Of a DNA stretch of 64,000 bases, positions 1 through 64,000 are shown in pieces. Both the position numbers and the translations under genes were made by a program. Source of the DNA: Candidatus Spongiisociaceae bacterium. Its GTDB lineage: Bacteria; Actinomycetota; Acidimicrobiia; Spongiisociales; Spongiisociaceae. The notes beneath the pieces are model-generated. The model did not search any database. It saw only the letters and a program-made list of their open reading frames with translations, and had not been told where the DNA came from. The stretch is from NCBI GenBank assembly GCA_965202665.1, contig OZ241841.1:736001-800000 (forward strand). The letters are read 5' to 3'. Every line of letters starts with the position of its first letter. Position 1 is the stretch's first letter.

Positions 1-1127
1 GTTTCCAAAGCGAACACCATCCCCTCCTTGATCTCGATCGGGTCGTCCAGCGAGTTGAGGCGGCTGATGATGGGGCGCTCGTGCAACCCCACCCCCACCC
101 CGTGCCCGAACTGCAGGCCGAAGGCGTCCATTTCATCTTCGAAGCCGAAGCTGGGCGCCTCCGGCCACACCCGGGCTATCTGATCGGTGGTCGTCCCCGG
201 CCGCACCAGGGCCAGGGCGGCGTCCATCCACTCCCGGGCTTGTTTGAAAGCGTCCCGATGGGCCTGCGAAGCCCGCCCCACCGCAAACGTCCGGTAATAG
301 CAGGTGCGGTAGCCGTTGTGGACGTGGATAATGTCGAAGTAGGCCTGGTCGCCGGGGCGGAGCAACCGGTCGGAGAAAACGTGCGGATGAGGGGAGCAAC
401 GCTCGCCGGCGATGGAGTTCACCGCCTCCACGAACTCGGAACCCATCTCAAACAGACGGGCGTGCGCCAAAGCCACGATGTCCGACTCCCGCCGCCCCGG
501 TTTCAGGGCTTCGAACACGTCCTGGTAGACCCCGTCCACCATGGCGCAGGCCTGGGTGAGCAGCATTATCTCGTCCCGGTTTTTGATTTCCCGGGCCCGC
601 ATCATCGGTTGCTGGGCGTCCCGCACCTGCAGCCCCTCCTCCTGCAACTGCTGCAGGAAAACCGTTTCCGCCACGTCCACCCCCAGCGGCGCATCGCCCG
701 CCCCCTCTTCGGCCAGCACCGCCCGCAACTCCGCAACCGCCCGCCGGGGCAGCCCCCCGGCCGGGTCGATGGCCCCCTGCAATCCCAGATTGCCCGCCCG
801 CGAATTGCCCGCGTGGTAGAGGGAGGGAAGTTGCAGCCGATGGGCTTTGGCCGCCGACCCGAAATCCCAGATGTAAGGGCCGCCGGAGCGGGTAACCAGC
901 GCGTAACGCTCCGTCTTGTTGAACCCCCAATATCCGATGTTGGTGGAAGTCGCGTAACGGATGTTGGAGGTTTCAAACAGGAGAACCGCCCCCAGCCCCC
1001 ACAGGTTCAGTTGCTCCCGGACCCGGCCCAAGCGGTAGTCGCGCAACCGGTTGAAGTCGACCCGCTCCTCCCAATCCACGGCCATCAGCCCCGGGGCCGG
1101 AGTGGTGGCTACCGGAAAATCGCCCAC
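1..1127 (-). CDS. M24 (Xaa-Pro peptidase/creatinase-like) family metallohydrolase, 3' end outside window
   Basis: Hand translation of the minus strand (absent from the ORF track): GTG at 1127 after a GAGGAGG RBS, MGDFPVATTPAPGLMAVDWEERVDFNRLRDYRLGR...FETSNIRYAT...FGHGVGVGLHERPII...EGMVFALE, the typical M24 HGxGxxxHE and GMVFALE motifs. Confidence 0.85.
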   Translation of the reverse strand, partial: MGDFPVATTPAPGLMAVDWEERVDFNRLRDYRLGRVREQLNLWGLGAVLLFETSNIRYATSTNIGYWGFNKTERYALVTRSGGPYIWDFGSAAKAHRLQLPSLYHAGNSRAGNLGLQGAIDPAGGLPRRAVAELRAVLAEEGAGDAPLGVDVAETVFLQQLQEEGLQVRDAQQPMMRAREIKNRDEIMLLTQACAMVDGVYQDVFEALKPGRRESDIVALAHARLFEMGSEFVEAVNSIAGERCSPHPHVFSDRLLRPGDQAYFDIIHVHNGYRTCYYRTFAVGRASQAHRDAFKQAREWMDAALALVRPGTTTDQIARVWPEAPSFGFEDEMDAFGLQFGHGVGVGLHERPIISRLNSLDDPIEIKEGMVFALE

Positions 1128-1185
1128 GATTCCCTCCTCTTTGTCAACGCATCTCCGCTCGGTCGCCCGGCGGTTCCATGCTAGA

Positions 1186-1202
1186 TTACAAACGATTGCG
1201 AA
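1186..1202. promoter_or_regulatory. LacI-type operator 1 (TTACAAACGATTGCGAA) between divergent genes
   Basis: Imperfect palindrome with central CG; core CAAACGATTG recurs five times in the cluster. Confidence 0.75.
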
Positions 1203-1250
1203 AAGGGGAAAGCCGGAAAGCATCCGGCCCCCGTCAGGAGGACCAAGCCC

Positions 1251-1814
1251 ATGCCCCGCATCTCCTACCCCGACTTGGACCGGATCGACGACCCGGAGGT
1301 GCGCGCCATCCTGGACCGGGCGCGACGGGTGGGGGTTCCCCGCCCGGAAAGCCAAGCCATACGGGCCCATGTTCCGGAGTTGCTCAAAACCTTCACCGCC
1401 GCCTGGATGACCTCCTTCGCAAACGGGACGCTGGACCACGACATCAAAGAGTTGTGCCGGGTGTACGTTTCCAAGACCGTGGACTGCGGATACTGCGCCG
1501 GGCAACGTTCCATGGCCGCCGGGGCCGACGAATCCCACTACGAGGAACTGTTGAGCTACGCCCAATCCGACCGCTACACGGACCGGGAGAAAACGGCTTT
1601 GGCCTACGCCGACGCCGTGGTGTGGGACGCCAACCTGGCCGACGACCAACTGTGGGACTCCCTGCATCGCCATTTCACCGAGCCGGAAATCGTGGAACTG
1701 GGTTTTTTCGTGGCCTTCACCAGCGGGCAGCAGCGTTGGATCAAAACCCTGCAACTCGGCCATCGGGAAATCCTGGCCGACACCGAGGCCGGACTGGTCG
1801 GAGCTTCGCTATGA
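1251..1814 (+). CDS. Carboxymuconolactone decarboxylase / AhpD-like protein
   Basis: KELCRVYVSKTVDCGYC (CxxC) and FTEPEIVEL motifs; AGGAGG RBS. Confidence 0.8.
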   Translation: MPRISYPDLDRIDDPEVRAILDRARRVGVPRPESQAIRAHVPELLKTFTAAWMTSFANGTLDHDIKELCRVYVSKTVDCGYCAGQRSMAAGADESHYEELLSYAQSDRYTDREKTALAYADAVVWDANLADDQLWDSLHRHFTEPEIVELGFFVAFTSGQQRWIKTLQLGHREILADTEAGLVGASL

Positions 1815-2299
1815 GCCCGCAAGTCATGGAAAACCGCGACCTCGCCCAACCGATCGTCCGCCGCAAACAGCTCACCGCCCATACCGACGCCTCCATGATG
1901 ACCCGCATGGACTTCGGCGAGTACGGCGAATTCGCCACCGACGAACCGGTGGCGCACGGGGGAAGCGGGGAAGGCCCCTCCCCCCTGCAAACCGTGCTGG
2001 GGGCGTTGTGCGGATGCGAGGCGGTCACCTTCCGGCGCACCGCCGACGACATGGGCTTCGACTATTCCTCCATCAGTTTCGAAGCCGAGTTCACCATCGA
2101 CATCCGGGGGCGGATGGGGGCGGCGGAGGTGCGCCCGCATTTCCAAACCATCCGCGTACAGGCGGTGGTGGACACCCCCGAAACCGCCGAGCGGCTGGCC
2201 GAAGTGGCGGAGGAAACGGAACGGCGCTGCCCGGTGTTCAACCTGGTAACCGACGCCGGGGTCCGAACCGAAATGGTTTGGTTGCGCCGGGAACCCTGA
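1811..2299 (+). CDS. OsmC family protein
   Basis: TDEPVAHGGSGEGPSPLQTVLGALCGC and ERRCPV motifs; ATG at 1811 overlaps the upstream stop. Confidence 0.85.
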   Translation: MSPQVMENRDLAQPIVRRKQLTAHTDASMMTRMDFGEYGEFATDEPVAHGGSGEGPSPLQTVLGALCGCEAVTFRRTADDMGFDYSSISFEAEFTIDIRGRMGAAEVRPHFQTIRVQAVVDTPETAERLAEVAEETERRCPVFNLVTDAGVRTEMVWLRREP

Positions 2300-2314
2300 A
2301 ACCCGCCCGGCGGC

Positions 2315-3775
2315 TCACCAGTCGACGGCTATGTATTTGATCTCTTGAAACTCTTTCATGCCCTCGTGCCCGCCTTCCCGACCGATTCCGCTCTGCTTCA
2401 CCCCGCCGAAGGGGGCGGCCGGGTCGGAAATCAAACCCCGGTTGATCCCCACCATCCCCGACTCCAAAGCTTCGGCTACCCGCAGGGCGCGGGCCAGATC
2501 CGAACTGTACAGGTAGGCGGCCAGCCCGTGCACGGTGTCATTGGCCAGGGCGATGGCCTGCTCTTCGCTCTCAAAAGCGACGATGGGGGCCACCGGACCG
2601 AAAATCTCGTTGTCCAAAACCGGTGAGTCGGCGGGGGTTCGGTCCAACACGGTGGGCTCGAAGAAAAACCCTTCCCGGTCCGGGGCGGCCCCGCCGGTGA
2701 GCAACCGGGAACCCGAATCACGGGCGGCCCGCACCGCCTCTTCCATGTCCCGTTGCGCCCGCAGGTTGATGAGCGGCCCCAGCTCCGCCCCTTCCTCCAT
2801 TCCCGGACCGACCCGCACCCCGCTCATGGCGGCGCTGAAAGAACGGGCGAACTCATCCGCTAGCGACTGATGGACGTAGAACCGGTTGGCGGCGATGCAC
2901 GACTGGCCCCCGTTGCGCATTTTGGCGACCATCGCCCCCGCCACCGCCGCTTCCACGTCGGCGTCCTCCAGCACCAGAAAAGGCGAGTTGCCGCCCAACT
3001 CCATCGACGCCGAAACGATGTTTTCGGCCGCCTGCGCCAGCAGTATCCGCCCCACTTCGGTGGAGCCGGTGAAAGACACTTTGCGCACCCGCCGGTCGCG
3101 CAGGATGGCGGGGACCGCCTCCGCCGAACGGTTGCAGGGGAGGACGTTCACCACCCCCGGCGGAACCCCCGCCTCCTCCATCAACCCGGCCACCGCCAAG
3201 GCGGTAAGGGGGGTGTCGGAGGCCGGTTTCAGGATGACCGGGCATCCGGCGGCCAGGGCCGGGGCTATTTTGCGGGTGGCCATGGCGGCCGGGAAGTTCC
3301 ACGGGGTGATGAGCAGGCACACCCCGATCGGCTGTCCGATGGCCATAATCCGCTTGTCGCCGCCCGGGGCGGCGGCGATGGACCCGTCCGCCCGCACCGC
3401 TTCTTCAGCAAACCACCGGAAAAACTCGGCCGCGTAGGCGACTTCCCCTTTGGACTCGGCGAAGGTTTTCCCCATTTCCAGCACGATGAGGGCGGCCAGC
3501 TGGTCGGCCCGTTCCGTCATCAGTTCAAAGGAACGGCGCAGAATTTCAGCCCGGCGGCGGGGGGCGGCCTCCGCCCAGGCGGGCAGGGCCTCCCAGGCGG
3601 CGTCCACCGCCTGCCGGGCGTCGGCCAAAGCCCCGTTGGGCACTTCGGCCACCGGGCGGGCGGTGGCCGGGTCCAGCACTTCCATCACCGACCCGTCGGA
3701 GGCGGCCAGCCACTCGCCCCCGATCAACATCCGGTCCCGGCCCGCCTCCGTCAGTTGCGCCAGGGCGGCGGTCAT
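2315..3775 (-). CDS. NAD-dependent aldehyde dehydrogenase (succinate-semialdehyde dehydrogenase-like)
   Basis: ITPWNFP, SFTGSTEVG, MELGGNSP, GQSC, EIFGP and PFGGVKQSGIGREG motifs. Confidence 0.9.
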   Translation of the reverse strand: MTAALAQLTEAGRDRMLIGGEWLAASDGSVMEVLDPATARPVAEVPNGALADARQAVDAAWEALPAWAEAAPRRRAEILRRSFELMTERADQLAALIVLEMGKTFAESKGEVAYAAEFFRWFAEEAVRADGSIAAAPGGDKRIMAIGQPIGVCLLITPWNFPAAMATRKIAPALAAGCPVILKPASDTPLTALAVAGLMEEAGVPPGVVNVLPCNRSAEAVPAILRDRRVRKVSFTGSTEVGRILLAQAAENIVSASMELGGNSPFLVLEDADVEAAVAGAMVAKMRNGGQSCIAANRFYVHQSLADEFARSFSAAMSGVRVGPGMEEGAELGPLINLRAQRDMEEAVRAARDSGSRLLTGGAAPDREGFFFEPTVLDRTPADSPVLDNEIFGPVAPIVAFESEEQAIALANDTVHGLAAYLYSSDLARALRVAEALESGMVGINRGLISDPAAPFGGVKQSGIGREGGHEGMKEFQEIKYIAVDW

Positions 3776-3776
3776 T

Positions 3777-4712
3777 TCAACCCAGCCCGTCCGAAACGGG
3801 GCGGTCCTCCGACTGCAGAGCGCGTCCCGACCCTTCCGCCAAACGGCTCAACATGGCCGCAAAGTCCCGTTCGCCGAAGCCGCGCCCGATCCCGTCCATC
3901 ACTATCTGATGCACCAGGGAGGATACGGGCAACGGCACGTTCATTTCCCGGCCGGCCGCCAAACCCAGCTCAAAGTCTTTGCGCAGCAGATGCCAGGTGA
4001 AAGTGGGGGCGTAGTCCAGGTTGACGAAGGCGGGGGTCTTGTAGCGGGTGAAAGGGGAGCCCATCACGCTGTCGTTCAGGAACTCCAGGAAGTCGGCCCG
4101 GGACACCCCGGCCGCTTCGGCCAACATGGTGATTTCGGCCATGGACTGGGATACCACCCCCAGCATCAGGTTGTGGCATATCTTGACCAGCCGGGCCGAA
4201 TCCCCTTCCCCCACGTAGGTGACTTTGCGCCCCAGGCTCTCCAAATAGGGGCGGGCGGTTTGGTAGGCCCGCCGGGAACCGGACACCACCGAGGTCATCC
4301 CCCCCGACTCCACCACTTTCGGGTTGCCCGACACCGGAGCGGCCAGCGTGTCGGTTCCCAGCTCGCCCGCCCGTTCCCGCAACTCCCGGGAGGTGGCGGG
4401 GTCGATGGTGGTGGAATCCACCAAAACGGAGGGCCGTTCGGAGCCGGCGGTCAGCACCCCCTCCTCCCCCAAGGCGACCTGCAACACGTCGGCGGGCCCG
4501 GCTACCATCGTGAACACGATGTCCCTCCCGGCCAACTCGGCTGGGGAGTCGACGATTACCGCCCCTTTGTCCGCCAGCGGCTCCGCCTTGGAACGGGTGC
4601 GGTTGTAAACCCACAGATCGGCCCCCGCGTCCAACAACCGGCCGGCCAAAGCGAACCCCATCCGTCCGGCCCCTATCCAACCGATACGATGCTTGAATCC
4701 GTTTTCGGTCAT
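3777..4712 (-). CDS. 3-hydroxyisobutyrate/2-hydroxy-3-oxopropionate dehydrogenase family oxidoreductase
   Basis: IGWIGAGRMG Rossmann motif, APVSG, KICHN; ATG at 4712 after a GGAGA RBS. Confidence 0.85.
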   Translation of the reverse strand: MTENGFKHRIGWIGAGRMGFALAGRLLDAGADLWVYNRTRSKAEPLADKGAVIVDSPAELAGRDIVFTMVAGPADVLQVALGEEGVLTAGSERPSVLVDSTTIDPATSRELRERAGELGTDTLAAPVSGNPKVVESGGMTSVVSGSRRAYQTARPYLESLGRKVTYVGEGDSARLVKICHNLMLGVVSQSMAEITMLAEAAGVSRADFLEFLNDSVMGSPFTRYKTPAFVNLDYAPTFTWHLLRKDFELGLAAGREMNVPLPVSSLVHQIVMDGIGRGFGERDFAAMLSRLAEGSGRALQSEDRPVSDGLG

Positions 4713-4723
4713 TGTCTCTCCTT

Positions 4724-4739
4724 TTCGCAATCGTTTGCC
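4724..4739. promoter_or_regulatory. LacI-type operator 2 (TTCGCAATCGTTTGCC)
   Basis: Same core as the other operators, immediately upstream of the dehydrogenase start. Confidence 0.75.
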
Positions 4740-4770
4740 GTACGGGTCGCAGGCCCGCCGGTTGGGCTAG

Positions 4771-5787
4771 TCATGCTTGACGGACCGGCGACGGGCCGCC
4801 CAATCCTAGGAGCCGGGCGGCGTTCCCCCCCAGGATCGCCCTGCGATCCTCCTCCCCCAGTCTAGCCGCCGCCCGCACCGCCCCCGCCGGATCGGGTTCC
4901 CCCATTGCGAACGGATAGTCGGTTCCCAGCAGAACCCGGTCCGAACCCAGGGTTTCCGCCAGAAACGACAGCGCCGCCGGATGGTGGACGACCGCATCCG
5001 CGTACATGCGGCGCAGGTAATGGCCGGGGGGTTGGGAAATCCGGGCGGCGGCCGAATCGGGGCGGACCGCGCAAGCCCGGTTCAGGCGCCCGATCTGATA
5101 GGGGAGAAACCCCCCGCCGTGCGCCAGGATAAACGAGATTCCCGGATGACGTTCCACCGCCCCCGACATTATGAGGAAGGCGGCGGCGATGGTGGTTTCG
5201 GCGGGGCGTCCCACTGCGTTCTCCAGAAAAAACCCTTCCATGTCCACCCCGGCCAACGGACGCAACGGGTGCAGGAATATCACCGCCCCCAGTTCCCCGG
5301 CGACCGACCAGAAAGGTTCCAGGCCGGCCCGATCCAGCCGCCGCCCGGCTACGGAGGTGGCGATCTGCGCCCCTTTCATCCCCAGTTCCCCCATCGCCTC
5401 CCGCAACATTTCGGCGGCCAACCGGGGGGCCTGCAGGGGCACGGTGGCCAGGGCGCTCAGCCGGTCGGGGCGCCGGGCGGCTTCCTCCGCCAGACACCGG
5501 TTGTGGGCCCGGGAGTATTCCGCCCCCGCCTCCGGTTCCAGTTCGTAGGCGGTCAGGTCTATCCACCCGGACATCACTTGATGATCGATCCCCATCCGGT
5601 CCATGGCCCGCAAACGGGCCGGCAGGTCCGACAATTCCGCAACGGGCGGCCCGGCGGACAATCCCCCGGGCAGAAGCAGGCGGCCGTCTCCCTGAAAGCC
5701 GACTCCCGCCCCGGGCCCGTTTTTCCGCAACCATTCCAGAAAAGAGGGGGGGACGCAGTGGGCGTGGACATCTACTTTCACGCCCAC
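4771..5787 (-). CDS. Amidohydrolase_2 family protein (ACMSD-like decarboxylase/hydrolase)
   Basis: DVHAH, FLHP, AHGGG and LLGTDYPF motifs. Confidence 0.85.
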   Translation of the reverse strand: MGVKVDVHAHCVPPSFLEWLRKNGPGAGVGFQGDGRLLLPGGLSAGPPVAELSDLPARLRAMDRMGIDHQVMSGWIDLTAYELEPEAGAEYSRAHNRCLAEEAARRPDRLSALATVPLQAPRLAAEMLREAMGELGMKGAQIATSVAGRRLDRAGLEPFWSVAGELGAVIFLHPLRPLAGVDMEGFFLENAVGRPAETTIAAAFLIMSGAVERHPGISFILAHGGGFLPYQIGRLNRACAVRPDSAAARISQPPGHYLRRMYADAVVHHPAALSFLAETLGSDRVLLGTDYPFAMGEPDPAGAVRAAARLGEEDRRAILGGNAARLLGLGGPSPVRQA

Positions 5788-5810
5788 ATCTTAATGGAAA
5801 GCCCTCCCCT

Positions 5811-5830
5811 TTCCGCAATCGTTTGCGGAA
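5811..5830. promoter_or_regulatory. LacI-type operator 3 (TTCCGCAATCGTTTGCGGAA, near-perfect palindrome)
   Basis: 20-bp inverted repeat between the divergent amidohydrolase and Mo-hydroxylase genes. Confidence 0.8.
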
Positions 5831-5852
5831 TGGTGTGATATGTTGGCCTATC

Positions 5853-8111
5853 GTGTCCGTTCCCATCAAAGACAACCGCCGACCCGGCGATCGCCGGCTG
5901 GTGACCGGCGCCGGGCGGTACGTATCGGATTTGGCCGATGGCGAAACCCTGCATGCCTGGTTCGCCCGCAGCCCCCTCCCCCACGCCCTGCTCGACGCGG
6001 TGGAAACGGCCCCTGCATCCGCCGTCCCCGGCGCGGTGGCCGTCTTCACCGCCTCCGACCTGGAGCTGGACGATATCCCCGGCAACACCGGAAGCGGGCC
6101 GGAAGCCCCGGCCATGACCCGCCCGCCTTTGGTGCGGGAGCGGGCCCGGTTCGTGGGCGACCCGATAGCGGTGGCCGTCGCCCGCACCGCGCCCGCCGCG
6201 GAAGACGCGGCCGGGTTGGTGTGGCCCGATTTGCGGGAACTCCCCCCGGTCTTGGATCCGCGCCGGGCGGAAGACGGACCGCCCCTGTTCGCCGGGGGCA
6301 ACGTGGTCATGGAGGAACGTCTGGCGGCGGGAGAAGACCCCGGCCCGGGCCGGTTTTCGGCCGCGGTGGAAATCGGCGGGCAGCGGCTGGCCCCCTCCCC
6401 TTTGGAACCGGTTTCCATCCTGGTCCGTCCCGTGGGGGACGGCCTGCGCGTCTGGTGCGGCCACCAGGCCCCGCACCGGTTGCGGGGGCAACTGGCCGTC
6501 GGCCTGGGCATGGAATCCGGCCTTATCCGGGTAACCGTCCCCGCGGTGGGCGGGGCCTTCGGCATGAAAGGAATGTTGTTCCCCGAATACCTGGTGGTGG
6601 CGGCCGCCGCCCGGCGCCTGGGGCGACCCGTTTTGTGGGCCGCCTCCCGCCGCGAACAGTTCATCATCGGAACCCACGGCCGCGCCCAGCGTTACCGGGC
6701 CGTCCTGGAGGGGGACGCCGACGGCCGACTGCGCCGGTTGCGGTTGAAGGTCCTGGCCGAAGTGGGGGCCTACCCCCACAACGGATCGCAGATCCCGCTT
6801 TTCTCCCGTCTGGTGGCCACCGGCCTCTACGACATCCCGCGCTTGGAAGTGGAAACCAAGGCGGTGGTCACCAACACCGCCCCCACCGGCTCCTACCGGG
6901 GGGCGGGCCGGCCGGAAGCGGCCCTGGCCCTGGAACGGGTCATGGACGTTTTCGCCCGCCGCCTCGGCCTGGATCCGATGGAGGTGCGGCTGCGCAACAT
7001 GATCCCCCCCCAAAAGTTGCCCCGGCGCACCCCCGCCGGGGCCCGCTACGACTCCGGCGACTACCCGCAAGCCCTGCGCCGGGTTGCGAAGGCCCTGGAC
7101 CTGCCCGCTTTGCGGGAGGAGAAAAGGCGGCGGCGGGAGGAGGGCCGTCCGTTGCTGGGCGCGGGGGCGGCGGCTTTTGTGGAACGGGCGGGGGGAGCCC
7201 CCCAGTCCGACGAGTACGCCCGGGTGGAAGCGGACCCGCGCCGGCGGGAGATAACGGTGCGCACCGGTTCGGTCGACTCCGGCCAGGGGCACGCCCGGGT
7301 GTGGCGGGATCTGGCGGCCGGCGTTTTCCAGACCGGGCAGGTGCGGGTCATCGCCGGGGACACGGCCCTGGTGGCGGAGGGAACCGGCTCTTTCGCCTCC
7401 CGCTCCGCCCAGTTGGGGGCCAGCGCGGTGGTGCGGGCCGCCCGCCGGTTGCTGGAGCGGGCCCGCCTGCGGGCGGCCGGGATGCTGGAAGCGGACCCCG
7501 CCGACCTCCGCTACCACGAGGGAATATTCCGGGTGGCGGGCGACCCGGCCAGCGGCGTTTCGCTGTGGGAGACGGCCTCCCCCGAACCGCTGGCGGAGGA
7601 AGACCGGTTCTCCGCGGGGGCGCAAACCTTCCCCTACGGCGTACACGCCGCGGTGGTGGAAGCGGATCCGGCCACCGGCGAAGTCCGGCTGTTGCGGGTT
7701 ATCGCCTTGGACGACTGCGGAACGGTGCTGGATCCCATGATCGTGGAAGGCCAGATGCACGGCTCCTTGGCGCAGGGCATGGGAGAGGCGTTGCTGGAGG
7801 CTTTCCGCTACGACGCGGACGGGCAGCCGATTACCTCCACGTTTATGGACTATCCCCTCCCCACCGCGGCGGAAGCGTACTCCCTGACCGCCCTGCGCCT
7901 GACCTCCCCCGCCCCTTCCAATCCGCTGGGGGTGAAAGGAGCGGGGGAAGCGGGATGCATCGGGCTCCCCCCCGCCGTTCTCAACGCCACGGCGGACGCC
8001 TTGTGGCCGCTGGGGGTTCGCGACCTGGATCTGCCGCTGACCCCCTACCGGGTGTGGCGGGCCGTCCGGGAGGCCTCCCGGACGGCAAACGATTGTAAAA
8101 TGGGAAAATGA
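5853..8111 (+). CDS. Xanthine dehydrogenase family molybdopterin-binding large subunit (CoxL-like)
   Basis: VGGAFGMK, SYRGAGRPE, GQGH, EGQMHG and KGAGEAG motifs; start uncertain (5823-5853). Confidence 0.85.
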   Translation: MSVPIKDNRRPGDRRLVTGAGRYVSDLADGETLHAWFARSPLPHALLDAVETAPASAVPGAVAVFTASDLELDDIPGNTGSGPEAPAMTRPPLVRERARFVGDPIAVAVARTAPAAEDAAGLVWPDLRELPPVLDPRRAEDGPPLFAGGNVVMEERLAAGEDPGPGRFSAAVEIGGQRLAPSPLEPVSILVRPVGDGLRVWCGHQAPHRLRGQLAVGLGMESGLIRVTVPAVGGAFGMKGMLFPEYLVVAAAARRLGRPVLWAASRREQFIIGTHGRAQRYRAVLEGDADGRLRRLRLKVLAEVGAYPHNGSQIPLFSRLVATGLYDIPRLEVETKAVVTNTAPTGSYRGAGRPEAALALERVMDVFARRLGLDPMEVRLRNMIPPQKLPRRTPAGARYDSGDYPQALRRVAKALDLPALREEKRRRREEGRPLLGAGAAAFVERAGGAPQSDEYARVEADPRRREITVRTGSVDSGQGHARVWRDLAAGVFQTGQVRVIAGDTALVAEGTGSFASRSAQLGASAVVRAARRLLERARLRAAGMLEADPADLRYHEGIFRVAGDPASGVSLWETASPEPLAEEDRFSAGAQTFPYGVHAAVVEADPATGEVRLLRVIALDDCGTVLDPMIVEGQMHGSLAQGMGEALLEAFRYDADGQPITSTFMDYPLPTAAEAYSLTALRLTSPAPSNPLGVKGAGEAGCIGLPPAVLNATADALWPLGVRDLDLPLTPYRVWRAVREASRTANDCKMGK
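8084..8098. promoter_or_regulatory. LacI-type operator 4 (GGCAAACGATTGTAA) within the 3' end of the CoxL-like gene
   Basis: Same core, about 10 bp upstream of the DMT gene start. Confidence 0.65.
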
Positions 8112-8986
8112 CCGGGGTCATTTACGCTTCCCTGGCCGGAGTCGGGTTCGGAATCTTCCAAGCGGTGAACCGGCGGGCCAACCAGCAACTGGACGTCTAC
8201 CGGGTTGTTTTCATCGTGCAGGCGGTAGCGGCGGGCGCCCTGCTCGTCTGGGTGACCGCCACCCAGGACCTGGGCCTGCTGGCCTCCGCCCCCGCCGCCT
8301 CTTTCTTCTATTACGCCGGGGCGGGCCTGGTGCACTTTTTCGTCGGCTGGACTTTCCTGTCCATCAGCCAGCAGAAAGTGGGGGCGGCCGTCACCGGGGC
8401 GGTGGCCGGTTCCGCCCCTTTGCTGGGGGCGATTCTGGCCGCCCTGGCCTTGGGGGAACCGCTCACCCCGGCCATGCTGGGCGGGCTGGTCTTGGTAGTA
8501 GCCGGCTTGGCGGCGCTGTCCCTGCGGGGCGGAGGCCGGCCGTCGTTGCGAACGGTGCCCTGGTTCGCGGTGGGAACCGCCCTCACCTGGGCCTCCAGCC
8601 CCCTTTTCATACGCTGGGGCCTGACGGGCCTGGACTCCCCGTTGCTGGGGGTAACCATCGGCATTTTCTCCTCCACCGCCGCCTACGGCCTGATGCTGTT
8701 GGCCACCCGCGCCCGGCGGGCGGGCGGGCCCATCCCGGCCGCCGCCTGGCGGTGGGCGCTGACCGGCGGGGCGTTGGTCTCCTTCTGCATCGCCGTGCAG
8801 TGGCTGGCCTTCGACCTGATCGCGGTGGCGGTGGGAGTCACCTTGAACCAGCTGGCCGTTCCCACCGTCATCATCGCCGCCCCCCTGTTGGTGGGAACCG
8901 CCCGCGAACAACCCTCGGCGCCTTTGATTGCCGGGGCGGCGGCCGTGCTGGCCGGCTCCGTGCTGGTGGTGCTGTACGGCGTATGA
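8108..8986 (+). CDS. DMT/EamA family transporter
   Basis: About 10 hydrophobic segments in two repeats; ALGEPL motif. Confidence 0.8.
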   Translation: MTGVIYASLAGVGFGIFQAVNRRANQQLDVYRVVFIVQAVAAGALLVWVTATQDLGLLASAPAASFFYYAGAGLVHFFVGWTFLSISQQKVGAAVTGAVAGSAPLLGAILAALALGEPLTPAMLGGLVLVVAGLAALSLRGGGRPSLRTVPWFAVGTALTWASSPLFIRWGLTGLDSPLLGVTIGIFSSTAAYGLMLLATRARRAGGPIPAAAWRWALTGGALVSFCIAVQWLAFDLIAVAVGVTLNQLAVPTVIIAAPLLVGTAREQPSAPLIAGAAAVLAGSVLVVLYGV

Positions 8987-10563
8987 CGGAAAACCGGTTC
9001 GACGTGGTGGTGGCCGGAGCGGGCCACAACAGCCTGGCGGCCGCCGCCTACCTGGCGCGGGCCGGGCTGTCGACGGCGGTGGTGGAATCCCGGGAAACGG
9101 TGGGGGGCGACGCCGCCTCCGAAGAACTGACCCTGCCCGGCTTCTGGCATGACACCTGCTCCACCGCCCACAACATCATCCAGTCCAACCCGATGCTGCG
9201 CGACGATGAGTTGGGGCTGCGGGAGTACGGGCTGGAATACCTGAAACCGGATCCGGTGGTCCACCTTCCGTTCCCGGACGGGACATCGGTCACCATCTGG
9301 CGGGACATGGACGCCACCTGCGAAGAGTTCGCCCGCCTGCGGCCCTCCGACGCGGACGGCTACCGGTCGCTGATTGCGGAATACGACCAGATCAAAGGGG
9401 TTTTCTCCGCCTTCGACCACACCCCCATCGGCTGGGGGCCGGACCTGGACCAACGGCTGGCCGGCCATCCCCTGGGCGACCGGTGGCGACGGCTGCGCCA
9501 TCGGTCCGCCCTGCAGGTAATCGAGGAGCGGTTCCGGCATCCCTCCTCCCGGGCGGCCCTGCTGTGGATGGCTTTCATGACCATGCAACCCCCGCAACGG
9601 GCCGGGACCGCCCGCCTCGCCTTCTCCCTGGCCTATGGACGGCAAACCAACTCCTGGATCGTTCCCAAAGGGGGATCGGCCGCCCTCCCCCAAGCCCTGG
9701 CCGCCGCCTTCCAAGCGGCGGGCGGCGTCATCCGCACCGGGCAAACGGTGGTCGGCCTGATCAGGGAAGGAGGGCGCTGCGCGGGGGTGGAGTTGGAAAA
9801 CGGGGAGCGGCTGCGGGCGGAGCGGGCGGTGCTGTCCAGCATCCACATTAAGCATTTAGCGGAAATGGCCCCCGCCCAAACTTGGGACCCCGCCTTTCGG
9901 GAAGCGGTGGCTTCCTGGCAACCGGGCGTCGCCATGTTCGCCGCCCACTACGCAACCTCCGCCCCCCCGGTATTCGACGGGTCGGGCCTGTCGCCCCTCG
10001 CCTCCGGCCTGCCCCATTCCGCGGACCGGCTGTTGCGCATCGCCGACGATTTTCGCGCCGGGCGGGCGGCGACGGACGACCCTCCCCTGCTGATCCTCTG
10101 CCCCACCGTGACCGACCCCGGCCGGGCCCCGGCGGGCCGCCACACTTTGAAAGTGGTGGGATTTCATCCCTATCGGCTGGCCGGGGGCCCCCGGCGTTGG
10201 GACGAAATCAAAGAACAAACGGCGGAGGCCCACCTGGAGCATCTGCGTCGCTACGCTTCCCTGCCCGCCGATGAACATTTCCTGGCCTCCCATATTAAAA
10301 GTCCGCTGGACTTGGAACGGATGAACGCCCACAACTGGCACGGCTCCTGCCACGGGGGGGACATGGACCCCTCCCAAACGGGGCTGTTGCGGCCCGCTCC
10401 GGGCTGGGCCGGGCACCGCACCCCCCTCCCCGGCCTCTACCAGACGGGGGCCACCACCCACCCCGGCGGTTCGGTTTCGGCGGCTCCCGGCCGCAACGCG
10501 GCCCGGGTGCTCCTTTCCGACTTGGGCCTGTCCTGGGAAGCGGTCCTTTCCAACCGCCGATGA
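8983..10563 (+). CDS. NAD(P)/FAD-dependent oxidoreductase, phytoene-dehydrogenase-like
   Basis: DVVVAGAGHNSL N-terminus and GLYQTGATTHPGGSVSAAPGRNAA C-terminus. Confidence 0.85.
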   Translation: MTENRFDVVVAGAGHNSLAAAAYLARAGLSTAVVESRETVGGDAASEELTLPGFWHDTCSTAHNIIQSNPMLRDDELGLREYGLEYLKPDPVVHLPFPDGTSVTIWRDMDATCEEFARLRPSDADGYRSLIAEYDQIKGVFSAFDHTPIGWGPDLDQRLAGHPLGDRWRRLRHRSALQVIEERFRHPSSRAALLWMAFMTMQPPQRAGTARLAFSLAYGRQTNSWIVPKGGSAALPQALAAAFQAAGGVIRTGQTVVGLIREGGRCAGVELENGERLRAERAVLSSIHIKHLAEMAPAQTWDPAFREAVASWQPGVAMFAAHYATSAPPVFDGSGLSPLASGLPHSADRLLRIADDFRAGRAATDDPPLLILCPTVTDPGRAPAGRHTLKVVGFHPYRLAGGPRRWDEIKEQTAEAHLEHLRRYASLPADEHFLASHIKSPLDLERMNAHNWHGSCHGGDMDPSQTGLLRPAPGWAGHRTPLPGLYQTGATTHPGGSVSAAPGRNAARVLLSDLGLSWEAVLSNRR

Positions 10564-11582
10564 CCGACCGCCCCACCTTGCATGACATCGCCCGCCAAAC
10601 CGGGGTGCACGCCTCCACCGTTTCCCGCGCCCTCAACCCCCGGACCGCCTCCATGGTCAAATCCCAAACCCGGCGGCGGGTGTTGGAAACGGCCCGGGCT
10701 TTGGGCTACCGTCCGCATCCGCTGGCCCGGGGGTTGCGCACCAACCGGACCATGTCGGTGGGCATGGTCATTCCAGACATCGAAAACCCCCTGTTCGGGC
10801 CCATCATCGCCGGGGCGGAGGCGGTGTTGGCGGAAAGCGGATATTCGGTCCTCATCGGCAACCCCGGCTACGAAACCTTCCCAGCCAAGTCGGTGGTCAC
10901 CGCCATGCTGGACCGGCAAGTGGACGGCCTGCTGGTGGCGGCCGTCAGCCGCAACGACGATTCCATCGCCGCCGCCGCCGAGCGGGGGATCCCGGCGGCG
11001 CTGGTCAACCGCACCTTGGACGATGAGTCCGTCCCGGCCGTGGTGGGGGACGATCATCTGGGCGTCGGCCTGGCGGTGCGGCACTTGGCCGAGTTGGGAC
11101 ACCGCCGCATCGGGCACGTGGCGGGGCCGGGTTGGCTTTCCACCGGACACGGCCGGCGGGAGGCCTTCTTGGAGTGGATGGAAGCCGGGGGGTTGCGGGC
11201 CGACCCGGACCAGGTGGAGGAAGCCGACTGGTTCCAAGTGGAACCCGGCTACCGGGCCTGCCTGGCCTTGCTGGGACGCCGCCCCGACCTGACCGCCGTC
11301 GTCGCCGGCAACGACCTGCTGGGACTGGGGTGCTACCGGGCCATCCGGGCCGCGGGCCTCCGGCCGGGACGGGACATTTCCGTCACCGGCTACAACGACA
11401 TGCCCCTGCTGGAAATGATGCAACCGGCCATGACCGCGGTGCGCGTGCCCTACCGGGAGATGGGCGGACGGGCCGGTTCCGTGTTGCTGTCCCTGATGTC
11501 CGGCAAGCCTCCCCCCGCCGCCGCCGTCCGCCTGAAGCCCACTTTGGAAATCCGCGCCTCCACCGGCCCGGCCCCGTCTTGA
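10560..11582 (+). CDS. LacI family transcriptional regulator
   Basis: PTLHDIARQTGVHASTVSRALN helix-turn-helix and a periplasmic-binding-like C-terminal domain. Confidence 0.95.
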   Translation: MTDRPTLHDIARQTGVHASTVSRALNPRTASMVKSQTRRRVLETARALGYRPHPLARGLRTNRTMSVGMVIPDIENPLFGPIIAGAEAVLAESGYSVLIGNPGYETFPAKSVVTAMLDRQVDGLLVAAVSRNDDSIAAAAERGIPAALVNRTLDDESVPAVVGDDHLGVGLAVRHLAELGHRRIGHVAGPGWLSTGHGRREAFLEWMEAGGLRADPDQVEEADWFQVEPGYRACLALLGRRPDLTAVVAGNDLLGLGCYRAIRAAGLRPGRDISVTGYNDMPLLEMMQPAMTAVRVPYREMGGRAGSVLLSLMSGKPPPAAAVRLKPTLEIRASTGPAPS

Positions 11583-12751
11583 ATCCCGGTTTCCGCAACG
11601 GGGGACGGGGTTACCTGGCCGGGGTGGGCCTGGGCGTGTTCATCCTGACCGCGGCCGCTTTTTTCCGCCCTCCCCTGCTGCCGGACATCGGGCGGGAGCT
11701 GGACATCTCCACTACCGGGCTGGGCGGCCTGTTGTCGGTGTTCGCCTTGGGACGGTTGCTGGCGGACCTCCCCGCCGGATGGGCTATTGAAAACCGCCGC
11801 TCCAACCGGCTGATGGCTTTGGCGGCGGCCATCGTTGGCCTGGGAAGTTTGGCCGCGGCCGCCGCCCCCGGCCCGGCGGTCTTATACGGGGCGGCCCTGG
11901 CGATGGGGGCGGGCTCCACCCTGACCATCACCACCGCCACCGCCGCCTTCGCGGCCGTCCCCCGGGAGCGGCGCGGCATGTCCCTCTCCCTTTTCGCCGG
12001 GGCCATGCTGGCCGGACAGGCGGCGGGCCCGGCGGCGGGGGGAGCGCTGGGTTCCATCTGGAACTGGCGGTGGGCGTTCGCGGCGGGGGCGGGGATAGCC
12101 GTCCTGATGGGGGCTTTCCACCTGCTTGCCGCTGGAGCGCGGCTCGGCCCCGTCCATTCCGGGGACGGGGACGGCCCGCCGCCCAACCAGCGGGCGCTGA
12201 CCGTCATATATCTGATCCCGGCCGCGCAATTCGCCGTTTTCGGAGCTCTTATCCAAACCCTGATTCCGCTGGTGGGAGACGGCGAGTTGGGGCTGAGCGC
12301 CGCCATGGTGGGCCTGGCCCTCGGGGCGGGCGGGACCATCCGTTTTCTGGCCGCTTTGGCCGCCGGGCGCATCGCCGATCGAATCGCCCGCAAAGCGGCC
12401 CTGGTCCCCGGCCTTCTGTTGCAGGCTTTGGGAGTGGCCGCCTTCGGATGGATGCGGGGGGCGGTCGGCTGGTGGTCGGCCATCGTTTTGCTCACGCTGG
12501 GTTCGGTGGCGGTGAACGTGGGAAACGCGGCGCTGGCCGACCTGAGCGAACAGGACGGCAAACTGGGACGGCGGCTGGGCGTCTACCGCCTCACCGGCGA
12601 CGCCGCTTTCCTGGCCGCCCCCCTGCTGACCGCCGCCCTGTTCGAAAACTGGGGACGGGGGGCGGCGGCGGCCCCCCTGCTGGCTTTCACCCTGCTGGTT
12701 GTCCTGGGAACCGCCTTTTTGGTGCCGGAGACCCGGCGCCTGCTACACTGA
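11579..12751 (+). CDS. MFS transporter
   Basis: About 12 TM segments, GRIADRIARK MFS motif; TTG start overlaps the lacI stop. Confidence 0.8.
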   Translation: MNPGFRNGGRGYLAGVGLGVFILTAAAFFRPPLLPDIGRELDISTTGLGGLLSVFALGRLLADLPAGWAIENRRSNRLMALAAAIVGLGSLAAAAAPGPAVLYGAALAMGAGSTLTITTATAAFAAVPRERRGMSLSLFAGAMLAGQAAGPAAGGALGSIWNWRWAFAAGAGIAVLMGAFHLLAAGARLGPVHSGDGDGPPPNQRALTVIYLIPAAQFAVFGALIQTLIPLVGDGELGLSAAMVGLALGAGGTIRFLAALAAGRIADRIARKAALVPGLLLQALGVAAFGWMRGAVGWWSAIVLLTLGSVAVNVGNAALADLSEQDGKLGRRLGVYRLTGDAAFLAAPLLTAALFENWGRGAAAAPLLAFTLLVVLGTAFLVPETRRLLH

Positions 12752-12779
12752 CAAAACCACCCGGGTCTCGGCCCGCCCG

Positions 12780-12802
12780 TTCGCAATCGTTTGTAATATA
12801 AT
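12780..12802 (+). promoter_or_regulatory. LacI-type operator 5 (TTCGCAATCGTTTGTAA) abutting a TATAAT -10 box of the ABC operon
   Basis: Operator at 12780-12796, TATAAT at 12797-12802. Confidence 0.8.
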
Positions 12803-12858
12803 GGGCAACCGAAACTCGGGCCACAAAACGGGTATCAGTTACTCAGGGAGGTAACGCA

Positions 12859-14238
12859 ATGAAAACTTGGAAATGGGCAGCCCTTTTGGCGGTGATGGCG
12901 TTGGCGGCCGCCGCCTGCGGGGATTCGGGATCCGACCCGACCACCACCACCGCCGCCCAAACCACCACCACCGCCGCCGCGCAGACCACCACCACCGCCG
13001 CGCAGACCACTACCGCCGCCGCGGCGGACCCGATCGTGCTGGGGGCCTCGCTGCCCCTCACCGGAGAGTTTTCCATCCCGGGCAGCAAGCACGCCGACGG
13101 TTACCGGTTCTGCGTGGACGAGTTGAACGACCGGGGCGGAATCCTGGGACGCCCGGTGGAGTTGCTCTTGGAGGACAACCGCAGCGACACCGAAGTGACG
13201 GTCACCCAGACCGAGCGCTTCATCAACGTGGACAACGTGGACGCCCTGCTGGGCACCTTCTCCAGCCTGCTCGGTTTCCCGGCCTCCACCATCGCCGAAC
13301 AGAACAACATGGTCTATCCGGTTCCCTCCAGCGGCGCCATGCGCCTCTACGCCCGCGGTTACCAGAACCTGTTCTACTTCCAGCAGTTGCCGGCCGAGTT
13401 GACCGGCTCCTCGGTCGTGGACCTGGTGAACTACTACGTGGACCAGGGAATCATTGAGGACGCGCCGGCGCGGGCGGCGGTGGTAGCCGCCGACGATTTC
13501 TTCGCCGGGGCCATCGCCAACGGCTTTATGGGCGGAGACGTGAGCATCCCCGGTTCGGACGAGACGTACAGCCTGGCCCCCGGCTACCTGGCCGAACTGA
13601 ACATGGAACCGGTCTTGAATGAGGTGTGGCCGGTGGGATACACCGACTGGCTGACCCTGGCCAACTCCATCAGCAACGCCGAGCCGGACTTCCTGGCCGC
13701 GGCCACCGCCTCCCCGGACGAGGCCATCTCGCTGGCCCAGGCCCTGCAGACGGTGGGGGCCCAGATTCCGCTGGTTTACATGTCGCAGGGGGCCCAGTCC
13801 GAATTCTACGACGCCCTGGGCGACACCGCCAACGGCATCATCATCCACTCGGTGTGGAGCCCCTTGGCCAACTTCTCCGGAACCCTGGCCGGCCAGCCCT
13901 ACACCAACCAGGACTTCATCGACGGCTTCACCGCCTCCTTCGGCAAAGCCCCGGACGAGGACGAGGCCATCCCGTTTGCGGTGTGCCAGGGAATCGCCCA
14001 GGCCATGGAAGGCACCGGGGGCACCGACAACGCCGCTATGTCGCAGTGGATGCACGCCCGCACCTTGGACGACCCGGTGAGCACCATCATGGGGGCCTTC
14101 GCCTGGGACGACCGGGGTTTGCCGTTCGAGCGCAGCTTCCTGGTCAACCAGTGGCAGAACGGCTCGTTGGAGTTCGTATATCCGGTGGGCGAGTTCCCCG
14201 GAACCTCCGACCTGCTGTACCCCAAGCCCGACTGGTAA
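12859..14238 (+). CDS. Branched-chain amino acid-type ABC transporter substrate-binding lipoprotein (LivK-like)
   Basis: Lipobox AAAC, Thr-rich linker, IVLGASLPLTG and GGILGRPVELLLEDN. Confidence 0.9.
   Translation: MKTWKWAALLAVMALAAAACGDSGSDPTTTTAAQTTTTAAAQTTTTAAQTTTAAAADPIVLGASLPLTGEFSIPGSKHADGYRFCVDELNDRGGILGRPVELLLEDNRSDTEVTVTQTERFINVDNVDALLGTFSSLLGFPASTIAEQNNMVYPVPSSGAMRLYARGYQNLFYFQQLPAELTGSSVVDLVNYYVDQGIIEDAPARAAVVAADDFFAGAIANGFMGGDVSIPGSDETYSLAPGYLAELNMEPVLNEVWPVGYTDWLTLANSISNAEPDFLAAATASPDEAISLAQALQTVGAQIPLVYMSQGAQSEFYDALGDTANGIIIHSVWSPLANFSGTLAGQPYTNQDFIDGFTASFGKAPDEDEAIPFAVCQGIAQAMEGTGGTDNAAMSQWMHARTLDDPVSTIMGAFAWDDRGLPFERSFLVNQWQNGSLEFVYPVGEFPGTSDLLYPKPDW
12940..13026 (+). repeat. 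Tandem 21-24 bp ACC-rich repeats encoding a TTTTAA(A)Q linker
   Basis: Four copies of ACCACC(ACC)ACCGCCGC. Confidence 0.8.
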
Positions 14239-14252
14239 GCCGAAACCGATGT

Positions 14253-14289
14253 GGAGGGGCCCCGAATTGAAGAAAATCGGGGCCCCTCC
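14253..14289 (+). terminator. 13-bp stem hairpin after the binding-protein gene (mRNA-stabilising or partial terminator)
   Basis: GGAGGGGCCCCGA-N11-TCGGGGCCCCTCC. Confidence 0.65.
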
Positions 14290-14315
14290 CCCCTCCCTCC
14301 CCGCCGCGCCTCTCC

Positions 14316-15092
14316 GTGAGCCTCGACCATGAGAGCCCCCGCCGGGTTCCGGCCCCGGCGCCCCTGCTGGAAATCCGCGGCATCACCAAAACCTACGGCG
14401 GCCTGGTGGCGGTCAACCGGGCTTCCTTCTCGGTGGACGCCGGGTCCATAACCGCCCTCATCGGCCCCAACGGAGCGGGCAAAACCACCGCCTTCGACAT
14501 TATCTCCGGGGTGGCGGTTCCCGACTCGGGGCGGATAATCTTCGACGGGCGGGACATCACCGGCCTGATGGCCCACAAAATAGCCAAACAGGGCATGGGG
14601 CGCACCTTTCAGATCACCCGGGAGTTGCGGGACATGACCGTGCTGGAAAACATGGTGGCCTCCACCGTGCCCAACAACCTGTCCAGCCTGCTGGGCGGGC
14701 GCATCCGGGCGGCCGAACGGGAACGGGCCATGGACATCCTGGCCTTCACCGGCATTGAGCGGCTGGCCGAACAGCCCGCCAAACGGCTGTCCTACGGCCA
14801 ACGGAAACTGCTGGAACTGTCCTCCATCCTGATGACCGAACCGAAAATGGTGTTGCTGGACGAACCCGCCGGCGGGGTCAACCCGGCCCTGCTGGAACGG
14901 ATAATGGACCGCATCTTGGAACTGAACCGACGGGGGACCGCTTTCCTGATCGTGGAACACAACATGGAGGTGGTGATGCGCCTCGGCCAGTCCATCGTGG
15001 TGATGGCCCACGGACAGGTCATAACCCAGGATTCCCCGCAGGCGGTGCGGGAGGATCAGCGGGTGCTGGACGCCTACTTGGGGGAGGCGTAA
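14316..15092 (+). CDS. ABC transporter ATP-binding protein (LivG-like)
   Basis: GPNGAGKTT, LSYGQRK and LLDEPAGG motifs. Confidence 0.9.
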   Translation: MSLDHESPRRVPAPAPLLEIRGITKTYGGLVAVNRASFSVDAGSITALIGPNGAGKTTAFDIISGVAVPDSGRIIFDGRDITGLMAHKIAKQGMGRTFQITRELRDMTVLENMVASTVPNNLSSLLGGRIRAAERERAMDILAFTGIERLAEQPAKRLSYGQRKLLELSSILMTEPKMVLLDEPAGGVNPALLERIMDRILELNRRGTAFLIVEHNMEVVMRLGQSIVVMAHGQVITQDSPQAVREDQRVLDAYLGEA

Positions 15093-15832
15093 TGGCCTTG
15101 TTGGAAATAGAAGGGGTGCGCGCCGGCTACGGGACGGGTCCGGACATCCTGACCGATGTGTCGATCAGCATCGAAGAAGGGGCCTCCTACTGCATCATCG
15201 GACCGAACGGGGCGGGCAAATCCACCCTGCTGAAAACGGTGGCGGGCATCCTCAGCCCCCGGGACGGAACCATCTCCTTCGACGGCCGGCCGATCGGCGG
15301 GTTGCGTCCGGACCGGGTGCTGCAGGCCGGAGTGTGCTTCGTCCCCCAGGATCGGACTTTGTTCCCGGAAATGACCGTCAAGGAAAACCTGGTAATGGGC
15401 GGCTATCTGGTCCGCAACCGCCGCCTGGTGGATCAACGGATGGAGCGGGTCTTCGCCATGTTCCCCCGGCTGGCGGAACGTTCCTCCCAACTGGCCCAAA
15501 CCATGTCCGGCGGAGAACAGCAGATTCTGGCTTTGGGCCGGGCCCTGATGATCGAACCGCGGCTGATGATGATCGACGAACCCAGCCTCGGTTTGGCCCC
15601 GCAAATCAACGCGGTGGTGTTCGACGCCATTCGCCGCTTGGGAACCGAGATGGGGATCACCGTGGCGCTGGTGGAACAGAACGTCAAAAAGGGCCTGGAG
15701 GCGACCGACCGGGCTTTCGTGCTGGATCTGGGAACCAAACGGTTTGAGGGCCCCTCCGATCAAATACTGGACGACCCCCGCATCCGCGACCTGTACCTGG
15801 GGGCGTTGGCAACCCGGGCAGAGGGTTCGTAA
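15092..15832 (+). CDS. ABC transporter ATP-binding protein (LivF-like)
   Basis: GPNGAGKST, MSGGEQQ and DEPSLGLAP motifs. Confidence 0.9.
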   Translation: MALLEIEGVRAGYGTGPDILTDVSISIEEGASYCIIGPNGAGKSTLLKTVAGILSPRDGTISFDGRPIGGLRPDRVLQAGVCFVPQDRTLFPEMTVKENLVMGGYLVRNRRLVDQRMERVFAMFPRLAERSSQLAQTMSGGEQQILALGRALMIEPRLMMIDEPSLGLAPQINAVVFDAIRRLGTEMGITVALVEQNVKKGLEATDRAFVLDLGTKRFEGPSDQILDDPRIRDLYLGALATRAEGS

Positions 15833-16704
15833 TGCACAATCTGCAGGTTCTGGTACTGGGGACTTTGCTGGGAGGCGTGTACGCGCTGATGGCCTCCGGC
15901 CTGACCCTGCTGTTCGGGGTGATGCGGGTGGTGAACCTGTCGCACGCCGCCTTCGTGGTGCTGGCAGCCTTCCTCAGCTACTACCTGTTCGACGGCCTGG
16001 GGATCGACCCGTTGCTTTCCATGTTCATCGCCCTTCCCATCTTTTTCGTGCTGGGCGCCGCCCTCTACCGCCTGCTCTTCCCCCGCATCGAAGGCTCCCC
16101 CAAGTTTCCGGAAATGACGGTGCTGCTCACCTTCGGGCTGGCTTTCATCGTGGAAGGATTAATGTCCTATTTCTTCACCGGCATTTACCGCACCGTCAAC
16201 CCCCCCTACGCCCGGGACGCCATCATCTTGGGAGACTTGTTCATCCCCACCGGCCAGTTCTACGCCCTGCTGGCCAGCGCCCTGCTGCTGGTCGGACTGT
16301 GGCTGTTCCTCAAATTCACCCGCATCGGCTACGGGGTGCGGGCCACCATGCAAAACCGGGAGGCGGCGCAGATCGTGGGGGTGGACGTGCGACGGGTGTC
16401 CACCATCGCCTTCGGCCTGGGGATGGCGGTGGCGGGAGCGGCCGGGGCCCTGGTCAGCTTCGTCTTCCCGTTTTTTCCCTCCCGTCACTGGCAATGGATC
16501 GCCATCCTGCTGTCCCTGATCGTGCTGGGCGGTTTGGGCAGCCTGAAAGGGGCTGTGATCGGGGCGGTGGGGCTGGCGGTGATTTCTTCTTTCGTGAGCG
16601 ACCGGATCGGGCCGGTGTGGGCCCCCATAACCTTTTTCGGGGTGCTGTTCATCGTGTTGCTCATCCGACCGCAGGGTCTGTTCGGCAAAAAGGCCCGCAT
16701 ATGA
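15832..16704 (+). CDS. ABC transporter permease (LivH-like)
   Basis: GLTLLFGVMRVVNLSH and IVLGGLGS motifs. Confidence 0.9.
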   Translation: MHNLQVLVLGTLLGGVYALMASGLTLLFGVMRVVNLSHAAFVVLAAFLSYYLFDGLGIDPLLSMFIALPIFFVLGAALYRLLFPRIEGSPKFPEMTVLLTFGLAFIVEGLMSYFFTGIYRTVNPPYARDAIILGDLFIPTGQFYALLASALLLVGLWLFLKFTRIGYGVRATMQNREAAQIVGVDVRRVSTIAFGLGMAVAGAAGALVSFVFPFFPSRHWQWIAILLSLIVLGGLGSLKGAVIGAVGLAVISSFVSDRIGPVWAPITFFGVLFIVLLIRPQGLFGKKARI

Positions 16705-17717
16705 TCGAAGAGCGGAACCCCTCCTCCGCCCCCGCTCCGGAGTTTTCCAAGCGGCCGTCGGGGAAAATGCGCTGGACGATGCTGTGGGCGGTGCTGGCCG
16801 TCGCCCTCGCCTTGCCCCTGTTGCGGGGAATCGACTCCTACAACTACGTGTTGCAACTGGTCACCGTGGTGTTCATGTGGATCGCTTTAACCTCCAGCTG
16901 GAACATCCTGGGGGGATACACCGGTTACATTTCGCTGGGGCACAACGTTTTCTGGGGGGTGGGCGGCTACGTTTCCGGCCTGTTGCTGCTGGAATTCGGC
17001 TGGTCCCCTTTCGCCACCGCCCTGCTGGCCGGAGCGGTGGCCATGGGACTGGGGGTGATAGTCGGGCTGATCACCTACCGGACGCGGGGGCCGTCTTTCA
17101 TCATCTCCACCATCGCCCTGTTGCTGGTGGTGACTTTGCTGATGGACAACTGGGCCTACCTGGGCGGTTCCAACGGGTTGAGCCTGCCGCTGGTCCCCCT
17201 TGACATTTCCTGGGTGAAAGTCCCCTTCTACTATGCGATGCTGGCGGCGGCGGCCGGGTCGGTGTGCCTCGGCTACCGGGTGGCCCATTCCAAATTCGGG
17301 GTGGCTTTGCGGGCCATCGCCGCCGACGAGGTGAAAGCGGAAGTGTCGGGCATCAACACCCGGCGTTACAAACTGATGGCCTTCGCCCTCAGCGCCTTCT
17401 TCCCGGGGGTGGTGGGGGCCCTCTGGGGATATTCGCTGGCCTATCTGAGACCGGTCATTTTCCTGATTATCGCCATGGCGGCCCGGATGGTGCTGATGGC
17501 CATCGTAGGCGGGCGGGGCACGGTGGCGGGGCCGGTCATAGGGGCCGTCCTCATCGTGGCTTTCGACGAAGTCTCAATAACCTATTTCGGAGGTTCGGAA
17601 CTGAACCTGGTCATCACCGGCGCGTTGATGGTCCTGATATTGCTGTTTTTCCCGGCCGGGCTGGTCGGGTCCCTGCGGGAACGCAACCGGCTCCCCTCCT
17701 GGCTGGACTGGGACTGA
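16701..17717 (+). CDS. ABC transporter permease (LivM-like)
   Basis: WNILGGYTGYISLGH and IVGGRGTVAGP; ATG at 16701 overlaps the livH-like stop. Confidence 0.9.
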   Translation: MIEERNPSSAPAPEFSKRPSGKMRWTMLWAVLAVALALPLLRGIDSYNYVLQLVTVVFMWIALTSSWNILGGYTGYISLGHNVFWGVGGYVSGLLLLEFGWSPFATALLAGAVAMGLGVIVGLITYRTRGPSFIISTIALLLVVTLLMDNWAYLGGSNGLSLPLVPLDISWVKVPFYYAMLAAAAGSVCLGYRVAHSKFGVALRAIAADEVKAEVSGINTRRYKLMAFALSAFFPGVVGALWGYSLAYLRPVIFLIIAMAARMVLMAIVGGRGTVAGPVIGAVLIVAFDEVSITYFGGSELNLVITGALMVLILLFFPAGLVGSLRERNRLPSWLDWD

Positions 17718-17721
17718 GCGA

Positions 17722-18867
17722 ATGGGCGACCGGATCATCCGCATTGCGATGAACGGGGTCACCGGCCGGATGGGCCGCAACCAGCACCTGGCCCGCTCCG
17801 TCATCGCCTTGCGCGACCAGGGAGGGGTCGCCCTGCCCGACGGCTCCCGCCTGATTCCGGAACCGATTTTGGTGGGCCGCAACCCGGGCAAACTGGCCGA
17901 GTTGGCCGCCGCCCACAACGTGGAACGGTGGACCTGCGACCTGCGGGAGGCGTTGGACGACCCGCAGGTGGAAATCTATTTCGATTCGCAGTCCACCAAC
18001 CGGCGGGCGGAGGGGGTGCGGGCGGCGGTGGAAGCGGGCAAAGCCGTCTACTGCGAGAAGCCGCTGGCCGGGGACGCCGCCACCGCCCGGGACCTGCTGG
18101 ATTTGGCCGAAAACGCCGGCATCAAGCACGGAATCGTGGCCGACAAGTTGTTCCTGCCGGGGCTGCGGGAGTTGCGAAACCTCATCAACCAGGGGTTTTT
18201 CGGCCGCATCCTGTCGGTGCGGGGGGAGTTCGGCTACTGGGTGTTTGAAGGTTTTGACGGGGAGGCGCAACGGCCCGCCTGGAACTACCGGGCCGAGGAG
18301 GGCGGCTCCATCATCTTGGACATGTTCCCCCACTGGCAGTACGTGATCGAAGATCTGTTCGGGGAAATCGAGTCGGTGTGCGCGCTGGGGGCCACCCACA
18401 TTCCCACCCGCTACGAGGAAGGGGAGCCGTACCAAGCCACCGCCGACGACGCCGCCTACGCCATTATGCGGTTGCGGGACGGGGCGGTGGTGCAAATAAA
18501 CTCTTCGTGGACCACCCGGGTGTACCGGGACGAGCTGGTGGTTTTCCAAGTGGACGGGGTGGACGGCTCGGCGGTGGCCGGATTGCGCGAGTGCCGTTGG
18601 CAGAAACGGACCGATACCCCCCGCCCGGTGTGGAACCCGGACGTCCCCAACCCGATCGATTTCCGCGCCGGATGGACCCCGGCCCCGGAACGTCCGGCTG
18701 ACAACGGATTCAAACTGCAGTGGGAGGCTTTTCTGCGGCACGCCGCGGCCGGGGAGCCTTTCCCATGGACTTTCGCCGGAGCGGTGCGGGGCTTGGAACT
18801 GGTGGAAGCGGTTATGCGCTCCTGGCGTGAACGCAGGTGGGTGGACCTGTCCGAGGCGCGGCGGTGA
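17722..18867 (+). CDS. Gfo/Idh/MocA family oxidoreductase
   Basis: NGVTGRMG, VYCEKP and DMFPH motifs. Confidence 0.9.
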   Translation: MGDRIIRIAMNGVTGRMGRNQHLARSVIALRDQGGVALPDGSRLIPEPILVGRNPGKLAELAAAHNVERWTCDLREALDDPQVEIYFDSQSTNRRAEGVRAAVEAGKAVYCEKPLAGDAATARDLLDLAENAGIKHGIVADKLFLPGLRELRNLINQGFFGRILSVRGEFGYWVFEGFDGEAQRPAWNYRAEEGGSIILDMFPHWQYVIEDLFGEIESVCALGATHIPTRYEEGEPYQATADDAAYAIMRLRDGAVVQINSSWTTRVYRDELVVFQVDGVDGSAVAGLRECRWQKRTDTPRPVWNPDVPNPIDFRAGWTPAPERPADNGFKLQWEAFLRHAAAGEPFPWTFAGAVRGLELVEAVMRSWRERRWVDLSEARR

Positions 18868-20024
18868 CCGCGCTGCCCCTGCCCACCCGGGAGGGGACGG
18901 TGGAGGTTTACCGGCTGGGGGGAACGGAACCCATCCGGGCGGAGCCTTCGCCCCCTCCGACCAGCCGGGCGGCCTTGGCGGCCGCCCATGTGGTGGCCGA
19001 CCCGCTGGGCGACCCGGTGGGGGCGGAGGCGATCGACTGGGAGGCCACCATGGCCTTTCGCCGTTTCCTGTGGTCGGTCGGTTTGGGGGTGGCGGAGGCG
19101 ATGGACACCGCCGGGCGGGGAATGGGCCTGCCCCCGGCGGCGGTGCGCACCCTGTTGAGCCGTTCCCTGGCCGAAGCCCGGGCGGTCGGAGGGCGGGTGG
19201 CGTGCGGAATCAACACCGACGATCTGGAGGAGGCGGAATGGTCGCTGCCGGAGGCCGCCGGGGCCTATTTGGATCAGTTGGCCTTCGTCCAGGAACGGGG
19301 AGGGTCGGCGGTGATGATGGCCAGCCGGGCGGCGGCGGCCTGCGCGACGGGGGCGGAAGATTACGCCCGGTTGTATCAGCGGGTGTTGGAAGAAGCGGAC
19401 CGTCCGGTGATTTTGCATTGGCTGGGACCGATGTTCGATCCGGCTTTGACCGGGTATTGGGGGTCGGCGGATCCGCATGAGGCGATGGAGTCGTTGCTGG
19501 GGATCGTGTCCGACAACGCTCAAGTGGTAGAAGGGGTGAAAATTTCCATGCTGGACGAAGAGTTGGAGGTGGAGTTCCGGCGGCGGCTGCCGGAGGGGGT
19601 GCGTTGCTTCACCGGCGACGACTTCAACTTTCCGACCCTGATCGCCGGGGACGACAGGGGGCACAGCGACGCCCTGCTGGGGATTTTCGACGGCATCGCC
19701 CCGGCGGCGGCGGCCGCGTTGCGGGCCTTGGACGGGGGGGACGAGGCCGGGTTTCACCGAATTTTGGCCCCGACCGTTCCCCTGTCCCGCCATATTTTCC
19801 AGGCCCCTACTTTCCATTACAAGACCGGGCTGGTGTTTTTGGCCTTTCTGAACGGGCATCAGGACCATTTCCGGATGGTGGGCGGGCAGGAGGGGGCCCG
19901 TTCCATCGTCCACCTGGCCGAGTTGGTGCGGCTGGCGGACGCGGCCGGGTTGCTTTCCGACCCGGATTTGGCCGCCCGCCGCATGCGGCCGGTGCTGGCC
20001 TGCGCCGGGGTGGCGGACCGGTGA
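18864..20024 (+). CDS. DUF993 / dihydrodipicolinate-synthase-like protein
   Basis: AAAHVVADP, AEAMDTA, LHWLGPMFDPAL and TGDDFN motifs. Confidence 0.8.
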   Translation: MTALPLPTREGTVEVYRLGGTEPIRAEPSPPPTSRAALAAAHVVADPLGDPVGAEAIDWEATMAFRRFLWSVGLGVAEAMDTAGRGMGLPPAAVRTLLSRSLAEARAVGGRVACGINTDDLEEAEWSLPEAAGAYLDQLAFVQERGGSAVMMASRAAAACATGAEDYARLYQRVLEEADRPVILHWLGPMFDPALTGYWGSADPHEAMESLLGIVSDNAQVVEGVKISMLDEELEVEFRRRLPEGVRCFTGDDFNFPTLIAGDDRGHSDALLGIFDGIAPAAAAALRALDGGDEAGFHRILAPTVPLSRHIFQAPTFHYKTGLVFLAFLNGHQDHFRMVGGQEGARSIVHLAELVRLADAAGLLSDPDLAARRMRPVLACAGVADR

Positions 20025-20860
20025 CGGGCGGGGCGGACGGCATGGAACGGCTGAGCCTCAACCAGAAAACCACCGAGTTGTGGAGCGTGGCGGAGGCGGC
20101 GGCGGGGTGCGTACGGGCCGGGATAGGGTGGATCGGCTTGTGGCGGGAGCAGGTGCGGGCGGCGGGCGGGGCGGAGGCGGCGGGCCGGATAGTCCGGGAG
20201 GCCGGCCTGCGGACGTCGTCCTACTGCCGGGGGGGTTTTTTCACGGCTGACTCCGATGAAGGTTGGCGGCGGGCGGTGGAGGAAAACCGGCGGGTGGTGG
20301 AAGAGTCGGCGGCGATGGGCTGCGACACCGTGATTCTGGTGTGCGGGGGGGTTCGGGGTTCGGATCTGGACGGTTCCCGGCGGCAGGTGGAGGAGGGGAT
20401 TGCGGCGACGGCCCCCGCCGCGGCGGAAAGCGGGGTGCGTCTGGCTATTGAACCGTTGCATCCGATGTTCTGCGCCGACCGGTCGGTGATCGTCTCTTTG
20501 GAACAGTCGTTGGACATAGCCGAACGGTTTCCGGCGGAAACGGTGGGGGTGGCGGTGGACGTTTTCCATCTGTGGTGGGATCCGCGGGTGTGGGAGCAGA
20601 TCGAACGTGCCAGCGACCGGATTTTTTCCTACCAGGTGTGCGACTGGCTGGATCCGCTGCCCGATACGCTGCTGGGCCGGGGGATGATGGGCGACGGGGT
20701 GATAGATTTCCGCCGTTTCACGGAAGCGGTGGCCGCCGCCGGTTACACGGGCCCGGTGGAGGTGGAAATCTTCAACCAAGAAATCTGGAACCAACCCGGC
20801 GGCCAAGTGCTGGCCGAAATGGCGGACCGCTACCGCTCCCTGGTCGCCCCCTTTCTGTAA
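20021..20860 (+). CDS. Sugar phosphate isomerase/epimerase (xylose-isomerase-like TIM barrel)
   Basis: LAIEPLHPMFCADR, DVFHLWWD, GDGVID and EVEIF motifs. Confidence 0.85.
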   Translation: MTGGADGMERLSLNQKTTELWSVAEAAAGCVRAGIGWIGLWREQVRAAGGAEAAGRIVREAGLRTSSYCRGGFFTADSDEGWRRAVEENRRVVEESAAMGCDTVILVCGGVRGSDLDGSRRQVEEGIAATAPAAAESGVRLAIEPLHPMFCADRSVIVSLEQSLDIAERFPAETVGVAVDVFHLWWDPRVWEQIERASDRIFSYQVCDWLDPLPDTLLGRGMMGDGVIDFRRFTEAVAAAGYTGPVEVEIFNQEIWNQPGGQVLAEMADRYRSLVAPFL

Positions 20861-22141
20861 CTAGGGGAGTCGTTCTATCCGGGCCCCGAGGGCGGCGAGG
20901 CGGCCGTCGATGTTTTCATATCCCCGCTCGATCTGCTCCACGCGGTCGATGCGGCTTTGGCCTTCGGCGGCCAGGGCGGCTATCAGCAGGGCCATCCCCG
21001 CCCGGATGTCGGGGCTGGCCAGCGGGCTGGCCCGCAACGGGGTGGGGCCCAGCACCATCACCCGGTGCGGGTCGCACAGCACGACGCGGGCCCCCATCCC
21101 GATCAGGCGGTCCACGAAGAACATCCGCGATTCGAACATTTTCTCGTGAATCATTATGGAACCGGTGGCTTGGGTGGCGGCCACCACCGCGATGCTGGTC
21201 AGGTCGGCCGGGAAGGACGGCCACGGCCCGTCCTCAATTTTGGGCACCGCGTCCCCCAGGTCGGGGGAGACCATCAGGTTCTGATGAGCGCAGACCAGGG
21301 CGCTCCCGTCCGGTTGCAGGTGATAGTTGATGCCCAGGCGCTCCCAAGCCAAATCGATGGGCTTTATCTCATCGGGACGGATCCCCCCGATGGTGATTTC
21401 GGAGTCGGTTACGGCCGCCAGCACGATCATGCTGCCGATTTCGATATGGTCGGGGACGATTTCGTGTTCGCCGCCGCTCAACGACTCCACTCCTTCAACG
21501 GTGAGAATGTTGCTGCCGATGCCGGTGATGCGGGCCCCCAGGCTGTTGAGGAAATGACACAGGTCTTGAATGTGCGGCTCGCAGGCCGCGTTCTGAATGA
21601 CGGTGGTTCCCTTGGCTTTGGAGGCGGCCATAATCAGATTTTCGGTGGCGGTGACCGACGGTTCGTCCAAAAACACATCGGCGCCGAGGAGGGACTCCGC
21701 TTTGAAAGAATGTCCGTACGAGAAGTCGTAGCGGGCGCCGATGGCGGTCAGGCCGCGCACATGGGTGTCAATGCGACGGCGGCCGATCACATCCCCGCCG
21801 GGGGGCGGAATGGTTACTTCCCCAAACCGGGCCAGCAACGGTCCGGCCAGCAAAATGGAAGCCCGGATCACCCCCGCCAGCTTCGCCGACACCACCGGCG
21901 ATTCCACGTTCCCGGCGTCGATGACGATGGTCCCCCCGCCCCGGCGCTCCACCGTCGCCCCCATTTCTTCCAGAATGGCCAGCAAGGATTCCACATCCCC
22001 GATCATCGGCACGTTGCGCAAAGTGACCGGCCCCTCCGCCAGCAGGCAACCGGCGATAATGGGCAAGGCGGCGTTCTTGTTCCCCACCGGCTGAAAATGC
22101 CCGCTCAACCGAGCCGGCCCCTTAACCAAAAAACTAGACAT
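20861..22141 (-). CDS. murA: UDP-N-acetylglucosamine 1-carboxyvinyltransferase
   Basis: GNKNAALP, PGGDVIGRR (Asp at the fosfomycin-target Cys position), DIRAG and IERGYE. Confidence 0.95.
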   Translation of the reverse strand: MSSFLVKGPARLSGHFQPVGNKNAALPIIAGCLLAEGPVTLRNVPMIGDVESLLAILEEMGATVERRGGGTIVIDAGNVESPVVSAKLAGVIRASILLAGPLLARFGEVTIPPPGGDVIGRRRIDTHVRGLTAIGARYDFSYGHSFKAESLLGADVFLDEPSVTATENLIMAASKAKGTTVIQNAACEPHIQDLCHFLNSLGARITGIGSNILTVEGVESLSGGEHEIVPDHIEIGSMIVLAAVTDSEITIGGIRPDEIKPIDLAWERLGINYHLQPDGSALVCAHQNLMVSPDLGDAVPKIEDGPWPSFPADLTSIAVVAATQATGSIMIHEKMFESRMFFVDRLIGMGARVVLCDPHRVMVLGPTPLRASPLASPDIRAGMALLIAALAAEGQSRIDRVEQIERGYENIDGRLAALGARIERLP

Positions 22142-23976
22142 CAGCCACTCCCTAAGCCCAACTTGTCAGGATCCCATATTCTTTCACAAATCTGACGATA
22201 CAGGTCCTGACGTTCCTCTATATCAGACTTTGTAAAACCATCAGGATAAGGCTTAAATGGCAAACCGGTCTCCTCCATAAACCCACTAAAAGAAGGGTTA
22301 TTTTCATAAGCGAGTGGATGCAAAGATCGTGCCAATAAGTTCTGACTGTTATAGTGTTCTACCTTTTCTTCATATTTCTTTGCCCCATAACTCGCATTAA
22401 AATCCTTAGGTAGAAGGAGTAACGCCCCAAACCGGTTCCGGTAGCGAGCAAAGTCATCTGGGTTATCGAACTCATCCATATGTCGATCATATTTGTTCGC
22501 CCAAATGTGCTCCACCTCATATGGATTCTTGCGTTGCCAATCCACATACTCAGCAAATCTATCAGTATCTCCACACTCTGATTCAATCCAAGCAGTCATA
22601 CGGGATAACAAATATTTGATACGCGAGCGATTCTGACCATGAAGACCATAATCTTTCATAGTATCAAAAGAATCCGAAAGTTTAGCGACTTCCTCAGCCA
22701 AAATAACTCGTAAATTATTGGGCTCTTTATTACGGACATTCTTACTCAAAATAAACATATGGTAAACAATAGTCGAATAACCATAATTTCTATTATTGAC
22801 TATACGTCTTGCAATATAGAGATCAATATAACTAGCGACTAAACGAGTCTTTTGCTTAAAGATCTCTTCATCATCGTCTGGCGTAACAGTAGCTAAAATA
22901 GGTAGATATTGAAGAGTAATACCTACCGTGGCATTGTAAAATACATGCTCAAAGCCAGGTGTTAATGTCCAACTGGCCTTCAGGAGCTGTTTATAACGAT
23001 GACTCATTTGCACAAAATCACGGTTGATAAAACTCTTATAGTCGCTGGAATGATGAAGTCCTATCCTTTCATTATTATCCCGAACCCACTTGTGGAAGGC
23101 AGTACCAATGATATCAAAATCGCCCGAAACTGCATCCTTTTTACGTTCCCGAATAGTATCAGCATATTGCCCTCGAAGCCAATGCTTTAGAAAATCTGAG
23201 TCTGCATTCTTGTCAAGATCAGATAATTCAGTAATACGGTTACGCCATATCTGATTGGCTTTCTCAATTTGCTGAGAATCCTCAATTCTATTCAATAAAA
23301 GTCCCTTTAACATATCCGTATTAGATAAACGCATGCCGCGGTCATTCATAGTTTCAAATACTTCCAAAGCCATTTCCTGATCAGCTGTACCAATTTCCAC
23401 TAATACAACCATCTCTAGTAGCCAATCAATAAAATATGCTAGAGGTTCACCCTTTAGTTCTTCGGGAAAATGCTCCACTATATTCTGAGATTGCTCCCAA
23501 ATATTACGAATGGATTGGGGTTTTCCATCAGAATCAAAGAATGAAGAGCCATCCAAAATAGCAAACATAACTTCTTTACGCTCATCCACATCTATATTGA
23601 ACGTACGAGATCCAAACCGCTGTGAATAAACAAAGTTCTTCACACTTTCCGTATCTTCCGCCTCTTTAGACAAGTGCTCAAGATGGATTAACAGCAAGGT
23701 TAATGTTGTAAGCCGCTGTTGTCCATCTATTATATAACGAGTTCCTTCAGAGAGATTGGTAATTATTGGTCCGAGGAAGTAGTAACGATAAGAAGCGACC
23801 TTGTGCCTCTCATCATCCTTCACATATTCGCCCAGAAAACGGGTAGCGAGATCATCCAGCAACTCAACCACATTGGACTCCGTCCAAGTGTATTCACGCT
23901 GGTAGTACTCTATTCCATACTTACGGCCCGTGAACAACTCACGCAAAGTCCTCACCGTACCATCTAAATCCGACAT
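22141..23976 (-). CDS. DUF262 + DUF1524 protein (GmrSD/SspE-like modification-dependent restriction endonuclease)
   Basis: YQREYTW, IDGQQRLTT, FETMNDRG and a C-terminal EHI...GALLLL...N HNH-like motif; markedly AT-rich. Confidence 0.85.
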   Translation of the reverse strand: MSDLDGTVRTLRELFTGRKYGIEYYQREYTWTESNVVELLDDLATRFLGEYVKDDERHKVASYRYYFLGPIITNLSEGTRYIIDGQQRLTTLTLLLIHLEHLSKEAEDTESVKNFVYSQRFGSRTFNIDVDERKEVMFAILDGSSFFDSDGKPQSIRNIWEQSQNIVEHFPEELKGEPLAYFIDWLLEMVVLVEIGTADQEMALEVFETMNDRGMRLSNTDMLKGLLLNRIEDSQQIEKANQIWRNRITELSDLDKNADSDFLKHWLRGQYADTIRERKKDAVSGDFDIIGTAFHKWVRDNNERIGLHHSSDYKSFINRDFVQMSHRYKQLLKASWTLTPGFEHVFYNATVGITLQYLPILATVTPDDDEEIFKQKTRLVASYIDLYIARRIVNNRNYGYSTIVYHMFILSKNVRNKEPNNLRVILAEEVAKLSDSFDTMKDYGLHGQNRSRIKYLLSRMTAWIESECGDTDRFAEYVDWQRKNPYEVEHIWANKYDRHMDEFDNPDDFARYRNRFGALLLLPKDFNASYGAKKYEEKVEHYNSQNLLARSLHPLAYENNPSFSGFMEETGLPFKPYPDGFTKSDIEERQDLYRQICERIWDPDKLGLGSG

Positions 23977-23983
23977 AATCTAC

Positions 23984-25336
23984 CTATCGAAACAGAACTT
24001 CCAAGTCATCAGGATTATGATCGAAGTATTTCAATAAATACCTGGCGAACTCTGGAATCTTTTTCCCCCCCCAAGTAGAAACAAAATATTTTGAGTTTCC
24101 AATTCTTCGGGGGTTCCTCACCTCTGCCTCGTTGTTCGATATTAGCACCCTACCTCCGCTAGATGCAATTTGCCCAAATTCATTTGAGTAAATTGCATGT
24201 AAATATTTAGCTACATTTTCCATAACATCCGCCCAATATTTAATATTCATACCCTCACCAGCCAACAGCATACCTGTAGGTTTACTAGTTAGTTGATTGA
24301 CTAGTTGTGAAGATCTCGTCCTTATCTTTAAATCTGAACGATGGTAACCAAAATGCTCTAGTAATCGATAAGAATCCTCTATTAGATGCTTTGCCGCCTT
24401 TTTGATCTTGAAATAAATATCTGTGGATCCAGCTCGATAATAGTCTCTAGACTGCTTTCGATCAAGATTACGTTTAATGCTTCCGATTGTGGTTATTGTA
24501 TCAAAAGCAGTCTCGTTTCTAGCAACAAGACCATCTATAACGCATCTAAGCACATCTGTATTGCTCCGAACGGATTGCTCTTTTCCCCATAAACTTATTT
24601 TAGATGGTTTAGAAAAACTTTGCAAGGGTTTATCCTTTTTAGTTCCAGATTCATGAGTCCGTGGTAAACTTGTTACCGGAGATACTGAGGTTCCTATGAG
24701 GACAGAAGTTACTTGTTTGCTGGTGGGACGGAGATTAGTTTTTTCATATACGCGTTTGCTTACCAGTTCAATCAGCTCCTCGTCGTGGTCGGTTAGCATC
24801 CCGCGCCAGATGGCGGGGACCTCTTTGTCCAAGTGTTCGGCCTCCCGGCGGGCTTTTAGGACCTGCTTGGCCTTTTTCACCGCCTCTCCGTTCACTAGCG
24901 GCTCTCGTCCGAGGAAGGCCTCGAAATCCACAGCCAACTGCTCTACTGGGTCTTTTTTGAGACGCAACTCGGCGAAACGGCGCTCTGGGAACAGATAATC
25001 CGTCTCAGCTGGCAGGTACAGCCACCACTCCAAGCCGGTAGTCAACGCGCAAATGTTCGCCCCCTCTTGGAAGGCGTAGTTGAGGACCTGCTCAACATGA
25101 TCGTCCAAGCTATGGCCGGGAGCCTTCGCTTCGATGAAAGCGGCTACCCCCCTTGGCCCTTTCAAGGCGGCATCCACCCGGCCTTTGCTCCGGCCCACCG
25201 AGTACTCCCAATGGACGTCGTAGGTCTGCCAGCCCAAGTCCTGCAGAATGGGCACCAGAATCCACATCTTGGCCGTCTCTTCGTTGGCTGGTGCAGATAG
25301 CGTGCGGATGGTTTCCAGAGTTTCGCGGAGGGGCAT
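23984..25336 (-). CDS. HsdR-N-terminal-like PD-(D/E)XK nuclease with two tandem C-terminal DNA-binding-like domains
   Basis: NEETAK..ILQDLGW..EY..VDAAL..IEAK..QVLNYA..LTTGLEW; duplicated SKP...LLxxF..xxDL C-terminal module. Confidence 0.7.
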   Translation of the reverse strand: MPLRETLETIRTLSAPANEETAKMWILVPILQDLGWQTYDVHWEYSVGRSKGRVDAALKGPRGVAAFIEAKAPGHSLDDHVEQVLNYAFQEGANICALTTGLEWWLYLPAETDYLFPERRFAELRLKKDPVEQLAVDFEAFLGREPLVNGEAVKKAKQVLKARREAEHLDKEVPAIWRGMLTDHDEELIELVSKRVYEKTNLRPTSKQVTSVLIGTSVSPVTSLPRTHESGTKKDKPLQSFSKPSKISLWGKEQSVRSNTDVLRCVIDGLVARNETAFDTITTIGSIKRNLDRKQSRDYYRAGSTDIYFKIKKAAKHLIEDSYRLLEHFGYHRSDLKIRTRSSQLVNQLTSKPTGMLLAGEGMNIKYWADVMENVAKYLHAIYSNEFGQIASSGGRVLISNNEAEVRNPRRIGNSKYFVSTWGGKKIPEFARYLLKYFDHNPDDLEVLFR

Positions 25337-25413
25337 CTTGCCTCGGTTTGGGTTGCTGGGAATAGTGTAGCAGTTCCCCGGTAGGCGGGCGGGTGGTTTA
25401 GGCTTGGGTTGCT

Positions 25414-27180
25414 ATGAGCGTAATGTCCGATCTCAGCGCCGCCCTGGGGGCCGCGTTCGCCGAGTTGGGGTTTGACCCGGCGTACGGGTCGACGGTGGCC
25501 TCCAACCGGCCCGACTTGGGGCAGTTCCAATGCAACGGGGCCCTGCCCGCCGCCAAAACCGCCGGGCGCAACCCCCGGGAAGTGGCCGAACAGGTCGTAA
25601 CCCGCCTCGCCGGCGACCACCGGCTGGCGGAAGCGTCCGTGGCCGGGCCGGGTTTCATCAACCTGGCGCTCACCGACGCCGCCCTGGCCAAATATGCGAA
25701 CCGGTTGGCGGCCGACCCGGAGCGGGTGGGGGCGCCGCTGGTGGAAACGCCCCTCAGCGTGGTAGTGGACTACGCCGGGCCCAACGTGGCCAAAGCCATG
25801 CACGTCGGGCACCTGCGCTCCACCATCATCGGCGACAGCCTGAAACGGCTGTTCCGCTTCCAAGGGCATCGGGTGTGGGGGGACGCCCACTTCGGGGACT
25901 GGGGACTGCAGATGGGGATGTTGATCGTGGCCGCCCGGCAACGGCTCCCCCATCTCCCCTACTTCGACCCCGGCAGCTCCGGCCCCTACCCCGCCGAACC
26001 CCCGGTCGCCCTGGCCGACCTGCAGGAATGGTATCCGCAAATAGCCGCCGCCGTGGAACAGGACGAGGAAACGGCGGACGCCGCCCGGCAGGCCACCGGC
26101 GAACTGCAGGCGGGCCGCCCCGGGTACCTGGCCCTGTGGAAACATTTCGTGGAAGTGTCCCGCCGCTCCCAGAAACAGGACTTCGCCGACCTGGGCGTGG
26201 AATTCGACCTGTGGTACGGGGAAAGCGATGTGCGGGACCGCCTCGCCCCCCTGGTGGAACGCGCCTTGGGCGAAGGGGCCGTCCGGGAACCCGACGGGGC
26301 GGTGGTCATAGAAGTGTCGGAACTGGACGACAAAACCGAAATCCCCCCGCTGGTCATCCAAACCTCGCGCGGGGCCTACCTCTACTCCACCACCGACTTG
26401 GCCACCATCGGGCATCGCACCGAAGAGTTGGGGGCCGACCTGATCCTGTACGTGGTGGACGCCCGCCAGTCCCACCATTTCACCCAAGTGTTCCGGGCGG
26501 CCCGCCGCATCGGGATGGCGGGCCGAACCCGAATGGAGCACATCCCGTTCGGGACGATGAACGGCAAAAACGGCAAGCCGTACAAAACCAGGACCGGGGA
26601 GGTGCTGGCCTTGCAGGACCTTATCCAACTGGTGGCCGATGAAGCCCGCCGCCGCCTGGACGAATCGGACTTGGCAGCCGGCTACCCGCCTGCGGAAAGA
26701 GACGAAATCGCCCGCCAGGTCGGTTTGGCCGCCCTCAAATTCGGGGACTTGATCAATAACCGGGCCTCCAACTACATTTTCCAACCGAAGCGGTTCACTT
26801 CCCTGGAAGGCAAAACGGGCCCCTACCTGCAGATGGCAGCGGTGCGGATGGCCTCCATCCTGGCCAAAGCGGCCGACCGCGACCTGGAGGCGGGAACCGT
26901 AACCGCCCCCGCCGTCGACCCGGAACGGCGCCTGTGGCTGCATCTGCTGGCCCTGCCGGAAACCATCAACCGGGCGGCGGAACTGCGGGCCCCCAACCAA
27001 ATAGCCGAATACGCCTACGACCTGGCCGCCCTGTTCAGCTCCTTCTACGAAACCTGCCACATACTGACCGAACCCGACCCGGAGCAACGCGCCTCCTGGC
27101 TGAGCCTGACATCCGTCGTCCGCCGCGCCCTGGAACTGTTGCTGGACCTGCTGGGAATCGAAATACCCGCCCGGATGTAA
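25414..27180 (+). CDS. argS: Arginine--tRNA ligase
   Basis: PNVAKAMHVGHLRSTIIG, GDWGLQMG, EGKTGPYLQ and C-terminal LLGIEIPARM. Confidence 0.95.
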   Translation: MSVMSDLSAALGAAFAELGFDPAYGSTVASNRPDLGQFQCNGALPAAKTAGRNPREVAEQVVTRLAGDHRLAEASVAGPGFINLALTDAALAKYANRLAADPERVGAPLVETPLSVVVDYAGPNVAKAMHVGHLRSTIIGDSLKRLFRFQGHRVWGDAHFGDWGLQMGMLIVAARQRLPHLPYFDPGSSGPYPAEPPVALADLQEWYPQIAAAVEQDEETADAARQATGELQAGRPGYLALWKHFVEVSRRSQKQDFADLGVEFDLWYGESDVRDRLAPLVERALGEGAVREPDGAVVIEVSELDDKTEIPPLVIQTSRGAYLYSTTDLATIGHRTEELGADLILYVVDARQSHHFTQVFRAARRIGMAGRTRMEHIPFGTMNGKNGKPYKTRTGEVLALQDLIQLVADEARRRLDESDLAAGYPPAERDEIARQVGLAALKFGDLINNRASNYIFQPKRFTSLEGKTGPYLQMAAVRMASILAKAADRDLEAGTVTAPAVDPERRLWLHLLALPETINRAAELRAPNQIAEYAYDLAALFSSFYETCHILTEPDPEQRASWLSLTSVVRRALELLLDLLGIEIPARM

Positions 27181-27195
27181 CCATCCGCCCAGCCG

Positions 27196-27858
27196 TCACG
27201 CCCACTCCGGCGGACGGCGATATTCCTGCCCATTATCCCCCGTCACCACCTCCGGCAACTGCGATCTCCCAAAAGCGCCCTTGGGAAAATGAGCCACGCC
27301 CGAAGCCGCTTTTTTTAAAGTAGCCACCTGCCGGCCGGGAGGAGGAGTGACGATCACCTCCTTCCCCAACCTGCCCACCACATGCTTCACCGCTGGTACA
27401 AAGTCGGCGTCGCCGCTCATCAAAAACGCTTTTTCGTATAACCCCTCATACGCATCGGCCACCATGTTTACGCCGAGAGCGACGTCGGTCATCTTCTCCT
27501 GGGTGCGTCTATCCGGGCGTTTGTACTCCAGGCAACGGAGTATGTCACCGCAGTACGAGCAGTGCTGAGGCGCCCTCATGGCGAACTTTCCGTAAATCAC
27601 CTCCACACCCGCGTGCGAGGTAAGAGCTCCCAGGTAGATTGCCTGGCGAGTGTTCGAGTCTTGGGGTCCGCGCCGCCTGGCAGTGAAATACTTAACCGCC
27701 GCCAGAACTTCTCCCGGTTCCAGGAGCTTGGCGAACAACGCCCGCAAATCAAGCCAGAAGAACCTTCGCCAGCCTTTGGACTTCAATCCGTAGTAGACGT
27801 TGTACCCATCCACGTACCCGACAACAGGGGATGGACTTGACAGGTTTGTATTGGTCAT
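27196..27858 (-). CDS. NYN domain (LabA/DUF88, PIN-like) ribonuclease
   Basis: YVDGYNVYYG, EKMTDV and SGDADFVP catalytic acidic motifs; TAAGGAG RBS. Confidence 0.85.
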   Translation of the reverse strand: MTNTNLSSPSPVVGYVDGYNVYYGLKSKGWRRFFWLDLRALFAKLLEPGEVLAAVKYFTARRRGPQDSNTRQAIYLGALTSHAGVEVIYGKFAMRAPQHCSYCGDILRCLEYKRPDRRTQEKMTDVALGVNMVADAYEGLYEKAFLMSGDADFVPAVKHVVGRLGKEVIVTPPPGRQVATLKKAASGVAHFPKGAFGRSQLPEVVTGDNGQEYRRPPEWA

Positions 27859-28055
27859 CTATGCTTCTCCTTAGAACTGCGCCATAGGTATATCCTGTGG
27901 TCAAAACGGCCCGCCATTCGTGGCGGGTCGTTTCTATGTGGGGTCGCACCAACCTTGGCCTCAAAGCCGCCGCAACGGTTCCGGGCCGGGATGTAACCTT
28001 CTTGTGACCCCTTGCGCTTGATTATAGGGTCGGACCAGGTCATACCTGGTACACC
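27859..28055 (-). ncRNA. Putative structured leader/sRNA upstream of the NYN gene (copy 1)
   Basis: Minus strand: TATAAT at 28026-28021, GGGGTC...GACCCC closing stem, terminator-like hairpin 27903-27933, second hairpin 27882-27900, palindrome ACCAGGT-CAT-ACCTGGT near 28035. Confidence 0.55.
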
Positions 28056-28084
28056 GCGACAGAGCACGGTCGGGCGTAAGCGGG

Positions 28085-28798
28085 CGGGGTGGATCAGAGG
28101 GGGAGGGGGGCGGTAGGGCCAGATGAAACCGGCCAGCCAGGGGCCGTACAGCAGGGCCGGAGCGTGCTCCCACCAACGGGGAGGGGCGAATTGCCGCACC
28201 AGCCACAGCAAAGGAACCCCCGCCGCCAGAGCCCGCCGACGCTCCGCTCCGGGCCATCAGGGACAACTGATCGGGAATCAAGCCGAACAGGTCGGAGAAA
28301 GAAACCAGGCGCCGGGCGAACCCGGCTATCGGAATGGCCGGTTGAACCCAAATGGAGCACATCCAGTTCGGGACGATGAGCGGCAAAAACGGCAAGCCGC
28401 ACAAAACCAGAGCCGGGCATCTGCTGGCCCGGCCGGAAACCATCGAACGGGCGGCGGAACCGCGGGCCCCCAACCAAATAGCCGAATACGCCTACGACCT
28501 GGCCGCCCTGTTCAGATCCTTCTTCGAAATACCCGCCCGGATGTAACCATCCGCCCAGCCGTCACGCCCACTCCGGCGGGCGGCGATATTCCCGCCCTTT
28601 GGCCCCTGTCACCACCTCCGGCAACTGCGACCTCCCAAAAGCGCCCTGGGGAAAATGAACCACGCCCGAAGCCGCCCTTTAAAGTAGCCACCTGCCGGCC
28701 GGGAGGAGGAGTGACGATCACCGCAATCCGTAGTAGACGTTATACCCATCCACATACCCGACAACAGGGGATGGACTTGACAGGTTTGTATTGGTCAT
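28085..28798. pseudogene. Amplified unit copy 2: membrane-gene 3' fragment, deleted argS 3' fragment and internally deleted NYN
   Basis: 28085-28328 matches 44860-45098; 28329-28546 is spliced pieces of argS (about 26510-26600, 26940-27050, 27160-27180); 28562-28798 is both ends of NYN without the middle. Confidence 0.85.
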
Positions 28799-29020
28799 CT
28801 ATGCTTCTCCTTAGAACTGCGCCACGGGTATATCCCGTGGTTAAAACGGCCCGCCATTCGTGGCGGGTCGTTTCTATGCAGGGTCTTACCAACCTCGGCC
28901 CCAAAGCCGCCGCAACGGTTCCGGGCCCGGGATGTAACCTTCTTGTGACCCCTTGCGCTCAAATATAGGGTAGGGCCAGGTCAACCAGTTACACCGCGAC
29001 AGAGCACGGTCGGTCGTAAG
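28799..29020 (-). ncRNA. NYN leader copy 2
   Basis: Near-identical to 27859-28080 with the terminator hairpin identical (28843-28873); the -10 box and upstream palindrome are degraded. Confidence 0.5.
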
Positions 29021-30196
29021 CGGGCGGGTGGATTAGAGGGGGGCGGTAGAGCCAGATGAAACCGGCCAGCCAAGCCGCGTACAGCAGGGCCGGGGAGCGC
29101 TCCCGCCAGCGGAGGGGCGATCGGAGAAAGAAACCAGGCGCCGGGCGAACCCGGGCTAAGAACCCCGCCACCGGCGCGAACACCACCAGCCCCACCGCGG
29201 TGGCCGCCGCCGACTCCCAAGCTTTGGTTCCTTCAACGTGATCCGAGGCGCGCGGGCCGCTCTCCACCGCCAACCCCAACAGAAAAGTTCCCAGCAGGGC
29301 GGTCACCAAACCGGACGACAAACCGAAATCCCCCCGCTGGTCATCCAAACCTCGCGCGGGCCTACCTCTACTCCACCACCGACCTGGCCACTATCGGGCA
29401 TCGCACCGAAGAGTCGGGGGCCGACCTGTTCACCCAAGTGTTCCGTACGGCCCGTCGCGTCGGAATGGCCGGTCGAACCCAAATGGAGCACATCCAGTTC
29501 GGGACGATGAACGGAAAAAACGGCAAGCCGTACAAGACCAGGGCCGGGGATCTGCTTGCTTTGCCGGAAACCATCAACCGGGCGGCGGAACTGCGGGCCC
29601 CCAACCAAATAGCCGAATACGCCTACGACCTGGCCACCCTGTTTAGCTCCTTCTACGAAACTACCACATACTGACCGAACCGACCCGGAGCAACGCGCCA
29701 CCTGGCTGAGCCTGACAACCATCGTCCGCCGCGCCCTGGAACTGTTGCTGGACCTGCTGGGAATCGAAATACCCGCCCGGATGTAACCATCCGCCCAGCC
29801 GTCACACCCACTCCGGAGGACGGCGATATTCTTTCCCATTGTCCCCCGTCACCACCTCCGGCAACTGCGATCTCCCAAAAGCGCCCTGGGGAAAATGAGC
29901 CACGCCCGAAGCCACTTTGATTAGAGCATCCGACCGTCGGTTGGGAGGAGGAGTGACGATCACCTCCTTCCCCAACCTGCCCACCACGTGCTTCACCGCT
30001 GGTATAAAGTCGGCCTGGCAGTGAAATACTTAACCGCTGCCAGAACTTCTCCCGGTTCTAGGAGCTCGGAGAGCAACGCCCGCAAATCAAGCCAGAAGAA
30101 CCTTCGCCAGCCTTTAGACTGCAATCCGTAGTAGACGTTGTAACCATCCACATACCCGACAACGGGAGATCGATTTGACAGGATTGTATTGGTCAT
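29021..30196. pseudogene. Amplified unit copy 3: membrane-gene fragment, argS 3' fragment (29313-29786) and internally deleted NYN (29802-30196)
   Basis: Direct matches to 44860-45261, 26325-27180 and 27196-27858 with deletions and frameshifts. Confidence 0.85.
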
Positions 30197-30420
30197 CTAT
30201 GCTTCTCCTTAGAACTGCGCCATAGGTATATCCTATGGTCAAAACGGCCCGCCATTCGTGGCGGGTCGTTTCTATGCAGGGTCTTACCAACCTTGGCCTC
30301 AAAGCCGCCGCAACGGTTCCGGGCCGGGATGTAACCTTCTTGTGACCCCTTGCGGCTTGATTATAGGGTCGGACCAGGTCATACCTGGTACATCGCGACA
30401 GAGCACGGTCGGGCGTAAGC
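30197..30420 (-). ncRNA. NYN leader copy 3
   Basis: TATAAT, palindrome and terminator hairpin (30241-30271) all intact. Confidence 0.5.
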
Positions 30421-30604
30421 GGGCGGGTTGAGTCAAAGGGGGAGGGGGGCGGTAGGGCCAGATGAAACCGGCCAGCCAGGGGCCGTACAGCAGGGCCGGG
30501 GCGCGCCCCCGCCAACGGGGAGGGGCGAATTGCCGCACCAGCCACAGCAAAGGAACCCCCGCCGCCCAGAGCCCGCCGACGCTCCGCTCCGGGCCGTCAG
30601 GGAC
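30413..30604. repeat. About 190-bp direct repeat, left flank of the giant-gene cassette
   Basis: Matches 44844-45035 (GCGTAAGCGGG...GGGCCGTCAGGGAC). Confidence 0.85.
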
Positions 30605-30737
30605 GCCGCTTCCGGCAAAACTGCGAACTCATAAAGGGCTCCCGCTAGTGCGGAATCGGGTGCTGGTGTTGCCCTACTTTGGGAGAAAAAATATCCCGGC
30701 CCCTGGGTTGGGCAGAGGCCGGGATAGGTTGGGGTGG

Positions 30738-33700
30738 TTATGAACTTGCGCCTGCGGCGTCGTCGGTGGTGGTGGGGGCTTGGTTGATTACTCTTACGAA
30801 GAAGGATGCCATCTGCGCCCGGGTCACCGGATTGTTGGGGCAGTATCTGAGGGGCGGCGTGGTGGTGCATCCTCTGGTTACTTCGCTTTCGGCTATGCCT
30901 TCAATGGCCCGCACCACCGCCGCGTCCAGGTTGGCGGTGTCGGCAAACAGGTTTTGCGACTCGGATACGGCTTGGATGTGGGGGAAAGCGGCTACCATCA
31001 TCACCGCCATATCGGCTCGGGTTACTATCCCTCGGGGGTTGAAGTTCCCACCGTCCAGCTGGAAGGCCCCGATGCTTACCAGCCAGTCGGCGTAGGAACG
31101 GTAGCTGGCGTCGGCGGGGACATCGGCTATTTCTATGCCGGTGGGGAACTGGATGGGCCAGCGGGGATTGACTGCCCGGTAGATGAAAGTGGCCATTTGC
31201 CGACGGGTGATTTGCGCGCTGGGACAGTATTTAGTGGAGTCGTTGGCGTCGCATCCGATGGTTATTCCCCATACGGCCATCAACTCGATGTTGTCTTCGT
31301 GGACGCTGCCGTCATCGTCGCAGAACCGTCCCTGGCAGGCCACCGGCGCGGGCGGCGGCGCCACCGGCGGGGCGGGACCGGCAGGCGGCGGGGCCCCTCC
31401 ACCGGCCGCGGGGGGCGGAGCGCCGCCGCCGCCTCCTCCTCCACCACCGCCTCCACCGCCTCCACCTCCGGCCGCGGGGGGTGGGGCTGGAGCTGGGGCG
31501 CCACCGCCTCCGCCGCCTCCTCCGCCGCCCCCTCCACCTCCTCCGCCGCCGCCGGTGGGGGTGGTGGTGACAGCGGGGGCGTCGTTGGCGGGGATGGTGA
31601 TAGTGGTGGCGGTGGCGGTGAATCCGGTAACGTCGCCGGGGGTTATGCGAATTTGTTTGGCGTTCTCCTGGGTGGGGTCGTCGTTTATTCGCATGTCTAT
31701 ATCAATGTATCCGCTGGTTTGGCCGGCGCGGATGGTGATGGTGTGGGTCCCGGGGCCGGGTTCGTAAGATTCTCCGGTTCCCAGGGTGACGGGAACTTGC
31801 ATGTCTTGGGTGAGCGCGACTGAGCCGAGGGAGGCGGTGATGCGTACTCTTGCGGATGCGCCTTCGTTTATTCGGTTGGGGCTGGCGGATAGGGTTATGC
31901 GGTTGGGTTGGGCGTCGTTTTCGGTGATGGTGAAGGTGACGGGTCTGACGGTGAACTGGGAGTGCGATCCGGTTAGTTCCAGGGTTTCGTTGCCTTCGTA
32001 GACGCGGTCGTCGGGGGTGAGGTTGAGGGTGATGTTGGTGGTGGCGTAGTTGGTGTTGGCGGGGATTCTGATATCGAACGGGGCCAGCGTTTGGTAGTCT
32101 TCTCCGGCGGTGGCGGTTCCGTTGTTTACGGTTACTCGGATGGTTTTCTGAGCGGTTTGGGTGACGCCGGCCGAGAAGGCGGCTTTCACGGTAACATTTT
32201 GGCGGGTTCCTTCGGCGGCTTGGGCGACATCCAGGGAGAGGGTTACGGCGCTTTCGTCGTCGACGAGGGTTAGGGTGTCTTCACCGACGGTGAAGGCGGT
32301 CAGGGTGTCGTCGGGGTCGCCTCGTACGGTGATCGTTTCGGGGCTCTCAGGGTCATCGTCGTCGATGGCTTCTAGATCGAAGCGGGCGGTTCCTTGCGTT
32401 TGGTAGGCGGGGATGGTAATGGAAGGGGGCGAGGTTACGTCCTTGTAGTCCGTGTCGGGTATGGCAGTGTCGCCGACTTTGGCTACTCCCAGGGGGACGA
32501 TCACCGAGTGGGGCAGAGTGTTGGTACCCTGGTAGGCGGCTTTTACGACCACCGGAGTGGTGGCTGTTGTTTCGAATATTTGGGCGAGGTCGGCCCCGCC
32601 GGGGGTTTGCAGGGTGATGGTTATTTCATCGGGGGCTTGGTCGTCGTCGGTGATGTTCAGGTTGGCTCCTATAACCGGCAGGGTGGATCCGCCCAGCGTC
32701 AGGGTCCCGCCTTCGATGTGGATAGTTTCCGGGTCGGCCCCTTCCGACGCTCCCTCGGCGGTGTTGTCGTCGTTTACCTGCAAGGTTACCGTCGCGTGGC
32801 CGCTGGTTTCCCCGGCGGAGATAGCGACGGCTAGGTCGTATCCGGCGGGCGGGGCGGGACTGGTGGGCAGGGTGATGCGGTAATCTTCCCCGGTTCCGAA
32901 ACCGGTGGAGGCGGCGGCGGGGGCGGCGGTGCCGTTGGCGATGTTCACTCCTATGACGGCGCCTCCGGCGGGGGCTACCACGGGTATGGAGGCGGTTATG
33001 CGCAGGGTGGTGGTTCCGCTGTCCTCCGCGATGGCGGTCAGGGGGGTTCCGGTGTTGTTGGCCCAGCCCAGAGTCACGCCTTGGTCGACGATTTCCAACC
33101 GGGCGGCGGTAGCGGTCACCGCAGAGCCGTCTACCTGCGCGGTAGCGGTGAGGGAAACCCGTTCGGTGGATTCCCCTGTGCTGTCAGCGCGGGCGACAAT
33201 GCGGAAGGTGGCTGCGCCGCTGGTCCGTCCGGCGGGGATGTTCACCGTCAGCTGCCGGTTGGAAGGCAGGTTGGTGTACCAGTCGTTGCTGGTGCCGTGG
33301 GTGGCGGTGTCATCGGCGAGGGTGACCGTCACCGGAACAGCCGCAGTACGGGCGGAAGAGGCTACGTTGTCGAAGGCGGCGGTGACGGTCACAATGTAAT
33401 GGTTGGGTCTTTCCACCAGCAGATCGGGGGTAGCGCTGATGGTGAGGGCGGTGTCGGCGTCGGCGACCGCCAACACCGCGGAAGCAGCGGCGCCCAAAGC
33501 GGAGGTTCCGCTGATAATGATCGTCTCCCGCCCTTCGGTTATATCATCATGTTTCACAGTCAGCCCAGTCAGGGCCGTTCCGGCGGCAGCGCCGGTCGCT
33601 TGGGCGGGGATGGTCACGGTGTACGTTCCGCTGTTTTGATAGTCGGCGGGACTGACCGCCGTTCCGTCCCCCACGGTGAGCGTCACCGCGGTGGCGGTGG

Positions 33701-36700
33701 CGATTTCGGAGGAGGTGGTCCCGGTTTGGAAAGCGGCCGACACGGTAATCCCCGACCCAGTTCCGCCTTCCGCCGCCGCCGCGCTGGCGGTTAGGACTAT
33801 CACCGAGTCGTCGTCTTGAATAGTCAGCGAGGCGGGAGTAACCGACAGACCGGGGGTGGTTCCCCCCACTTGGATGGTTTCCCCCACCTCGGCGATAGCG
33901 TCATCGGTTATACCCAAACCGGTCAGAGCGGTGGAGGAACTGCTGACCGAGCCAGCCGGGATGGTCACCGTTATCTCACTGCCGGCCCCGGGAGCGGTGT
34001 AATCAGCCGCTTCCGTACCAGCCCCCGCCGCGAACGACAACGTTACGACGGTGGCGACCCCGATCTGGGAGGTGGTTCCCGCCAAAGAGGCGGTCACCCG
34101 GGCCGCTCTCCCGTCGCCGTCTTCTTCCAACGCGTCGGCGGTTACGTTCAGAGTTATACCGGAGTCGTTGTCGGTGATATCAAAAGCGGTGTCCACCACC
34201 GCCAGCACGCTCCCGCTCGCCACCGCCCCATCCACGGATATCGTCTCCGCCGCCCCCTCCGCCGCCCGGTCGTCGTTCACCGCCACCACAATATCCGCCC
34301 AACCGCTGACCCGCCCCGCGGGAATGGAAATCCCCATCCCGTAACCCGCCGGCGGGGAACCCTGCGGATAAGAAACCCGAAAATCCTCCCCCGCCCCGAA
34401 CATACTGTCATCATCCAAAGTGGCGGACCCGCCCGTCACGTTCACCCCCACCACCACCGGCGTACTCGACGCGACCGGGAGGGTGGCGGTTACCCGCACG
34501 GTGGTGGAACCGCTGTCCTCCCCCAACCCGGTCAACGCCGACCCACCGCTACTCACCGACAACTCAATGCCCCGATCCACCACGTTCACCACAGCCGACT
34601 CCACATCCACCGCCAAACCCCCCACCATAGCCGAACCGCTCACGGTCAAAGCCTCGGCCCCCTCGGCGACGTTGTCGTCGCGGGCGGTCAACTGGAACGT
34701 TCCGTTAGCCGACAACGACCCCGCCGGAATAGTAACCGTAAACTGGTTGCCCGTCTTATCCGTACAAGCATCCCCCGACGCCTGCGGACACGGCGCAGCC
34801 GCCAACGCCGCGCCCCCCGACGCGCCCGCCACCTGTACCGCCACATCCACCGCCTCCGTCAACACGGTACTGGAACCTTTGAAACGGGCGGTAACCGTAA
34901 TCGTCTGCGCCCCCGCGCCTTCCGCCACCAACGATGGAGACACCGACAAATCCACATCCACGTCATCATCCCCAATAGTCACCGTCGCCGCCGTAACCGC
35001 CCCCAACGAAGACGTCCCGTTCACCAAAAACGTTTCCGGGCCCTCCACGATCGTGTCATCAACGATTGTCAATCCGGTTAGCGTGGCCGGAACCAACGAA
35101 TAAGAAACAAGCCTATCAGGAGTCCCAGGGGGGGTCGCCATTGGGTCGCTGCCGTCGCCGTCATGGTCAACCTCTGTACCCGGAATGGTGAAAGAATTCG
35201 GCGACGACGGCGCATACGAGAAATCAGCCGCAACCGCCTTCCCCGCCCCCGGAGTCTCCACCGCCGTCGACAAAGCCACCACCACATCCGAACCTACCTC
35301 GTTGACCGTACCCGACCGGAAACTCCCCGACACCGACACCGAACCAGAACCGCCCTCCCAAATCACCGTCTGATCCCCATCAACATCCCCATCAGTATCC
35401 ACCTGCAAAGCAACCCGAGTATCGTATTCGTCCACAATACTGATAATCCCCGCAACAACAGTAAAACCCGCCGGCTCAGCCACCACCACCTCTATCGTCT
35501 CCACCGCCTCCGCCACCGGGCCATACCTATACACCTGCAAAGTGCTAAAAGCCGAAGCAGCCAACGTAGCAGACAAAGAACCAGCCGGAATAGACACCAA
35601 CACCTGACCTAAATTACCATTCCAACGCCAATCACAGCTCACTAACGGACACGGCCCAGTATAATCCAACGCCGTCCCCTCCCGCATCGTCACCCGCAAA
35701 TTGTTCAAACCGGCACTGTAAGCAGAAGCCGTCGAAGCAGTGAACACCCCACCAGACACACCCCCCAAATCAGCTCTAAAACCCACCTGATGAGTAGTAT
35801 AACTGAAACCACCAGGTAAGGGCTCCGTGTACCGATCAACCAAAGGAGACACCCGAATAAACCGATCCTGATCCGCAATCCCCAAACCAGCCGCCACCAC
35901 CCCATACCCAGCAACAGAACCAGTAAACCATATCATCTCCCGATTCTCAGTGATGGTATCCGACAGGGGCGTTATGGTCACATCCGCCGAACCACTCGTG
36001 CCCTGCGCGGGAATAGTAATCGTCGCCGTAGCCGAACTACGAGTGAAATCAGTGTTCAACAGCGCGTCGCCGCCCGACGCGCCCACCATCACCGTTACGT
36101 TCACCGGGGATGCGCCCACCGCCGCCGAAGCAGTAGCCGTTATCCGCACCGTCTGCGCACCGCCATCCTCTTCTACCTCGGTCAACGCGGCCGGGGTTTG
36201 CGCGGTATCAGTCAAAGTGAGCGTGATCGCCTTATCCGCGTCGCGGACCGTCATCGCCGTCCCCGTCACCTCCACCGCCGCCCCCCCCACCGCGGCTGAG
36301 CCTGAAATCGTCAGGCCTTCTTCGTCGTCGGCGGTGGAGTCCTCCCGGGCGGTCAACTGAAAAGAACCGCTCCCCAGCAACTGCCCGGCCGGGATAGTAA
36401 CCGTAAACTGATTGCTCGTTTTGTCGGTACACACATCATCCCCGGTCTGCGGACACACCGCCGACGACACCACCGCCCCACCCGACGACGCCGCCGCAAC
36501 AGTCACCGTCACAGCAGTATCCGCAGTCAACACCGAGCTGGTCCCCGCGAAACGGGCGGTAACCGTAATCGTCTGCGCCCCCGACCCCTCCGCTACCACC
36601 GCCGGGAACACCGACAACGAAATATCAGCATCATCATCGGCGATAACCAACTCCCCCGAAACGGGATGCCCGGCACCCAGACTGGAAGTACCGCCAAACG

Positions 36701-39700
36701 CTATCGTCTCCGGACCCTCCACAATCGAATCATCCACCACCGACAAACCCGCCAACGTCCCCGAAGAACTCTTCAACCCAGACACACCCACCACCGGAGG
36801 CGTAGCCATAAGATCCTCCGCCACCTTAACAGGAATGGTAAACGACAGCGGCGACGGCGGAGCGTAATCAAAATCGGCGTCGCCCGCCTCCCCCGCCTCC
36901 GGTTCCGTATCTTCTTCGATAGTAAGAGTGGCCGTGACCGGCGTCGTGTGACGGGTAGCGGTGACTCCGGAGGGCCATCCCGCCCATACTTCCACTCCTG
37001 TGCCGGAAGCACCCTCCGCTATTTCGGTCTGGTTGCCCATAGTGTTGCCGTCGGTGTCCACCCTGAACACCACCCGCGAATCCGTCACGTCCCGCACCTT
37101 AATCCAGGCTCTTTCCTGAGTGAACCCCGCTGGAAGCGTCCTCGCTCCCAGCCGTTTAATCGCCTCATCCGGATCCGCTGTGTTGTTTACCTCGACGGAA
37201 TGTGATATGTCTTGCGAAGCGGTGAGTGAACCAGACGGAATATTAAAATATTTCCTCAAATAAAACAAATAACTTTCCCAGTCATATACGTGATATCTAG
37301 CAATAGTTCTAGTATTTTGGCTATTGCCAGAACCTTCAGGGGACCACGCCTGCAAATTCATATTGGAACTGTAAGTAGAGGACGTGGAAGGAGTGAACAC
37401 GCCGCCGGAGGTGCCTCCTAAAGTAGCGGTGCCATCCGAAACAACCGAGCTACGGCGGGAAGCCCACTCGTCAATCGTGTCCGGGTTCAAAGTGAACTTG
37501 ATAACCCGGTCTTGGTCGATGATCTGTAGATCGGCTGGTACTACCGCATACCCCGTAGCGGCGCCCGCGAAGCGGATAGTTTCGTGATCTTCAGTGACCC
37601 TGTCCTGCACGGGGGTGATGGTTACGTCGGCGGTTCCGCTGGTGTCATTCGCCGCGATGGTCACCGTTGCCTCCCCGGCGCTGCGTAGATAGTCCCCTAG
37701 CGTTCCCAAGGCGGCGGTGCCGCCTGTGGCGCCTACGGTGACTGTTACGTCGGTGTCGGCGGTGGGGGCCGTCCCGACGGTGGCCACCACCCGCACCGTC
37801 TGCGCGCCGCCGTCTTCTTCCACTGCGGTTAGCGCGGCGGGGGTTTGGGCGGTGTCAGTGAAACTCAACGTAATCGCCCGCCCCGGATCCCGCATCGACA
37901 TTTCGGTTCCGGTGACCGTAGCTGTTGCGCCGCCGACGGTGGCGGAGCCGGTTACCGTCAGTTTCTCATCATCGTCGGCGGTGGTGTCGTCGCGGGCGGT
38001 GAGCTGGAAAGTAGCGGCGCCGCTGGTTTCCCCGGCGGGGATGGTCACGGTCAGCTGGCTGCTGGTCAAACCGGTAACGCACACATCAGTGGTGGAGGAG
38101 GGGCAGGCGGCCAGGGTGGCACCGTTGCTGGACGCGGAAGCGACCGTCACCGTCACGTCGGTGGCGGCGGTCAGGGCGGAGGTGGTTCCCGCGAAAGCGG
38201 CGGTAACCGTTATCGTCTGCGTACCCGAGCCTTCCGCTACTGAGGCGGGGAACACTGACAGCGTGATGTCGTCGTCGTCGTCGACGATGGTTATAGTAGC
38301 GGGGGTGGCGTCGCCTAACGGGGAAGAACCGCTAATGGTAATCGTCTCCGGCCCTTCCACAATCGCGTCGTCGGTGACCGTCAACCCGGTTAGGGTGGCG
38401 GTGGCTGAGGGGGTGGCGTTGTTAGCGGGGAAAGTGATGGTATTGGGCGTGGCCGGGGTGTAGGTGAAGTCGGCGGCGACGGCCTTCCCGGCTCCGGCCG
38501 GGGTGGGGGCGGCGGCTGATAGGGTCACGTTGGTGGCGGAACTAATGACTGAGGTGGTGGCGTTGTAGTAAGCGGCGGAAACGGTCACACCGGAACCGGT
38601 AGCGCCTTCCGCCAGCGTGGTCTGGGTTCCCGTCGCGCTGTCAGTGTCCACGGTTATCGCTATCTGGTTGGAGTCTTGGATGGTGATCGTCTCCCTGACC
38701 GCGGTCCAACCGGAGGGAACGGCGGGACGGAAGTAAAATATCTGATCCGGTTCCGCCACCGTGTCCTTCAAAACAGCAACCACCGGAACCGCGGTGGGAG
38801 CGTACACTATATTCACATTACCGGAAAGGGCCCCCGCGTTTATAGTCACCTCCAGCGGGTCGTCCGCCTCGCCGTGCTCATGGAAGATATCGTCGGTAGT
38901 GCTAGTCTGGCCGCCCACGGTGGCCGTCCCCGCATCAACCCGCACCCGCATCCCCAAATTAGAACTGTAAGTAGAAGAGGTGGAGGGGGTGAACACCCCG
39001 CCCGACACCCCGCCCAAAACAGCCGTCATACCCCGGAAAAACTTGAGAATGCCATTATACTGGTTAGTCAACGCCTCCCCCTCCCTAGGCTCCCGCACCA
39101 CCAGATCCCCCTCCGCCGCCATCACCTTCACCGCCCGATCCTGATCCTGTATCACCAAATCATTCGCCACCACCGCATACCCAGTGGCTGAACCGGTGAA
39201 CCGGATAATCTCCAAGTCTTCGGTGATGGTATCCGACGCGGGGGTGATAGTCACATCCGCCGTCCCGCTGGTATCGTTGGCGGCGATCGTCACCGACACC
39301 CTATCCGCACTCGACGAATAATCCCCCGCCCCAGCCGTAGTACCCTCCGCCCCCACCACCACATCCACCACCACCGCCGACGTCGGCGCCACCGGCGCAG
39401 AAGCCACCACCCGAATCACTTTAGCCCCCCCATCCTCCCCCACATCCACCAACGGAACCGGCGTAGAAGCAGTGTCAGTAAAACTCAACGCGATGGACCG
39501 GCCCGGATCGTAAATCGTCAACTCCGTCCCCTCCACCACCGCCGCCTCCCCCCCGATAGCGGCCGCGCCGGATACGGTCAGGTCCTCGTCGTTGTCCGCC
39601 GCGTTGTCGCTACGGGCGGTCAGCATAAACGACCCAGACGCCTCAACGCTCCCCGCCGGGATGCTGATAGTGAACTGGTTGTTGGCCTGGTCGGTGCAAG

Positions 39701-42700
39701 CATCCTCAGAAGTAGCCGGACACGCCGCCGCCAACGTAGCCCCCAGTTGCGATCCCGCTATGGTGGCCGTCACCGCCGTCGCCGCGGTCAACGCGGAAGT
39801 TTCTCCCCGGAAACGGGCGGTCACCCCGATCCGCTGAGCGGCGGCCTGCTCCAACACCTCCGCCGGGGAAACCAGCACATCTATCACCGCGTCGTCGTCG
39901 ACGATAGCCAACGAACCCGACACCGCAACCCCGGACGCGTCCGTTCCGCCCAACGTCAACCGCTCGGGTCCTTCCACGCTGGCGTCGTTTGTGATAGTAA
40001 GACCAGGAATAGTGCCGCTTACTGAGGTGGAACCAGCCGGGATGGTCAACAACACCGGAGCAGGCGACGGATAAGAAAAATCAGCCGTCCCCGCACTATC
40101 AGCCCCCACCGACGTTAAAGACACCACCAGCGGGTCGGTCAACTCCGACGACCCCGCCGGCAAAAAGGCTTCCACGCCCACTGTTCCGTCTGCGTCCTCC
40201 GACACGCTCCCCCGCAACCCAGGACGGCTGTCATCATCCGTCACCGTCATCAACTGAGGATCCGCCCCGAAACCCGCCGGAAGGCTGGAAATGGTCATCT
40301 GATAAGTCTCATCCCCCTCCGCCACGTCATCCACGCAACTCACCAACTGCACCGTCGCCGTCCCCGACGTGGAACCAGCCGCGATGGTTATGAACTCCCA
40401 AGCGGTGGGCATGGTGTCCACCGCGAACCCATCCGACGAATAATCCTGATTATAAGTAGCCGTACCATCCACCGTCCGCACCCGCCCCCGCACATTACTA
40501 CCCAACGTCGAGGAGGTAGCCGCGGTGAACACCCCCTCCGCCGACAACCCACCCAGGCGGCCGGTCACCGTCCTGGAAAACGGAGCGGAAGTCATACACT
40601 GGCTGCGGGTGGCCCAGCCCGACTGCGGATCCCCACCCTCCCCGTACGACGCCTCCCCCTCCCCCACCCCTATCCCCACCGTTCGGTCCTGGTCGGTGAT
40701 TTCCAAATCAGCCCCCCGCACCGCATACCCCCCCGCCGAACCCCCGACGCGGATCGTCTCGTTCTCTTCTGATATGGTGTCCTCCAACGGGGTGACCGTC
40801 ACATCCACCGACCCGCTCGTCCCTCCCGACGGAATAGTGATCGTCGCCGGATCCGACTTTGCGTAATCCCCTCCCGTGCAAACCTCGTTCTGCCCCGACC
40901 CCGCGCACGACTGCGGATCAGCCGAACCCCCCGCCGCGCCCACCGTCACCGACACCACCGTCTCCGCCGACACCGCCGCCGGAGCAGTAGCCGTCACCCG
41001 CACCACCCGCGCCCCCCCGTCCTCCCCCACCGCCGTCAACGCCACAGGAGTTTGCGCGGTGTCGGTCAAAGACAAATCAATCGCCTGCCCCGGATCAAAC
41101 ACGCTAATCTCCGCGGACGCCACCGCCACCGCCGCGCCCCCCACCGACGCCGTCCCCGACAACACCAGCCCCTCTCCCCCCTCCGCGTTGCCGTCGTCCC
41201 GGGCGGTCAGCCGCAACGTCGCCGACCCGCTGGTGGCGCCCGCCGGGATGGACACCGTGAACTGATTATTGGTCTTGTCGGAACACACGTCTCCACTGGT
41301 CTGCGGACACACCGCCGACGACAACACCGCCCCACCCGACGCCGCGCTCGCCAACGTCACCGTCACATCAGTCGCCGCCGTCAAAACGGAACTGCTCCCC
41401 CTAAAAGCCGCCCTCACCGTGATCGCCTGCTCCCCGGCTCCTTCCAGCACCGACGACTCCGACACCGTCAAATCAATATCCGCATCATCATCCACAATCG
41501 TCACCGAACTATCCGCCGCCGACACCCCCGCCACCCCCGTAACCACCCCCGACAAAACAAACGTCTCCGGACCCTCCACCACACCATCATCCACCACCGC
41601 CAACCCCCCCAACGCCGCCGACCCCGACACACTATTAGCCGCCACCGAAACCGTGTTCGGGGAAGCGGGCGCATACGTGAAATCAACCGCCGACGCCACC
41701 CCCGCCCCCGGCGCACCCAACCCCGCAGACAAAACAACCGAAGTCGCCGACCCGATCGTAGACGAACCCGCCGAAAACGCCGCCACCCCCACCGCCCCCG
41801 ACAACGACTCCCCCTCCCGCAACGGCTGCACCCCAGTTGTTCCCCCATCAGCGTCTATCGACAGATTAAGCGCCGAATCCGGATCTGTGATATACACGTT
41901 GGGATTCGGCGACAAACTATAACCCGCTACCTGGCTGTTCCCCCACTCAAAACGGAAATCCTCCGTACCCTCCGCCTTATTATCAGCATAAAAGTTGAAA
42001 GGCCACGTCACCGACCCCGACACCGAACCAGCCGCGATGGAAATATCCCTAAAAGAAAAGCCAATCTGATAAAAATCATCTACATTGCCTTGATCGTCCT
42101 CCTGCGTCGCCGACTGGTCCCGAAAATACAACCGCGAAGTAAAACTACTGCTATGAGTGCTGGACGTCGACGGAACAAACACATTATCAACCATCTGCCC
42201 AAACCGGGCCGTCAACCGCATATCATTACGGGTATTGCCCGACGCAGGCTCCGCTACCGTCGACGGCGACACGCTCAAATCCACATACCGATCCCCATCA
42301 TTAATAGTCAACATCGCCGGAGCGACCACCCACTGCGAATTGGAGCGACCCCAAAACACCACCGACTCCCCATCCTCCGTCACCGTATCATCATACGTAG
42401 TGATCGTCACATCCCCCACCGTCGCCATCGAATCACTCGGCTCCATACGAACAGTCACCTCCCCCGTGCTCCGCCCGAAATCCCCCGTGCACACCCGGCT
42501 CTGACCCGAACCCGAACACGACCCCAACGTAGCCGAACCCCCCACCGAACCCGGCGTCACCCACACCACCCTCGAATACCGCGACTCCCACACCGACTGC
42601 CACGACCCGGCCATAGTAGCCCGCACCCGCACCGCCTTCCCAACCCCCTCCCCCACCGATGACAACCCCGCCTCCCCGGTCGCCGTCTCATGCAACGACA

Positions 42701-44105
42701 ACCCAATCACCTTCGGATGAGCCGCGTCGTAAATCTGAAAACTCGTACTCGACACATCCACCGACCTGCCCCCCACCGACGCCGTCCCCGATAACGTTAC
42801 CCCCTCCACCCCCTCCGACGCGCCCCCCTCATCCCGCGCCGTCATCGCAACCGTCGCCGACCCGCTCAACTCCCCCGCCGGGATCGTCACCGAAAACGAA
42901 TTCCCCGCATCAGTACAAACATCCCCGCTCGTCTGCGGACACGCCCCCGACGACACCACCGCCCCATTCGTCGTCGACGACGCAAAACTCACATTCACCA
43001 CCGTATCCGACGGGATCACCGAACGAACCGCGTCCCTAAACCTCGCCGTCACCGTCACCGGCTGCGGAATATCACTCTCCGCGAACGCCGAAAAAGAACT
43101 ATTAGACGACGACACCGACAACGCAATGTTCGTATCATCATCCACAATCGTCACCGGCGCCCCCGACACATAACCACGATCCACCGTCACATAAAACACC
43201 TCCGGTGGCTCCGCCACTCGATCCCCCACCTCCGACAAAGCCTGAAACCTAACATCCTCAACCGAATCCGACGCAACCCACGGCCTAATACCCACCAAAC
43301 GCCGATTCGCCAACACCGCATTATTAAAATGCGCAAACTCGTAATCGCGTCTCTCATCCGTCACCCCCGACACCACCCCCTTCGCCGTACCATCCACCGC
43401 CCTCACCTGCACATCCCCCACACTAGCAGAAGTCAAATTAGCCGTAACAGGCACAAACACCCCACTCGACGTATCCCCCCAACGCAACGACACCGTACCC
43501 GACTGACCCACCCCCGCCATCCCCTCACTAACCTCACTAACAGAATACGCCACCCCCAACCTACGATCCCGATCCGCAATACTCAACCCCACCTCAGTAT
43601 TCGCATACGAAAACCCACTAACTTTAGCCCAATCATAGAGTTTTATCTTAAACGACTCATAATACTCCCGCACCGTATCATCCACCATCCTCAACGTAAA
43701 ATCAATCTGTTTATGAGTGTCTCCACTACCCCAATTAAACCACGAATTGTCTGTGATATGATCATTCCAATTACTAGCAGATGTACAACAGTTACCATGC
43801 AAACCAAACTGATAATCCACATGACGAGTAGCACCACCAGCCGTATTAAAAAACGCATCACCACCTTTATGCGCCGCAGGCGAAATATTCACATGAAGCC
43901 GCAACTGCAAATCCCCATCATTCTCAGCAACAGACGAAACCGGATTATTACTCCGATCCGTAATACTAAACGAAACAGTCGGCACCTGCCCCACCACCCC
44001 CACCGGAACCAACGGCAACAACCCCACCACCAACACCACCGCCAAACCCAACCCCCACACACGCCCCCACACCCCACCGAACCCAACCCCGGACATCCGC
44101 CCCAT
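30738..44105 (-). CDS. Giant (about 4455 aa) secreted surface protein with about 30 Calx-beta/Ig-like repeats, a Gly/Pro linker and C-terminal S-layer-homology-like anchor
   Basis: Open frame of 13.4 kb; ATG at 44105 with GGAGG RBS and hydrophobic signal peptide; repeated DD..EGPET and TIVDDD motifs; C-terminal ITRRQMATF, VTRADMAVM and VTRAQMASF SLH-type repeats. Confidence 0.85.
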   Translation of the reverse strand: MGRMSGVGFGGVWGRVWGLGLAVVLVVGLLPLVPVGVVGQVPTVSFSITDRSNNPVSSVAENDGDLQLRLHVNISPAAHKGGDAFFNTAGGATRHVDYQFGLHGNCCTSASNWNDHITDNSWFNWGSGDTHKQIDFTLRMVDDTVREYYESFKIKLYDWAKVSGFSYANTEVGLSIADRDRRLGVAYSVSEVSEGMAGVGQSGTVSLRWGDTSSGVFVPVTANLTSASVGDVQVRAVDGTAKGVVSGVTDERRDYEFAHFNNAVLANRRLVGIRPWVASDSVEDVRFQALSEVGDRVAEPPEVFYVTVDRGYVSGAPVTIVDDDTNIALSVSSSNSSFSAFAESDIPQPVTVTARFRDAVRSVIPSDTVVNVSFASSTTNGAVVSSGACPQTSGDVCTDAGNSFSVTIPAGELSGSATVAMTARDEGGASEGVEGVTLSGTASVGGRSVDVSSTSFQIYDAAHPKVIGLSLHETATGEAGLSSVGEGVGKAVRVRATMAGSWQSVWESRYSRVVWVTPGSVGGSATLGSCSGSGQSRVCTGDFGRSTGEVTVRMEPSDSMATVGDVTITTYDDTVTEDGESVVFWGRSNSQWVVAPAMLTINDGDRYVDLSVSPSTVAEPASGNTRNDMRLTARFGQMVDNVFVPSTSSTHSSSFTSRLYFRDQSATQEDDQGNVDDFYQIGFSFRDISIAAGSVSGSVTWPFNFYADNKAEGTEDFRFEWGNSQVAGYSLSPNPNVYITDPDSALNLSIDADGGTTGVQPLREGESLSGAVGVAAFSAGSSTIGSATSVVLSAGLGAPGAGVASAVDFTYAPASPNTVSVAANSVSGSAALGGLAVVDDGVVEGPETFVLSGVVTGVAGVSAADSSVTIVDDDADIDLTVSESSVLEGAGEQAITVRAAFRGSSSVLTAATDVTVTLASAASGGAVLSSAVCPQTSGDVCSDKTNNQFTVSIPAGATSGSATLRLTARDDGNAEGGEGLVLSGTASVGGAAVAVASAEISVFDPGQAIDLSLTDTAQTPVALTAVGEDGGARVVRVTATAPAAVSAETVVSVTVGAAGGSADPQSCAGSGQNEVCTGGDYAKSDPATITIPSGGTSGSVDVTVTPLEDTISEENETIRVGGSAGGYAVRGADLEITDQDRTVGIGVGEGEASYGEGGDPQSGWATRSQCMTSAPFSRTVTGRLGGLSAEGVFTAATSSTLGSNVRGRVRTVDGTATYNQDYSSDGFAVDTMPTAWEFITIAAGSTSGTATVQLVSCVDDVAEGDETYQMTISSLPAGFGADPQLMTVTDDDSRPGLRGSVSEDADGTVGVEAFLPAGSSELTDPLVVSLTSVGADSAGTADFSYPSPAPVLLTIPAGSTSVSGTIPGLTITNDASVEGPERLTLGGTDASGVAVSGSLAIVDDDAVIDVLVSPAEVLEQAAAQRIGVTARFRGETSALTAATAVTATIAGSQLGATLAAACPATSEDACTDQANNQFTISIPAGSVEASGSFMLTARSDNAADNDEDLTVSGAAAIGGEAAVVEGTELTIYDPGRSIALSFTDTASTPVPLVDVGEDGGAKVIRVVASAPVAPTSAVVVDVVVGAEGTTAGAGDYSSSADRVSVTIAANDTSGTADVTITPASDTITEDLEIIRFTGSATGYAVVANDLVIQDQDRAVKVMAAEGDLVVREPREGEALTNQYNGILKFFRGMTAVLGGVSGGVFTPSTSSTYSSNLGMRVRVDAGTATVGGQTSTTDDIFHEHGEADDPLEVTINAGALSGNVNIVYAPTAVPVVAVLKDTVAEPDQIFYFRPAVPSGWTAVRETITIQDSNQIAITVDTDSATGTQTTLAEGATGSGVTVSAAYYNATTSVISSATNVTLSAAAPTPAGAGKAVAADFTYTPATPNTITFPANNATPSATATLTGLTVTDDAIVEGPETITISGSSPLGDATPATITIVDDDDDITLSVFPASVAEGSGTQTITVTAAFAGTTSALTAATDVTVTVASASSNGATLAACPSSTTDVCVTGLTSSQLTVTIPAGETSGAATFQLTARDDTTADDDEKLTVTGSATVGGATATVTGTEMSMRDPGRAITLSFTDTAQTPAALTAVEEDGGAQTVRVVATVGTAPTADTDVTVTVGATGGTAALGTLGDYLRSAGEATVTIAANDTSGTADVTITPVQDRVTEDHETIRFAGAATGYAVVPADLQIIDQDRVIKFTLNPDTIDEWASRRSSVVSDGTATLGGTSGGVFTPSTSSTYSSNMNLQAWSPEGSGNSQNTRTIARYHVYDWESYLFYLRKYFNIPSGSLTASQDISHSVEVNNTADPDEAIKRLGARTLPAGFTQERAWIKVRDVTDSRVVFRVDTDGNTMGNQTEIAEGASGTGVEVWAGWPSGVTATRHTTPVTATLTIEEDTEPEAGEAGDADFDYAPPSPLSFTIPVKVAEDLMATPPVVGVSGLKSSSGTLAGLSVVDDSIVEGPETIAFGGTSSLGAGHPVSGELVIADDDADISLSVFPAVVAEGSGAQTITVTARFAGTSSVLTADTAVTVTVAAASSGGAVVSSAVCPQTGDDVCTDKTSNQFTVTIPAGQLLGSGSFQLTAREDSTADDEEGLTISGSAAVGGAAVEVTGTAMTVRDADKAITLTLTDTAQTPAALTEVEEDGGAQTVRITATASAAVGASPVNVTVMVGASGGDALLNTDFTRSSATATITIPAQGTSGSADVTITPLSDTITENREMIWFTGSVAGYGVVAAGLGIADQDRFIRVSPLVDRYTEPLPGGFSYTTHQVGFRADLGGVSGGVFTASTASAYSAGLNNLRVTMREGTALDYTGPCPLVSCDWRWNGNLGQVLVSIPAGSLSATLAASAFSTLQVYRYGPVAEAVETIEVVVAEPAGFTVVAGIISIVDEYDTRVALQVDTDGDVDGDQTVIWEGGSGSVSVSGSFRSGTVNEVGSDVVVALSTAVETPGAGKAVAADFSYAPSSPNSFTIPGTEVDHDGDGSDPMATPPGTPDRLVSYSLVPATLTGLTIVDDTIVEGPETFLVNGTSSLGAVTAATVTIGDDDVDVDLSVSPSLVAEGAGAQTITVTARFKGSSTVLTEAVDVAVQVAGASGGAALAAAPCPQASGDACTDKTGNQFTVTIPAGSLSANGTFQLTARDDNVAEGAEALTVSGSAMVGGLAVDVESAVVNVVDRGIELSVSSGGSALTGLGEDSGSTTVRVTATLPVASSTPVVVGVNVTGGSATLDDDSMFGAGEDFRVSYPQGSPPAGYGMGISIPAGRVSGWADIVVAVNDDRAAEGAAETISVDGAVASGSVLAVVDTAFDITDNDSGITLNVTADALEEDGDGRAARVTASLAGTTSQIGVATVVTLSFAAGAGTEAADYTAPGAGSEITVTIPAGSVSSSSTALTGLGITDDAIAEVGETIQVGGTTPGLSVTPASLTIQDDDSVIVLTASAAAAEGGTGSGITVSAAFQTGTTSSEIATATAVTLTVGDGTAVSPADYQNSGTYTVTIPAQATGAAAGTALTGLTVKHDDITEGRETIIISGTSALGAAASAVLAVADADTALTISATPDLLVERPNHYIVTVTAAFDNVASSARTAAVPVTVTLADDTATHGTSNDWYTNLPSNRQLTVNIPAGRTSGAATFRIVARADSTGESTERVSLTATAQVDGSAVTATAARLEIVDQGVTLGWANNTGTPLTAIAEDSGTTTLRITASIPVVAPAGGAVIGVNIANGTAAPAAASTGFGTGEDYRITLPTSPAPPAGYDLAVAISAGETSGHATVTLQVNDDNTAEGASEGADPETIHIEGGTLTLGGSTLPVIGANLNITDDDQAPDEITITLQTPGGADLAQIFETTATTPVVVKAAYQGTNTLPHSVIVPLGVAKVGDTAIPDTDYKDVTSPPSITIPAYQTQGTARFDLEAIDDDDPESPETITVRGDPDDTLTAFTVGEDTLTLVDDESAVTLSLDVAQAAEGTRQNVTVKAAFSAGVTQTAQKTIRVTVNNGTATAGEDYQTLAPFDIRIPANTNYATTNITLNLTPDDRVYEGNETLELTGSHSQFTVRPVTFTITENDAQPNRITLSASPNRINEGASARVRITASLGSVALTQDMQVPVTLGTGESYEPGPGTHTITIRAGQTSGYIDIDMRINDDPTQENAKQIRITPGDVTGFTATATTITIPANDAPAVTTTPTGGGGGGGGGGGGGGGGGGAPAPAPPPAAGGGGGGGGGGGGGGGGAPPPAAGGGAPPPAGPAPPVAPPPAPVACQGRFCDDDGSVHEDNIELMAVWGITIGCDANDSTKYCPSAQITRRQMATFIYRAVNPRWPIQFPTGIEIADVPADASYRSYADWLVSIGAFQLDGGNFNPRGIVTRADMAVMMVAAFPHIQAVSESQNLFADTANLDAAVVRAIEGIAESEVTRGCTTTPPLRYCPNNPVTRAQMASFFVRVINQAPTTTDDAAGASS
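31350..31570 (-). repeat. Low-complexity poly-Gly/Pro-Ala linker coding repeat
   Basis: GGC/GGA/GGT runs encoding two long poly-Gly tracts with PAPPP spacers. Confidence 0.85.
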
Positions 44106-44194
44106 CACCAACCTCCAAACTCTCCAACGACGAACCAATACCAAACCCGCCGCCGCAACAGGCCACCGAACCCACACAGAGCCCAGCACCCAAA

Positions 44195-44222
44195 ACCCTA
44201 ACCCCCCCCCCCAATATGTCAA
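44195..44222 (-). promoter_or_regulatory. Sigma70/SigA promoter of the giant gene with a G11 tract in the -35/-10 spacer
   Basis: Minus strand TTGACA (44222-44217), TATT-G11-T (16 bp), TAGGGT (44200-44195). Confidence 0.7.
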
Positions 44223-44299
44223 ACCGCCGCCCACGCCCAGCCGCTGAAGCGGTTCTTCGCGTTTGAGGGGGGAGTAGGGGGTTGGGGGGTATTGAGGTG

Positions 44300-44826
44300 G
44301 TGGGGGCGTAGGAGACAGTTGAGGGCCTGCTGGTGGGGGTGCGATTGGAGGGGAGACCGCGGTGCGGGGGCGGGGTGTTGAGTAAGGGTTGGAAGAGGGC
44401 GCGGTTGGTGGATCAGCCTAGTTTCGGCCGGTCGGTGATTCTGGAGTGGCGGAAACACCGGGGGCGGTGTCCTGATGCGGGGTGCGGGTGGGGTCGTTTA
44501 CGGAGCAGGACCCGCGGATAGCCCCAGTGCGAGCCCGATTGACCACGCGGGCGGGTAGGTGGGCGACATGGCAGGTGGGTCGGGGGCGGACGGTGGAGGA
44601 GGAGGAGGAGGAGGAGCTGGTTTGCTCGTGGCATACCGCGTCCAAGGAGGTGAACCGGTGGTCCAAGCAGGAGAACTCCACAGGGAAGTACGCGACGCAT
44701 GGCACGCTAAAGAAACGTACCAGGAATCTACCAAACCAACCACCCCCCCGAAGGCGACAAATACATCCGCCTGCTCGCCGCAGACCTCCAAGACCAACCC
44801 TGCTCCCCCGAAGTCAGCCAACTCGG
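44300..44826 (+). mobile_element. ISL3-family transposase remnant (frameshifted, internally deleted)
   Basis: Fragments RLVDQPSFGRSVILEWRKHRGRCPDAGC, SFTEQDPRIAPVRARLTTRAGRWATWQVGR..LVCSWHT and EVRDAWHAKE resemble the ISL3 zinc-finger, HTH and DDE regions; (GAG)n expansion near 44600. Confidence 0.65.
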
Positions 44827-44863
44827 ACCAACCTCGGCCTCAAGCGTAAGCGGGCAGGTTGGA

Positions 44864-45499
44864 TCAGAGGGGGAGGGGGGGGCGGTAGAGCCAGATGAAA
44901 CCGGCCAGCCAGGCCGCGTACAGCAGGGCCGGGGCGTGCTCCCGCCAACGGGGAGAGGCGAATTGCCGCACCAGCCACAGCAAAGGAACCCCCGCCGCCA
45001 GAGCCGCCGACACTCCGCTCCGGGCCGTCAGGGACAACTGATCGGGAATCAAACCGAACAGGTCGGAGAAAGAAACCAGGCGCCGGGCGAACCCGGCTAA
45101 AAGCCCCGCCACCGGCGCGAACACCACCAGCCCCACCGCGGTGGCCGCCGCCGACTCCCAAGCTTTGGTTCCCTCGACGTGATCCGAGGCGCGCAGGCCG
45201 CTCTCCACCGCCAACCCCAACAGGAAAGTTCCCAGCAGGGCGGTCACCAAACCGGACGACAGGGCTTCCGCCTCCGGCCCGGCGATGTCCAACGTCCGCA
45301 CCCCCGTCCCGTGCACCAGCAACCCCAGCCCGGCTCCGGTCACAGCCGTTCCCGCCACCGCCAAACCCACCCCCCACACGGTGCGCCACGAGCGCAAAGT
45401 CAGCCCCGCCCAGCGGCGGAACTCCGAGCCGGCCTGCAGAAAACCGGGCAGGCCCTCCCCCGCCCGCAACCGGGACCAACCCCCCCGCATGCGGCTCAC
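44864..45499 (-). CDS. Hypothetical membrane protein (intact source of the amplified fragments)
   Basis: About 5 hydrophobic segments; last gene of the glc operon with overlapping start. Confidence 0.65.
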   Translation of the reverse strand: MSRMRGGWSRLRAGEGLPGFLQAGSEFRRWAGLTLRSWRTVWGVGLAVAGTAVTGAGLGLLVHGTGVRTLDIAGPEAEALSSGLVTALLGTFLLGLAVESGLRASDHVEGTKAWESAAATAVGLVVFAPVAGLLAGFARRLVSFSDLFGLIPDQLSLTARSGVSAALAAGVPLLWLVRQFASPRWREHAPALLYAAWLAGFIWLYRPPLPL

Positions 45500-46719
45500 G
45501 AACCCGTCCCCGCCAGGGCATCCCGGTACAACTCCACCGGATGGGCCACCCGCACCTCCCCGCCCAGGTAACTGCGCAGCTGGATTTCACATCCCGGGTT
45601 GGCCGACGCCACCGTGTCCGTCCCGGCGCCCCGCACTTGGTCGGCTTTGGCCCGGCCCAGCATGGCCGACATTTCCGGCTCCAACATGGAATAGAGGCCG
45701 GCAGCCCCGCAACATTGCCCGTCCGGGTCGATTTCCACCGGACGCAGGCCGGCCGCGGCCAGCACCTGCCGGGGCTGGTCGGTTATCCGCTGCGCGTGGC
45801 GGAGATGGCACGGATCCTGCACCGCCACCTCCCTCCCCCGCTCCTCCAGCCGGGGCAGCCGCCCGTCGGCGATCGCCTCCGCCACCACCTCGGTAATGTC
45901 CGCCGTTTTGGCGGCCAACTCCTCCCCGCCCTCCGTCCAATGCCCGTACTCTTTCAAATGGGCCCCGCATCCGGCGGCGTCGGCCACCACCAGATCGACT
46001 TCCCGGAAAGCGGCCAAGTTGACCTCCGCCATCCGCCGGGCCTCCCCCGCCCACCCGTCGTGGGCGGCCAGGGCGCCGCAACAGGTCTGGTCGGGCGGGA
46101 CAATCACCTCGTAACCCGCCCGGGCCAGCAACTCGGCCGCCGCCTCATGCACCTCCGGGAACCAAACGTCCATCACGCATCCGGACAGCAAAGCCGCCCG
46201 GCCCCGCGCCTTCCCCGCCGCGGGCTGCGCCTCCCCCGCCGTCGGGCGGCCGCGCCGCGACATGGGGCGGAGGCCGAGCAGCGCGGAGCGCATAGGGCGG
46301 GGGGCCAACCGGTAAAGGCCGGTGCGGCGGGCCAGAACCGCCATCCGGGTGACGGCCCGCAAAGCCGCCCGGCTGCGCAGCAACCTGGTGGTGGCCAGGC
46401 GGCGCATCCGCCGGCCCGGCCCCGGCGACTGGACGGCCGCCTCCGCCCGGGCTCCTTCCATGGCCCGCCCGAAGGGGACGAAAGACGGGCAGGCCGTCTC
46501 GCACGCCCGGCACTGCAGGCACAACCCCATCATCCCGGCGAACCGGTCGTCCACCGGCATGCCCAAAGCGGCGGCCGACATGGCCGTCAGACGGCCCCGG
46601 GGGGAGGCGGTCTCCTGGCCGGTGAGCCGGAAAGTGGGACACGCCGGCAGGCACAGGCCGCATTGGATGCAGCCGTTCAGGTCGTCCCACAGGGGGGCGT
46701 GCTCCGTCACCCAGGGCAT
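45496..46719 (-). CDS. glcF: Glycolate oxidase iron-sulfur subunit
   Basis: CIQCGLCLPACP, CLQCRACETACP and two CCG domains; ATG at 46719. Confidence 0.85.
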   Translation of the reverse strand: MPWVTEHAPLWDDLNGCIQCGLCLPACPTFRLTGQETASPRGRLTAMSAAALGMPVDDRFAGMMGLCLQCRACETACPSFVPFGRAMEGARAEAAVQSPGPGRRMRRLATTRLLRSRAALRAVTRMAVLARRTGLYRLAPRPMRSALLGLRPMSRRGRPTAGEAQPAAGKARGRAALLSGCVMDVWFPEVHEAAAELLARAGYEVIVPPDQTCCGALAAHDGWAGEARRMAEVNLAAFREVDLVVADAAGCGAHLKEYGHWTEGGEELAAKTADITEVVAEAIADGRLPRLEERGREVAVQDPCHLRHAQRITDQPRQVLAAAGLRPVEIDPDGQCCGAAGLYSMLEPEMSAMLGRAKADQVRGAGTDTVASANPGCEIQLRSYLGGEVRVAHPVELYRDALAGTGS

Positions 46720-47795
46720 CACAGGCCGCCCGGCAGAACGCCCGGATTCAGAATCCGATCCGGATCGAACAGGGAAACCAGTTTCCGCTGGATGGGCAAA
46801 GAGGCGGGCGGGGTCCCCCACGGGTCCACCCGCTCCCGCAACTCGGCCGGGGCCTCCAGCAACGCCAGGCATCCCCCGTCCGCTTCCGCCTGCGCCCGCA
46901 AGCCGTTCAAGAAATCCGGTTCGGCCCGCCCGGCGGCGGTTACCTCCCCCACCCCGAACTGGGCCACATAGGCGAAACCGGCGGCGGCCCGCAGGCGGTT
47001 GACGATGGAACGCAGCCGGGAAGGGGGGGTCCGCACCGAAAACCGGAGGGGGCCGGCGGGAGGGTCCGGCCAAACCCAGCCTTCGGAAACCTCCCCTCCC
47101 AGAGCAGCCGACTGCCCCTCCACTTCTTCGGGGGTTCCCGACAGGAACACGGAAGTCCCCCGCTCGGTTTCCAAAACGGCCAATGGGCGGTAGGCGCGGG
47201 ACAGGGCCTCCTCGGCGGATGAAACCCCGACGGTGGCCCGTGCCATGGGCAAAGGCCACAGCTTCAGGCACACTTGCGCGATCAGGCCCAGCGAACCCAG
47301 GGAACCCACCGCCAAGCGGGGCAGGTCGTAGCCGGTGACGTTTTTCACCAGTCGCCCCCCGGCGGTGACCGTCCGCCCGTCCCCGGTCACCAACGTCACT
47401 TCCAACACCCGGTCCCGGAGGGGGCCGTAGCGGAAGCGCCGCCATCCCGACCGGCCGGCCGCCAGCGCCCCTCCCACCGTGCCCTCCCCGGGGCGTTCGG
47501 TCAGGGCCGCCGTCTGGCCCCGTTCGGCCAGGACGCCCTCCAACTCCCGGATGGGCAGTCCCGCTTCCACCGCCACCGTCAAATCCTCCGGCTCCCAAGC
47601 CGTTATCTTCCGCAGTCCGGCGGTGGACACCTCCAAATCCGGGCTGAAAGGGTAACCGAGGCCCTGCTGGGTTCCGCCCCCCCGCACCCGGATGCGGGTT
47701 CCGGAGGCAGAGGCGTCGGCCAGCAAACTAGCCGCCTCCCCGACCGTCTCCGGGACGACCTGCGGCGGACCGGGCGAAGCCGGCACGGCGCTCAC
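46719..47795 (-). CDS. glcE: Glycolate oxidase FAD-binding subunit
   Basis: VRGGGT and GGRLVKNVTGYDLPRL motifs. Confidence 0.85.
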   Translation of the reverse strand: MSAVPASPGPPQVVPETVGEAASLLADASASGTRIRVRGGGTQQGLGYPFSPDLEVSTAGLRKITAWEPEDLTVAVEAGLPIRELEGVLAERGQTAALTERPGEGTVGGALAAGRSGWRRFRYGPLRDRVLEVTLVTGDGRTVTAGGRLVKNVTGYDLPRLAVGSLGSLGLIAQVCLKLWPLPMARATVGVSSAEEALSRAYRPLAVLETERGTSVFLSGTPEEVEGQSAALGGEVSEGWVWPDPPAGPLRFSVRTPPSRLRSIVNRLRAAAGFAYVAQFGVGEVTAAGRAEPDFLNGLRAQAEADGGCLALLEAPAELRERVDPWGTPPASLPIQRKLVSLFDPDRILNPGVLPGGL

Positions 47796-49216
47796 ACCCA
47801 GGCGCCCTCGGGGGGAGGGCGGCCGAAATCAAAACAGCGGGAGCCTTCGGGGAGGATCTTGTTCGGGTTGAGCAAGCCGTCCGGATCGAAGGCCTCCCGG
47901 ATGCGGGCTTGGGCGTCCAAGTCGGTTTCGTTGAAAACCAGCGGCATGAAATCCCGTTTTTCCACTCCGATGCCGTGCTCCCCGGACAGGGCCCCGCCCA
48001 GTTTCACGCACATCTCAATCAGGTCTTCGCCCGCCGCCGCCACCCGCTCCCTCACCCCCGGTTCGGAGGCGTCGAAAGTCATCAGCGGATGCAGGTTGCC
48101 GTCGCCGGCGTGGAACACGTTCAGCATCGGGATGTCATGGCGGCGGGAAATCTCATAGACGCTTTCGATGGCCTCCACCAGCTTGGTGCGGGGAACCACC
48201 GTGTCGTGCAGGTAATAGTCGGGTTTCATCTGGGCGATGGCCCCGAAAGCCGCCTTGCGGCCCCGCCAGATGTCGTCCCGTTCCGCTTCATCGGCCGCCG
48301 CCCGGATAATGACCGCCCGGTTCCGCTCGGCGATGCCCCGGATGAGCCGGGATTCGGCTTCCACGGCCATGGGATGGCCGGTCACTTCGGCGATCAGCAC
48401 CGCCCCCGCCTCGGTGGGGAACCCGGCCCGGGCGAACCTTTCCACCGCCTCCACCATCGCCTGGTCCATCATCTCCAAAGCGGCGGGCACCACCCCGGCC
48501 GCGATCACCTCCGACACCACGGCCGCCGCCTCGGCGACCCGTTCGAAAGCCAGCAACAGGGTGCCCACCGCCGGGGGATTGGGGGTGAGTTTGACCAACA
48601 CGTCCGTGACGATCCCCAAAGTTCCTTCGGAGCCGACCAGGGCGGCCCGCAAGTCCAAACCGATCGGGTCGGGAGCGGGCCCCCCGACGATGAAAACCTC
48701 TCCGTCGGAGGCCACCACCTCCAAAGCCAAAACGTGATTGGCGGTGGTTCCCTCGGCCAGGCAGTGCGGGCCGCCCGAATTGTTGGCCACGTTCCCACCG
48801 ATGGTGCAGGCCGACTGCGAGGACGGGTCGGGGGCGAAATGGAACCCGAAGGGGGTCAAATGCTTGGTCAGGTCCAGGTTGACAACCCCCGGCTGCGCCC
48901 AAACGCAACGATCCTCCACCGACACTTCGCCGATGCGGTTCATGCGGGTGACCACCAGCAACACCGCCGGGGTGGTGGCGACGGTTCCGCCCGCCAAACC
49001 GGTGCCCGCCCCGCGGGGTATCACCGCCGTCTCGTGCTTTTTAGCGGATTTGACGATGGCGGCCACCTCGGCGGTGTTGTGCGGAAACACCACCAGGCTG
49101 GGCTCGCCCCGGTCGATCCCGGCGTCCTTGCTGAACACGTAGCGTTCCAACGGGTCGGACAGCACCCGGTCGTCGCCCAACAGGTCCCGCAAATCCGACT
49201 CCAACATCTGCAACAT
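47792..49216 (-). CDS. glcD: Glycolate oxidase subunit GlcD
   Basis: PRGAGTGLAGG, APDPSSQ, HAGDGNLHP and GEHGIGVEK motifs. Confidence 0.88.
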   Translation of the reverse strand: MLQMLESDLRDLLGDDRVLSDPLERYVFSKDAGIDRGEPSLVVFPHNTAEVAAIVKSAKKHETAVIPRGAGTGLAGGTVATTPAVLLVVTRMNRIGEVSVEDRCVWAQPGVVNLDLTKHLTPFGFHFAPDPSSQSACTIGGNVANNSGGPHCLAEGTTANHVLALEVVASDGEVFIVGGPAPDPIGLDLRAALVGSEGTLGIVTDVLVKLTPNPPAVGTLLLAFERVAEAAAVVSEVIAAGVVPAALEMMDQAMVEAVERFARAGFPTEAGAVLIAEVTGHPMAVEAESRLIRGIAERNRAVIIRAAADEAERDDIWRGRKAAFGAIAQMKPDYYLHDTVVPRTKLVEAIESVYEISRRHDIPMLNVFHAGDGNLHPLMTFDASEPGVRERVAAAGEDLIEMCVKLGGALSGEHGIGVEKRDFMPLVFNETDLDAQARIREAFDPDGLLNPNKILPEGSRCFDFGRPPPEGAWV

Positions 49217-49332
49217 AAGGTTGATGGTAATACCCGCGCGTGACGGAAACGCTGTCGGCGGCGGCGGGAGCGGCCTGTTACGATGGGATGGGTTTCCGCC
49301 GGGAGGGCCGGCGGAGGCCGGCAGGAGGAGAA

Positions 49333-49590
49333 ATGGCGATCGTCGCCCAGCCCACCCCCAATCCCAACGCCTACAAATTCGCGGTCGGCAGGCCGGTGGG
49401 CGGCCCGGCCAGTTACACGGCGGGGGACGGGGCGGACCATCCGGCGGCGGCCGAGTTGCTGGAAGTGGAAGGCGTGTCCGGCGTGTTCATGTCCGCCGAC
49501 TTTTTCACCCTCTCCAAAACCCCCGAATCCGACTGGGAAAACCTCATCCCCGCCGCCCGGTCCATCCTGGAAACCCACTACCCGGACTGA
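49333..49590 (+). CDS. Stand-alone Nfu/NifU N-terminal scaffold domain protein
   Basis: QPTPNPNAYKF...GVSGVFMSADFFTLSK..W; AGGAGG RBS. Confidence 0.8.
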   Translation: MAIVAQPTPNPNAYKFAVGRPVGGPASYTAGDGADHPAAAELLEVEGVSGVFMSADFFTLSKTPESDWENLIPAARSILETHYPD

Positions 49591-49632
49591 CCCCCCGCTC
49601 CTTGCGCGCCCGTTGCCGCGTCGGCCCGGGTT

Positions 49633-50688
49633 CTATCCCGCTCCGCTCAGAAAACAGCGCAGGGTTTTATAGGCTTCATCCAGATTGGCCAGGGGGACGC
49701 TTTCCCCGGCTTGGTGGGCTTGGGCGGTTTCGCCGGGGCCGTAGTTGACAGCGGGTACGCCATGGGCGGCCAAACGGGCTACGTCCGTCCACGCCTGTTT
49801 GGGTTCCACCGGGGCGTCCGCGCACCGGCGGAGCCGTTCCAAAAACGGATTGTCCTCCGGGACCGGGGCGGCCGGGGCGATGTCGGTAATCTCCACTTCG
49901 TCCGCCCCCGACGACGCCTCCAACAGGCGCCGGCGCGCTTCGTCCGGGGTGCGGTGGGGAGCGAACCGGTAGTTCAGGTTTATTTCAAAGGCGCCGGGGA
50001 TGACGTTGTTGGCCACTCCGCCCGCCGCCCGCGTCACCGAAAACACCTCGTAGAAGGTGAGGCCGCCCGACTCATGGGGCTCCGGCTCCCGGCGGTGCAT
50101 CCCGGCCAGCCAGCCGCCCGCTTTGGTCACCGCGTTCTCCCCCAACCAGGGGCGGGCGCTGTGGGCGGCCCGGCCCGTAAAGCGCACCGCCGCGTTGACC
50201 ACCCCGGTGCATCCCAACTGCAGGGCCAGGTCGGTGGGCTCCCCCACGATGGCGAACTGGGCCTCGGCCAGCCAGGGGAGGGCCCGCAACGTCGGCTCCA
50301 AGCCGTTGGCGGCGAACGGCCCCTCTTCGGCGTCGTAGAACACCCCCGCCGTATCGTAGGGCCCGTCCATGGCCGCGGCCTCTTCCAGCAGGTGGAGCAT
50401 CACCGCCAAACCGGCTTTCATATCGGAAGCCCCCAACCCGTACAGCCGCCCGTTCTCCATCCGGGCCGGGCCCTGCCCTTGGCGGGGAACCGTGTCCAAA
50501 TGGCCCACCAGCAGGACCAGGGGGCGGCCGGTGCGCCGGCCCGCCACCAGGCTGTTGCCCACCCGGCGCATCTCGTCTTCCCGATAGACGGCGGACAGCC
50601 GTTCCGCCAAGGCCGCGCACAGCGGCCCCTCCTCCCCGGTCGCCGACGGCGTATCCACCAGCCACGTCAAAGTGTCGGCCAGGTTCAA
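49633..50688 (-). CDS. dapE: Succinyl-diaminopimelate desuccinylase
   Basis: GHLDTVP, GASDMK, EEG, HSARPW, WTDVAR and AH motifs; TTG start overlaps the dapD stop. Confidence 0.9.
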   Translation of the reverse strand: MNLADTLTWLVDTPSATGEEGPLCAALAERLSAVYREDEMRRVGNSLVAGRRTGRPLVLLVGHLDTVPRQGQGPARMENGRLYGLGASDMKAGLAVMLHLLEEAAAMDGPYDTAGVFYDAEEGPFAANGLEPTLRALPWLAEAQFAIVGEPTDLALQLGCTGVVNAAVRFTGRAAHSARPWLGENAVTKAGGWLAGMHRREPEPHESGGLTFYEVFSVTRAAGGVANNVIPGAFEINLNYRFAPHRTPDEARRRLLEASSGADEVEITDIAPAAPVPEDNPFLERLRRCADAPVEPKQAWTDVARLAAHGVPAVNYGPGETAQAHQAGESVPLANLDEAYKTLRCFLSGAG

Positions 50689-51491
50689 ACCGTCACCTCG
50701 AAGACGCGCAGGGCCTCGTTGAGCGAAGTGCGGTCGTCGGTGCCCGCGGTGCGTTGGCCGATGATGTAGGCGCAGGCCAGGGAGGCGGTTCCGGACGGGA
50801 ACTCTTTGGGGCGGGTTCCGGGAACCACCACCGAACGGGCGGGCACCCGGCCCCGGTACTCCGTCCGCTCCGGGCCGGTCAGGTCGATGATGGGGGTGGA
50901 AGCGGTTATGGCCACGTTGGCGGCCAGCACCGCCCCCTCCTCGATCAGGGCCCCTTCGGTGACGATGCACCGGCTGCCCACGAACGCCCCGTCCTCCACG
51001 ATCACCGGCCGGGCGTTGGGGGGCTCCAGCACCCCCCCTATCCCCACCCCGCCGGACAGGTGGACCCCCGCACCGATCTGGGCGCAGGAACCGACCGTGG
51101 CCCAAGTGTCCACCATCGTCCCGGCCGCCACATAGGCCCCGATGTTCACATAGCCGGGCATCACGATCACCCCCGGCTCGCAGAAGGCCCCGTAGCGCAC
51201 CGCGCCGGGGGGGACCACCCGCACCCCCGCCTCGGCCAGATTCTGCTTGGTGGGAATCTTGTCGTAAAACCCGATGTCGCCGGCCCGCATCTCCCGCATT
51301 TCGGCCACCCCGAAGTAGAGCAGGATGGCCTGTTTGACCCACTCGTTCACCACCCACACCCCGCCGGTTTTTTCCGCCACCCGAATCTCCCCGGCGTCCA
51401 AGCGGGCGATGGCCTCCAGCACCGCCGTCCGAGCATCCCTCAGGCGGCTGCGGTCCGCAAAGGCCGCCTCTATCAGTTCACGGTCAGACAT
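50685..51491 (-). CDS. dapD: Tetrahydrodipicolinate N-succinyltransferase
   Basis: NEWVKQAILLYF and MVDTWATVGSCAQIG..HLSGGVGIGGVLEP. Confidence 0.95.
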   Translation of the reverse strand: MSDRELIEAAFADRSRLRDARTAVLEAIARLDAGEIRVAEKTGGVWVVNEWVKQAILLYFGVAEMREMRAGDIGFYDKIPTKQNLAEAGVRVVPPGAVRYGAFCEPGVIVMPGYVNIGAYVAAGTMVDTWATVGSCAQIGAGVHLSGGVGIGGVLEPPNARPVIVEDGAFVGSRCIVTEGALIEEGAVLAANVAITASTPIIDLTGPERTEYRGRVPARSVVVPGTRPKEFPSGTASLACAYIIGQRTAGTDDRTSLNEALRVFEVTV

Positions 51492-52612
51492 TTTTGCATC
51501 ACCTCCATCGCCTGTTCGCATTCTTCCACGGTCGGAACCAAAGCCAGCCGAATGTAGTTTCGGCCGCCCGGACCGAACGCCCGGCCGGGGGTGACCGCCA
51601 CCCCCGCGTCCAACAGCCGGTCGGCGACCGCCAGGTCATCGTCCACCTTCGCCCACAGGTAAAGGCCCGCTTGGGAAGCGACCGGCTCCAAACCGGCGGC
51701 GGCCAAGCCCCGGCTCAGGACCGCCCTTCGTTCCCGGATGATCTCCCGCACCCGGGCCGCATGCCGGTCGTCCCCCCAAGCGGCTGCGGCCGCCGCCTGC
51801 ACGAAATCGGGGGAAGCCGTGCCGGTTCCGGTGCGGAGCAACTTCAAGGCGGATACGGCGGCCGGGTCGCCCACCACCGCCCCGCTGCGGTATCCGGTCA
51901 TCCCGCTCCGTTTGGACAGGCTCATATATACCAGGACGCCTTCGGTCCCGTTCACTTGCAGCAGGGAAGGCGGCGGCCGGTCCTCGTAGATGTCGGCGTA
52001 GCATTCGTCCGAGCAGAGCAAAGTCTCTTCGGCGGCGGCCCGTTCCCGGAACCGGGCCAACTCATCGAGCGGGATGACGGAACCGGCCGGGTTGTGCGGC
52101 GTGCACAACCACAGCATCCGGGCTTTGCGCCACACCTCGTCGGGGACATCGGAGGCCCGGAAAATGAAGTCATCCCGCGTGGGAAGCGGGACGGACTCCG
52201 CCCCGGCGAACAGCGCCCCCCGTTCGTATACGGGGTAGCCGGGGGTGGACCAAGCCACCGCTTGCCCCGCCGCCCGGTCGATGAAAGCCAGCGGAGTTGA
52301 AAAAATGGCTTCTTTCGCCCCCGAGCAGGGGAGAACCTCCCGGTCGGGGTCCGCTCGCACCCCGAACCGCCGCCGCACATAGCCGGCCACGGCCTCCCGC
52401 AGGGCGGGCAAACCGGCCACCGTCGGATACTGGGAGACGGACGGAACCGCCTCCCGCAAGGTCTGCGGGATGACGTCCTCAGTGGGCTCCCGCAGATCGC
52501 CGATGGAAAAATCGGCCAGCAACTTTCCGGCCTCCCGCAAAGCCCGCGTCCGGTCGTGTACGGCGGTGACGGGATTTTTACCCACCCGCTCCAAAATCGG
52601 ATTAAGGCGCAT
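51473..52612 (-). CDS. dapC: Succinyldiaminopimelate aminotransferase (class I/II)
   Basis: PHNPAG, SDECY and SLSKRSGMTGYRSG; operon with dapD and dapE. Confidence 0.85.
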   Translation of the reverse strand: MRLNPILERVGKNPVTAVHDRTRALREAGKLLADFSIGDLREPTEDVIPQTLREAVPSVSQYPTVAGLPALREAVAGYVRRRFGVRADPDREVLPCSGAKEAIFSTPLAFIDRAAGQAVAWSTPGYPVYERGALFAGAESVPLPTRDDFIFRASDVPDEVWRKARMLWLCTPHNPAGSVIPLDELARFRERAAAEETLLCSDECYADIYEDRPPPSLLQVNGTEGVLVYMSLSKRSGMTGYRSGAVVGDPAAVSALKLLRTGTGTASPDFVQAAAAAAWGDDRHAARVREIIRERRAVLSRGLAAAGLEPVASQAGLYLWAKVDDDLAVADRLLDAGVAVTPGRAFGPGGRNYIRLALVPTVEECEQAMEVMQKCLTVN

Positions 52613-52658
52613 CCTCCGAGAATAGCCCCCGGCCGGAATTATTCCGAACGGCTACAGC

Positions 52659-53734
52659 TGTACATGGCCAGTAGGTTGGTTACAGTCTGGAGGTTGGTGG
52701 TTTGCCTCCGAGGCTGTAGCGGGGTCGGTGGTTATTGTAGTAGTGGAGCCAGTGGCGGAGGGCTTGGTTTCGGGTTTGGTTGTCGGGCCAGGGTTGGGAG
52801 TTGGCCCATTCGCGTTTGAGGGTTTGGTTGTATCGCTCCACTTTGCCGTTCCGCTGGGGATGATACGGTCTGATCGTGATATGACGGATGTCGTGCTGGG
52901 CGAGCAGGGAAGCGAACGCTCGGCTGCGGGTGTAGCTCCAGTGGTTGTCGGTCATGATCTCCGCGATGTGGGTTATGCCTAGTTGGCGGAAGTGGTGGAG
53001 GGCGCGGGCGGTGAACGCGGCGACGGTGGTTCCTTTCTCGTCTGATAGCGTTTCGGAGTAGGCGAGGCGGGTGTAGTCGTCCACGATGGAGTGCACAAAG
53101 GTCCATCCCGCTCCGCTGGCGGGGGCGTTGCCCCGGCCGTGTACCTTCCATCCCCCGCCGGGCGGTATGGAAGAAAGCTTCTTAACGTCCATATGCAGCA
53201 ACTCACCAGGCCGTTCCCGTTCATACCGCACCACCGGCCCGGGAGGGGTTTTGAGCGGTTCGCCGGTCAGCAGGTCGCATTCCCACAGACGCAACACTCC
53301 GCGGCGGCGGAGGATGCGGCTGATCGTCCGCTCCGGCACCCCCGTAAACGCCGACAACCGAGCGGGCCCCGCCCGCAACCGCCGCCGCGCCCGCAGCACC
53401 AGCTCTTCCACCGCCGGGCTGGTACGCATAGGGGAACAACGCGGCCGAGACGACCGGTCCTCCAAACCGGCCTCGCCTTCCTCCCGGTAACGGCGCACCC
53501 ACTTGGACACGCACTGCCGAGACAGGCCCATTCCCCGAGCCACCCGCGCCACCGGCTCCCCTTCTTCTATCACCCGCAACACCATCCCCAAACGTCCCAA
53601 AGGCGACGACCTCGCGTTACCATGCATCCCTGAAGACCTCCTCCCGTGCTATAGGGTGCTTTCACTCCCCATAACACCAGGAGGTCTTCACTTATGCAAC
53701 AACCAAACCGTCGCCAACGTCCTGGCCAAGTACA
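52659..53734 (-). mobile_element. IS481-family insertion sequence
   Basis: Terminal IRs TGTACATGGCCAGTAGGTTGG and CCAACGTCCTGGCCAAGTACA; TGT...ACA ends; ACTAGC on the right flank. Confidence 0.9.
52680..53627 (-). CDS. IS481 transposase
   Basis: MHGNAR N-terminus, LHMDVKK, VDDYTR, MTDN and NGKVER DDE motifs. Confidence 0.92.
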   Translation of the reverse strand: MHGNARSSPLGRLGMVLRVIEEGEPVARVARGMGLSRQCVSKWVRRYREEGEAGLEDRSSRPRCSPMRTSPAVEELVLRARRRLRAGPARLSAFTGVPERTISRILRRRGVLRLWECDLLTGEPLKTPPGPVVRYERERPGELLHMDVKKLSSIPPGGGWKVHGRGNAPASGAGWTFVHSIVDDYTRLAYSETLSDEKGTTVAAFTARALHHFRQLGITHIAEIMTDNHWSYTRSRAFASLLAQHDIRHITIRPYHPQRNGKVERYNQTLKREWANSQPWPDNQTRNQALRHWLHYYNNHRPRYSLGGKPPTSRL

Positions 53735-54171
53735 ACTAGCGTGCACAGGCAGAAAGGCCCTACCAGATCCAAGTTGGGTAGAATCTCCCCCAAGGTGCCC
53801 TCTGGATTCCGGGCAGTTTCAGAACACATTTCACAAACATTTCAATTTCATCCGCAACTAGCAGACCAGCAGATAGGCTTTTGTCAGCAAGTAATCACGG
53901 TACCGGTATAGGATTGCCTGCTGGCATTAACCCTGTCAGACTATCATTATCAGGTCTGTGTTCGTTAGCAGAAGAGAAGCTGCTGATTACAGGCTTATCC
54001 CCTGGTATGTTCCTGTAACGACCGTGTTCTTGCCTAGATAGTCTACCTGACCAACCAGCCGAAACAAACAAGCCTGTGCTGTCCAGACTGGTCAGGCCAT
54101 ATAGATTACCGGTCAGGCCTGTGGGGTCAAATAAGACTAACCATCAGGCATAAGATGTTACTGGTCAGACA

Positions 54172-54930
54172 TCAGGACGCACGCAAGATGTTATCAAAAG
54201 CCTGCCCTCCCTGCTCCATAACCTGTTTGGCATCCTGTACTATCTGTACGGCATACTGGATTGTCTGCTCTTCCTGTTGGTTCACCTGCGTTTCCAGGTC
54301 GATGGCAAACCGGACAGCCTGGTCAGTGTCCAGAACATTCTGCCATTCCTGCTCCGTGACCCGGATAGTCTGTCCTACCTGTTGCTGGTATTTTGCCCTG
54401 ACCAGCAGGACTGCCGTCAGCACTGCCTGTCCTGTATCTGCTACCTCCAGCCTGGCGGCCTCTATACCACTAATAGCATCATCCGCCCCATCATATATTT
54501 TCTTTTTTGCCTCTAAGTACTGTATGATTGCTTGCCAGGCTAACTGCCTAACCTGCTTTTTCTGCCGTCTGCCCTTAGCAATCTGCCACATCTGGTAAGC
54601 ACCCTGTAATGCCTGGACACCAGACCGCAGGTTTGGGATACCCTCTGTCCTAACATTCTGGATAGCTTGACGGAACACCTGAATGCTAACCTGATGATGT
54701 TGAATGGCAGTCAGATAGGTTCTGACAGCCTGTCTGATGGTTTCCAGAACATCCAGAATACTGGTCTGTTCTGACCATCCACCATCTACTGGTTGTATCC
54801 AGTTGCTGATGGCAGGAACAGACGGGCTTGCACTGTCATCAGGACTGACCAAGTCATACAGCCTATCCAGGCCTGCAATGTCTGACGGACTGTCGCCAAG
54901 CCACTGGGCAGGGTGCTGCTGGTCTGACAT
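54172..54930 (-). CDS. Hypothetical Gln-rich helical/coiled-coil protein
   Basis: 252-aa ORF coupled to the upstream ORF (shared base 54930) in a compositionally atypical island. Confidence 0.5.
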   Translation of the reverse strand: MSDQQHPAQWLGDSPSDIAGLDRLYDLVSPDDSASPSVPAISNWIQPVDGGWSEQTSILDVLETIRQAVRTYLTAIQHHQVSIQVFRQAIQNVRTEGIPNLRSGVQALQGAYQMWQIAKGRRQKKQVRQLAWQAIIQYLEAKKKIYDGADDAISGIEAARLEVADTGQAVLTAVLLVRAKYQQQVGQTIRVTEQEWQNVLDTDQAVRFAIDLETQVNQQEEQTIQYAVQIVQDAKQVMEQGGQAFDNILRAS

Positions 54931-55307
54931 CAGCGTTCCTGCTCTGTGACCTGGATAGCAGACCTGTATTTCCTATAAATTTCTATAATACCCTGCCGGT
55001 AATCATCCTGGGCTATCAGGTCAGTCCAGTTCCTGTCTATGTTCAGCATCATCGCCCGCACCTCCTTATAGAACAGGCACCTGTCATCCAGAGGAACCGT
55101 TTGCCACCCTGAACAGAGAGCCTGATGGAAATCATCCTCTGCCAGCATAACCTGTATGGCATCTATCAGTTCAGCAGGCATATCCTGGTTATGCTCTGTG
55201 GTGGTGAACATATGTTCCTCCATTGTGTTTCTGATGGGTCTGATGACCAGCCTGTTCTGTTCAGTATAGACTGGTCTGTGGAAATGCCAATCCGTCAGGC
55301 AGGACAA
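54930..55307 (-). CDS. Hypothetical protein (start probably later, at MEEHM or MFTTTE)
   Basis: ORF with no recognisable motif; GGAGG precedes the ATG of MFTTTE. Confidence 0.45.
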   Translation of the reverse strand: MSCLTDWHFHRPVYTEQNRLVIRPIRNTMEEHMFTTTEHNQDMPAELIDAIQVMLAEDDFHQALCSGWQTVPLDDRCLFYKEVRAMMLNIDRNWTDLIAQDDYRQGIIEIYRKYRSAIQVTEQER

Positions 55308-55474
55308 GCCTGGATATTAGACAGACCAGCAGACCAGAGAAGATCCGATTAATGGAGGGCCCACCTCAAACTAGCGTAACCACCCAACCCCTCACCCCCC
55401 TCAAACTACGAAGAGTCTGTAAAAGTGGTAACATAAGGAAGGCCGCTGACTGCGGAATGGGAAAGGAGGTTCCT

Positions 55475-56395
55475 ATGGCCAAGGATTATCAACTGGGCCG
55501 CCTGGAGAAGGTGGACCTGCGCGAGGTGTGGGCGGACGAGGCCGGGGACTTCACGCCGTGGCTGGCCGGTGAGGAAAATATCGCCCTGCTCTCCGATGCC
55601 ATAGGCCTGGACTTGGAGGTCGAAGAAACCGAGAAGAGAGTCGGCTCCTTTGCGGCGGACATCGTCTGCAGGGAGTGGGGAACCGAACATCGGGTTCTGA
55701 TCGAAAATCAGTTTGGGGAGACCGACCACGATCATCTTGGCAAACTTATAACTTATGCCGCAGGGTTGGATGCCGCTACTGTCATCTGGATAGCCAGCGA
55801 CCTGCGCGAGGAGCACCGAACCGCTTTGGACTGGTTGAACGACAACATCAGAGAAGAGTTTGGGTTTTTGGGAATTAAAATAGAACTATATCGTATTGGG
55901 GACTCCTTGCCTGCTCCGAAATTTTATATTATCTCGAAACCAAACAAATGGGATATGGTTACTAAACAGTTACCAAACCTGTATACAATAAGACTGGAAT
56001 ATTGGACGCAATTTTGTGAATTAGTGAAAAAAAGAGGTGGTCCGGTCAAGCCAGCTGAACCTAGTAAGACATGGATAAGACATTCAGTTCTACCCGGTTT
56101 TAAATTAGATATGGGAAATAATAGTATCAAAAAAACGATAAATATCAATGTAAGTCTGACAAAAACAGACTATAAAGAAGTATTTAAAGTGCTGGAGAAA
56201 GACAAAGAGCAAATTAAACAGGAGGCCGGGGAAAAATTTGAATGGCGTCAAAGAACTGGTCAAATTTTTCTTAGGAAATATTCGTGTGATATAAGGGATA
56301 GTGAAAGTTGGCCGGAGCAACATGATTGGCTTTATGAAAAACTGCAGTTGTTCCATAAAGTGTTCACGCCGCGAATTGAGAAAATTTATGACTAA
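55475..56395 (+). CDS. DUF4268-domain protein with an N-terminal NucS/PD-(D/E)XK-like nuclease domain
   Basis: LREVWADEAGDFTPWL, ADIVC..IENQ..TDHDHLGKLITYAAG and EYWTQF; AAGGAGG RBS. Confidence 0.8.
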   Translation: MAKDYQLGRLEKVDLREVWADEAGDFTPWLAGEENIALLSDAIGLDLEVEETEKRVGSFAADIVCREWGTEHRVLIENQFGETDHDHLGKLITYAAGLDAATVIWIASDLREEHRTALDWLNDNIREEFGFLGIKIELYRIGDSLPAPKFYIISKPNKWDMVTKQLPNLYTIRLEYWTQFCELVKKRGGPVKPAEPSKTWIRHSVLPGFKLDMGNNSIKKTININVSLTKTDYKEVFKVLEKDKEQIKQEAGEKFEWRQRTGQIFLRKYSCDIRDSESWPEQHDWLYEKLQLFHKVFTPRIEKIYD

Positions 56396-56789
56396 GGGAC
56401 GGTATCGGGCATTGTTTTTACTGTTGGGGGCGGCGGGGTTGGCGGTGGTGGCACTCGCCTTCTTGTACGGCTCGCCGGAGCGGGAGCGGGAACCGTTGCC
56501 CGACGTGTTGGAAGCCGTCAGCCCGCAACCGGGCAGCCAGGTGCCCCGGCAGACGGCGGTGGAAGTGGACCTGCCGGTCGGATACCGGCTGGAAATGTTC
56601 GCGGACAACTTCCGGGTGCCCCCCTCCGAAATTCGGTTCGTGGAAGGCACCGGGGTCCACACTTGGTCGCCCTCCTCCTCCTCCTCCATCCAATGGGGGG
56701 CCGGGGAGCATCGGGTGCTGGTGCGCTGGGAGCGTCTCAGCGGACTGCCCGATGTCGGCGAATATTCTTGGAGTTTCCGGGTTTTCTGA
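56388..56789 (+). CDS. Hypothetical membrane-anchored/secreted protein
   Basis: N-terminal TM helix and Ig-like C-terminus ending YSWSFRVF. Confidence 0.65.
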   Translation: MTKGRYRALFLLLGAAGLAVVALAFLYGSPEREREPLPDVLEAVSPQPGSQVPRQTAVEVDLPVGYRLEMFADNFRVPPSEIRFVEGTGVHTWSPSSSSSIQWGAGEHRVLVRWERLSGLPDVGEYSWSFRVF

Positions 56790-56814
56790 GCGGACGCCGC
56801 CCCCGGCCCCTCGC

Positions 56815-58908
<2,094 letters not shown>

Positions 58909-58921
58909 CTACTTCACCGGG

Positions 58922-59977
58922 TCAAGCGGCGGCGGAGATGATCCCGCCCCCCGCCACTTCCTCCCCGTGATAGAAAGCGGCCGTCTGACCGGGGGACACC
59001 CCCCACGCCGGCTGCTCCAGCCGCACCCGCCACATCCCTTCCCCCGCCTCTTCCAAAAAACCGGGATGGGCGGTTCCGTGCGCCCGGTACTGCACCAGGG
59101 CCGGGCCCGGAGCCGGAGCGTCCACCCAACTCACCTGCCGCACCTCCATCTCGCGCACCTGCAGATGATGACGGCGGCCCAAAGTGACGGTGGCGGAAGC
59201 CGGGTCGATGGAGGCCACGTAACGGGCTTCGCCCACCGCCACCCCCAAACCCCGCCGCTGGCCGATGGTGAACCCGGCCACTCCCTGATGCTCGCCCAGT
59301 TCCGTCCCGTCGTGGTCCACGATCGGGCCGGGCCGGGAGCCGGCGCCCTGGTCGGCCAGAAACCGGCGGTAGTCGCCTTGCCCGACGAAGCAAATGTCCT
59401 GGCTGTCCGGCTTGGCGGCGATGCGCAAGCCCAACTCGGCCGCCTCCCGCCTGGTCCGCTCCTTGGTCATCTCCCCCACCGGAAACCGCGCCCGCTCCAA
59501 CTCGGACTGCCCCAGCATGGACAGCACGTAAGACTGGTCTTTGTCCGGATCGGCGCCCCGCAACAACCGCCGCCGACCCCCGTCTTGGATGTTGCGGGCG
59601 TAATGGCCGGTGGCCACCACCCGGCAATCCAAATCGGCCGCCTGCTCCAAAAGGCGGGCGAACTTGACGGTGCGGTTGCATTCCACGCACGGGTTGGGGG
59701 TGCGGCCCGCAACGTAATCGCCGATGAACCGCTCCACCACCCCGCCCATGAACTCCTCGGTGTAATCCCACACGTAATAGGGGATGTCCAACCGGGCCGC
59801 CACCCGCCGGGCGTCTTCGGCGTCGGAGACGGTGCAGCACCCGGCGGAGGGGGCCTCCCCGTTCGGCCCCTGCCAGAGTTTCATAGTCACCCCGATCACC
59901 TCCCACCCCCGGCGGAGCATCAGGGCGGCCGCCACCGACGAATCCACGCCGCCCGACATCGCAACCAGGGCCCTCAT
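58922..59977 (-). CDS. mnmA: tRNA 2-thiouridylase
   Basis: AMSGGVDSS, TPNPCVECN, ATGHYA, KDQSY and PGQ motifs. Confidence 0.95.
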   Translation of the reverse strand: MRALVAMSGGVDSSVAAALMLRRGWEVIGVTMKLWQGPNGEAPSAGCCTVSDAEDARRVAARLDIPYYVWDYTEEFMGGVVERFIGDYVAGRTPNPCVECNRTVKFARLLEQAADLDCRVVATGHYARNIQDGGRRRLLRGADPDKDQSYVLSMLGQSELERARFPVGEMTKERTRREAAELGLRIAAKPDSQDICFVGQGDYRRFLADQGAGSRPGPIVDHDGTELGEHQGVAGFTIGQRRGLGVAVGEARYVASIDPASATVTLGRRHHLQVREMEVRQVSWVDAPAPGPALVQYRAHGTAHPGFLEEAGEGMWRVRLEQPAWGVSPGQTAAFYHGEEVAGGGIISAAA

Positions 59978-61122
59978 CGCAGGGCCTCCGCCTGTTCGGC
60001 CGCCAAACGGGCCGCCGCCGCCCCCTCCCCGGGGCGGGTGGTCCACCCGAACGAAAAACGCAGGCACTCCCGGGCCCGGCCCGGGCCGTAGCCCATCGCC
60101 TCCAACACATGGGAGGCGGCCGCCGCCCCCGACTGGCAGGCGGAGGCGGCCGAGGCGCACGCCCCGGCCTGATCCAAGCGGGCCAACAGGGTTTCGTTGC
60201 GAACACCGGGGATTCGCACATGGCTGATGTGCGGGACGCGGGACAGGTCGGCGGCGGTGATTTGGGTTTCCGGCAGGCGGGCGGTCAAAACCCGTTCAAA
60301 ATCATCCCGCTCCCGGGCGGTTCGCGCCCGAAAGTCGTCCCGGTCGTCCGCCGCGGCCCGCATGGCGGCCGCCATGCCCGCCGCCCCCATCACGTTGTGG
60401 GTGCCCGACCGCCGCCCCAACTCCTGGCCCCCCCCGTGCAGCAACGGCTCCAGCGGGGTCCCCTCCCGGACGTACAGGACCCCCGTCCCTTTGGGACCGC
60501 CGAACTTGTGGGCGGACAGGGTAAGCAAATCCACCCCCAACTGGTCCACGTGCAACGGTTCGGATGCGAATCCTTGCACGGCGTCGGTGTGCGCCGCCGC
60601 CAGCGGATTGGCCTCCCGCACCGCCGCCGCCGTCTCCGCCACCGGCTGGATGACGCCGGTTTCGTTGTTGGCCAGCATCATCGACGCCACCGCCGTTTCG
60701 CGGTCCACGAAGGAGGCGACCTGGTCCGGATCCGCCAGCCCGCGGGAATCCACGGCGGCCAAGGCCACCGGAAAACCATGCGCTTGGCAGAACCGGGCCG
60801 CGTCCAGCACCGCCGCGTGTTCCACCGCGGTAGCCACCACGCCGCGCCGCCCGTCTCCGGCGAAAACCGGGCCTTTGACGGCCAGGTTGTCGGATTCGGT
60901 GCCCCCCCCGGTGAAGACGATCTCCAACGGGCGGGCCCCCAGCAGTTCGGCTATCCGCTCCCTGGCCTCCTCCAAGGCGTTTTTGGCGCGGCGGGAAACG
61001 CTATGGGAACCGGAAGGGTTTCCATAGTCGCCGTCCTGGTAGGGCGCCATCGCCTCCCGGGCCTGCGGACGCAGGGGGGAGGAAGCGGCGTGATCCAGAT
61101 ACAAGGTTTCCATGCCGTACAT
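59974..61122 (-). CDS. Cysteine desulfurase (IscS/NifS family)
   Basis: YLDHAASSP, GGTESDN, SAHKFGGPKG and SAC motifs. Confidence 0.9.
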   Translation of the reverse strand: MYGMETLYLDHAASSPLRPQAREAMAPYQDGDYGNPSGSHSVSRRAKNALEEARERIAELLGARPLEIVFTGGGTESDNLAVKGPVFAGDGRRGVVATAVEHAAVLDAARFCQAHGFPVALAAVDSRGLADPDQVASFVDRETAVASMMLANNETGVIQPVAETAAAVREANPLAAAHTDAVQGFASEPLHVDQLGVDLLTLSAHKFGGPKGTGVLYVREGTPLEPLLHGGGQELGRRSGTHNVMGAAGMAAAMRAAADDRDDFRARTARERDDFERVLTARLPETQITAADLSRVPHISHVRIPGVRNETLLARLDQAGACASAASACQSGAAAASHVLEAMGYGPGRARECLRFSFGWTTRPGEGAAAARLAAEQAEALR

Positions 61123-61181
61123 TTTGCCCTATTGTCGCGCGCCGGTGCGACAGGCTCCGCCGCCGGCTCTAATCTGGGGGC

Positions 61182-61628
61182 GTGCAAACCGAGGTTGCCG
61201 TTGAAATCGAAGCCCCGTTGCCCCGGGTGTGGGAGGAAGTGACCGACTTTCCCTCCCATGTTCGATGGATGCGGGACGCCCGTTCCATCCGAGTGGAACC
61301 GCCCGGGGAAGCGGGGGTGGGGTCGGTTTTGGTGATCGACACCCGGGTGGGCCCTTTTCGCACCATCGACCGATTTCAGATCACCAAGATGATTCCGATG
61401 TCGCGGGTGGCCGGCCGCCACCGGGGCCTGTTCACCGGCGAAGGGCGGTTCGAACTGTCCGAGGCGGGGCCGGGCCGCACCCGGTTCGCCTGGCGGGAAA
61501 AAGTCTCCTTCCCCTGGTTTTTCGGCGGCGGCCTGACGGCTTGGGCCGCCAAACCGATCCTGACCCGCATCTGGAGCTCCAACCTGCGCTCCTTCAAAGA
61601 ACTGGTGGAAGGCGACCCCGAAATCTGA
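61182..61628 (+). CDS. SRPBCC (polyketide cyclase/dehydrase-like) family protein
   Basis: IEAPLPRVWEEVTD..W N-terminus and C-terminal helix. Confidence 0.7.
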   Translation: MQTEVAVEIEAPLPRVWEEVTDFPSHVRWMRDARSIRVEPPGEAGVGSVLVIDTRVGPFRTIDRFQITKMIPMSRVAGRHRGLFTGEGRFELSEAGPGRTRFAWREKVSFPWFFGGGLTAWAAKPILTRIWSSNLRSFKELVEGDPEI

Positions 61629-62105
61629 TTATCCACCGCCCGCGGCCTCCCGCCGGACCTGGAAATCGGGGCATCGTTCCACTTTCTCCACCATGAAAGT
61701 CTCGGTGGGGAGTTCCTCCACTTTCAGCAAGGCCACCTCCCGCCCCTCCGCCACCACCGTCCCGGTGCGGGCGTCTATGACGTGAATCCCGTAGTCGTCC
61801 GCCCCGTAGCGGGGGGCGAGGATGTCCGCCTCCTCCACCATGGCGTCGAACGGAGTGCGGGCCCCCACCGCCTCCGGGTCCCGCTCCGCGACGGCGACGG
61901 CCCTTTCATCGCCCATCTCCGGCGGGCAATCCAAATCCCCGTCCGGGGCGCCGGGGGGCGGAGCCGGTTGCGAACCGCAGGAGGCCCCCGCCGCCAGCGC
62001 CAAAGCCGACAGGAGGGCCGCCGCTCCTATTCTCCGACGAACTCGGCCCGTCGTTTCTCCAAAAATGCGGACACTCCCTCTTTGGCGTCTTTGGTGTAGA
62101 AGCAT
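61629..62105 (-). CDS. Hypothetical lipoprotein (start uncertain)
   Basis: Hydrophobic stretch and lipobox-like AGASC; the ORF overlaps the neighbouring gene. Confidence 0.45.
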   Translation of the reverse strand: MLLHQRRQRGSVRIFGETTGRVRRRIGAAALLSALALAAGASCGSQPAPPPGAPDGDLDCPPEMGDERAVAVAERDPEAVGARTPFDAMVEEADILAPRYGADDYGIHVIDARTGTVVAEGREVALLKVEELPTETFMVEKVERCPDFQVRREAAGGG

Positions 62106-62794
62106 TCCCGAAAGGCGTCCGCCTCCACCCGCAGGGCGTCGTCGATCGGCTTGCCCCAGCCTTCGTTTACGGCCCGCTTGGCCGCTCCCAAAGCCGCGGT
62201 GGGGCCGGAGGCGTATTCGGCCGCGTCGGCGATGGCCGCCTCCAGCAACTCATCGGCCGGGAAAACCTTGTCGGCCAACCCCATGGCCAAGGCCTCGTCG
62301 GCCGGAACGTGGCGGCCCGAATAGACCAGTTCCTTGCCGCGGCTGAAACCGACAAGCCGGGGAAGGCGCTGGGTGCCGCCCGCGCCGGGGATGATTCCCA
62401 ATCGGATTTCAGGCTGGCCCACTTTGGCGTCTTCGGCCAGGTAGCGGAAGTCGGCGCCCATCGCCAACTCCAAGCCTCCCCCCAGGGCGTAGCCGAAAAC
62501 GGCGGCGATGACCGGCTTGGGGACCTGCTCCAAACGGCGGATCACCGCGTCGATGTTGTTGTCCTCCAAGCCTTCTTTGCCGCCGGCGTGGGCAGTTTTG
62601 AAACCGGAAATGTCCGCCCCGGCCGCGAAGTGGGGACGGCCGGTGATCACCACCGCCCGAACGGAGGAGCCGCCGACTTCGGCCACCGCCTGATCCAAAT
62701 CGTCGGCCAACTCCCCGGACAGGGCGTTGACCGGGGGGCGGTTCAACTCGATGATCCCCACCTGCCCTTGCGAAGTATATGAAACCAGTTCCAC
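62027..62794 (-). CDS. Enoyl-CoA hydratase/isomerase
   Basis: FAAGADI, ALGGGLE and [18 protein letters not shown] motifs. Confidence 0.92.
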
Positions 62795-62875
62795 TTGCTC
62801 TCCTCCTTGCGGTTAGCGCGACGGCTGTTCGCCCGTTTCGGAAAGAATAGAGGGCGCGAGAGGGGGACGCCGCCC

Positions 62876-63808
62876 CTACCCCAGCAACCGGGCGGCGGCC
62901 GTCCACGGATCCACTTCCCCGGCCGCAACCTGGGCCGCCGCCTCGTCCAAACCGGGAGTTTCGCCGGACCCCAGGCGGCGGACGGCCGCTTCCCGCACCG
63001 CCTCCTCCATTATCGCCCGCGCCCGGCGGAGGCGCCGTTCCGCCAGTCCGCCTTCTTCCAGATGGGCGGCGTGCCCGGCCAAAGCCTCCCACAGCCGGTC
63101 CATCCCCGACCCGTCGGAGGCGACGGTTTCCACCACCGGCGGTCGCCACCCGCCGCCCGGCCCCATATCCAACATCATCTCCAAATCGCGCCGAGCGTCG
63201 GCCGCTCCGGGACGGTCCGCCTTGTTGACCGCAAACACGTCCCCGATTTCCAGCAGGCCCGCCTTCCCGGCCTGGATACCGTCCCCCCAGCCGGGGGTGA
63301 CCGCCACCATTACGGTGTCCGCCTCCAGCATAATGTCCACCTCCGCCTGCCCCACCCCCACCGTTTCCACGATAAGAAAGTCGAAGCCGGCCCCGTCCAA
63401 AACCGCCGCCGCCTTGGGGGCGGCCGCCGACATCCCGCCCAGATGCCCCCGTCCGGCCAGCGAACGCACGTACACCTGCGGGTCGTCGATGTGCTCCTGC
63501 ATGCGGATGCGGTCGCCGAGCACCGCCCCGCCGGTGAACGGGCTGGACGGGTCCACCGCCAGCACCCCCACCGCGTCTCCCTGGCGGCGGATGATTTCTA
63601 TCAGGCGGGAGGCGAGGGTGCTTTTTCCGGCCCCGGGGGCCCCGGTCAGGCCGATGCGCCGCGCGCCGCCCGCCCCGGCGTGAAACAGGCGCAACAGTTC
63701 GGAGGAGGATGGGGCTCCGTCTTCCACGGCGCTGACCGCCCGGGCCAGGGCGCGGCGGTCGCCCGCTCTGGCCTTGCGAACCAGTTCCGGCGGGGAATCC
63801 GGTTTCAC
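62876..63808 (-). CDS. meaB: Methylmalonyl-CoA mutase-associated GTPase
   Basis: GAPGAGKST, VDPSSPFTGGAVLGDRIRM, ETVGVGQ and NKAD motifs. Confidence 0.92.
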   Translation of the reverse strand: MKPDSPPELVRKARAGDRRALARAVSAVEDGAPSSSELLRLFHAGAGGARRIGLTGAPGAGKSTLASRLIEIIRRQGDAVGVLAVDPSSPFTGGAVLGDRIRMQEHIDDPQVYVRSLAGRGHLGGMSAAAPKAAAVLDGAGFDFLIVETVGVGQAEVDIMLEADTVMVAVTPGWGDGIQAGKAGLLEIGDVFAVNKADRPGAADARRDLEMMLDMGPGGGWRPPVVETVASDGSGMDRLWEALAGHAAHLEEGGLAERRLRRARAIMEEAVREAAVRRLGSGETPGLDEAAAQVAAGEVDPWTAAARLLG

Positions 63809-63822
63809 GGGGGGAAGCCGGG

Positions 63823-64000
63823 TCAGGCGGCCCGCACCGAGGTGACTCCCGGAACCCGGTCAGTGAGGATGCGCTCAATGCCGGCGGTCAAAGTCATCAT
63901 GGACAGGGGGCACCCCGAACAGGCCCCCACCAACTGCAAATCGACCGCGCCGTCCGCATCCACCCCGTTCAGTATCAGGTCGCCGCCGTCGGCTTGCAGG
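63823..64000 (-). CDS. NifU family protein, 5' end outside window
   Basis: Hand translation: LQADGGDL...LVGACSGCPLSMMTLTAGIERIL...stop. Confidence 0.85.
   Translation of the reverse strand, partial: LQADGGDLILNGVDADGAVDLQLVGACSGCPLSMMTLTAGIERILTDRVPGVTSVRAA

Follow-up and report, generated by a model that had tools for sequence, protein, structure and literature searches.

A structurally conserved small hairpin RNA predicted beside NYN ribonuclease genes persists after NYN loss and recurs in phages

The DNA analysed in this study, a 64,000-nucleotide stretch of a Candidatus Spongiisociaceae genome (the window), carries an intact argS gene for arginyl-tRNA synthetase (25414-27180, + strand) and, next to it on the opposite strand, an intact gene for a predicted RNase of 220 amino acids from the NYN/LabA-DUF88 class (27196-27858, - strand). 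The NYN protein lies above the PF01936 cut-off in a profile match and is matched along its length by the PADLOC model HEC-09 (E 3.5e-55), and its predicted structural model matches the NYN folds of 2qip and MARF1. Four aspartates, the acidic residues of the active site, are conserved: D17 and D152, each present in 75/76 aligned proteins, and D125 and D150, present in 76/76. No Abi_2 domain was found in a profile search of the window proteins. Just before argS, the region 22141-25336 (- strand) holds a GmrSD-like gene and a gene for a 450-aa protein with a weak HSDR_N match, so that the NYN unit is situated near other candidate defence genes.

The stretch comprising the 3' part of argS, the NYN gene and the sequence upstream of it is present as an original and two duplicates, and the duplicated pieces are backed by contigs of related sequencing runs from sponge and marine metagenomes. 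In the decayed part of copy 2 (28328-28798), pieces of argS are accompanied by what is left of the NYN gene (about 28562-28798, - strand), from which the equivalent of 27359-27783 is missing and whose frame ends after 26 codons. Copy 3 has decayed in a similar way (29309-30196): besides argS pieces, it has a NYN remnant (about 29802-30196, - strand) from which the counterpart of 27409-27674 is missing and whose frame ends after 67 codons. Multiple internal deletions mark the duplicated argS and NYN pieces (28260-30014), as they do the NYN remnants of relatives. The far flank of the unit occurs once more at 44844-45261 (+ strand), there lacking the RNA described below, and between this site and copy 3 is the gene for a repeat-rich 4498-aa surface protein (30738-44234, - strand), which ends in an SLH domain at its C terminus and shows a weak Calx-beta match.

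Each of the three units contains a hairpin that had been reported in the original prediction: CCATAGG-TATAT-CCTGTGG in copy 1 (27882-27900), CCACGGG-TATAT-CCCGTGG in copy 2 (28822-28840) and CCATAGG-TATAT-CCTATGG in copy 3 (30220-30238), as re-reading of the sequence and alignment both agree. The hairpin is predicted to be the stem P1 of a small RNA of ~70 nt transcribed away from the NYN gene. In copy 1, a predicted sigma70-type promoter TTGACA-17-TATGCT (27837-27865, + strand) overlaps the NYN start codon on the opposite strand and is followed by the putative RNA (27872-27941, + strand, predicted ends), which is composed of a single-stranded 5' leader, P1 with one U·G pair, a 4-nt linker and an intrinsic-terminator-like hairpin with a U-rich tail (27905-27938). 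This terminator hairpin is the same in all three copies, in agreement with the original prediction. Despite NYN loss, promoter, P1 and terminator are all intact in copy 2 (28777-28881, + strand; promoter 28777-28805), whose P1 carries C-G and G-C pairs, and in copy 3 (30175-30279, + strand; promoter 30175-30203), whose P1 carries U-A and A-U pairs as in the relative G001. Only three promoter-like sites are found in 27100-30700, all of them TTGACA-17-TATGCT on the + strand and each 16 nt ahead of its hairpin, compared with 1.0±1.1 sites in shuffled sequences.

The + strand is also the strand on which the structure pairs. Read on the + strand, the odd P1 pair of copy 1 is a U·G wobble, whereas the NYN-sense strand has a C·A mismatch there, the wobble in the terminator likewise pairs on the + strand only, and the + strand folds better than the - strand in 3/3 copies (-34.8 versus -24.9 kcal/mol for copy 1). 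The terminator has U-rich tails on either strand, and an automated terminator scan with a U-tail rule did not call the + strand terminator. The original prediction had regarded the hairpins as part of a leader of the NYN mRNA, a role that is not supported: the structure is on the opposite strand, has its own predicted promoter, takes three positions relative to the gene and occurs in copies free of NYN, whereas a cis-regulatory 5' leader should share the strand of the mRNA and in every case precede the gene in the same direction. Two other candidates were rejected. Folding of the 167 nt presumed to be a minus-strand leader is no more stable than that of shuffled sequences (z=-1.87), and conservation in G001 does not extend to the distal part of this leader; a REP-like repeat does not agree with the whole-genome matches, which number only 4 in the genome of the window, all adjoining NYN genes or remnants.

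Among the 19 nt of P1, copies 1 and 2 differ at 3 positions, copies 1 and 3 at 1, and copies 2 and 3 at 4. As originally noted, the last two differ at two whole pairs and both form perfect stems, which would have a chance of p=0.021 from the placement of four substitutions, or 0.002 if bases are equally likely. The three window copies alone are suggestive of selection on pairing; the wider family described below settles the question. The pairs concerned, 17-29 and 18-28, exist as a series of alleles in this lineage: UA+AU in copy 3 and in units 1 and 3 of G001, UG+AU in copy 1, UA+GU in unit 2 of G001, UA+GC in one contig of run X10, and CG+GC in copy 2. In run X1, an A>G change is seen at 30235, where copies 1 and 3 may have been collapsed into one.

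To delineate the family, NYN loci were drawn from relatives, GTDB, metagenomes (the best 80 of 541) and viral contigs. A sequence-only profile, seeded from the same loci via their loop and terminator motifs and not requiring P1 pairing, detected the RNA at 73/80 of these best metagenome loci, and a covariance model added 4, giving 77/80. As for the three loci without a match, two end 76 and 127 nt upstream and the third is L052. The window copies were missed by the sequence-only profile and found by the covariance model, which had been built without them; they are its only significant matches in the window, all on the + strand (E 3e-6 to 2e-5). They are divergent members of the family that have kept the 19-nt P1 and have a different loop. 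The window lineage departs from the near-invariant loop residues G23 and A25, and given this departure its RNA specificity may differ.

The structure was then assessed in an alignment of 89 RNAs: the 3 from the window plus the 86, out of 91 distinct matches, that remained once 5 incomplete ones had been left out. P1 pairing reaches 99.0%, compared with 34-51% in slid controls, and two-sided changes occur at 7/7 P1 pairs, a level attained in 0/500 shuffles. The RNAalifold consensus gives the same two helices, G·U outnumbers A·C by 40:2 in P1 and by 85:5 in the terminator, and the top covarying columns are those of the two nested helices, with no pseudoknot signal found. On a quick NYN protein tree (76/82 loci, with 6 short or frameshifted proteins left out and many weak forks), at least 17 Watson-Crick swaps are counted at pair 16-30, at least 14 at 17-29 and at least 22 at 18-28, the latter two pairs being those that differ among the window copies. 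Covariation is thus present in the wider alignment, and the original reading stands in part: selection on RNA structure is strongly supported by the 89 homologues and by 14-22 independent Watson-Crick swaps, and the leader role is not supported.

The family shares further features. A promoter score of at least 9/12 is reached ahead of 61/89 RNAs, whereas the opposite strand gives 4/89 and shuffled sequences 5±2, and in NYN-linked copies no ORF lies between promoter and terminator. The stem sequence is variable, the loop and flanks are conserved, and no variable guide segment is present. According to record titles, the hosts include Verrucomicrobia, Acidobacteria, Myxococcota, Hydrogenedentes, Planctomycetes and Actinobacteria, plus Thermus. 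In distant NYN clades with 26-36% identity (L007-L012, L022-L026, L038-L041, L134-L156), different promoter-hairpin-terminator units occur, several with a CUUCG-type loop, which the covariance model R2 does not detect. These units take the same three positions (upstream, divergent, downstream) at 28 loci judged by eye, and look like further RNA subfamilies.

The RNA is tied to HEC-09-type NYN genes in three orientations. For the nearest RNA at each of 82 NYN loci, the arrangement is divergent in 74, upstream and co-directional in 6, and downstream and convergent in 2. The co-directional loci form one clade with the order promoter-RNA-terminator-toxin, the terminator being just ahead of NYN. 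A promoter of the NYN gene itself was not found in the divergent loci. Arrays are also observed: in G001, the orthologous locus has 3 units and the paralogous locus 4, and in the window's genome the paralogue has 2; one array of promoter-RNA-terminator units lies at G000:C1:1983600-1983930 (L172). The arrays at L172, L021 and L002 have 2-4 units with varied spacers and P1 variants, each beside a single NYN gene.

Loss of the NYN gene with retention of the RNA extends beyond the window. A scan of 61 related genomes, which are kin and not independent, gave at least 22 RNA matches in at least 13 genomes, these counts being lower bounds since 80 candidates were scored per genome. Of 22 RNA matches, 9 adjoin an intact NYN gene, 8 a broken one, and 5 have no NYN within 1.5 kb; 15 and then 10 of the relatives' RNA loci were inspected. 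The RNA therefore outlives the NYN gene, as copies 2 and 3 of the window and the relatives keep RNA cassettes beside deleted NYN genes. In two relatives (L175, L176), promoterless RNA copies are situated right after tRNA-Ser(GGA).

Viral sequences were searched with two RNA patterns that were not anchored on NYN and had the loop consensus built in. As a result, 42 loci were obtained, 40 of which match the covariance model (E<2e-9), and at the three P1 pairs on which the patterns put no constraint, pairing is seen in 70/78 cells (helix 1). Within the fetched locus, 39/40 viral copies are NYN-free, the exception being L202, and these 39 copies represent 25 clusters. Whole records were searched for 34 of the 40 copies, leaving out 6 near-duplicates; PF01936 is absent from 33/34 of these records, of which 29/34 are fragments less than 90% complete, and from 5/5 of those at least 90% complete. 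The neighbours of the phage copies are ordinary phage genes, no common partner gene being found among 53 proteins scanned. Directly after a co-directional stop codon lie 16/26 phage copies versus 7/85 NYN-linked copies, and a sigma70 promoter is found in 3/26 phage copies. In the range L191-L231, the genes whose stop codons precede viral copies include an SSB gene (phrog_224) and a baseplate wedge gene; one viral copy belongs to a group of ~270-kb phages, and the L231 copy follows a tRNA-like 3' end, as judged by eye. Terminator function alone could help to keep some of the NYN-free copies.

Two cultured phages also carry the RNA. The 178-kb Thermus phage phiLo (MH673673.1; L234:1375-1562) contains an unannotated 189-bp piece that is 96.8% identical to the NYN locus of the T. 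oshimai plasmid pTHEOS01 and includes the RNA, the consensus promoter and only about 22 NYN codons. The NYN locus is intact on the plasmid, NC_019387.1 (L236) being listed beside the phiLo piece, and the -10 box reads TATAAT in phiLo versus TTTAAT in the plasmid. Among 50,697 phage records, phiLo is the sole carrier of this piece; it has no NYN match, the 3 phage records that do have one being others. The Dolichospermum phage Dfl-JY45 (PP438435.1; L235:1495-1564) has an intergenic NYN-free copy (E 5e-15).

The NYN-partner RNA is apparently undescribed. No Rfam family reaches its gathering threshold in the window, and Rfam 15 at relaxed E-values gave only sub-threshold hits at 16 + 8 loci, the best being BjrC68 near the L101 RNA (29 bits against a cut-off of 39). 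No NYN-associated RNA is described in the literature searched, which covered papers open without subscription and Weinberg 2017 apart from its supplement. In their published descriptions, the ToxIN, CptIN and TenpIN systems (PMC12283969) are comparable in joining an endoribonuclease gene to a promoter-RNA-terminator cassette and in having tandem units; their order promoter-RNA-terminator-toxin is shared by only the one co-directional clade. Unlike type III systems, in which tandem pseudoknot repeats lie upstream, are co-transcribed with the toxin and are separated from it by a terminator, the NYN loci usually have one divergent unit with its own promoter, a simple hairpin without a detected pseudoknot, and a protein of NYN/PIN-like fold and not ToxN. 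[quoted passage not shown] The likeness is a small structured RNA adjoining a nuclease gene, whereas AbiF is a HEPN protein and the NYN-linked RNA has neither the abiF motif nor any Rfam 15 match. The mechanism likely resembles that of the ToxIN-type and AbiF RNA-antitoxin systems, the RNA-NYN pair being a member of neither.

For the phage copies, the closest precedent is phage PhiTE, for which a pseudo-ToxI and a hijacked ToxI are reported (PMC3475682, Blower 2012). Like PhiTE, phiLo carries a host RNA of this kind without the toxin, and its 189-bp capture looks like the same event; the NYN-linked RNA differs in occurring at about 25 separate loci in viruses, at most of which it is attached to the 3' end of a phage gene, mimicry by these copies being putative. 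Among RNAs of unknown function, DUF3800-I to -XI, drum and skipping-rope are described as terminator-ended and tied to one gene family (PMC5737381). They share the placement on either side and in either orientation of the partner gene, and differ in both the partner protein and the RNA. HEC-09 itself is described as a single gene, and the one representative tested failed to protect E. coli from any phage, toxicity on induction being noted for HEC-03 and HEC-04 only, and the main text of that report uses neither 'ncRNA' nor 'non-coding' (Payne et al., 10.1101/2024.01.29.577857).

We propose that the RNA probably binds and inhibits the NYN RNase in the manner of a type III antitoxin, that the pair would act in abortive defence or addiction, and that phages would supply decoys. 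A strong promoter would keep the RNA in excess, and NYN would contact the conserved 5' leader, the P1 loop and the P1-terminator junction; such binding to leader, loop and junction would leave the stem sequence free while fixing its 19-nt length and pairing. Infection that cuts the RNA supply would free the RNase and thereby be aborted. Promoterless copies in tandem arrays, behind tRNAs and behind phage stop codons would be released through processing. In the window, a tandem duplication copied the unit of the argS 3' part, NYN and RNA twice; both extra NYN genes lost internal parts, and both RNA cassettes stayed intact, evolving on under the pairing constraint. NYN loss with RNA retention and the NYN-free phage copies may be taken as indirect signs of a toxin-antitoxin role.

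Several other explanations deserve consideration. The RNA might be a processing, stability or terminator module recognised by NYN, with a non-toxic NYN that cuts or binds P1 and phages that reuse the module as a 3' end. The frequent placement of phage copies after stop codons, mostly without a sigma70 promoter, the two chromosomal NYN-free copies after tRNA-Ser and the lack of defence by HEC-09 would all agree with this, which is nevertheless unlikely, because NYN-linked copies have their own promoter and no ORF ahead of the terminator, and because repeated NYN deletion with the RNA kept, promoter-RNA arrays and the phiLo capture, promoter included, would be left unexplained. Control of NYN expression by the RNA as a cis-acting leader, as an attenuator or in antisense is less likely still. 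The predicted 5' end of the window RNA does overlap the NYN Shine-Dalgarno region in antisense, and U-rich tails are present on both strands of the terminator, which in one clade lies just before NYN; however, the wobble pairs fit the + strand only, the orientation varies, G001 shows no conservation of the minus-strand sequence past the terminator, action in cis is not possible for phage copies or for detached and sequence-variant units, and antisense action needs no loop conserved across phyla.

It is more doubtful again that NYN activity requires the RNA as a guide, activator or scaffold, as speculated for the DUF3800-linked RNAs. Its tie to one gene on either side and in either orientation and its 3' terminator recall DUF3800-I, drum and skipping-rope (Weinberg 2017), but an activator should decay after NYN loss and should not be gathered by phages, and a variable guide segment is absent from the family. 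Finally, changes at the DNA level, whether by template-switch correction of a quasi-palindrome (the alternative named in the original prediction), a cruciform or an operator, are very improbable and largely refuted, even though copies 2 and 3 and unit 1 of G001 are perfect inverted repeats. Template switching is disfavoured because the two pairs change separately, passing through a G·U intermediate, and because correction of a DNA palindrome would not produce the strand-asymmetric excess of G·U over A·C seen throughout the family. A free stem sequence with conserved loop and flanks is the opposite of an operator, and the position of the hairpin is fixed between promoter and terminator.

Under the proposed inhibition of NYN by its RNA, a wider picture may tentatively be drawn, in which a widespread, undescribed immune family of NYN/PIN-fold RNases is held by a hairpin RNA of ~60-70 nt, arrays of variant RNAs serve as a library that gives immunity to related NYN toxins, and phages routinely disarm the system via decoys on their own 3' ends or by capturing host cassettes. 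The large NYN/LabA-DUF88 class (COG1432) is listed as of unknown function (PMC5499597), and an RNA partner offers it a mechanism as well as a possible reason for the failed defence test of HEC-09. A cultured test system exists in the T. oshimai pTHEOS01 locus, T. thermophilus HB8 and phage phiLo. If the proposal is true, the PIN-like fold would join the ToxN-type and HEPN proteins among the toxins restrained by RNA antitoxins, and phage RNA mimicry would no longer be a rare example but a common way of countering defence that can be recognised from sequence.
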